NCBI RefSeq assembly: GCF_037902255.1
Contig: NZ_CP147990.1
Span: forward strand, 2,730,001 to 2,762,000
DNA: 32,000 nucleotides
Direction: 5' to 3'
DNA from: Candidatus Electrothrix sp. GW3-4
GTDB lineage: Bacteria > Desulfobacterota > Desulfobulbia > Desulfobulbales > Desulfobulbaceae
The notes beneath the pieces were generated by a model. It made no database searches, was not told the origin of the DNA, and saw nothing but the letters and a program-made list of their open reading frames with translations. Numbering within the stretch: position 1 is the stretch's first letter; the number at the start of each line of letters is the position of its first letter. Of this stretch, positions 1 through 32,000 are shown piece after piece. The position numbers were made by a program, and so were the translations under genes.

Positions 1-126
1 CATCCGCTCCACCCGCCAAAGCGCAGGAGGTGACAGAGCCTCTTCTTTGCGGTATAGTACTCCCTGTACTCCAGCCAGACTCCGCTTGCACTATGCATTT
101 ACTGAACTCTTTCCCCTTTCAATAAG

Positions 127-1071
127 ATGCAAACAAAAACACCTCCCCTCATCCTGGGCTGTTTCCTGAGCTGCTTGATCCTTTTCACGGGGACCGTGCT
201 TCCAGCCCATGCAGAGTCCCTGCCCGTCTTTGTCTCCATTGCCCCGCAAAAATGGCTCGTTGACCAATTAGGCGGTGACCTCGTCAGCGTCCATATCCTG
301 CTGGATAAAGGGCAGGAACCCCATACCTATCAGCCGACCCCGGAAAAGATGACCTTACTCTTTCGCTCCCGCCTCTATTTCACCCTGGGGATGCCATTTG
401 AGCGAGAGATTGCCCGAAAAATAACCCACAAGAAAAACCCTGCCAGAGGGCTTCAGCTCATTGACGTGACAAGGGGCATCAAAAAGATTCCTCTGCTGGC
501 CCATCATCATGGCGATGACCATGAAGAAGATCATGCGGAAGACGATGAAAACGACCATCAGGAAGTTGAGCAGCAGGAATACGCAGATCCACATGTCTGG
601 CTTGACCCGCGCAATGGAAAAAAAATGGCCGCAGCTATAACAGAGGCCCTGATAAGCGCTGCCCCGGAACATGCCCCTGCCTTTCAAGAGAATTTAGCGG
701 TCCTGCAAGAAAGACTCACCCGCCTCCATCAGGAACTTGCACAACAACTTGCCCCATTCCGAGGCACAACCTTTTTTGTTTTTCATCCCTCATTCGGTTA
801 CTTTGCCCATGCCTATGAGCTACACCAAGAGGCTGTGGAGATAGAAGGCAAGGCACCCACACCCAAACAGCTCTACGCCCTTATCAAACAGGCAAGGGCG
901 GATAAGATCAAGGTCCTCTTTGTTCAGCCCCAGTTTGACCGGAGAAGTGCCCAAACTGTGGCTCAGGCGATCAAGGGCAAGCTGGTGGAGCTGGACCCTT
1001 TGGCGGAAGATATCGAACAAAATCTCAAGTCGATGGCCGAGGCCATGCAAACGGCGCTCACACCTCAATAA
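127..1071 (+). CDS. znuA: Zinc ABC transporter periplasmic substrate-binding protein (ZnuA/TroA cluster-9 family)
   Basis: The 314-aa ORF has a signal peptide (...TGTVLPAHA/ES). It carries the acidic His-rich loop HHHGDDHEEDHAEDDENDH (nt 502-558) typical of ZnuA. The matching ABC ATPase and permease genes follow directly. Confidence 0.85.
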   Translation: MQTKTPPLILGCFLSCLILFTGTVLPAHAESLPVFVSIAPQKWLVDQLGGDLVSVHILLDKGQEPHTYQPTPEKMTLLFRSRLYFTLGMPFEREIARKITHKKNPARGLQLIDVTRGIKKIPLLAHHHGDDHEEDHAEDDENDHQEVEQQEYADPHVWLDPRNGKKMAAAITEALISAAPEHAPAFQENLAVLQERLTRLHQELAQQLAPFRGTTFFVFHPSFGYFAHAYELHQEAVEIEGKAPTPKQLYALIKQARADKIKVLFVQPQFDRRSAQTVAQAIKGKLVELDPLAEDIEQNLKSMAEAMQTALTPQ

Positions 1072-1092
1072 CGCGCAAAGCAAGATATCCCT

Positions 1093-1848
1093 ATGACAGA
1101 TGCTGCTATCCAGCTCAGAGACCTCAGTTATTCCTATGATGACATCCCCGTACTCACCGATGTTTGCCTGGATATCTTCCCTGGGGACACAGCCTCTATT
1201 ATTGGACCCAACGGCGGCGGCAAGACCACGTTGATCAAGTTGATCCTCGGCCTGGAGAGCCCGGACAAGGGAACGGTTCTGGTCTATGGAAATAAACCCG
1301 AGCACGAGCGCACCCGCATAGGTTATGTCCCCCAGTACGCCCGCTATGATCCTCATTTTCCTATCTCACTCCTGAACGTGGTATGCATGGGACGGATCGG
1401 CAGTTCCCTCAGTGGCCGTTATACTCGCCATGACAAGGAGATCGCCTTAGAGGCCTTGACTGCCGTCAATCTCGCGGATCTGGCCAAGCGCCCTTTCTCG
1501 GCCCTCTCAGGAGGACAACGACAACGGGTCCTCATCGCCCGGGCCTTGGCTACGGAAAGCGACATCCTCATCCTCGATGAACCCACAGCCAGCCTGGATC
1601 GTCAATCGGAGCAACAACTCTTTGCCCTGCTGGCAAAACTCAACAAAAACATGATTATTCTCATGGTGACCCATGAAATAGGGGTTTCGTCTACATTTTT
1701 CCAGCGGGTGATCTGCGTTAATAATCAGGTCTTTGTTCACCCGACCAGTGAACTGACCGGAGAGCTGCTCCGTGACATGTACGGTGGCGATCTGCGCATG
1801 ATTCGCCATGACCATCGTTGCGGCCCCGGAGGGCACGAACATGACTGA
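1093..1848 (+). CDS. znuC: Zinc ABC transporter ATP-binding protein
   Basis: Walker A GPNGGGKT, ABC signature LSGGQRQR and Walker B ILILDEP are present. The gene starts 21 nt after znuA. Confidence 0.9.
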   Translation: MTDAAIQLRDLSYSYDDIPVLTDVCLDIFPGDTASIIGPNGGGKTTLIKLILGLESPDKGTVLVYGNKPEHERTRIGYVPQYARYDPHFPISLLNVVCMGRIGSSLSGRYTRHDKEIALEALTAVNLADLAKRPFSALSGGQRQRVLIARALATESDILILDEPTASLDRQSEQQLFALLAKLNKNMIILMVTHEIGVSSTFFQRVICVNNQVFVHPTSELTGELLRDMYGGDLRMIRHDHRCGPGGHEHD

Positions 1849-2713
1849 ACTGTGGGCCGCACTCTTTGATCCGGATCTGCCCTTTCTCCGCTATGCCCTG
1901 ATTACCGGTCTACTGGCCTCTCTTTCCTTTGGTATCATCGGCACCTTTGTCGTTGTCCGCCGCATCAGTTATATTGCCGGAGCCATCTCCCATTGTGTTC
2001 TGGCTGGTATCGGGGGCGGCTTATACCTACAAAACGTAGTTGGTATCCCTTGGATCACCCCTGTCCGGGGAGCGGTTATCGTTTCCCTGCTGGCTGCCTT
2101 ACTCCTGGCCCAGGCAAGTAAAAATGCAGGCCAACGGGAAGACTCGGTTATCGGTGCCCTCTGGGCAGGCGGCATGTCCATCGGCTTCCTTTTTATCGCT
2201 GTGACGCCTGGTTATTTTGATCCAATGTCGTACCTCTTTGGCAATATTCTGCTCATCAACAAGGAGGACATCTACTTTGTTATTGCCCTTAACCTTGTTA
2301 TCCTGGCCGTGGTCGGCATCTTTTATAATAAGCTAGTTGCGATCTGTTTTGACGAGGAATATACTCAGCTCAGAGGGGTACATACCCGCTGGCTCTACCT
2401 GCTGCTCCTCTGCCTGACCGCCTTGACCATTGTCCTGCTTGTTCGCATTGTCGGAATTATTATGGTTATCGCTCTCCTCACCCTGCCAGCAGCTATTGCT
2501 GGCAATATGGCCTCAGGTATCCGCCAGATGATGATCCTTGCCACGTTTTTCTCTGCCCTGTTCATTGTCAGTGGACTCGGCGTCAGCTTTTCCTTTAACC
2601 TACCCAGCGGCTCGGTTATTATTCTTATTGCTACGACCTGCTACCTGCTCAGTCTCGGATTCAGTGGAAGGTGGCGGAGAAAACAGAAAAAAACAAGTCA
2701 TTCTATCGAATAG
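1841..2713 (+). CDS. znuB: Zinc ABC transporter permease (ABC-3 family)
   Basis: The protein is polytopic and hydrophobic throughout. The ORF opens at 1808, but the ATG at 1841 (MTELWAALF...) overlaps the znuC stop (ATGACTGA), so I prefer the coupled start. Confidence 0.85.
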   Translation: MTELWAALFDPDLPFLRYALITGLLASLSFGIIGTFVVVRRISYIAGAISHCVLAGIGGGLYLQNVVGIPWITPVRGAVIVSLLAALLLAQASKNAGQREDSVIGALWAGGMSIGFLFIAVTPGYFDPMSYLFGNILLINKEDIYFVIALNLVILAVVGIFYNKLVAICFDEEYTQLRGVHTRWLYLLLLCLTALTIVLLVRIVGIIMVIALLTLPAAIAGNMASGIRQMMILATFFSALFIVSGLGVSFSFNLPSGSVIILIATTCYLLSLGFSGRWRRKQKKTSHSIE

Positions 2714-2829
2714 AGTCAAGAAAAAACTTGAGTATTCCAAAAAATTCTTATACTATCTCAGTAAGAAGAAGAGAAAAACAAGAAAGTAGAATTATATTGC
2801 GAAGATAATCTTCAGGAAGTGGGGGTGTT

Positions 2830-2994
2830 ATGAAAAAGTCAGGACTCTTATTTATTGCATTATCTCTTGCCGCTCTGTTACTGAGCGGATGCTATTATGC
2901 ACCTCCGACATCTCGGACTGTCCATACCTACTCGACATCAACACAAACCGTCCAGACCTCCACCTATTACGGAGATGCATATCCCTACTACTAA
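2830..2994 (+). CDS. Small lipoprotein, 54 aa, Thr/Tyr-rich (hypothetical)
   Basis: Found by hand because it is below the ORF-track cutoff. The sequence is MKKSGLLFIALSLAALLLSGC|YYAPPTSRTVHTYSTSTQTVQTSTYYGDAYPYY. It has lipobox LLSGC and the Shine-Dalgarno-like ggaagtggggg upstream. It shares the motif APTSRTVHTY..TQ.V with the next gene. Confidence 0.5.
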   Translation: MKKSGLLFIALSLAALLLSGCYYAPPTSRTVHTYSTSTQTVQTSTYYGDAYPYY

Positions 2995-3032
2995 CAACGT
3001 AACAACGATAATATTCAGGAGATGAAGAACTC

Positions 3033-3626
3033 ATGAAGATTGTAACATTACTAACACCCGTACTTGCAGCTGGCCTATTGACGGCATGCGGACATTCCAG
3101 CGCTCCGACATCACGAACAGTCCATACCTATACTTCAACAACACAAAGCGTTTCTACCACAACCCATACAGGTAGCAGAGTACGCCGACCGGTACGACGG
3201 ACCTATACACCCGTTGTTCGTTCCTCTCGACCCGTTGTCCGTACCTACTCGCCAGTGGTTCGTAGCTATCGCCCGGTTACCCGGACCTACACCCCGATAG
3301 TGCGTTCCTCGACAAGACGATATGTTTCGCCATCACGCTATGTCAGCACACGGTATCGGTATCCGTCAAATATAACCAGTACCCCTGCGACAAGAATTAC
3401 AGTGCCGTCCATTGTCAGCACACCAACATCACGGTTTACTGTTCCTTCAACAATAACCACACCGGCAACCAGGACCTATACCTCATCAAGAAGCACACCA
3501 AGACCTACGGTTCGCTATCCATCCCGGTATAACAGCAGTTATTACCCTCCGCCAGTACCGAGACCCAAACCGGTCTGTCCGCCGCCGGAACCGCCCTGCT
3601 GCCCCCCTGAACCTTGCTGTCCATAA
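3033..3626 (+). CDS. Highly basic repeat lipoprotein, 197 aa, with a Cys-Pro C-terminal tail (hypothetical)
   Basis: Signal peptide with lipobox LLTAC. The mature part is R/T/S/P/V/Y-rich with no Asp and only two Glu. It contains internal tandem repeats and ends KPVCPPPEPPCCPPEPCCP. Confidence 0.6.
   Translation: MKIVTLLTPVLAAGLLTACGHSSAPTSRTVHTYTSTTQSVSTTTHTGSRVRRPVRRTYTPVVRSSRPVVRTYSPVVRSYRPVTRTYTPIVRSSTRRYVSPSRYVSTRYRYPSNITSTPATRITVPSIVSTPTSRFTVPSTITTPATRTYTSSRSTPRPTVRYPSRYNSSYYPPPVPRPKPVCPPPEPPCCPPEPCCP
3198..3311 (+). repeat. In-frame tandem repeat, 42-bp (14-aa) period, about 2.7 copies
   Basis: The copies encode RTYTPVVRSSRPVV / RTYSPVVRSYRPVT / RTYTPIVRSS. Confidence 0.8.
3378..3488 (+). 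repeat. In-frame tandem repeat, 39-bp (13-aa) period, about 2.8 copies
   Basis: The copies encode STPATRITVPSIV / STPTSRFTVPSTI / TTPATRTYTSS. Confidence 0.7.
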
Positions 3627-3790
3627 TGATAGAGTTCAGCACGACTTTCTCTCTCTTGCGCCTTAGTGCAAGGGGGAGCCGATGAGACATTTGGCAACAC
3701 TTGACGAAGCAAGTCACTGAAATCGATTCTGTAGGCAAAAAAAAATCGGATCTATTTTCTGTCACCCCCAAAAAAAAGAGGTAAAACATC

Positions 3791-4030
3791 ATGAAAAAAC
3801 TCAGCACCTTCCTTTCCCTGGCAATCGCGGCAGTCATCCTCAGCGGCTGCTATGTTTCTCCGTATTATTACGGTGGATACAGAAACGGTTATCAGTGCCC
3901 GCCGCCAATCAAGGTCGACGTGGACATTAAAAAAGAGAAAAAGAAAGATAAAAAGCCCAAGTGCGAACCTGTGTGCGAACCCAGCTGTGACTGTCCACCG
4001 GTTTATAAGCCAGTGTGCCGATACAACTAA
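3791..4030 (+). CDS. Small Cys/Pro/Lys-rich lipoprotein, 79 aa (hypothetical)
   Basis: MKKLSTFLSLAIAAVILSGC|YVSPYYYGG... with lipobox ILSGC. A Lys-rich stretch KKEKKKDKKPK is followed by C-x3-C-x3-C-x-C-x7-C (CEPVCEPSCDCPPVYKPVC). The Shine-Dalgarno-like agagg lies 8 nt upstream. Confidence 0.6.
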   Translation: MKKLSTFLSLAIAAVILSGCYVSPYYYGGYRNGYQCPPPIKVDVDIKKEKKKDKKPKCEPVCEPSCDCPPVYKPVCRYN

Positions 4031-4119
4031 TCGGGACCACAATGGAGCCCCTGCCCTACTGGAGACAAGTCTTCTCAGAAGCAAGGGCTCTTTATTTATT
4101 CAATAATGGATATGATGCC

Positions 4120-4305
4120 ATGAAAAAGATCGCAATATTTCTCACGCTGACAGCAACGGCGTTCCTGCTCGGGGGATGTTATTTTCCACCACCACCTGGT
4201 CCGGGAGGAGTACGCCCAGCAGCAAGAAGACCGTATCGTCATCCTGTTGTGGTACCAGTACCGAGGGTCATTCCTGTTCCGCCACCGGTGTATTATTATC
4301 CATGA
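4120..4305 (+). CDS. Small Pro-rich lipoprotein, 61 aa (hypothetical)
   Basis: An internal ATG of ORF 4015..4305 gives MKKIAIFLTLTATAFLLGGC|YFPPPPGPGGVRPAARRPYRHPVVVPVPRVIPVPPPVYYYP, with lipobox LLGGC. Confidence 0.55.
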   Translation: MKKIAIFLTLTATAFLLGGCYFPPPPGPGGVRPAARRPYRHPVVVPVPRVIPVPPPVYYYP

Positions 4306-4610
4306 AAAATTATCCGGAAAAAGACGCGCCACCTGCCCTTGTGGGGTTGGTGGTGCCTCATCATTACAGACATACACCAAAACTGGAGCCAATGTGCTCC
4401 CAGCCTTTCCTTTCTCTTCTTTTGCTGTTCTGACCAAATTTGCTTCCGACAAAAAGCCGTCCCACCAAAATGTATTACCCCCGTCTTGAACAATAAAACA
4501 CTCCTGCCTATCTCCTGGACAAAAGGTCCTTGCCGCGACTGCATACCCGCGTCGCCCCCCCTTCCCCTTTACGTCCGAACAAAAACGACTATTTTCCGAA
4601 AAAATATTAT

Positions 4611-4640
4611 TTGACTTTTCAAGTTTGAACTGCATAAAAT
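4611..4640 (+). promoter_or_regulatory. Candidate sigma70 promoter for the carbonic-anhydrase-like gene
   Basis: TTGACT (4611-4616), an 18-nt spacer, then TAAAAT (4635-4640), about 90 nt upstream of the ATG at 4730. Confidence 0.35.
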
Positions 4641-4729
4641 AACAATTAAAGATCGACCAGAATATCATAGATTCTGCATGATGTAAAAATGCAACAGACA
4701 CAAATTTTGAGGAAAAAGGAGGAAGACCC

Positions 4730-5572
4730 ATGGATATGAAAAAAACACTACAGGCCTTTATTATTGCATCTTCTGCTCTCGGATTACTTGCCACTGTAGG
4801 CTGTGCAAAAAATGCAGAGCATGGAGAACATACTGCCGGAACAGGGAAGGTATGCGAAGGGTTTGGCCCTCAGACACCAAGGGATATTGACCAAAAAGCT
4901 GGGGAAAATAAGCGAGTCTTTACTCTTGCCCCGGGTTATAAGAACATGAATCTCTGTAATATCCACTTCCATGTCAATGCTGAGCATAAGGCAAAGGACT
5001 TTTCCCTTTATGCTGGTGAAGGTGAGCATGGTCACGGTGGTGGCTACCAATGTAACGACACCAAGAATCTCACCAAGAAAGAACTGTCTCCGGTTGATGT
5101 CAAAGAGGGATGTGAGGGCGTAAAGCCGGGTGATACCATTGAGGTCCATTGGGTCCACAGCTCCTGCGATGTCGCACCGGGCAAGGGGTTAGGTTCCTGT
5201 CTGTCCGAAAGCTGCTCCAACCCGGATCTGCGGGTTGAAACACAGGTCTTCCTGGTCGTTAATGATCCTGAGGCATTAGACTTCGGCGAGATGGCGTATG
5301 ATGGCAACACGGTCAATGGACTGCATCAGGCAAAATCCCTGCCCACAGACACCGGAACGCCGGTTGAATTCCTGGGCTCCACAACAGGACCGAAGTACAC
5401 CCAGGAACAATGTTCTCCCTTTCAGGTCACCTGGAGCGTTCGGCCCCAATGTGCCAAAATCGACATCAGAAGCCTGCATGCCTGGTGTAAGGATAATGTC
5501 TTTGAGGAAGACCATGCCCATGGCGTACGGCAACTCGTTACTGACCCGAACCTCCTCTCTGAGATCAAATAA
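4730..5572 (+). CDS. Cys-rich lipoprotein with an alpha-carbonic-anhydrase-like zinc-ligand motif (putative carbonic anhydrase)
   Basis: Signal peptide with lipobox ATVGC and a strong Shine-Dalgarno sequence aggagg 7 nt upstream. NIHFHVNAEH (H79, H81, E85, H86) and EVHWVH (E138, H140, H143) follow the alpha-CA order HFH..EH..ExHxVH, but with different spacing and a GEGEHGHGGG insert. Confidence 0.45.
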   Translation: MDMKKTLQAFIIASSALGLLATVGCAKNAEHGEHTAGTGKVCEGFGPQTPRDIDQKAGENKRVFTLAPGYKNMNLCNIHFHVNAEHKAKDFSLYAGEGEHGHGGGYQCNDTKNLTKKELSPVDVKEGCEGVKPGDTIEVHWVHSSCDVAPGKGLGSCLSESCSNPDLRVETQVFLVVNDPEALDFGEMAYDGNTVNGLHQAKSLPTDTGTPVEFLGSTTGPKYTQEQCSPFQVTWSVRPQCAKIDIRSLHAWCKDNVFEEDHAHGVRQLVTDPNLLSEIK

Positions 5573-5639
5573 GAGGCCTGAGTAGAACAGGTTATGTGAC
5601 TCCAGCAAGTACAGAGGAACAAAGAAATGCAAGCAGAAA

Positions 5640-5678
5640 GCGGTCCGGGAGAAAATAAATGCCCGGACCGCTTTTTTT
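5640..5678 (+). terminator. Rho-independent terminator between convergent genes
   Basis: A 10-bp stem gcggtccggg / cccggaccgc with a 12-nt loop is followed by TTTTTTT. Confidence 0.7.
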
Positions 5679-5708
5679 ATTTATACCGACAAGAAAAGTC
5701 GGGCCCTT

Positions 5709-7034
5709 TCACCCTATCCTCCGTACCATCTCTCCAATCCGTTTCATCTCTGTTATAATCGCAGTCTCATCCAGGGTCGTCAGCTGCCGATCCCGCATCA
5801 CCACTTTCCCGTTAATAACGGAGTGAATAACATCGCTCCCGCCAGCGGCATAGACCAGATGGGAAAGAGGATTATAGAGCGGGGTAAGATGGGGCTGATC
5901 CATATCCAGCATAATCAGGTCGGCCTTTCTGCCCACGGCAAGACTGCCTATTGCAGCTCCTGCGCCGAGCAAAGCAGCACCACCTTGAGTGGCGGTATGC
6001 AGGGTCGCGGCAGCATTCATCACGGTGGGATCCATCTGGACCACCTTATGCATTTTTGCGGCTGAGTTCATCTCGCCAAACAGATCCAGATCGTTATTGG
6101 AGGCACTGCCATCCGTGCCCAGGCCAACGGTGATCCCTTGCTCCAACAGAGCAGGCACAGGAGCTGCCCCTGATGCCAGCTTCATATTCGATTCTGGACA
6201 ATGGGCTATTTTGACCTTACGTTCTGCCAGTAAAGTCACCTCCTCCTCACTGACCATAACCCCGTGCGCAGCCACAACCCGTTCATTGAGCAGGCCCAGA
6301 TTTTCCAGATGCTGGACCGGCGAACAGCCGTACCGTTCCCTACAGGTCATAACCTCATCCTGATTTTCCGCAAGATGGATATGATACAGGGCATCCTTTT
6401 CCTCTGCCTGCACGGCCAGTCGTTCCAGGAGGGCCGGAGAGCAGGTGTAGACCGAATGGGGATTGACCGTCACCGTGATCAGTTCGCTTGCCCCATAGCG
6501 CTCAAATAACTCCTCGCTATAGAGAAAGCCGTTCTCCAGCTCTCCGTAGTTGGGTGAGGGAAAATCATAGAGGACCTCGCCCAGCCAGGCCCGCATTCCA
6601 GATTCGGCAGTAGCACGGGCCACGTCCTGGGCAAAGAGATACATATCATTAAAGGCAGTGGTGCCGGATCGAATCATCTCGCAGAGGGAGAGCAAGGTAG
6701 AATGATAGACGATCTCCGAGGTCAGCTGAGCCTCTCGGGGAAAGATATGCCCCTGCAGCCACTCCATCAGGGGCAGGTCATCGGCCAGGCCTCGAAAGCA
6801 GGACATGGCCGCATGGGTATGGCTGTTGATCAGGCCAGGCATGATCAGACCGTGGGCGTGGCTGAGGCATTCAGCCTGGGGATATTTCGCCGCCAGATTG
6901 GGGCCGATCTCCGCGATCCGCCCTTTGGCAACAGCAATGGAGATGTTTTCCTGTTCTGTCACGTCTTGGCTGTTGACCACCAGATAGCGACCGGAAAGGA
7001 TCAAATCAACCTCTGGTCTTTTATCCTGACGCAT
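5709..7034 (-). CDS. mtaD: 5-methylthioadenosine/S-adenosylhomocysteine deaminase (amidohydrolase superfamily)
   Basis: The 441-aa product carries PGLINSHTHAAMSCFRGLADDLPLMEWL, the HxH metal motif and DDLPLMEWL block characteristic of MtaD. Further His and Asp ligands lie downstream (HLAE, GTDG). Confidence 0.85.
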   Translation of the reverse strand: MRQDKRPEVDLILSGRYLVVNSQDVTEQENISIAVAKGRIAEIGPNLAAKYPQAECLSHAHGLIMPGLINSHTHAAMSCFRGLADDLPLMEWLQGHIFPREAQLTSEIVYHSTLLSLCEMIRSGTTAFNDMYLFAQDVARATAESGMRAWLGEVLYDFPSPNYGELENGFLYSEELFERYGASELITVTVNPHSVYTCSPALLERLAVQAEEKDALYHIHLAENQDEVMTCRERYGCSPVQHLENLGLLNERVVAAHGVMVSEEEVTLLAERKVKIAHCPESNMKLASGAAPVPALLEQGITVGLGTDGSASNNDLDLFGEMNSAAKMHKVVQMDPTVMNAAATLHTATQGGAALLGAGAAIGSLAVGRKADLIMLDMDQPHLTPLYNPLSHLVYAAGGSDVIHSVINGKVVMRDRQLTTLDETAIITEMKRIGEMVRRIG

Positions 7035-7036
7035 AA

Positions 7037-7873
7037 TTACAGCTCCTGTACGATTTCAAGGATCATTTCTTGCAGCTTGGGTTCGGCCTGCATAGCGGCC
7101 TCAACGATATCTTCCAACAGAATAGGGATGAAATCATCCGGGTCATTGACATTGGCCACCACGGATAGGCCCAGGACCTGCAGCCCGGCATGCAGGGCCG
7201 TGATGATCTCTGGCACAGAGGACATGCCCAAGGCATCGGCCCCCCATTGCCGAAACATCCGGGTCTCTGCCGGGGTCTCCAGACTGGGGCCCGGGATACA
7301 GATATAGGTTCCTTCTTTTAGCTCGGTAAATCCCAGCCTACGGGCGGCCTGTCGCGCCAATTTACGTAAGGCCGGGGCATAGGGCTGAGAAAAATCTGGG
7401 AAACGGGGGCCCCAGGCATCAATATTGGGGCCGCGCAGGGGATTATCCGGCAGCTGATTGATATGATCCTTGAAGACCATAATGGTCCCGGCCTGCCAAG
7501 CCGTGTTCAGGCCACCCGAGGCATTGGTGATGATGGCGGTCCGTACCCCGAGCAGGGCCAAGACCCGGACCGGGAAGCCGACTTCCCGGGCAGAATAGCC
7601 CTCATAATAATGGAAGCGTCCCTGGAGGATGGCACAGGGCCTGCCAGCCAGGGTACCGTAGACCAGATTACCGGCATGGCTGGTCACCGTGGAGCGGGGA
7701 AAGCCGGGGATCTCCTCATAAGGGATAGAGATGCTGTTGTCCATGGCCTCGACCAGATTGCCCAGACCAGTGCCCAGCTGAATCAAGACCTCGGGCATGG
7801 TCGGGAGACGGGAACGAAGAAAGGCCACAGCGCGTTCTACCTGCTCTTTATGTGTATCGCGGCTCTCCATCAT
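7037..7873 (-). CDS. Purine nucleoside phosphorylase, trimeric PNP/MTAP family (PunA-like; possible methylthioinosine phosphorylase)
   Basis: The 278-aa product has GRFHYYEGY and ITNASGGLN blocks typical of inosine/guanosine PNP. Its stop lies 2 nt before the mtaD start. Confidence 0.85.
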   Translation of the reverse strand: MMESRDTHKEQVERAVAFLRSRLPTMPEVLIQLGTGLGNLVEAMDNSISIPYEEIPGFPRSTVTSHAGNLVYGTLAGRPCAILQGRFHYYEGYSAREVGFPVRVLALLGVRTAIITNASGGLNTAWQAGTIMVFKDHINQLPDNPLRGPNIDAWGPRFPDFSQPYAPALRKLARQAARRLGFTELKEGTYICIPGPSLETPAETRMFRQWGADALGMSSVPEIITALHAGLQVLGLSVVANVNDPDDFIPILLEDIVEAAMQAEPKLQEMILEIVQEL

Positions 7874-8301
7874 AGCCTATCTTCGCTCCTGAGTAGCACA
7901 TATTGGCAGGCCTCTGCAAGCCGGGCAGCAACATACTGAACCCGGTTTTGCTCCCAGCTCTCCAGATCAAAGCAAATGGCGTCCTCACCGAGCAGACCGC
8001 CAGGGACGGCATCGCCCTGCCCTTCCGGGTCGCTAATCATGTCGGCATAAAAACAGACCGAAAGCCAACGTGGGCTGTCCTCAATCACGTCGATCATGGC
8101 CAAGAGCTCCCGGCTTGTCTGGGCCTTATGCGCTGCGCGCAGGGAATAGGTGACCCCAGGACGGGGGATGAATTGCAGCTGAATAGCCTCATCCCGTTCC
8201 AGCTGCCCTTTATAGCTGAGAAAGATCTCTTTGATTCTCTCCGGGCCCTCCTGCCAGTCGGCAAGAAAGGCCTTCAGGTCTACGTCCGTTGCTTGGCTCA
8301 T
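7870..8301 (-). CDS. Hypothetical protein (144 aa from ATG 8301), translationally coupled to PNP
   Basis: The ORF is open to 8415, but the ATG at 8301 has agagaggaag 5 nt upstream. Its stop overlaps the PNP ATG (ATGA). I recognise no motif. Confidence 0.5.
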   Translation of the reverse strand: MSQATDVDLKAFLADWQEGPERIKEIFLSYKGQLERDEAIQLQFIPRPGVTYSLRAAHKAQTSRELLAMIDVIEDSPRWLSVCFYADMISDPEGQGDAVPGGLLGEDAICFDLESWEQNRVQYVAARLAEACQYVLLRSEDRL

Positions 8302-8492
8302 CAATGCTTCCTCTCTTTTCTGATCAGAAGAAGGCATAATCATCATGCATGCCGACTTCCTTTTCAATATATTTCCTTTTGTGCAGGTTATAACGAATTC
8401 TCTTTCCTTGCACAAGGAGCAATGAAAGGCCTGATCTGCTGCGCCCTCAGAAAGAATACTTTCTCCTCTTCAGGAAAAAGGGGACAGATTTA

Positions 8493-8676
8493 TGGCATGC
8501 TTCATATGCCGGTTGACACTTTCTGGATGGATTGAATCTCATCTCAAACAAGAGAACTGCTACAATACACATAAAGTCAAACCGTTGGGGAGGCGCTTGG
8601 CTTGTCCTGTGCTAATAGCTTGGCACAGTTCTTGCGAAAAGTGTCAACTACTTTTTGGGGTATATGAAGCATGCCA
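8493..8676. repeat. 184-bp inverted-repeat element flanked by GATTTA direct repeats (MITE-like or regulatory)
   Basis: The outer arms tggcatgcttcatat (8493-8507) and atatgaagcatgcca (8662-8676) are perfect complements. The inner arms gttgacacttt (8512-8522) and aaagtgtcaac (8638-8648) are too. GATTTA lies at 8487-8492 and 8677-8682. Confidence 0.4.
8621..8635 (+). promoter_or_regulatory. Sigma54-type -24/-12 promoter (TGGCAC-N5-TTGC)
   Basis: tTGGCACagttcTTGCg matches the consensus core exactly. It is intergenic, on the + strand, and faces the 3' end of the minus-strand kinase gene. No + strand CDS follows. Confidence 0.4.
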
Positions 8677-8761
8677 GATTTATTACACGACCTTGCCCGG
8701 CCGCACAATAAATCCGTCCCCTTTTTATTCTTCCGGCATAAAACCCCTATGTATTCCCTGG

Positions 8762-11700
8762 TTACCCTGGGTCGCCCTCGTGTTTTTTATCCTGGTCATC
8801 CAGCACCGAGCGCACCTTGGTCGCCAAATCCTGTCTGGAAAAAGGTTTTTGAATATAATTGATCCCTTCCTGAAATACCCCATTCGGAGCAATGACATCA
8901 CCTGTATAACCGGACATGAACAGGCATTTCATTGACGGATAAAGGGCAAGAAGCCTCTCGGCAAGATCCCGACCTGTCATCTCTGGCATGATCATATCGG
9001 TTAACAGCAAATCAATGTCGCCATCTCGTTCCTTCGCTATCCGCAGTGCTTCTCCCGGCATCGAGGCTGGAAACACCATATATCCACACGTCTCCAGCAC
9101 ATTTTTCACCATAGTTAGCACGATGCCTTCATCTTCAACCAGCAGGATGGTTTCAGATCCCCTGGCAATCTGGCTGGCCGTCCTTTGCTCTTCCCTTTGC
9201 TCGTCCTCGACAAGATGACGGGGCAAATAAATCTTGAAGGTCGAGCCATGCCCCGGCTCACTGTACACATGAACAAACCCATTGTTCTGCTTGATAATGC
9301 CGTAGATCGTTGCAAGGCCAAGTCCGGTACCCTTTCCCAGACCCTTCGTGGTAAAAAAAGGTTCGAAAATTTTCTCCACAGTCTCCCTTGCCATGCCACA
9401 GCCGCTATCACTAACAACCAGCAGCACATAGGCCCCTGGCAGGGCATCAGCATGATCACGGCAGTACACTTCGTCGAAAATGACATTTCGTGTTTCAATA
9501 ATAACTTTACCCACATCCGTGATGGCATCTCGAGCATTGACGCAGAGGTTGGCCAGGATCTGATCAAGCTGAGAGGGGTCCATCCTTACTAACCATAATT
9601 CCGCCCCTGGCATCCAGACAAGGCTGATATTTTCACCAATCAGCTTCTGCAGGAGCTTGAGCATGCTTGCCACGGCTTCATTCAGATCAAGCACCTTGGG
9701 GGTTACCGCCTGTTTACGGGCAAAGGCGAGCAATTGACGAGTCAGATCTGCGGAACGTTGGGCAGCATCATAAATATTCTGCATCATTTTATAGAGTGGC
9801 TGGGCCGGGTCAATCTCTTCTATCGCCATCTCAGTGTAGGGAAGGATAACGCTCAGCATATTGTTGTAGTCATGTGCCACTCCGCCTGCCAGGCGTCCCA
9901 CGGATTCCATCTTCTGGGCCTGGAGTAACTGATCATGCATTTTCTCCTGCTCCCGTTCCGCCTGCTTGCGCGCGCTAATATTGACCAGGGAAACAATTAC
10001 CCGGGCAAGGTCTGTTTCGTGACCAGGACAAACAGAAAAATAAATAGTCACCTCCCGTTTCTCTGCCGCCAGGGTCTGAACCACGCTATCTTCCATCATC
10101 TCTGTGCCGCCATTCCATAAAAGAATCAATTCCTGTCGGAAGGTGGCAAATGACAGGGGGGTAAAGATTTGGGCCAGGCCAGCCAACAACTCCTCCTTAT
10201 TCGTCGCCCCGTGCAGGGCAAGAGTCGCCCGATTCACATCAATAATATGCACCGATTCGGCACACTGCTGGACCGTATCTGGGTGTTGGTCAAAATAGTC
10301 CTCAATATCAGTGACTCCGCTTTTTTTCAAACTTCCAAAGATATCTCTAACTCCAGAGAAATCCTCCTCCCAGAGGGAGATGGGAGAATTTTCAAAAACC
10401 AGACGATAGCGGGCCTCGCTCTCCTGCAGATTTCGATTCATCTGCAGACTGGTTATAGCCTCCTCCAGCCGTCTGCCGACCTCCTGAAGAACCCTTTCCT
10501 CCTCCTTGGTCCAGCTCCGCTCAGAGCTGCACTGATGCACACCAACTTGCCATGGTTTGTCCGTTTTTGGATAAAGCGCCATGGCCATGAAACTTTTAAA
10601 AGCAAACTGTTCTGCGACCTCCACTGGCAGAGGAAACTTGGCTCCCGGCCCAAATTTCACCGGGCCATCAGCCTCCAGCAAATCATCTAATGTTTGTGCG
10701 AAATGGGGATCCATGTCTATTTCAAGGCCCAGTGAGAAAGCTCCAGGGTACTCAGGCCTGGTTTGCTCCACGGGAACACTCCAGGTTGGAGAGGTTGGCT
10801 CACAGGGGTACAGAAGAAAGGCCCGGTCGCAATTTAAGGCGCTTAGTACCACATCAAGGACACTGCTCATCATCTGCTCAAGATCACTGTTCTCTTGAAT
10901 GGCTCGGTTTACGCTATCCATTATTTTCAGGAAGCGGAGGTGGGCGAGACGTTCCTGTTCCGCCACCTTGCGGTCGGTGATATCGTGGACAAAGGTGCAG
11001 ATCAGGCTAGGTTGGCCGTTAGCATCGTGGGCAATGGCGAACTTGCTGACCTGCCAAACACAGCTCTGACCATGGAGGTCGATTTCCATCTCTTGCTCCA
11101 GCGGTCTGCCGTCAGCAAAGACCATGCCATTACTCTTGGTCAGATGCTCGATATCCGCTGCGGAAAGATTCCCCTCAAGTTGTTTCGTCAAGGCTTGGCC
11201 CTTGCGGCAAGAGCCAAAGAGGTGCTCAGCCTGATCGCTGCAGGCCAGCAGCAGGCCCTGCTGGTTTATTATGGTGATCGGCAAGGGGGCATGGGTCATA
11301 ATCCCCCGAAGTTGGGCGGCAAGGGCATAGTGGGCACCGCCGAAATGGTAACTGAGCAGCATAATGCCCCCCATGGCAATAAGGGTCAGGAGAACAATCA
11401 GGATAATGATACGGATCACGGTGGCCCGCTGTTCCTTGCGGACCTCCTCCATCTTGATGCCAATACGTACCGCACCGACAATCTGCTTATCCAACTCACT
11501 GCGAAAAGGCAGCACCACTTCCTTGATGACTTGGCCTTCGTGGAGATGTTCGACCGACAAGACCAAATTTTTTTGCAAACTCAGTTCCCGTAACCTTGCA
11601 TCTTCCCTCTCCTTCAGATGTGTATCGTTTTTCTCGGGCTGGCTGTGGGCCAGAATCTTCCCCTCTTGAGTTTCTACCGAAATAAAGGCCAGGGCAGGGA

Positions 11701-11950
11701 GCCGACTCTGGATCTCTTCAACAAAGAGGCGGGCATGGTATTTGCCTGAAAAGCTCACCTTACCAATGGACTCTGCAAAAATAATGGCGAGCATTGAGGC
11801 TAATCGGTCCTCTTCCTTTTCATGGAGCTGGGTAAAGAGGTAGCCAGCAGTGCTGGAGAGCGTAAGCATCAACAGGAGAACCACAGCGCCAAAGCTGAGG
11901 GCAAGCTTACGATGCTGAGAGGAGCGTGATGGGGGAGAAGAAAAAGGCAT
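8762..11950 (-). CDS. Hybrid sensor histidine kinase (TM - periplasmic domain - TM - PAS/GAF/PAS - HisKA - HATPase - REC)
   Basis: The H-box is [12 protein letters not shown] (His codon 9872-9874). The N box is [11 protein letters not shown], with G boxes DSGCGM and GTGLGLA. The C-terminal receiver is ETILLVEDE...LLLTDMIMP (Asp codon 8996-8998)...KPF. I chose the ATG at 11950 because the longer ORF (to 12112) would overlap the upstream gene. Confidence 0.9.
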
Positions 11951-11954
11951 GGAT

Positions 11955-13046
11955 TTACTCCGGGCGTTTATGACGAACAACCCGGAGCTGTCCCTTCCAG
12001 AACGGTGCCTGACTTTGCCAGCTTTTTTTAAAATCAGTCGGAATTGGTCCGAGCCAGCCAGGATAGAGATGCAGGGTCTCCATGGTAATAGGAAAAACAG
12101 GAACCAAGGCATGGTAGGGAGGCTGCTGCCCGTTCAACAGCGCAAAGGTAGCCTTCATCGCCTCAGCCCCCAGAGGTCCACAAAATTGGGCACAGTCCAC
12201 TACGGTCAACCTCCCGGACCTGATATTGTCCACCGAGGCCGGATCGCCGTCAATGGTGGCCACCATGATCTCCTTGCGGCCAGCAGCTGCCAGGGCCTCA
12301 ACCACCGAGAGGCCGCCACCGTCGTTGACGGTGAAAACAACATCAACGCTGCCAGGTTGTGGGAAGTCTCGGAGGATATCCCGACCAGCCTTTTGACCAC
12401 TGACCGGCTCCACCGCAAAATAGCTCTTAAGGATTTTAGAGCGACGGCCAGAGGTGTGCAGGCCATCAAGGAAGCCGTTCACCCGCTCCACCGTAGAGGA
12501 GACATGGGGATACTCTACGAGAATCAGACGGATTTCCTTATCTGGCGGGAATTTGTCTAAGATATATTCACCATCAAGATAGCCAGCCTGATAATTGTCG
12601 GAGGTACGATAGGCGGCTAGCCTTCCACCACTGATATACTGATCATAGGCCACCACCGGAACCCCTGCCTTGTTGGCGGCCCGCAAAGGGGCAGCCAGGG
12701 CTGCGTTATCGGTTGGCTGAATGATGATCGCGTCAACCTGCAGCACCAGTAACTCATGCATTTGCTGGATTTGTTTTTCAATGCCACCCTCACCATCTCC
12801 GGCCACCCGAGGCAGCAGTTTTATGGAATGACCGTTTAAAGCCTTGTTCATCTGCCTGGCCTCTTCCTCCAACCCCTGGCGCATGGCCACTTGGCCAGGT
12901 ATATTCATAGACCAATAGAGCACTCCCACCCGAAACTCCTTGGCTTGAGCCGTAACTCCTGCGAAAAGCAAAAACACTGCAAAGAAAAGAACTGGGGATA
13001 AATGTTGCGAAAAGACGAAGGGGGTATGCCAAGCTTGCATGTTCAT
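11955..13046 (-). CDS. Periplasmic binding protein, type-1 (ribose/galactose-binding-like), partner of the kinase
   Basis: Signal peptide ...LLFAGVTAQA/KE. The blocks VGVLYWSMNIPGQ and IIIQPTDNAALAAPLRAANKAGVPVVAYD have the RbsB-type pattern. The stop lies 4 nt before the kinase ATG. I chose the ATG at 13046. Confidence 0.8.
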   Translation of the reverse strand: MNMQAWHTPFVFSQHLSPVLFFAVFLLFAGVTAQAKEFRVGVLYWSMNIPGQVAMRQGLEEEARQMNKALNGHSIKLLPRVAGDGEGGIEKQIQQMHELLVLQVDAIIIQPTDNAALAAPLRAANKAGVPVVAYDQYISGGRLAAYRTSDNYQAGYLDGEYILDKFPPDKEIRLILVEYPHVSSTVERVNGFLDGLHTSGRRSKILKSYFAVEPVSGQKAGRDILRDFPQPGSVDVVFTVNDGGGLSVVEALAAAGRKEIMVATIDGDPASVDNIRSGRLTVVDCAQFCGPLGAEAMKATFALLNGQQPPYHALVPVFPITMETLHLYPGWLGPIPTDFKKSWQSQAPFWKGQLRVVRHKRPE

Positions 13047-13123
13047 ATTCTTTTTCAGCAGAAATTCGCTTAAATAAACAGGGTCAGAACAAGCCTGCAA
13101 GCCTTGTTCCTTGCCCTCCAAAT

Positions 13124-13148
13124 GATTGGTCGATTGGTCGCATTGATT
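13124..13148 (-). promoter_or_regulatory. Tandem 8-mer GATTGGTC x2 plus ATTGATT, a possible regulator site upstream of the binding-protein/kinase operon
   Basis: A perfect direct repeat at 13124-13131 and 13132-13139, about 80-100 nt upstream of the ATG at 13046. Confidence 0.2.
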
Positions 13149-13259
13149 ACACTATGCTCAATTACAATGATTTCAAAGGTGTTTTTTCAGTTTAAAATGG
13201 CAATTATTCTCATTTTTTATTGACATAACGTAAAGTTGACCAACTCAGAAAATTGCGTT

Positions 13260-13577
13260 ATGAGCAATAAGCCAAGTAACGGCATCTTTAAAATCGGCTT
13301 GTATCCTGACATCCACCAGATAATCACCTTGGGATCTATAGGATATTTTTTTTTGCACCAAGCTGATCTCATTCCCTTGAAAATAAAGCAGATTAGAAAG
13401 GCGGAAACTCTTATCCTTTTTCAGGCCTTGCAGGTCCTCATATTGGATCTGAAAAGTCCGATCACGCTCCAAGCAGCCGAACAAAAAAGACTGATCAACG
13501 CAGAGAGAATCAAACAGGTATATTTGTTCAGAAGTATGCCTCAAAGAGTTTTTGATGATTCTATAAAGAAAGGATAA
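13260..13577 (+). CDS. Hypothetical 105-aa protein (strand uncertain; a codon-aligned mirror ORF exists on the minus strand at 13245..13592)
   Basis: The + frame has an ATG and a slightly better purine bias at codon position 1, by my hand count. The minus frame needs a TTG start. Neither has a clear Shine-Dalgarno sequence or a recognisable motif. Confidence 0.25.
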   Translation: MSNKPSNGIFKIGLYPDIHQIITLGSIGYFFLHQADLIPLKIKQIRKAETLILFQALQVLILDLKSPITLQAAEQKRLINAERIKQVYLFRSMPQRVFDDSIKKG

Positions 13578-14075
13578 TACCTTGTGGGTCAATATCTTTC
13601 AAGACCGACAAAGCCCTATGAGCCGAGCCTCCCTGAGGTGGATCCATGCAGCAAGTAACACAGACCTCATTTTGCCCGCATGTTTGGGCAATATGCCCAG
13701 TTCAAATGGGGGATTCGCCTTATTATAAGGGCATGGTGCACGGGAGAGAAAGGGCATCGCCCCCAATGTATCCTACTGTATATTCCCCCTTCCTCTATTG
13801 CGGTCATTTTTTCCTCATTTTACACGATCACTGTTCTTTTTTCGCACCTCATACAACCCGACCTAACTACAGCATGTGACCTGGCTTTCTACAACCGCAA
13901 GCACCCCCGACCAGCTTCCCTCCAATTCCCCCTGAAACTCTTCCGGGATACAGTTTGGTATTTTATTCTGGAAACCTTCCCATATCAGTTTACTTTTCTC
14001 GTCCTGAATGCTTAACTATATTCATCCAATTTAAATTTCAGTCCTTTTTTCATTTTTTTCTTTACCACCAGTCCC

Positions 14076-14615
14076 ATGAAACATGGAGTATCAGACATGA
14101 GTGATGAGCATGATCATGAATTGGCCTACCGACTTTCGCGCCTTACAAGTATCGTTACGATTTTTCTGGCTTTTTCCTTAGTGATAATTCTTGGCCTGAT
14201 AGAAAAGCAGGACAAAGACTCTCAATCCCTTGCACTCATTATTCTTGTGATGCTCGTGTCAGGAGCCTTAGGTGGATGTCTCTATAACCTCCGAGGGATA
14301 ATGAAACACATGGCGCATGAAGATTTTTTCAAGCACTTTGAACTTACCTATAAACTGAGGCCTCTTTACGGAGCGATATGTGGCGTGTTTGTGTTTGCGT
14401 TGTTCTATGGTGGCCTGCTTCAGCTGACCGCTGTCAACTCGTCTGAGGAAAAATTAAACTCCCAATCAATCATCTTGTACTTAGGTGTCGCCTTGCTCGC
14501 AGGTTATGGCTCTCATGAGTTTCTCAAAAAGGTAAAAGATGTGAACAAAACAATCTTCGCTCTTAGCGAATCTGAGGAAAAAGAAGACAAGAAAAAAATG
14601 GAGTCCGATCTTTGA
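14076..14615 (+). CDS. Hypothetical membrane protein, 4 predicted TM helices, acidic/Lys-rich C-terminal tail
   Basis: Four hydrophobic segments (SIVTIFLAFSLVIILGLI, LALIILVMLVSGALGG, LYGAICGVFVFALFYGGLL, SIILYLGVALLAGYG) and the tail SESEEKEDKKKMESDL. An alternative start lies at 14097. Confidence 0.55.
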   Translation: MKHGVSDMSDEHDHELAYRLSRLTSIVTIFLAFSLVIILGLIEKQDKDSQSLALIILVMLVSGALGGCLYNLRGIMKHMAHEDFFKHFELTYKLRPLYGAICGVFVFALFYGGLLQLTAVNSSEEKLNSQSIILYLGVALLAGYGSHEFLKKVKDVNKTIFALSESEEKEDKKKMESDL

Positions 14616-14765
14616 CAGCGATTTCCCTGCACCACCGTTTCGCCAGGAACAGGTCAACTCCAATCATCTTTATACGTTGGCTCCTTGCAAAGGAAGTCGC
14701 ATAACAGATATGTTGTTAACCAACATGAGGAAAATGGCTCATAAATCTTAAAAGGAGGGTATGCT

Positions 14766-14957
14766 ATGAATATGAAGCAAGTGAGAAAGAAAGCTGTAAT
14801 GATGGGAATTAAACCCCGAAAGATGAAAAAAACGCATCTGATTCATGCGATCCAGACTGAAGAGGGAAATTCACCGTGTTTTCTGACAGAGAATGACTCA
14901 TGCGAACAGACTGATTGCTGTTGGCGAAGTGATTGTTTACCGGTAGGCAGCAATTAA
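14766..14957 (+). CDS. Small protein with a Rho_N/SAP-like N-terminus and a Cys-rich C-terminus (63 aa)
   Basis: A strong Shine-Dalgarno sequence aaaggaggg lies 6 nt upstream. KMKKTHLIHAIQTEEGN resembles the helix-hairpin of Rho N-terminal/SAP domains. The C-terminus is C-x9-C-x4-CC-x4-C (PCFLTENDSCEQTDCCWRSDC). Confidence 0.6.
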   Translation: MNMKQVRKKAVMMGIKPRKMKKTHLIHAIQTEEGNSPCFLTENDSCEQTDCCWRSDCLPVGSN

Positions 14958-15597
14958 TATGAGAGCGTCGCGCTTGATCTGACAGGAAGGCTGTTTTCTC
15001 CGACCTGTTGAATGTCTATTCAGGTGGTCGGAGTCCGCATAAGTGATGTTATGTTAAGTCGCCTCACGAACCCTTTAAAGGCAACACCGATGTTCTTGAT
15101 GAAGGGGCGGGAGGATATGAACCTGAAATAGCCTGCGTAAGACATGTCCAACGAAAAAGAAAAATCATCCACAGAATCGCACCTCATTGTTCTCAACGTA
15201 TCACTTTATTTCCGCTCAGATTATAGCGAATTCCCTTCTCTTTCACAAGAAAACAAAGACGCCTCTTCATAAAACTCCCCAGAAAGAGTCCTTCGCCAGC
15301 CACTGCGCTTCCCCAACAATCGTAATCCGTCCTTTACAAAACAAAATAACAGGATATTATAAGCATACAATAACATATTTATTTTCGAATGGTTATCGCG
15401 AGAGCAGCTGATGTTTTTTCCGCCATTTTCAGTGGGTTTTTTTCTTTTTTTCGAGTAGAACTAAACCAGTTGGACTTCCCGCAATGATGCACGGGATATC
15501 ATGCGGCAACAAACACCCAACAGGCAGTCTTCTATGCTGTCGAATATATGCTCACTTCATTTCCTCTTGAAATAATTTAAACCTCAAGGAGTGATTT

Positions 15598-16734
15598 ATG
15601 ATAATTGCGGTCATGAAGGTAAGGCACCCGAGGGAAAAACGGGTGCCGCTGATTCCCTCGACAGTAGCCAAACTGGTCAAACTCGGGGCTGAGGTGGTTA
15701 TTGAATCCGGCCTGGGTATGAGCTGCCGCTTTACAGATGAGGCGTATCAAGAAGCTGGCGCCACCATCGGGGCCTCACGCGAGGATATGCTCAAACGAGC
15801 CGATATCATTCTCCGTCTGCGTAAGCCTCCCAAAGACGAAGTCATTCTTATGAAAAAAGGTTGCATTCATGTCAGCTATCTTGATCCCTTTAATGAGGCT
15901 GACCTTGTTGATACCCTGAAGGATGCATGGGCATCAGCAATCAGCCTGGAGATGATTCCGCGTACCACTGTTGCGCAGAAAATGGATGTCCTCTCCTCCC
16001 AGGCCAATCTCGGTGGCTATGCCGCGGTGACCCTGGCAGCGGAGCAATTGGATAGGGTTTTCCCCATGATGACCACCCCGGCCGGAACCATAAAGCCTGC
16101 GCAGGTCTTTATTATCGGCGTCGGCGTTGCTGGCCTCCAGGCCATTGCCACTGCCAAACGCCTGGGGGCGCGGGTTGAGGCCTTTGACACCCGGCCGGTG
16201 GTAGAGGAGCAGGTAAAATCCCTGGGAGCAAAATTTGTTACGGTTGATCTTGGTGAAACCGGTCAAACCAAGGACGGATATGCCAAGGCCCTGACCCCAG
16301 AACAAATGGCCCTGCAAAAAGAAGGTATGGCCAAGGCCTGTGCCAGGGCTGATGTTGTCATCACCACAGCCCAGCTCTTCGGGCGACCAGCTCCCCGCAT
16401 TATTGATCATACCATTCTGGCCCAAATGCGCCCCGGTTCCGTGATTATTGATATGGCCGTGGAAACCGGTGGAAATGTGGAGGGCTCTGAGGTGGATACG
16501 ATTGTTGAAGTCGAGGGCGTAAAAATTCTGGGAATTGCCAACCTTCCCGGACGGGTTGCTACCACAGCCAGCCAGATGTATTCAGCCAACCTCGGGAGTT
16601 TTATTGAGCATTTCTGGGATAAAGAGAACAAGGTGCTGACGGTGGATCAGGACGACGAAATCATGCAAGGGGCATTGATCACCCATAACGGCGAAATCGT
16701 CAGCAAGATGTACAAAAACATTATGAATAAATGA
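15598..16734 (+). CDS. pntAA: NAD(P) transhydrogenase subunit alpha, part 1 (dI)
   Basis: The 378-aa product has an AlaDH/PNT fold and the Rossmann motif VFIIGVGVAGLQAIATAKRLGA. The Shine-Dalgarno sequence aaggag lies 6 nt upstream. Confidence 0.9.
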   Translation: MIIAVMKVRHPREKRVPLIPSTVAKLVKLGAEVVIESGLGMSCRFTDEAYQEAGATIGASREDMLKRADIILRLRKPPKDEVILMKKGCIHVSYLDPFNEADLVDTLKDAWASAISLEMIPRTTVAQKMDVLSSQANLGGYAAVTLAAEQLDRVFPMMTTPAGTIKPAQVFIIGVGVAGLQAIATAKRLGARVEAFDTRPVVEEQVKSLGAKFVTVDLGETGQTKDGYAKALTPEQMALQKEGMAKACARADVVITTAQLFGRPAPRIIDHTILAQMRPGSVIIDMAVETGGNVEGSEVDTIVEVEGVKILGIANLPGRVATTASQMYSANLGSFIEHFWDKENKVLTVDQDDEIMQGALITHNGEIVSKMYKNIMNK

Positions 16735-16743
16735 GGATAAGTA

Positions 16744-17043
16744 ATGGAACCGGTATATTTAACCTTTGTTTTTGTATTAGCAATTTTCCTGGGATTTGAA
16801 CTTATTTCAAAGGTCCCCTCAACCCTGCATACCCCCCTGATGTCTGGGTCCAATGCCATCTCTGGCATCACCCTGATCGGGGCCATTGCCTCCTTGAAGA
16901 TTGATAATCTTACCTTTGCCGCAATCCTCGGAACCGTAGCTGTTGCCTTTGCAACCATCAATGTAGTCGGTGGATATATGGTGACCAATCGAATGCTTGA
17001 AATGTTTAAGAAAAAAGACAAGAACGAAGGAGGAAAGGCATGA
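16744..17043 (+). CDS. pntAB: NAD(P) transhydrogenase subunit alpha, part 2 (membrane)
   Basis: A 99-aa, 3-TM protein sitting between pntAA and pntB. Its stop overlaps the pntB ATG (ATGA). Confidence 0.9.
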   Translation: MEPVYLTFVFVLAIFLGFELISKVPSTLHTPLMSGSNAISGITLIGAIASLKIDNLTFAAILGTVAVAFATINVVGGYMVTNRMLEMFKKKDKNEGGKA

Positions 17044-18422
17044 ATCCTCTTTTCATCAACTTTGTCTATGTGGTATCAGCGGCCTTATTCATCTTTGGCC
17101 TAAAAATGCTGAGCTCACCTGCTACGGCCCGACGGGGCAATCTGCTTTCCTCCCTCGGGATGCTGATCGCTATCATTGTCACCCTGATGAATGCAGGTTT
17201 GGATTATAAATGGGTTTTTCTCGGCATCCTTATCGGAAGCGGCATAGGTGCCTTTGCCGCTCTTCGGGTCGAAATGACGGCTATGCCAGAAATGGTCGCC
17301 CTCTTTAATGGGTTTGGCGGTATTTCCAGCTTGTTGCTGGCTTGGGCTGAATATCATCAGAACAGAGAACTCTTCTCCGTTTTTATCGCCATTGTCGCCT
17401 TCCTCTCTGCCTTTATCGGTGGTGTCACCTTTTCCGGCTCCATGGTCGCCTTTGCTAAGCTTTCTGGCAAAATCACCCAAAAGGCCGTGGTCTTTAAGGG
17501 CCAGCATATTATCAATGGCGTTCTCCTGCTTCTCACCTTAATCGCTGCCGTTATCTTCTGCATAACACCTGCAAGCACCTTTGGCTACGTACTCTTTACT
17601 CTTATACTTCTGGTTGCCCTGGGATTTGGCATAAGCTCCACTATCCCCATAGGTGGAGCTGATATGCCGGTCGTCATTTCTCTCCTGAACAGTTATTCTG
17701 GCCTGGCCGCCTGTGCTGCTGGCTTTGTTATCTCGAATAACATCCTGATCGTTGCTGGAGCCTTAGTCGGCGCCTCTGGGATCATCCTGACCAATATCAT
17801 GTGTAAGGCCATGAACCGTTCTCTGGTCAACGTGCTCTTTTCCGGTTTCGGCAACACAACAGAGGGACAGGACGGAGTGGCACCACAAGGCGAGGTAAGA
17901 CCGGCTTCTGCCGAGGATGTCTACTATATCCTCGAAGCGGCTGACGCTGTTGTCTTTGTCCCTGGCTATGGGCTAGCTGTGGCTCAGGCTCAGCATGCCG
18001 TGAAAGAGCTTGGCGACCTGCTGGAAAAAAACAACACTGAGGTCTCTTACGCTATCCATCCGGTTGCCGGACGGATGCCCGGCCATATGAACGTGCTGCT
18101 GGCTGAGGCCAATGTTCCGTACGACCAGCTCGTGGAGATGGATGATATTAATCCTCGCATGGACAGCATTGATGTCTGCGTGGTCATCGGGGCCAACGAT
18201 GTTGTCAATCCGGCTGCCCTTGATGACGAATCCAGTCCAATTTATGGCATGCCTATCATTGAAACGCACCGGGCAAAAACAGTCATCGTGCTCAAGCGCT
18301 CTATGAATCCAGGCTTTGCTGGCATTCAAAACGCCCTCTTTTTCGCCGAAAATACTCGTATGTACTTCGGCGATGCCAAGACCTCGATTCAAGCCCTGGT
18401 AGCGGAATTCAAAAACGATTAA
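17040..18422 (+). CDS. pntB: NAD(P) transhydrogenase subunit beta
   Basis: The 460-aa product has a polytopic N-terminal half and a C-terminal dIII NADP(H) domain (VPGYGLAVAQAQH...HPVAGRMPGHMNVLLAEA...GANDVVNP). Confidence 0.9.
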   Translation: MNPLFINFVYVVSAALFIFGLKMLSSPATARRGNLLSSLGMLIAIIVTLMNAGLDYKWVFLGILIGSGIGAFAALRVEMTAMPEMVALFNGFGGISSLLLAWAEYHQNRELFSVFIAIVAFLSAFIGGVTFSGSMVAFAKLSGKITQKAVVFKGQHIINGVLLLLTLIAAVIFCITPASTFGYVLFTLILLVALGFGISSTIPIGGADMPVVISLLNSYSGLAACAAGFVISNNILIVAGALVGASGIILTNIMCKAMNRSLVNVLFSGFGNTTEGQDGVAPQGEVRPASAEDVYYILEAADAVVFVPGYGLAVAQAQHAVKELGDLLEKNNTEVSYAIHPVAGRMPGHMNVLLAEANVPYDQLVEMDDINPRMDSIDVCVVIGANDVVNPAALDDESSPIYGMPIIETHRAKTVIVLKRSMNPGFAGIQNALFFAENTRMYFGDAKTSIQALVAEFKND

Positions 18423-18767
18423 CAAAGGCTATTTCTGTTAAAGCAGGGGCAGCTGCATCGCAAAAAGGGGGAAGTATAAGATGGTAACCGATTACTGTTC
18501 CGAAAAAGATCATCGTACGGCTCTTTGGCCGTTTTGGTCTATCTTGTTATAAATATCCGCGTCGAAGCAGGCTTTGCAACACCACCAGAACGAATACTCG
18601 ACGGTTTAGTGGCTCTCTCTGTGTTTCTCCTTATGTTGTATATCGGAATGAGATTTTTCAACGTGATTAAGGACGATGATAATGTGAGCATGGTACTCCT
18701 TAGGTCCGGAAAGGGGGTTCTGTAGGAGAAGGAGACAAGGATAATCACAACATAAAAACATACAAAA

Positions 18768-18798
18768 GGCGGATACGTGTATAACGTATCCGCCTTTT
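18768..18798 (+). terminator. Rho-independent terminator downstream of the pnt operon
   Basis: An 11-bp stem ggcggatacgt / acgtatccgcc with a 5-nt loop is followed by TTTT. Confidence 0.6.
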
Positions 18799-18920
18799 CT
18801 GTTGTCCTTGCGGCCAAGATAAAAAAGGACGGATATCAAACAGCGACCGATCGTCCCTTCGACAGATGCCCCCCCTTTTCCAGCTGATCGCTTGGGCAGA
18901 ACACGGTTCTGTTGATCCCC

Positions 18921-18963
18921 AAAAACAAAACAGGGAGGATGAGCTCATAGCTCATCCTCCCTG
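18921..18963 (-). terminator. Rho-independent terminator of the OMP gene
   Basis: A perfect 15-bp stem cagggaggatgagct / agctcatcctccctg with a 3-nt loop is followed on the minus strand by TTTTGTTTTT. It lies 67 nt after the stop at 19030. Confidence 0.7.
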
Positions 18964-19029
18964 CTAGAAAAAAGTTGCTTCTTTTTCCTCCCCCTGCGTG
19001 AGAGGAGAAAGCGGTGCAGCCTTAGAAGC

Positions 19030-20145
19030 TTAGAAGCGGAAACGCAGTCCTACACCAAAGCGTCCATACTCAGACAGCTTGTCGGTCTCATCAATCCCTG
19101 AACGTGCTTCAAAGAAAAGTGAGGTATTAAAGCCATCTGGATGACCAAAGATCTGGGCACCAATCTGGGCAATAATGTCAATATCACTGTCTTCAGACTC
19201 AATATCGTCGTCACCATCAGACATCCAGCCACCGAGACCAAATCCCAAGAAAACTGGATTCCACACATCACCTACACGCAGAAAGAACAGGTTATACTGA
19301 AGCATGAAGTCAACTAACCAGGCATCGTCACCATCGTTACCATCAGCCTTTGTCGCTCCACCGATCATACCTAGGAAAGAAAGACGCTGGTTAAACGCAT
19401 ACTCTGCACCGATTCTGCCGAAGCCGTAATCAGCCGGATCAGACAGGCGCAGATACCCCATATCCGCAACGAAGCGAAGCGGATACACACAAGGAGGACA
19501 GCATTGCGGTGGCGCTTCAACAAACTTTTCTACAATTTTTTCTACCGGCACCTCAACTCTTTTCTCAACAATCTTCTCAACAATCTGAGGTGGTCCAGGG
19601 ACAATCTTCTCAACAATCTGAGGTGGTCCGGGGACAATCTTCTCAACAATTTGAGGCGGCCCGGGGACAGTTTTCACAACAATACGTACAACCTCTTTCA
19701 GAGACAGGTTACCACAGAAGAGAGGAACGGAAAAAACGTAGCGATTTTCACCAGCATCAATGAAAAACTCATAGCCGCTTAATGCTGCCTTACCTCCCCA
19801 AGTGATCTCCTTGGCAACTTTAACCGGACCAACGCCACTCGGTCTGAACAACATCCAGTCAAAAGTTGCGCCGGGCTGATATTCAACATTTTGAATCTGC
19901 GCCTGCGAAAACTGTTGCATGAGCGGTGTATACAACTCAGGCATACCGGCTTTCTGCAGTCCTTCCATGATAGCAGTCTGTTGAGTCGTCATCATGGTTT
20001 TGAGATCATCCACTGATTTGAGGGGGGGCTTATAAAATGGATGACGCCCGATGACTGTCAGCGTACTCGCAGCTTGTACGGTACCTACTGACAACAATAA
20101 CAAAATAGTTACCTGTGCCAAAAATTTCAGTTTCACTGTTTTCAT
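19030..20145 (-). CDS. Chimeric outer-membrane protein: N-terminal globular domain, Pro-rich repeat spacer, CCPPC, small C-terminal beta-barrel
   Basis: Signal peptide MKTVKLKFLAQVTILLLLSVGTVQA/AS. Repeats (IVPGPPQIVEK)x3 are followed by EK/VE-rich repeats. The C-terminal ~150 aa have alternating beta-strand patterns and end GLRFRF. The start is ATG 20145 or GTG 20154. Confidence 0.65.
   Translation of the reverse strand: MKTVKLKFLAQVTILLLLSVGTVQAASTLTVIGRHPFYKPPLKSVDDLKTMMTTQQTAIMEGLQKAGMPELYTPLMQQFSQAQIQNVEYQPGATFDWMLFRPSGVGPVKVAKEITWGGKAALSGYEFFIDAGENRYVFSVPLFCGNLSLKEVVRIVVKTVPGPPQIVEKIVPGPPQIVEKIVPGPPQIVEKIVEKRVEVPVEKIVEKFVEAPPQCCPPCVYPLRFVADMGYLRLSDPADYGFGRIGAEYAFNQRLSFLGMIGGATKADGNDGDDAWLVDFMLQYNLFFLRVGDVWNPVFLGFGLGGWMSDGDDDIESEDSDIDIIAQIGAQIFGHPDGFNTSLFFEARSGIDETDKLSEYGRFGVGLRFRF
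19568..19666 (-). repeat. Three tandem 33-bp repeats (near-perfect) inside the OMP gene
   Basis: The units are 19568-19600, 19601-19633 and 19634-19666. Units 1 and 2 differ at 1 nt, and units 2 and 3 at 3 nt. Each encodes IVPGPPQIVEK. Confidence 0.9.
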
Positions 20146-20416
20146 CCTCCTCACATTCCCTGTTTTGTAACAACAATAAAATTAGGCCTGCCTACTTTCA
20201 CCACAAGAATAAAATATATACCCTTGCCTTTTTTCCGTTTTCCGTCGGATATTCCCCCGAAATCCGACAAAAAAAGAAAAGTCGTCTAACACGAGTAAGG
20301 ATACTCTATCGCACGACTTGTTACAACCGATGATTGCATACGTTATATTTTTTTTACGCGTTCTGACAAAGCAAGTCAGAAAGTAGCATTATCTGTACAA
20401 GCGGGCAATACAACAA

Positions 20417-21097
20417 TCAAAATTTATAGCTAAGAGAAAGAGATACAACAGGATAGTACTCGTATTCATCAATCTCTTTTTCTATTTCCTGTCGCTCCTG
20501 CTCAATAAAGGCCTCGGCAACTGGATGGTTACCAAGTCCCCAAGGATCCTCAACATGTAACTCCGTGACCCGTGGTGAGCCCTGAAACATAATTCCCAGA
20601 TCTATATTCACCCCCCAGCGGCTCATGGATTCATGATTACTTGTCCAGCCGATACCAAGGTAAGGGGCAAAGGTGTCAAACTCAACCAACCCGACCACAT
20701 GGGCCTGATCAATCAGGTCAGCGTAGCGAGCAAGCTCCGGGGACAGCAGATCCTTTCGGTAGGTGCCGTCAATATCTATTTCATTATTATTAAGATAGGC
20801 GCCTAGAGTAAAACGAAAGGCATTAGCAAAGGGGTGGAGATCAAGAAGCAATGAACTCGTGGAAAAATCCGGGGCAAAATTATAATCAATATCTGAGATC
20901 GTGGTATCAAAATCAAAACTGATCTGGTTCACACCCGCACGGATCTCCAGATAAGGATTCATATCTAGGCTGACCTCTACCCCGCCTCCGAGGGTTCCTG
21001 CCTTGATACCTAGGCCAATCTGACCGGATTCTGCATACGCAGGAGAGTTGATTGCCAACAGAGAACCTGCGGCAAGAAAAACATACACTTTTTTCAT
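20417..21097 (-). CDS. Outer-membrane beta-barrel protein (small porin/OmpW-like class, family not identified)
   Basis: Signal peptide MKKVYVFLAAGSLLAINSPAYA/ES, alternating hydrophobic beta-strands, and the C-terminus SLSLSYKF. The Shine-Dalgarno sequence aagga lies 6 nt upstream of the ATG at 21097. Confidence 0.7.
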   Translation of the reverse strand: MKKVYVFLAAGSLLAINSPAYAESGQIGLGIKAGTLGGGVEVSLDMNPYLEIRAGVNQISFDFDTTISDIDYNFAPDFSTSSLLLDLHPFANAFRFTLGAYLNNNEIDIDGTYRKDLLSPELARYADLIDQAHVVGLVEFDTFAPYLGIGWTSNHESMSRWGVNIDLGIMFQGSPRVTELHVEDPWGLGNHPVAEAFIEQERQEIEKEIDEYEYYPVVSLSLSYKF

Positions 21098-21195
21098 AGT
21101 TATTCCTTTTGGGCAACCAGCAAACAAGACAGCTGCCACCCTATTATTTCTTCTTTTGTACCATTGAAAGGAGCCGATCTATTGCGGGGGCAGTC

Positions 21196-22629
21196 TCACT
21201 CTGGCTCTTCTCCCACCAGTAACTCAACAACCTCTATTTTTTCCTTTGCCCCTTCTGCTAAATCCAATACCGGAACGCTCCCCTGTTTCACTTCCACACC
21301 TCTCTCATCATGGGTGATGCGGACCTTGGGTTTATCAATCTCCTTCCCGGAGGCAACAACCGTTGCCATGCAGCCGTTATTTAACCGAACCTGACTCCCT
21401 GGCGGATAGATACCAAGTGCGGTGATGAAAGCTACAAGCAATGCAGGATCAAAGGCGCCCTTATCATTGATCATAATACCGAATGCCGCTAAGGGGGTAA
21501 TCGATGGTTTATAGGGCCGAACCGCTGTTAAGGCCTCAAAGACATCACAGATCTGGAGCAGGCTGTTGAAATGACTGCGCACGACCCAAGAGGGGGGCGA
21601 AGGATAACCACCTCTGTCGTGGCGAATATGATGTCCCCAAGCCGCCGCAATCTGCATTGGCGTCGACTCCCTATGGTTAAGCAAGATTTCTGCTCCGAAT
21701 TCAGGATGTGAGCGCATAAGGGCAAACTCTTCATCATTCAGCTTGCCTCGCTTATAAATAATCTCCGACGGTATTCTTCCTTTTCCAACATCATGAAGAA
21801 GGGCCGCAGTCCCGAGATCAACAAGTTGGTCCTTGTCCACTCCCAGTGTGTCGGCCACAAAAACTGCTAAGGTAGCAACCCTGACAGAATGTCCCACGGT
21901 ATAGCTGTCATGATCAGGATAGTGGACGAATTGCAAAATATCAGCAAAATCAGAACCTGCACTCTCCAAAAGATGCTCGCTGATCGTTTGCGCTCCGTTG
22001 ATATCCAAAGGACGCTGGAGGCTGACATCACAGAATGATTTTGCCACAATATCATAGAGGGCTTGATAAACAAGGAGGGGCGAATGGCGTTCATCAGAAC
22101 CACCGTTTTCATGCTGGCAATCCTGATCCTCAGAGCTTGAACTCGGCTGAACGCAATGCGCCTCCAGTTGGATATTTTCGACCTGATGCAATTGCAGAAA
22201 TTCTTCAGCTTCCTGAATATTGTTGACCGAATGCGTCAGATGATCCGTCAAATCAAGGAGCCGCTGAACCTCCGGGACACTGACCCCTGGAGTGAACACA
22301 AAGCCAGAGCAATGAAGCAACTGGGCAAACTCAACTAATTGCAGCCCCATAATACTGGGGCCGAAAAGATAATGCCCTTCATACACTAACTTATTATCAG
22401 CTATACCAATACATAACTTATTCTTTTCAGTTGCAACAAAAAAATCCTGGAGGTCGTTTATAAAAAACTGACAGCTCTCTTTTATTATGGGGTGCTCTGA
22501 AAAATAAATCTTACGTTGCCCAATGCTTTTACATAACAACACAATAATCTTATTCAGTTTCACATCCATAAATTGAGTCCCAGAGGATCCTTGGTTCGTT
22601 TGCTCTTGCGTCAACGTGCTCTGATTCAT
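21196..22629 (-). CDS. HD-GYP domain protein (putative c-di-GMP phosphodiesterase) with an uncharacterised N-terminal module
   Basis: HSVRVATLAV...LLHDVGKGRIP...HPEFGAEIL...HHIRHDRGGYP gives the HD and GYP signatures. I chose the ATG at 22629; a GTG at 22650 is also possible. Confidence 0.85.
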   Translation of the reverse strand: MNQSTLTQEQTNQGSSGTQFMDVKLNKIIVLLCKSIGQRKIYFSEHPIIKESCQFFINDLQDFFVATEKNKLCIGIADNKLVYEGHYLFGPSIMGLQLVEFAQLLHCSGFVFTPGVSVPEVQRLLDLTDHLTHSVNNIQEAEEFLQLHQVENIQLEAHCVQPSSSSEDQDCQHENGGSDERHSPLLVYQALYDIVAKSFCDVSLQRPLDINGAQTISEHLLESAGSDFADILQFVHYPDHDSYTVGHSVRVATLAVFVADTLGVDKDQLVDLGTAALLHDVGKGRIPSEIIYKRGKLNDEEFALMRSHPEFGAEILLNHRESTPMQIAAAWGHHIRHDRGGYPSPPSWVVRSHFNSLLQICDVFEALTAVRPYKPSITPLAAFGIMINDKGAFDPALLVAFITALGIYPPGSQVRLNNGCMATVVASGKEIDKPKVRITHDERGVEVKQGSVPVLDLAEGAKEKIEVVELLVGEEPE

Positions 22630-22662
22630 CAGATAGCCCCAGACAAGCACCGACCTGAAATC

Positions 22663-24609
22663 TTAATATTTTTCCAATGCCTTCAGAGCAGCGAGACGGG
22701 CGGGCTTGGGCCATTTCGCAAGCAACAGAAATTGTTTATCCCGTGCTATTTCAACAAGCAGGGAATACGCTGTCAGGAGAGGAATCCTGGACAATGCGCT
22801 AATACTCTCGGCAATCCATTGCTCCTTTCTCTGCTCAAGGGAGAGTTCGGGCAATCTTTCCACAATAATTGCAGCGCCCTCTTTTTTCAAATCCGGGCTG
22901 GGATTAGCAGGATTGTCCTGCTGAAAGAGTTTGATAATAAACTGCTGATCCGCCTCTGAACGACTGTCAAGAAGAGGGCGCACCGCCCTGTCCAACCAGC
23001 CCAAAGGTTGTTCCCTCAGTCCGTCAATGAGTTTTTGACAAAAATATGCTGCCTGTGATGACTCAAGCAGGATCCTGAAAAGAAAAGACAAAGCTGGAGG
23101 ATGCGACAAAAAGATATCTGCCGCTATCTTCCTTTCTGTCAAGGCATCAAGTCTCTTAAGACAAGGGGTTGCAGCCTGCATCCCCTGTTCAGACAAACTT
23201 CCTGCAACCGTGCAGAGTTCCTGAAAGACCTCAGGTTCTTTCTGCTTCCCTTCAAGCAGGAGTTCATTGACCAGAAAAGGCCAGAACGCAATGAACTCAT
23301 GAGCATTCAGTTGTTGACAGATATCTCGAACAAAAACCAGGGAAGACGTACGGGGCGATGAGCGGAAGGTCTGAAGAAGAAGAACAAGGATAAGGTGCAG
23401 ACGTTCCCCATCCAGGGTTTTGAAGAGCTGGTGGGCTCCCTGAATCAGTATCTGCCACTCCTCCTGTTCCAACACGGTGTCAAAATACCCGGTCAATGCC
23501 TCCTGTATGTTCAAAAGGATTTGGCTCTGGAGAGGCCGACCTAGGGTCACCATGAAGACAGATAACTGTTCACTGCGAGTATTTTGAAAAAACGGTCCAG
23601 TAAAGCTCCTCCCTTCCAGGGCCAGGAGCTCCTTTTTTAACTCCCCAATGGTGATATCGGTTCTGTCATGAGGACGTAAGCTTTTTTTCCCTTCCTGAAC
23701 CTCGTCCTCAGCTTCAGGCACAGGCCCCTTTGTTATATCAATCAAGAGATTGACCGCCTTTTTAACGGCCTGCTTGGATTGAGTATCCGCATTGGGATCG
23801 TCAAGAGCGGTTAAGATAGCCAAAAGCCCATCAATATTATAGCGTTCTTCTAGGGGCTGAGCAGAATCCTTCTGAAAAGATGATTGAATAAACTCAACAA
23901 GACCGAACAATAATTTTTCGACATCTTCCCATGTGACAGAGGCAAGACCGGAATTATTGAGTTGTCTTTTTTCAAGACGCCCCTTAACTGACTGTAATAA
24001 TTCGCGGCAGATAGAAACCATTTCCTCTGGAACACCGCGATCCATCAAGGAAGAGAGAAGGTATTCAAGCGTTGGCTGGGCAGTACCCTTGGGTGCCTCA
24101 TCGACGTTGACACCCGTTTCGGAGGTAAATTTGAGCTGCCGGACGTTGACGGTTTGTGGTAAGCCCGTGATGATCATTCTTGAAAAATCACGACTGCTCC
24201 GAACCTTGCTGTTTTGCCCAATGATTTCGCCAAAAAATTGGCGGGCCTCATCGGCATTGATATCACGATGGATGTCAAGCGAGGTTATATGCAGCGCAGA
24301 AAACATCTCATAAAATATTTTTACAGCTGGCTGCTTCCTGTCGAGCTCATTTTTTTGCAACGACAGGGTCTGTCCTGTCACGGAAAAATGAACACAACCT
24401 GTTTTTTTATCGGCAGTCCCTTCAACAATGTCTAAAAAAGCATCTATTGCCCTATCAGCCACATTATGACCTATCGGATAGTATAAACCGATATTATACA
24501 CCCGTTGCATCGCGTTCATCAACTCGTAATAACATTGAGGAACGTCAAGTTGCGGTTCAATTTTCCATGTAGTCTTCTGTGGCGAATCCATACGCGTCAA
24601 GCCGCTCAT
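22663..24609 (-). CDS. Hypothetical 648-aa soluble, probably all-alpha protein
   Basis: A long ORF with no TM segment and no catalytic motif I recognise. By eye, the N-terminal ~130 aa resemble the N-terminal module of the downstream HD-GYP protein. Confidence 0.6.
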   Translation of the reverse strand: MSGLTRMDSPQKTTWKIEPQLDVPQCYYELMNAMQRVYNIGLYYPIGHNVADRAIDAFLDIVEGTADKKTGCVHFSVTGQTLSLQKNELDRKQPAVKIFYEMFSALHITSLDIHRDINADEARQFFGEIIGQNSKVRSSRDFSRMIITGLPQTVNVRQLKFTSETGVNVDEAPKGTAQPTLEYLLSSLMDRGVPEEMVSICRELLQSVKGRLEKRQLNNSGLASVTWEDVEKLLFGLVEFIQSSFQKDSAQPLEERYNIDGLLAILTALDDPNADTQSKQAVKKAVNLLIDITKGPVPEAEDEVQEGKKSLRPHDRTDITIGELKKELLALEGRSFTGPFFQNTRSEQLSVFMVTLGRPLQSQILLNIQEALTGYFDTVLEQEEWQILIQGAHQLFKTLDGERLHLILVLLLQTFRSSPRTSSLVFVRDICQQLNAHEFIAFWPFLVNELLLEGKQKEPEVFQELCTVAGSLSEQGMQAATPCLKRLDALTERKIAADIFLSHPPALSFLFRILLESSQAAYFCQKLIDGLREQPLGWLDRAVRPLLDSRSEADQQFIIKLFQQDNPANPSPDLKKEGAAIIVERLPELSLEQRKEQWIAESISALSRIPLLTAYSLLVEIARDKQFLLLAKWPKPARLAALKALEKY

Positions 24610-24642
24610 AACAAGGTTACCATCTGCTGGATGCAGTTATGC

Positions 24643-25572
24643 TCAAAGATGCCCCTGGACAATCGCATCGGCAAAGCGGTGTGCCAGCTCTTCCAGATAC
24701 TGACGCTGCTCAAGTTGTTGCAAAAATTCTTCAGGCAATTGCCTATACCCACAGGCCGCGCCCCAGATAGCCCCGGCCATAGCCCCAATGGTATCCGTAT
24801 CACCGCCGACTTTCCGGATGTAGGTTAACAGATGGGAAAAAGGGGCCTCACGCAAAGCAAGCCCAACAGAAAATGCTGTAACACAAGAATCTTTCGCTCT
24901 GATGCCATTTCCCAGCTCGCTCGCCACCTGTTTCGGTAAAACAGGATGGTCTGCATGCAGCAACCTCTCTGCAACGGTAAGTCTGTTTTGCACATCAACG
25001 GTTTGGATATGGAGGCGGAGTCGCTTAAAAATCTCTTGCACAGAGTAGTCCAAACAGGCCAAGGCCGTGGTCAGGGCGATGATCACAGCGCCATCCTGGC
25101 CAGCGGGATGAGCATGGGTCACAACGGTTGCCTCACGAACAGCCCGAACCAACCGCCTTTCACGCCCTGCCCCATAAAAAAGTCCTATGGGCGCGGCCCG
25201 CATAGCACCACCATTACCGAAAGAACCGTTAGGGTAAACAGCCCGGTTGGCAATCTGCCAGGGCTCTCCCCGACGAATACGTTTCAGCAGCTTTCCTGCT
25301 CCTGGCCCGTAGCCCCGGGTCCATCTGTACGAGTGGGCAAAACGGTGAGCAAGATCTTTCTGGTCAATCCGTTTGCAGGCCAGGAGAGATTCCATCACAT
25401 CAACAGACATCTGCGTGTCATCTGTCCAGCATCGCCTGCCTCTCCGCCTGCCCAGCACCAGCCAAAGCAGACGCTCAACCTTCCCGCCTTCATACGGAGC
25501 ACCAAAGGCATCGCCCAAAGCGGAAGCGAGGACTGCCCCGCATATACGATCTTGGCTATCCGTTTTTTCCAT
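24643..25572 (-). CDS. ADP-ribosylglycohydrolase family protein (DraG/ARH-like)
   Basis: GAVLASALGDAFGAPYEG, WTDDTQMS, GNGGAMRAAPIG and GGDTDTIGAMAGAIWGA are the hallmark ARH metal-binding blocks. I chose the ATG at 25572; the track ORF opens with a TTG at 25581. Confidence 0.85.
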   Translation of the reverse strand: MEKTDSQDRICGAVLASALGDAFGAPYEGGKVERLLWLVLGRRRGRRCWTDDTQMSVDVMESLLACKRIDQKDLAHRFAHSYRWTRGYGPGAGKLLKRIRRGEPWQIANRAVYPNGSFGNGGAMRAAPIGLFYGAGRERRLVRAVREATVVTHAHPAGQDGAVIIALTTALACLDYSVQEIFKRLRLHIQTVDVQNRLTVAERLLHADHPVLPKQVASELGNGIRAKDSCVTAFSVGLALREAPFSHLLTYIRKVGGDTDTIGAMAGAIWGAACGYRQLPEEFLQQLEQRQYLEELAHRFADAIVQGHL

Positions 25573-25584
25573 CAAATTCAAGAA

Positions 25585-26055
25585 TCAGCTAAAACTGGCC
25601 ACCAACATAATAAAGACCAAAACCGCCGCACCCGCTGAGACCCCTGCCCCGATATACTGCCAGGACAGAGCCACCACCGTAGTAATAATACTGCCAATAC
25701 AGATTTCTTTCCCGTGTTCTTTATCCAAAGAATAAATAGCTGCTCCGATAGCCGCTATAGCAAGCAATACCATCGCAGCTGTAAAAAAAACAGAGAGTCG
25801 TTGCAGACTCTTGATTTTTCGTTCACTCTCGGAAAATTTTATTAATATATTCTTCGCCTCAGGATCTTTCAAGGGGGCAAATTTTATATTCACCCCTTCA
25901 ATTTCCAAAGATACTGCCGCGTGATCGACCCGCCCCTCTGTTTCTATTTCTTTAATTTTCTGCGTTATCATACAGGAAGGAAGAATGGCAAGCATCAGAG
26001 AAAGACAGGATAACAACAGAGACAGAACACCGATTCGATACCTTGTCTGTTTCAT
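25585..26055 (-). CDS. Hypothetical membrane protein (156 aa)
   Basis: An N-terminal hydrophobic/lipobox-like segment (LLLSC) is followed by a soluble stretch of about 55 aa and three C-terminal TM segments. The gaps to both neighbours are short (6 nt to thiL, 12 nt to the ARH ATG). Confidence 0.5.
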   Translation of the reverse strand: MKQTRYRIGVLSLLLSCLSLMLAILPSCMITQKIKEIETEGRVDHAAVSLEIEGVNIKFAPLKDPEAKNILIKFSESERKIKSLQRLSVFFTAAMVLLAIAAIGAAIYSLDKEHGKEICIGSIITTVVALSWQYIGAGVSAGAAVLVFIMLVASFS

Positions 26056-26061
26056 GGGTAA

Positions 26062-27078
26062 TCAGTTCTTGGAGAAATGGTCGAATCCTTGAAATGAAAT
26101 TCGCTGTTCTTCGTAACCGCGAGCTGTTTTCTCCTGAAGGGTAACACCTTGTCCCTCAATGACATTCCCTATAGGAGTCATCCTGATCCCCTGCTCGGCT
26201 GCAACGGCCAGAATGACGTGTCGGTCTCTTGGGGCTGCTGTAAAGAGCAGTTCGTAATCTTCGCCGCCTGCAATCATCCAATCTCGTCGCCTCGTTCCCA
26301 ACAAGGAGGCCGCAGGAGCAAGCCCCGCACGCCCAGGGAGTTTTTCCGCCTCAATTCGCGCGCCCAGCCTACTTTGTTGGCAGAGATGGGAAAGATCCGT
26401 GGCCAGTCCGTCGGAAAGATCCATCATGGCATGAACACAACCGGTTTGGGCAAGGGCCCTGCCCAATTCCACCCGCGCCTCAGGATCAAGATGTTTCTGA
26501 ATACAAGGTGCTAGTTCAGGAGGATACGCAAAAGAATCCTCAACATATTGCCCCGCTCGAAAGCAGTCAAGACCAGCAGCAGCATATCCCAACGAACCAG
26601 AGACCCAGACAGTATCCCCCGATCTGGCCCCATGTCGATACAAAACCTGATCCTGTGCTGTCTCACCGATCAGGGTCAGGGTCAGGGTCACCTTTCCCGG
26701 GCTGCACACTGTATCGCCTCCGATCAACAGGCAACCGTACTGACGGCAGGCCGCAGTGATTCCTCTGCTCAGCTCTGCTGCCCATTCCGGGGAAAAACCA
26801 GCGGGCAGCCCAAGAGAAAGGAGGACAAAGACCGGTCGTCCTCCCATTGCAGCAATGTCGCTCACATTCACTGAAACGGCCTTACGTCCCAACAGATAGG
26901 GGGGATGCCAGCAACAGTCAAAATGAACCGATTCAATCAGGGTGTCCATAGTTAACAGCCAGACATTTTGCGGGTCCTTTACAACAACAGCGCAGTCATC
27001 GCCAATCCCCTGCACTAAACCCTCACCTTCGTTATCGGTAACGCGTCGGATCTGTTCGATAAGATCTCGTTCTGTCAT
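26062..27078 (-). CDS. thiL: Thiamine-monophosphate kinase
   Basis: GIGDDCAVV, DTLIESVHF, LGRKAVSVNVSDIAAMGGRP and LIGGDT form the AIR-synthase-related/ThiL pattern. The ATG at 27078 overlaps the ptsI stop (ATGA). Confidence 0.85.
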   Translation of the reverse strand: MTERDLIEQIRRVTDNEGEGLVQGIGDDCAVVVKDPQNVWLLTMDTLIESVHFDCCWHPPYLLGRKAVSVNVSDIAAMGGRPVFVLLSLGLPAGFSPEWAAELSRGITAACRQYGCLLIGGDTVCSPGKVTLTLTLIGETAQDQVLYRHGARSGDTVWVSGSLGYAAAGLDCFRAGQYVEDSFAYPPELAPCIQKHLDPEARVELGRALAQTGCVHAMMDLSDGLATDLSHLCQQSRLGARIEAEKLPGRAGLAPAASLLGTRRRDWMIAGGEDYELLFTAAPRDRHVILAVAAEQGIRMTPIGNVIEGQGVTLQEKTARGYEEQRISFQGFDHFSKN

Positions 27079-28859
27079 AACCGTTCCCGCCACCCACCGT
27101 AATTCGTCTCCTGATAGCTCTTGAGGAGCTTACGGGTTTCCTTGCCATCCCCGCATTTCAGGATCTGCTTTGCCAATCCATTTAAGCGGCGTGAAGTGGA
27201 GTGGCGGAGCAGACGTTTGACATGGGGGATTGCCGAAGGGCGCATGGAAAGCTCATCTAAGCCAAGCCCCAACAAGACCGGGGCCATAAACACATCTCCC
27301 GCCATCTCACCACAAAGAGCCACCTCAATGCCCTGGGCATGTCCTGCTTCCACGGTTCGACTGATCATACGCAGGACAGCGGGATGAAGAGGATCGTACA
27401 TCTTGGCCACATATTCATTGCCCCGATCAATGGCTAAAGAATACTGAATCAGATCATTGGTACCAATACTGAAAAAATCAACCTCTGCGGCCAAGACATC
27501 GGCCATAGTGACAGCACTGGGCACCTCAATCATAATCCCGATTTCGACATCCGAGTCAAAAGGAATACCCTCACTGGTCAAATCCTCCATGACCTGAATA
27601 ATGATCTCCTGGATCTGTTGTAATTCGCTAAGGAGACTAATCAGGGGCAGGAGAATGCGAAGTCGGCCAAAGGCAGAAGCACGCAACAAGGCGCGCAGCT
27701 GAGTGATGAAGAGCGTTCGTTCTTGCAAGGAAAGACGAATAGAACGCAGTCCAAGGGCGGGATTGCGTTCATGCAAGGTCTTAAATTTATTCCCCGGAAG
27801 TTGGCTTGCAAGTTTATCACCGCCCGCATCAAGGGTCCGGATGGTCACAGGCTGCGGATCCAAGGTGATCACCAGGTCCTGATAGACAGCAAATAGGCTG
27901 TCTTCGCTGGGAAGATGCTTTTGTTGAAAATAGCCAAACTCTGAGCGGAACAGTCCGATACCGTCTGCCCCATAATAGATCACCCCCTCCATCTCGTCCG
28001 GGATCTCGATATTGGCGGACAGGCGCACTCGAAGTCCATCAAGGGTTTCGGGAGCCAGATGGATATACCAACGCAGTTCATCGGAAAAGGCTTGATGCTG
28101 GCGGTCATACTCCTGGTACAGCTTTTGCTGATCTATGGTTGGAGACAGACAGACCCGGCCATCATACCCGTCCAGAATGATCGTATCACCGGTACGACAA
28201 CGTTCGGTAATATTTTCCACCCCCACCACAGCAGGCAGACCCAAAGAGCGGGCAACAATGGCGGTATGCGAGGTTGTCCCGCCTTTTTCCGTCAAAAAAC
28301 CCAAGACCTTCTCTGCCTGCATACGGACGGTGTCAGCCGGGGTAAAATCTTCACTGACCACGATGACCGGCTCTGCAAAGCCGGTGGGAAATTGCTGACC
28401 ATGTTCAGAGAGCTGATCCAAAAGGAGATTCACCACATATTCGACATCAGAAAAACGGTCCCTGATATACGCATCAGCAATATGGTCAAATTTCTTTTTA
28501 ACAAGGTAAAGGGCACGGGAGAGGGCCCATTCCGCATTGATCTGCTTCTGCTCAATCAAGTTGGCGGTCTGATCCAGAATCATCCTGTCCCGGAGCATCC
28601 GTATATGGGAGTCAATAATAGTGAGGGTGTCAGAGAGATCACCCTCAAACTTGCTGCGTAGGGTCTTCAACTCCTGTTCTGCCCCGTCAACAGCCTGCTG
28701 AAAACGCTCCTTTTCGGCCTGAATTGCCTCCTTCTCCAGTCGATAACGGATCAAATCATCGGAACGAGGCCGCAAAACCACGGCTCGACCAACCACAATA
28801 CCGGACGACCCACTAATACCGTACAGGGTTTCCGGCTCACGGTCTGCTTCCGTTATCAT
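27075..28859 (-). CDS. ptsI: Phosphoenolpyruvate-protein phosphotransferase (PTS enzyme I)
   Basis: The 594-aa product has the phosphohistidine site GGTTSHTAIVARSLGLP (His codon 28266-28268) and a C-terminal PEP-utilising TIM-barrel block (FFSIGTNDLIQY). Confidence 0.9.
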   Translation of the reverse strand: MITEADREPETLYGISGSSGIVVGRAVVLRPRSDDLIRYRLEKEAIQAEKERFQQAVDGAEQELKTLRSKFEGDLSDTLTIIDSHIRMLRDRMILDQTANLIEQKQINAEWALSRALYLVKKKFDHIADAYIRDRFSDVEYVVNLLLDQLSEHGQQFPTGFAEPVIVVSEDFTPADTVRMQAEKVLGFLTEKGGTTSHTAIVARSLGLPAVVGVENITERCRTGDTIILDGYDGRVCLSPTIDQQKLYQEYDRQHQAFSDELRWYIHLAPETLDGLRVRLSANIEIPDEMEGVIYYGADGIGLFRSEFGYFQQKHLPSEDSLFAVYQDLVITLDPQPVTIRTLDAGGDKLASQLPGNKFKTLHERNPALGLRSIRLSLQERTLFITQLRALLRASAFGRLRILLPLISLLSELQQIQEIIIQVMEDLTSEGIPFDSDVEIGIMIEVPSAVTMADVLAAEVDFFSIGTNDLIQYSLAIDRGNEYVAKMYDPLHPAVLRMISRTVEAGHAQGIEVALCGEMAGDVFMAPVLLGLGLDELSMRPSAIPHVKRLLRHSTSRRLNGLAKQILKCGDGKETRKLLKSYQETNYGGWRERL

Positions 28860-29170
28860 TACTTGTTCGAGGCCCCTTGCTGTATCCCGAAAGAGGCGTC
28901 TTGGAGAGGTTCAGGCTCTGCCAGAACCTCTTCCACAGCAGCGACGACCTGCTCTGCATCAGGCCCCTGGGCAGTGAACCGTACCCGGCTTCCCTGCACC
29001 AAGGCAAGACTAAGCAGCTCAAGGATAGAGGAGCAGTCAATGAGCTGCCCCTGCTCAACAATCTGCACCGTCGCCTCGTGCGCATCAATGACCTTCATCA
29101 AGCGCTCAGCAACCCGGCAATGCATACCGTTTGGATTGGTGACCGTGCTCTCCCAGGAAACTGTTTTCAT
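28859..29170 (-). CDS. ptsH: Phosphocarrier protein HPr/NPr
   Basis: The product aligns by eye to HPr. The active site is NPNGMHCRVA (His17 codon 29120-29122) and there is a Ser-46-equivalent region DCSSILEL. The stop overlaps the ptsI ATG by 1 nt. A C-terminal extension of about 15 aa is present. Confidence 0.8.
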   Translation of the reverse strand: MKTVSWESTVTNPNGMHCRVAERLMKVIDAHEATVQIVEQGQLIDCSSILELLSLALVQGSRVRFTAQGPDAEQVVAAVEEVLAEPEPLQDASFGIQQGASNK

Positions 29171-29544
29171 TTAATCAAACGCAATCCGCCTTTTTTTTTT
29201 GTGCTCCCCTCGTCTTTCGCTGGAAGAGCTTCCTCTGTCTTCCCCTTTCCTGTCTCAAAATGAACCGCCTTCACAAAACGCCCTTTCCCACCCATAGTGA
29301 AGGTTTCCTGACCTGTAAACTGCTCCGTGCGGAGCTTCCAGACAAGGGGTTGAGGGGGGACAGAGAGGAGCTGCATATGCACCTCCCACCATTCATCCTT
29401 ACGGGTATAATCTCGCTCAATCCCGGTGACCAAAGCATAACCTGCCATTTCTGTTTCCTCGACCACCACGAGAACAAGATCACCGACATCCGTTGTCTCT
29501 TTAAAAGGGACGATTTTTTTTAATTCCTTAAGTAGATTTTCCAT
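29167..29544 (-). CDS. Hypothetical 125-aa protein translationally coupled to ptsH
   Basis: The ORF stop overlaps the ptsH ATG (ATGA). The C-terminal tail is Lys/Gly-rich. I recognise no motif. Confidence 0.5.
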   Translation of the reverse strand: MENLLKELKKIVPFKETTDVGDLVLVVVEETEMAGYALVTGIERDYTRKDEWWEVHMQLLSVPPQPLVWKLRTEQFTGQETFTMGGKGRFVKAVHFETGKGKTEEALPAKDEGSTKKKGGLRLIK

Positions 29545-29603
29545 ATATTATTGTGTTACGACGTTATGTGCATTATTCTTTCGGACAAAGCAAGACGGAA
29601 AGA

Positions 29604-30812
29604 TCAGGTAAATTTTTTCTGAATGGCGTGCAGAATATCCGTTATCTCAAAAAAGGCCTCAACCAGCTCTGGATCAAAATACTTGCCCGACTCTTTTCGA
29701 ATCTCGTTATAGATCTTTTCATTCTCCCAAGGGGCCTTATAGCAACGTTTGGAAGAAAGGGCATCAAAAACATCTGCCAAAGAAACGATCCGGGCCGCAA
29801 AGGGGATGTCCTTGCCAGCCAAGGGTTTTCTCACCCATTCCGTACCTTCTTCCACCAAGCACCCCGGATATCCCTTGCCATTCCATCGCTCATGGTGATG
29901 AAGAACGATATCATGGGTCATCCGGTCAAGCTCCGAAGAGATATTGGTAAACAGCGCCGCACCAGAGACCGTGTGATGTTTAATGAGTTCAAACTCTTCT
30001 GAGGTCAAGGAACCTGGTTTTTTAAGAATTGCATCCGGGATACCGACCTTACCGGCATCATGGAGGAGGGCAGCACAACTGAGGAGATCGCAATACTTGG
30101 TGATCTCAGCCTGAGGTACTTGCCGTTTTTCAGCCCACCGCTTATAGATCTCAACACTGTAGGCACTGACCCGGTGGACATGTGCTCCGGTCTCTTCAGG
30201 ATCATGCAATTCTGCCATTTTTACCATACGCAGAATCAATTCATGGTTCAGTATACTTCGTTCAATAATGGCGGCTGCATTATTGCTGAAGACACGAACC
30301 CACATCCTCCCCTGTTCAGAAAACCTTGTTACGCGCCCTTGCTCGTCCTTCGCATTGATAAGCTGCATAACACCAACCAAGCCTTGGTTATCCAAGGAAA
30401 CAAGAGGGACTGTTAGAATGGAAGTAGTATGATAACGATTTTTCCTGTCAATAGAGTCATTAAATCGATAGGGCACATCCGAAGAAATATTATAGGCGTC
30501 ATCAATAGCCACAATCTCTTTGGTCAGAGCGGAAAAGCCGACAATGGAATCCTCGCTTATGGGGATGCTTATATTTTTGTACTGGGCTGCCCCGGCACCT
30601 TTTTCACCGAAAAGCGTGTCATTTTGCACATGACGAAACTCCAGCTTATCTCCGTTGATAAGAAAGATGGAGCCTGCGTCGGCATGGGTCAGGTTCCGTG
30701 CTTCGAACAGCGTGGAATCCAAGATTGTACTGACATCCCGCAGCTGATTCAGCGCACTTATTTTGTTAAGAATTAAAGATAATTTAATTTCCTTCTGCTG
30801 CCGTCCGCTCAT
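29604..30812 (-). CDS. GAF domain / HD-GYP domain protein (putative c-di-GMP phosphodiesterase)
   Basis: GAF-like N-terminal half (...ADAGSIFLINGDKLEF...TSILTVPLV...GVMQLINAKD). The HD-GYP half is AALLHDAGKVGIPD...HHTVSGAALF...HHHERWNGKGYPG. The start is uncertain (ATG 30812, 30875 or 30902). Confidence 0.85.
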   Translation of the reverse strand: MSGRQQKEIKLSLILNKISALNQLRDVSTILDSTLFEARNLTHADAGSIFLINGDKLEFRHVQNDTLFGEKGAGAAQYKNISIPISEDSIVGFSALTKEIVAIDDAYNISSDVPYRFNDSIDRKNRYHTTSILTVPLVSLDNQGLVGVMQLINAKDEQGRVTRFSEQGRMWVRVFSNNAAAIIERSILNHELILRMVKMAELHDPEETGAHVHRVSAYSVEIYKRWAEKRQVPQAEITKYCDLLSCAALLHDAGKVGIPDAILKKPGSLTSEEFELIKHHTVSGAALFTNISSELDRMTHDIVLHHHERWNGKGYPGCLVEEGTEWVRKPLAGKDIPFAARIVSLADVFDALSSKRCYKAPWENEKIYNEIRKESGKYFDPELVEAFFEITDILHAIQKKFT

Positions 30813-31273
30813 GTGTTTTTTTATTGATACATCACGTCGAATGCCAGCAGCAGGCACAATGCCATCTCCAGACATCCACCTGCTGCCGCCTTGTACCGGC
30901 ACGATTTTTTATAGAGGACAGTATACTCCCCGCTCCTGCGGAAGCGACAGAAAATACTAAAAAACAGCATCATAGACAGAATCACCCTTCCCCTGGTACT
31001 GTCTGGAACAATATCCTGCTTTTTCGATGTTCCGGGCCTCCCTCACCAGGGAGGCTGTGCCGTGGAATATACAGTTAGAAGATAGGGTATAGTTTTAGCA
31101 AGGTTTTTTCAACAATAAAATACCGTTGAGAAAAAACCAGGAGGTAGCCCAGCTCTCTCCATCGAACTGAAGTTCAGTAACATACTGAAAAACACGACGA
31201 GAACAGCGCGGCGTGAGTTTTGCACTGCTTTTTTGCAACAAACCGCCTTGGAAAACCTGAAAAAGTGGCACCC

Positions 31274-31894
31274 CTAGCCAACCATCATACCAACGGTGAA
31301 ATTAATAATCGGCATTATTACCTTACCAATAATCCCCATATAAAAGAGAACCAGCAGGATAAGAAAACCGTAGGGCTCCAGGCGGGCATAGCCCATCGCC
31401 TTATCTGGCGGAAGAACCCCCATCAAAATCTTTGAACCATCCAAAGGGGGGATGGGAAGCATATTGAACACTGCCAGCATAACGTTAATCCATACAGAGG
31501 CCGCGAGCATAGCAAAAACGGGATCTGAGAGAAAAGCAGGAAGCGCAGGCAAAATAATAAGCAGGCGCAGGAGCAGTACACTACACACGGCAAGCAATAT
31601 ATTGGCCACAGGGCCAGCAATGGCCGTGAGCAACATACCTTTCTGAGGATCCTTAAAATATCGGGGATCCACAGGGACAGGTTTTGCCCAGCCTATCTTC
31701 ATGATCAAAAAAGCAAGCACCCCAAAGGGATCAAGATGCTTGAGCGGATTCATTGTCAGCCTGCCCTCCTCTTTGGCAGTAGGGTCTCCCAACTTCCATG
31801 CCACATAACCATGGGCCAGCTCATGAAAGGTCAGGGCAAAGAGAAAAGGAGGGGCGGTAATAATAAGCTGTTGAATGGTGTGATTCAGGGCCAT
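31274..31894 (-). CDS. Site-2 protease family (M50) zinc metalloprotease, membrane-embedded
   Basis: The 206-aa polytopic protein has HELAHGYVA (HExxH) in the first TM region and a later NMLPIPPLDGS motif. Confidence 0.8.
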   Translation of the reverse strand: MALNHTIQQLIITAPPFLFALTFHELAHGYVAWKLGDPTAKEEGRLTMNPLKHLDPFGVLAFLIMKIGWAKPVPVDPRYFKDPQKGMLLTAIAGPVANILLAVCSVLLLRLLIILPALPAFLSDPVFAMLAASVWINVMLAVFNMLPIPPLDGSKILMGVLPPDKAMGYARLEPYGFLILLVLFYMGIIGKVIMPIINFTVGMMVG

Positions 31895-31900
31895 AGTTTT

Positions 31901-32000
31901 TCAGTGATCAGAAGGGGAGTTAAAAAAATTCAGAGAGCCCACAGGGTATTTTTGTCGAATCAGGGAAACAGCCTCTTCTTTCCTGGAGACCTCACCGTTG
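31901..32000 (-). CDS. Possible 3' end of an upstream minus-strand gene (partial, runs off the window)
   Basis: The frame is open from the window edge (...NGEVSRKEEAVSLIRQKYPVGSLNFFNSPSDH*). Its TGA lies 6 nt before the M50 ATG. At 33 codons it is too short to be statistically meaningful. Confidence 0.2.
   Translation of the reverse strand, partial: NGEVSRKEEAVSLIRQKYPVGSLNFFNSPSDH

Follow-up and report, generated by a model that had tools for sequence, protein, structure and literature searches.

A genus-restricted array of four small lipoprotein genes next to znuABC in marine cable bacteria, with products predicted to be mostly disordered

What are four tiny, low-complexity reading frames doing beside the zinc importer operon of a cable bacterium? 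Cable bacteria conduct over centimetres in their periplasm, where most structural proteins have yet to be identified. The DNA analysed here (the window, 32,000 nucleotides) comes from the marine cable bacterium Candidatus Electrothrix sp. GW3-4. An earlier note, made from the sequence alone, had picked out four same-strand ORFs, and their coordinates match those found here. ORF1, which lay below the cutoff of that note's ORF track, is a real ORF but not an unannotated one, as NCBI carries it as WGN25_12135; ORF1, ORF3 and ORF4 are all annotated there as hypothetical proteins. The locus is laid out as follows.

127..2713, + strand: znuA, znuC and znuB (znuABC; Pfam ZnuA, ABC_tran and ABC-3), the upstream partner of the array
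127-1071, + strand: znuA, with a His/Asp/Glu-rich loop
1093-1848, + strand: znuC
1808/1841-2713, + strand: znuB
2830..2994, + strand: ORF1 (WGN25_12135), a 54-aa lipoprotein precursor
3033..3626, + strand: ORF2, a 197-aa lipoprotein precursor
3791..4030, + strand: ORF3 (WGN25_12145), a 79-aa lipoprotein precursor
4120..4305, + strand: ORF4 (WGN25_12150), a 61-aa lipoprotein precursor
4730-5572: delta-carbonic anhydrase of lipoprotein type (PF10563, E 1e-77), the gene after ORF4

The first question is whether these are genes at all. Across 17 loci, the window included, the frames of the four ORFs are uninterrupted and their order is unchanged wherever an Electrothrix locus covers them, even where the identity of ZnuB to that of the window drops to about 80%. 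Whole-gene dN/dS is approximately 0.2 for the array genes (0.23 for ORF2, 0.22 for ORF4), and the mature parts taken separately give 0.16-0.24 (0.19 for ORF1), compared with 0.06-0.09 for znuB. Open frames in relatives, shared gene order and dN/dS values well below 1 identify all four ORFs as real protein-coding genes under purifying selection. Loss of the open frames in relatives, which the earlier note had named as grounds for refutation, is not what the genomes show. If the ORFs had arisen by chance in a spacer, or were orphan genes in decay, this would account for the low complexity of the sequences, for the failure of the gene caller to report two of the four in Logan assemblies and for the disruption of ORF1 in the E. 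gigas AU1_5 assembly. However, purifying selection extends to the mature parts of all four, the frames survive the divergence of ZnuB, both lipoboxes and Shine-Dalgarno regions are conserved, and only 0.05 lipobox ORFs are expected per window by chance, so this reading is effectively refuted by the conservation analysis and is hardly credible. E. gigas locus L008 is the only one of the covering Electrothrix loci in which ORF1 is not intact, and ORF2 was predicted by gene callers in two Logan assemblies. In locus L002, one gene caller reported an antisense ORF overlapping ORF4, which is probably spurious.

The precursors share the layout of bacterial lipoproteins, defined here as an N-terminal positive region and a hydrophobic stretch followed by [LVI][ASTVI][GAS]C at residues ~15-25. 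All four ORFs have it, beginning with an MK-type start and running through the hydrophobic stretch to a lipobox, as the earlier note had described; the signals end, immediately before the Cys, in MKKSGLLFIALSLAALLLSG (ORF1), MKIVTLLTPVLAAGLLTA (ORF2), MKKLSTFLSLAIAAVILSG (ORF3) and MKKIAIFLTLTATAFLLGG (ORF4). Tyr directly follows the lipid Cys in the three members for which this had been claimed, ORF1, ORF3 and ORF4. A scan for lipobox ORFs gave six matches in the window, all on the + strand and all within 127-5572; 200 Markov shuffles yielded a mean of 0.05 per window and never three in a cluster. LSGC/LGGC/L[ST]AC lipoboxes are preserved in the orthologues, and the Cys itself is retained across nearly all of them, the exception being ORF1 of E. 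gigas L008. Matches to Pfam LPAM_1 are weak and confined to some members. Because every precursor combines a signal with a lipobox, the products are expected to be lipid-anchored, and a signal-peptidase-II-type signal would have each of them face the periplasm from the envelope.

The same signal peptides could instead serve to export small peptides that are then set free or modified, with a signalling, bacteriocin-like or RiPP-like function. The products are small, the ORF3 signal weakly matches the Phr N-terminal model of NCBIfam (at E 6.5e-4, under the cutoff), and a radical-SAM methyltransferase lies near the array in loci L025 and L026. Yet a lipobox Cys kept in nearly all orthologues argues for anchoring, the radical-SAM neighbour is not conserved in the other loci, and no transporter, protease or immunity gene accompanies the array; we consider export of this kind highly improbable.

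Beyond the lipid Cys lie mature parts of 33, 178, 59 and 41 aa for ORF1 to ORF4, in which T/S/P/Y/R/V predominate, joined in ORF3 by K and C, in agreement with the range of 33-178 aa and the composition given before. The ORF1 mature part (YYAPPTSRTVHTYSTSTQTVQTSTYYGDAYPYY) consists of Tyr and Thr to ~24% each. The ORF2 mature part is strongly basic (pI 11.2, net charge +25; the protein has 15% Arg, 8% Tyr and 18% Pro). In ORF3 an N-terminal motif, CYVSPY, and an invariant CPPP are accompanied by a middle rich in Lys/Glu and by C-terminal (C-K/E-P-x)n Cys-Pro repeats with Y as the last residue; 24 columns are invariant in an alignment of 21 orthologues. ORF4 is 36% Pro with zero acidic residues in its mature part, and conserves the motifs CYFPPPP, YRHPVxVPAPRV and PPVYYY(R). 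Trypsin would release few usable peptides from ORF4 and chiefly 7-mers from ORF2. Composition entropy is 2.6-3.4 bits. AlphaFold gave ORF3 a mean pLDDT of 51.0 from a 21-sequence alignment, with no secondary structure beyond the signal helix; for ORF2, where the input was four sequences and shallow alignments make such disorder predictions weak, the mean was 47.7, with weak beta structure at residues 113-150 (pLDDT about 55). With low complexity and no stable predicted fold, most of the mature sequence is predicted to be unstructured, as had been thought probable.

Two of the genes share a duplicated module, and one of them varies in length between species.

2903..2967, + strand: shared module, ORF1 copy (PPTSRTVHTYSTSTQTVQTSTY), a direct repeat with 3103-3167
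3103..3167, + strand: shared module, ORF2 copy (APTSRTVHTYTSTTQSVSTTTH), a direct repeat with 2903-2967, seen also in protein alignments
3186..3310, + strand: six units of a 21-nt tandem repeat (period 21) encoding the heptad P-V-V-R-T/S-Y-S/T

The module common to ORF1 and ORF2 from residue 24 of each, noticed earlier in the proteins, corresponds to a direct DNA repeat of 65 nt with 75% identity. ORF2 continues from this N-module into the six heptads; a T/P/S-rich core that is conserved (residues ~113-150) comes next, and CPPPEPPCCPPEPCCP forms the Cys-Pro tail. Local duplication accounts for at least part of the growth of the array, the ORF1 module being a copy of the ORF2 N-module. The earlier note had extended such growth to the array as a whole; it is demonstrated for that pair only, because the similarity among the four signal peptides is no higher than that to the signal of the carbonic anhydrase, an unrelated protein. 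ORF3 and ORF4 were considered as paralogues from the 62% similarity of their signal-peptide DNA, but this was rejected, as the ORF1 and carbonic-anhydrase signals are 61% identical.

Heptad copy number differs between species, and ORF2 varies in length by repeat number only, with both ends conserved: complete genes encode 197-354 aa, and an E. gigas copy that ends at a contig end exceeds 397 aa. In enterobacteria, the length of Lpp sets the width of the periplasm. ORF2, with the shorter members as partners, could likewise be an extensible, lipid-anchored periplasmic spacer or tether whose heptad number sets a distance, and variation by repeat number between conserved ends is what such a ruler would look like. 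The shortest ORF2 (197 aa) belongs to GW3-4, whose filaments are thin, at 0.4-0.5 µm (PMC11247825), and the longest (>397 aa) to E. gigas, whose filaments exceed 2.5 µm (PMC10580974). However, these are just two extreme data points, a disordered chain makes a poor rigid ruler, and drift in repeat number is expected of any tandem repeat, which leaves the ruler very unlikely.

Cys-Pro clusters close two members, ORF2 and ORF3, as the earlier note had said. The ORF2 C-terminus reads CPPEPCCP; orthologues of ORF2 hold three to five Cys and those of ORF3 four to seven in C-x3-C spacing, with the terminal Cys positions conserved. Parity is not fixed in either family, which argues against a single intramolecular disulfide fold, and one such fixed fold for ORF3 was rejected on this ground. 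ORF1 and ORF4 have no Cys other than the lipid Cys and one His each; ORF1 has one acidic residue and ORF4 none.

Does the array belong to a family already described? Scans of the four ORFs and 33 orthologues against Pfam and NCBIfam assigned none of them to a family, and profile searches of the PDB gave nothing significant; the array belongs to no known family, and the earlier note too had been unable to place it in one. The NCBIfam matches that appeared were sub-threshold and fell mostly over the signal peptide. Searches of the literature and of supplements for the genes, their locus tags and Electrothrix expression data found nothing, and the published expression data that we found concern Electronema, a genus without the array.

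Several known systems nevertheless resemble the array in part. Small outer-membrane lipoproteins of bacteria that have disordered regions, such as LptM/YifL, RcsF with its N-terminal linker and the envelope spacer Lpp, share with it a lipobox signal, a tiny mature part and a predicted unstructured tether acting by physical contact. They are unrelated in sequence, whereas the array is fully low-complexity and Tyr/Pro/Arg-rich, comprises four genes and occurs in one genus; matches to the LptM model NF047847 reach 12.6-14.7 bits where the cutoff is 27.7, and cover residues 1-21 (the signal peptide) only. The PXPV-repeat lipoproteins of Burkholderia and its relatives (PF12778) recall ORF4 in small size, in a Pro/Val/Tyr/Arg-rich mature part and in P-x-P-V-like strings (PVVVPVPRVIPVPPPVYYY). 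The likeness is only compositional: 0/12 members of the ORF4 family match at E up to 10, and 0/4 window ORFs at E up to 1.

Plant extensins and other proline-rich cell-wall proteins, with their PPVYK repeats, and the Tyr/Lys/Cys-rich mussel foot proteins have structural or adhesive roles. Like the array products they are extracytoplasmic and built of short Tyr/Pro/Lys/Arg-rich tandem repeats with PPVYK/PVYKP strings (CPPVYKPVC in ORF3), with a potential for Tyr- or Cys-mediated cross-linking. Their origin is unrelated, and the array proteins differ in being tiny and lipid-anchored; no machinery for Tyr cross-linking or hydroxylation was identified in the analysed sequence.

The array is as narrow in its distribution as it is isolated in sequence. 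Word-indexed protein searches and a full profile search with HMMER, covering 1.84 billion protein representatives, returned Electrothrix-type orthologues and, apart from these, only one spurious repeat protein (P0041). All homologues lie in Electrothrix genomes or on metagenome and assembly contigs that share the gene order, and a metagenome scan added only four loci, each again arranged in that way. Electronema has no detectable homologue after znuB, and other Desulfobulbaceae likewise have znuABC without the array. Since Electronema has the same envelope architecture, the array cannot belong to the core of the cable-bacterial envelope or of its conduction machinery.

In every Electrothrix locus that includes the end of znuB, the array lies directly 3′ of that gene. 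It stays with znuABC in L025 and L026 although the neighbours on both outer sides differ. The earlier note had set the array between a zinc importer and a putative zinc enzyme. Of these two links, that with znuABC is conserved; that with the carbonic anhydrase, the further lipoprotein gene which the note had pointed out next door, is not, as 3.4 kb are inserted between it and the array in L003, and other neighbours take its place in L006, L025 and L026. Our data thus show an array that is restricted to Electrothrix and linked to znuABC.

Alignment of the intergenic regions adds candidate expression signals.

2721..2757, + strand: promoter-like block upstream of ORF1, from a nine-locus alignment
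3016..3035, + strand: translation-initiation region of ORF2 (CAGGAGATGAAGAACTCATG), invariant and near-identical in seven loci
3650..3677, + strand: 12-bp hairpin directly after the ORF2 stop (-26.7 kcal/mol, z -3.4)
4044..4101, + strand: hairpin (stem GGAGCCC/GGGCUCU) with a U-rich tail 3′ of ORF3, resembling an intrinsic terminator
4323..4359, + strand: stable hairpin after the ORF4 stop codon (118-nt segment folding at -36 kcal/mol, z -3.1)

The putative promoter of ORF1 consists of an A-tract, TTGAGT (2728-2733), a 17-nt spacer and TACTAT (2751-2756); on its 3′ side lie a leader rich in purines and a Shine-Dalgarno region, AGGAAGYGGGG, that is conserved. Across the nine loci AAAAAACTTGAGTATT is invariant and TATAC conserved. 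Outside the ORF2 initiation region, the ORF1-ORF2 spacer diverges across the seven loci. The hairpin after ORF2, with counterparts in L003, L005 and L022, may mark an mRNA 3′ end or act as a stability element; that after ORF3 keeps its stem in 6/8 loci, with a z of only -1.1 that is weak alone. A simple promoter/terminator scan placed the conserved block below threshold and did not flag the long-loop hairpins. A motif seemingly common to the ORF1 and carbonic-anhydrase promoters (AAACTTGA/TCAAGTTT) was rejected because it is not kept in other species. An Rfam search of 1-8000 gave no match, and an RNA-element reading was dropped.

The constant company of znuABC raises the proposal of a role in zinc acquisition: the tethered peptides, above all through the Cys-Pro tails of ORF2 and ORF3, would trap or buffer Zn(II), or a different thiophilic metal, and deliver it to ZnuA, the array forming part of a zinc-responsive regulon in a sulfide-exposed bacterium. 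The array follows znuB even where both outer flanks differ, ZnuA carries the kind of loop seen in zinc-specific binding proteins, it would occupy one compartment with the products, the periplasm, and the C-x3-C series of ORF3 and the CPPEPCCP tail of ORF2 offer conserved terminal thiols. ZinT and AztD, folded domains with His-based sites, are likewise periplasmic and encoded beside zinc importers, but none of the four ORFs matches such families, and no Zur box was found. Specifically, the window contains no match, at ≤3 mismatches, to the gamma-proteobacterial-type Zur pattern TGTTATAWTATAACA, a consensus that may not be that of the host. The znuA upstream regions are not alignable between species and share no motif with the promoter-like block that the array has of its own. 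Bacterial metallothioneins of the SmtA/BmtA type, which buffer metal, are small and Cys-rich, and the array genes adjoin metal-transport genes; in the array, however, the Cys are spaced by Pro-containing tetrapeptides, (C-K/E-P-x)n, so that a Pro separates each pair, their number is not conserved, and ORF1 and ORF4 have essentially no ligand residues. Metal-binding families in Pfam and NCBIfam gave no match, and no ligand pattern is common to all members. As sister taxa also run znuABC without the array, we regard a zinc accessory, argued from synteny and from Cys-Pro clusters in two of the four members, as possible but doubtful; the co-location may just mark where the array arose.

Our data are more readily accommodated by a model, to which we give a probability of about 0.4, where the array is a genus-specific cluster whose products form a matrix or spacer layer in the envelope, one found in marine cable bacteria only. 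Most likely these products are periplasmic polypeptides that are basic, tethered to the membrane and able to be cross-linked. Their mode of action would be physical rather than enzymatic: tethered, extended chains would occupy the periplasm or keep its width, held together by Tyr/Arg contacts and by disulfides between molecules. In the Cys-Pro clusters of ORF2 and ORF3, Cys number varies between species. We infer lipidation, location, disorder in vivo and cross-linking, as well as a matrix or zinc role, from the genes themselves, and the matrix role is argued from composition alone. The persistent attachment to znuABC hints at a link between such a layer and periplasmic zinc handling. A more elaborate version, which we think quite unlikely, pictures a lipid-anchored layer made from four Tyr/Arg/Pro-rich disordered polypeptides with thiol caps, its thickness tuned to cell or envelope size by the number of ORF2 repeats; through the Cys-Pro tails the layer would be cross-linked, or would keep a thiophilic metal beside ZnuA, and the whole would be a new type of bacterial envelope matrix, a tethered, possibly gel- or condensate-like polypeptide brush where the conductive fibres run.

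If neither the matrix nor the zinc reading holds, the array is an ordinary set of orphan lipoproteins. The zinc link, if true, would give the zinc ABC importers of sulfidic habitats an accessory of a new type. The array is also a clean case of new genes formed by module duplication and repeat expansion beside a housekeeping operon. Overall, an array of lipid-anchored, low-complexity periplasmic polypeptides in a single marine genus represents a candidate lineage-specific component of the cable-bacterial envelope.

The four small lipoprotein-type genes 3' of znuABC in the marine cable bacterium Candidatus Electrothrix sp. GW3-4, whose closed genome measures 4.64 Mb, form a genus-specific, selected array that belongs to no known family and is genetically tied to znuABC. 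That assignment is secure, as is the prediction that the products are basic, mostly unstructured periplasmic polypeptides. The coordinates reported for the genes in an earlier note proved exact on re-examination:

2830-2994, + strand: ORF1, lipobox LLSG-Cys, mature part of 33 residues after the Cys
3033-3626, + strand: ORF2, lipobox LLTA-Cys, mature part of 178 residues after the Cys
3791-4030, + strand: ORF3, lipobox ILSG-Cys, mature part of 59 residues after the Cys
4120-4305, + strand: ORF4, lipobox LLGG-Cys, mature part of 41 residues after the Cys

In all four, a hydrophobic stretch and then the lipobox come after an initial MK(K/I), and in ORF1, ORF3 and ORF4 a Tyr directly follows the lipid Cys; that such products are instead exported peptides is very unlikely. 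Tyr and Thr each account for 24% of ORF1. ORF2 (pI 11.2, net charge +25) is rich in Thr (18%), Pro (18%), Ser (16%) and Arg (15%), ORF3 in Pro (17%), Lys (17%), Tyr (13%) and Cys (12%), and ORF4, which has no acidic residues, in Pro (36%) and Val (19%). A regular-expression scan of the 32-kb window found six lipoprotein-type ORFs, all on the + strand within 127-5572, against a mean chance expectation of 0.05; three clustered matches never occurred in 200 Markov shuffles. An ORF at 25585-26055 (- strand, 156 aa), flagged in the first lipobox scan, has no match in Pfam; its N-terminus resembles a signal peptide and ends in LLLSC. ORF1 (WGN25_12135), ORF3 (WGN25_12145) and ORF4 (WGN25_12150) are annotated as hypothetical proteins, and the GW3-4 genome paper (PMC11247825) does not mention the array genes.

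We collected loci surrounding ZnuB relatives in 22 genomes, loci surrounding homologues on assembled contigs, and loci from metagenomes. The Electrothrix loci covering the array (the window, L001-L009, L020, L022 and L025-L030) include E. laxa, E. aarhusensis, E. marina, E. gigas and strain YB6, and every one carries all four ORFs in an unchanged order, immediately 3' of znuB where the znuB end is present. All frames are intact with the single exception of ORF1 in E. gigas AU1_5 (L008, 10961-11160), whose start has shifted out of frame and whose lipobox Cys has become His (LSGHYY); genuine decay of the gene or a single-filament assembly error could account for this. Median dN/dS (Nei-Gojobori) is 0.17-0.24 for the whole array genes and 0.16-0.24 for the mature parts alone, versus 0.06-0.09 for znuB in the same genome pairs. 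The mature-part values therefore indicate selection on the low-complexity mature sequence, beyond the signal peptides. Open frames, synteny and dN/dS across relatives, by which the earlier note had proposed to judge the array, thus all speak for it. Ortholog alignments gave conserved motifs for ORF1 (CYYAPPTSRTV.TYSTST), ORF3 (CYVSPY, then an invariant CPPP, then a terminal C..P.C.Y) and ORF4 (CYFPPP, YRHPV.VPAPRV and PPVYYYR), and for ORF2 a near-invariant core (TTPATRITVPS..STPTSRF.VPSTITTPATR) and a conserved tail (Y(C)PPP.P...CPPEPCCP). These motifs exceed mere shared composition and, set beside such a record, a non-genic origin of the frames is extremely unlikely.

ORF4 and the spacer are overlapped by an antisense ORF of 232 aa (4096-4794, - strand), of which a single automatic caller gave a 190-aa version in locus L002 and none in the near-identical L001. 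Because the + strand ORF4 is conserved, the antisense ORF is probably spurious.

The array is preceded by znuA (with a His/Asp/Glu-rich loop), znuC and znuB, and followed by a lipoprotein-type carbonic anhydrase (PF10563, E 1e-77), beyond which an amidohydrolase and a purine-nucleoside-phosphorylase-family gene lie on the opposite strand. Elsewhere the window carries housekeeping and signalling genes with no relation to the array. Other features are:

4611-4640: carbonic-anhydrase promoter, TTGACT-N18-TAAAAT, well conserved
4658-4676: inverted repeat CAGAATATCATAGATTCTG in the conserved carbonic-anhydrase 5' leader, a possible regulator site
4730-5572, + strand: delta-class ("cadmium-type") carbonic anhydrase, lipoprotein-type precursor (LATVG-Cys)
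19030-20154, - strand: ORF of 374 aa, without a Pfam family at a cutoff of E 1e-5
20417-21139, - strand: ORF of 240 aa, without a Pfam family at a cutoff of E 1e-5
22663-24609, - strand: ORF of 648 aa, without a Pfam family at a cutoff of E 1e-5

The last three ORFs are neighbours of HD-domain genes (21196-22650 and 29604-30902). In ZnuA (127-1071, + strand) the long loop occupies residues ~116-150 (HHHGDDHEEDHAEDDENDHQEVEQQEYADPH), as is usual among zinc-specific cluster A-I binding proteins. In L001 and L002, gene calling placed the znuA start at two alternative sites, for a protein of 298 or 314 aa.

The array had been described as lying between a zinc importer and a putative zinc enzyme, and the first half of that description holds across loci. 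In L025 and L026 it is still attached to znuABC despite entirely different outer flanks (a VTT-domain protein upstream of znuA; an APH-family kinase and a radical-SAM methyltransferase downstream of ORF4). The carbonic-anhydrase linkage is not conserved: the gene is 3.4 kb away in E. laxa and has no copy near the array in L006, L025 and L026. The conserved unit is therefore znuABC plus the four lipoprotein genes, excluding the carbonic anhydrase. Relative to the window, the E. laxa locus (L003, 12711-16114) has ~3.4 kb inserted between ORF4 and the carbonic anhydrase. Robust synteny with znuABC, together with the Cys-Pro clusters, leaves room for a zinc-accessory role, which we consider possible though rather doubtful; two of the four proteins are without metal-ligand residues, which favours a physical role.

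No similar ORFs were found after znuABC in Candidatus Electronema (L010, L011) or other Desulfobulbaceae (L012-L019, L021), where unrelated genes follow. Protein searches (word-indexed over 5.8 billion clusters for ORF2, ORF3 and ORF4; an HMMER profile over 1.84 billion representatives for ORF3) returned only orthologs, from named Electrothrix genomes or other contigs with the same gene order, and no second GW3-4 copy was among their matches.

Alignment of the 117-nt gap after znuB revealed a block almost invariant across nine loci, AAAAAACTTGAGTATT...TATACTATC, consisting of an A-tract and then TTGAGT-N17-TACTAT, with a conserved Shine-Dalgarno region next. Near-invariance also marks the initiation region of ORF2 (CAGGAGATGAAGAACTCATG), in contrast to the divergent remainder of the ORF1-ORF2 spacer. 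After ORF3 there is a conserved hairpin (GGAGCCC/GGGCTCC) with a U-rich tail, and stable hairpins were predicted at two other sites:

3650-3677: after the ORF2 stop, z -3.4
4323-4359: after ORF4, z -3.1

From the promoter-like block, initiation regions and hairpins, the array looks like a transcription unit separate from znuABC, inside which transcripts may be processed or attenuated. A literature search for expression data from Electrothrix returned none. A Zur-type site of the gamma-proteobacterial pattern is absent from the window, and znuA upstream regions are too divergent between species for footprinting. Immediately 5' of znuA, L003, L005, L006 and L007 carry AT-rich strings (GAATGATA / ATGATAT) reminiscent of Fur/Zur-type boxes; the window's znuA promoter region (GTGACA-N17-TATAGT, 30-58) lacks them. 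A motif apparently common to the array and carbonic-anhydrase promoters was rejected, as it is not conserved in other species.

Growth by local duplication, as the earlier note had it, can be followed for ORF1: its module shared with ORF2 is a 65-nt direct repeat of 75% identity (2903-2967 versus 3103-3167), and ORF1 is, on this evidence, a copy of the ORF2 N-module. The signal-peptide similarity of ORF3 and ORF4 (62% DNA identity) is uninformative on origin, because the unrelated carbonic anhydrase reaches 61% with ORF1. By inspection, a motif common to the ORF2 tail (Y-C-P-P-P-L-P-K...C-P-P-E-P-C-C-P) and ORF3 (Y-Q-C-P-P-P-I-K...C-K-P-x-C) suggests that ORF3 derived from the ORF2 C-terminal module.

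Within ORF2, a 21-nt tandem repeat encodes six exact-register heptads (P-V-V-R-T/S-Y-S/T), and differences in ORF2 length between loci (197, 209, 221, 237, 244, 245, 259, 282, 292, 332/333, 348, 354 and >397 aa) are purely due to repeat number. The longest, from E. gigas AU1_5, is cut by the contig end. As the shortest ORF2 belongs to the thinnest strain, GW3-4 (filaments 0.4-0.5 um; PMC11247825), and the longest to the giant E. gigas (>2.5 um; PMC10580974), the protein might act as a ruler or spacer; the comparison has two data points only, and we consider such a role improbable.

Searches of Pfam, NCBIfam and PDB gave no match for the array proteins, bearing out the view that they fit no known family. 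Weak NCBIfam matches (LptM, Phr, EexN and others) were all far below cutoffs and mostly over the signal peptide. ORF4 is similar in composition to the PXPV-repeat family, yet none of 12 ORF4-family members matches it. The anticipated disorder of the mature parts agrees with AlphaFold models of ORF2 (mean pLDDT 47.7) and ORF3 (mean pLDDT 51, 21-sequence alignment; no secondary structure outside the signal helix), which are predicted to be mostly unstructured. Only two regions of ORF2 depart from this: residues 113-150, for which a beta-meander is weakly predicted (pLDDT ~55) and which match the segment of highest conservation, and the Cys-Pro tail, at pLDDT 66-71. ORF3 orthologs carry 4 to 7 Cys, the number changing as C-K/E-P-x units are gained or lost, and ORF2 orthologs carry 3 to 5. 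The parity of these counts is not fixed, which argues against a single defined intramolecular disulfide fold; the variable counts are compatible with intermolecular cross-links or thiol-metal chemistry.

Our preferred model, to which we give a probability of about 0.4, is a physical role in which tethered, extended chains would form or space an envelope layer and may associate via Tyr/Arg contacts and disulfides. Composition and variable repeat and Cys numbers suit a material over a binding site, and the array's own promoter-like block also favours this model.

Small envelope lipoproteins with disordered parts are a known kind of thing; this variant had no description in the family libraries or literature searched. 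It is distinguished by wholly low-complexity Tyr/Pro/Arg mature domains, Cys-Pro caps and a variable-length heptad-repeat member, in a four-gene array fixed to znuABC and restricted to marine cable bacteria. The absence of the array from Electronema rules out a core role in conduction, and its interest rests mainly on the organism and the compartment.
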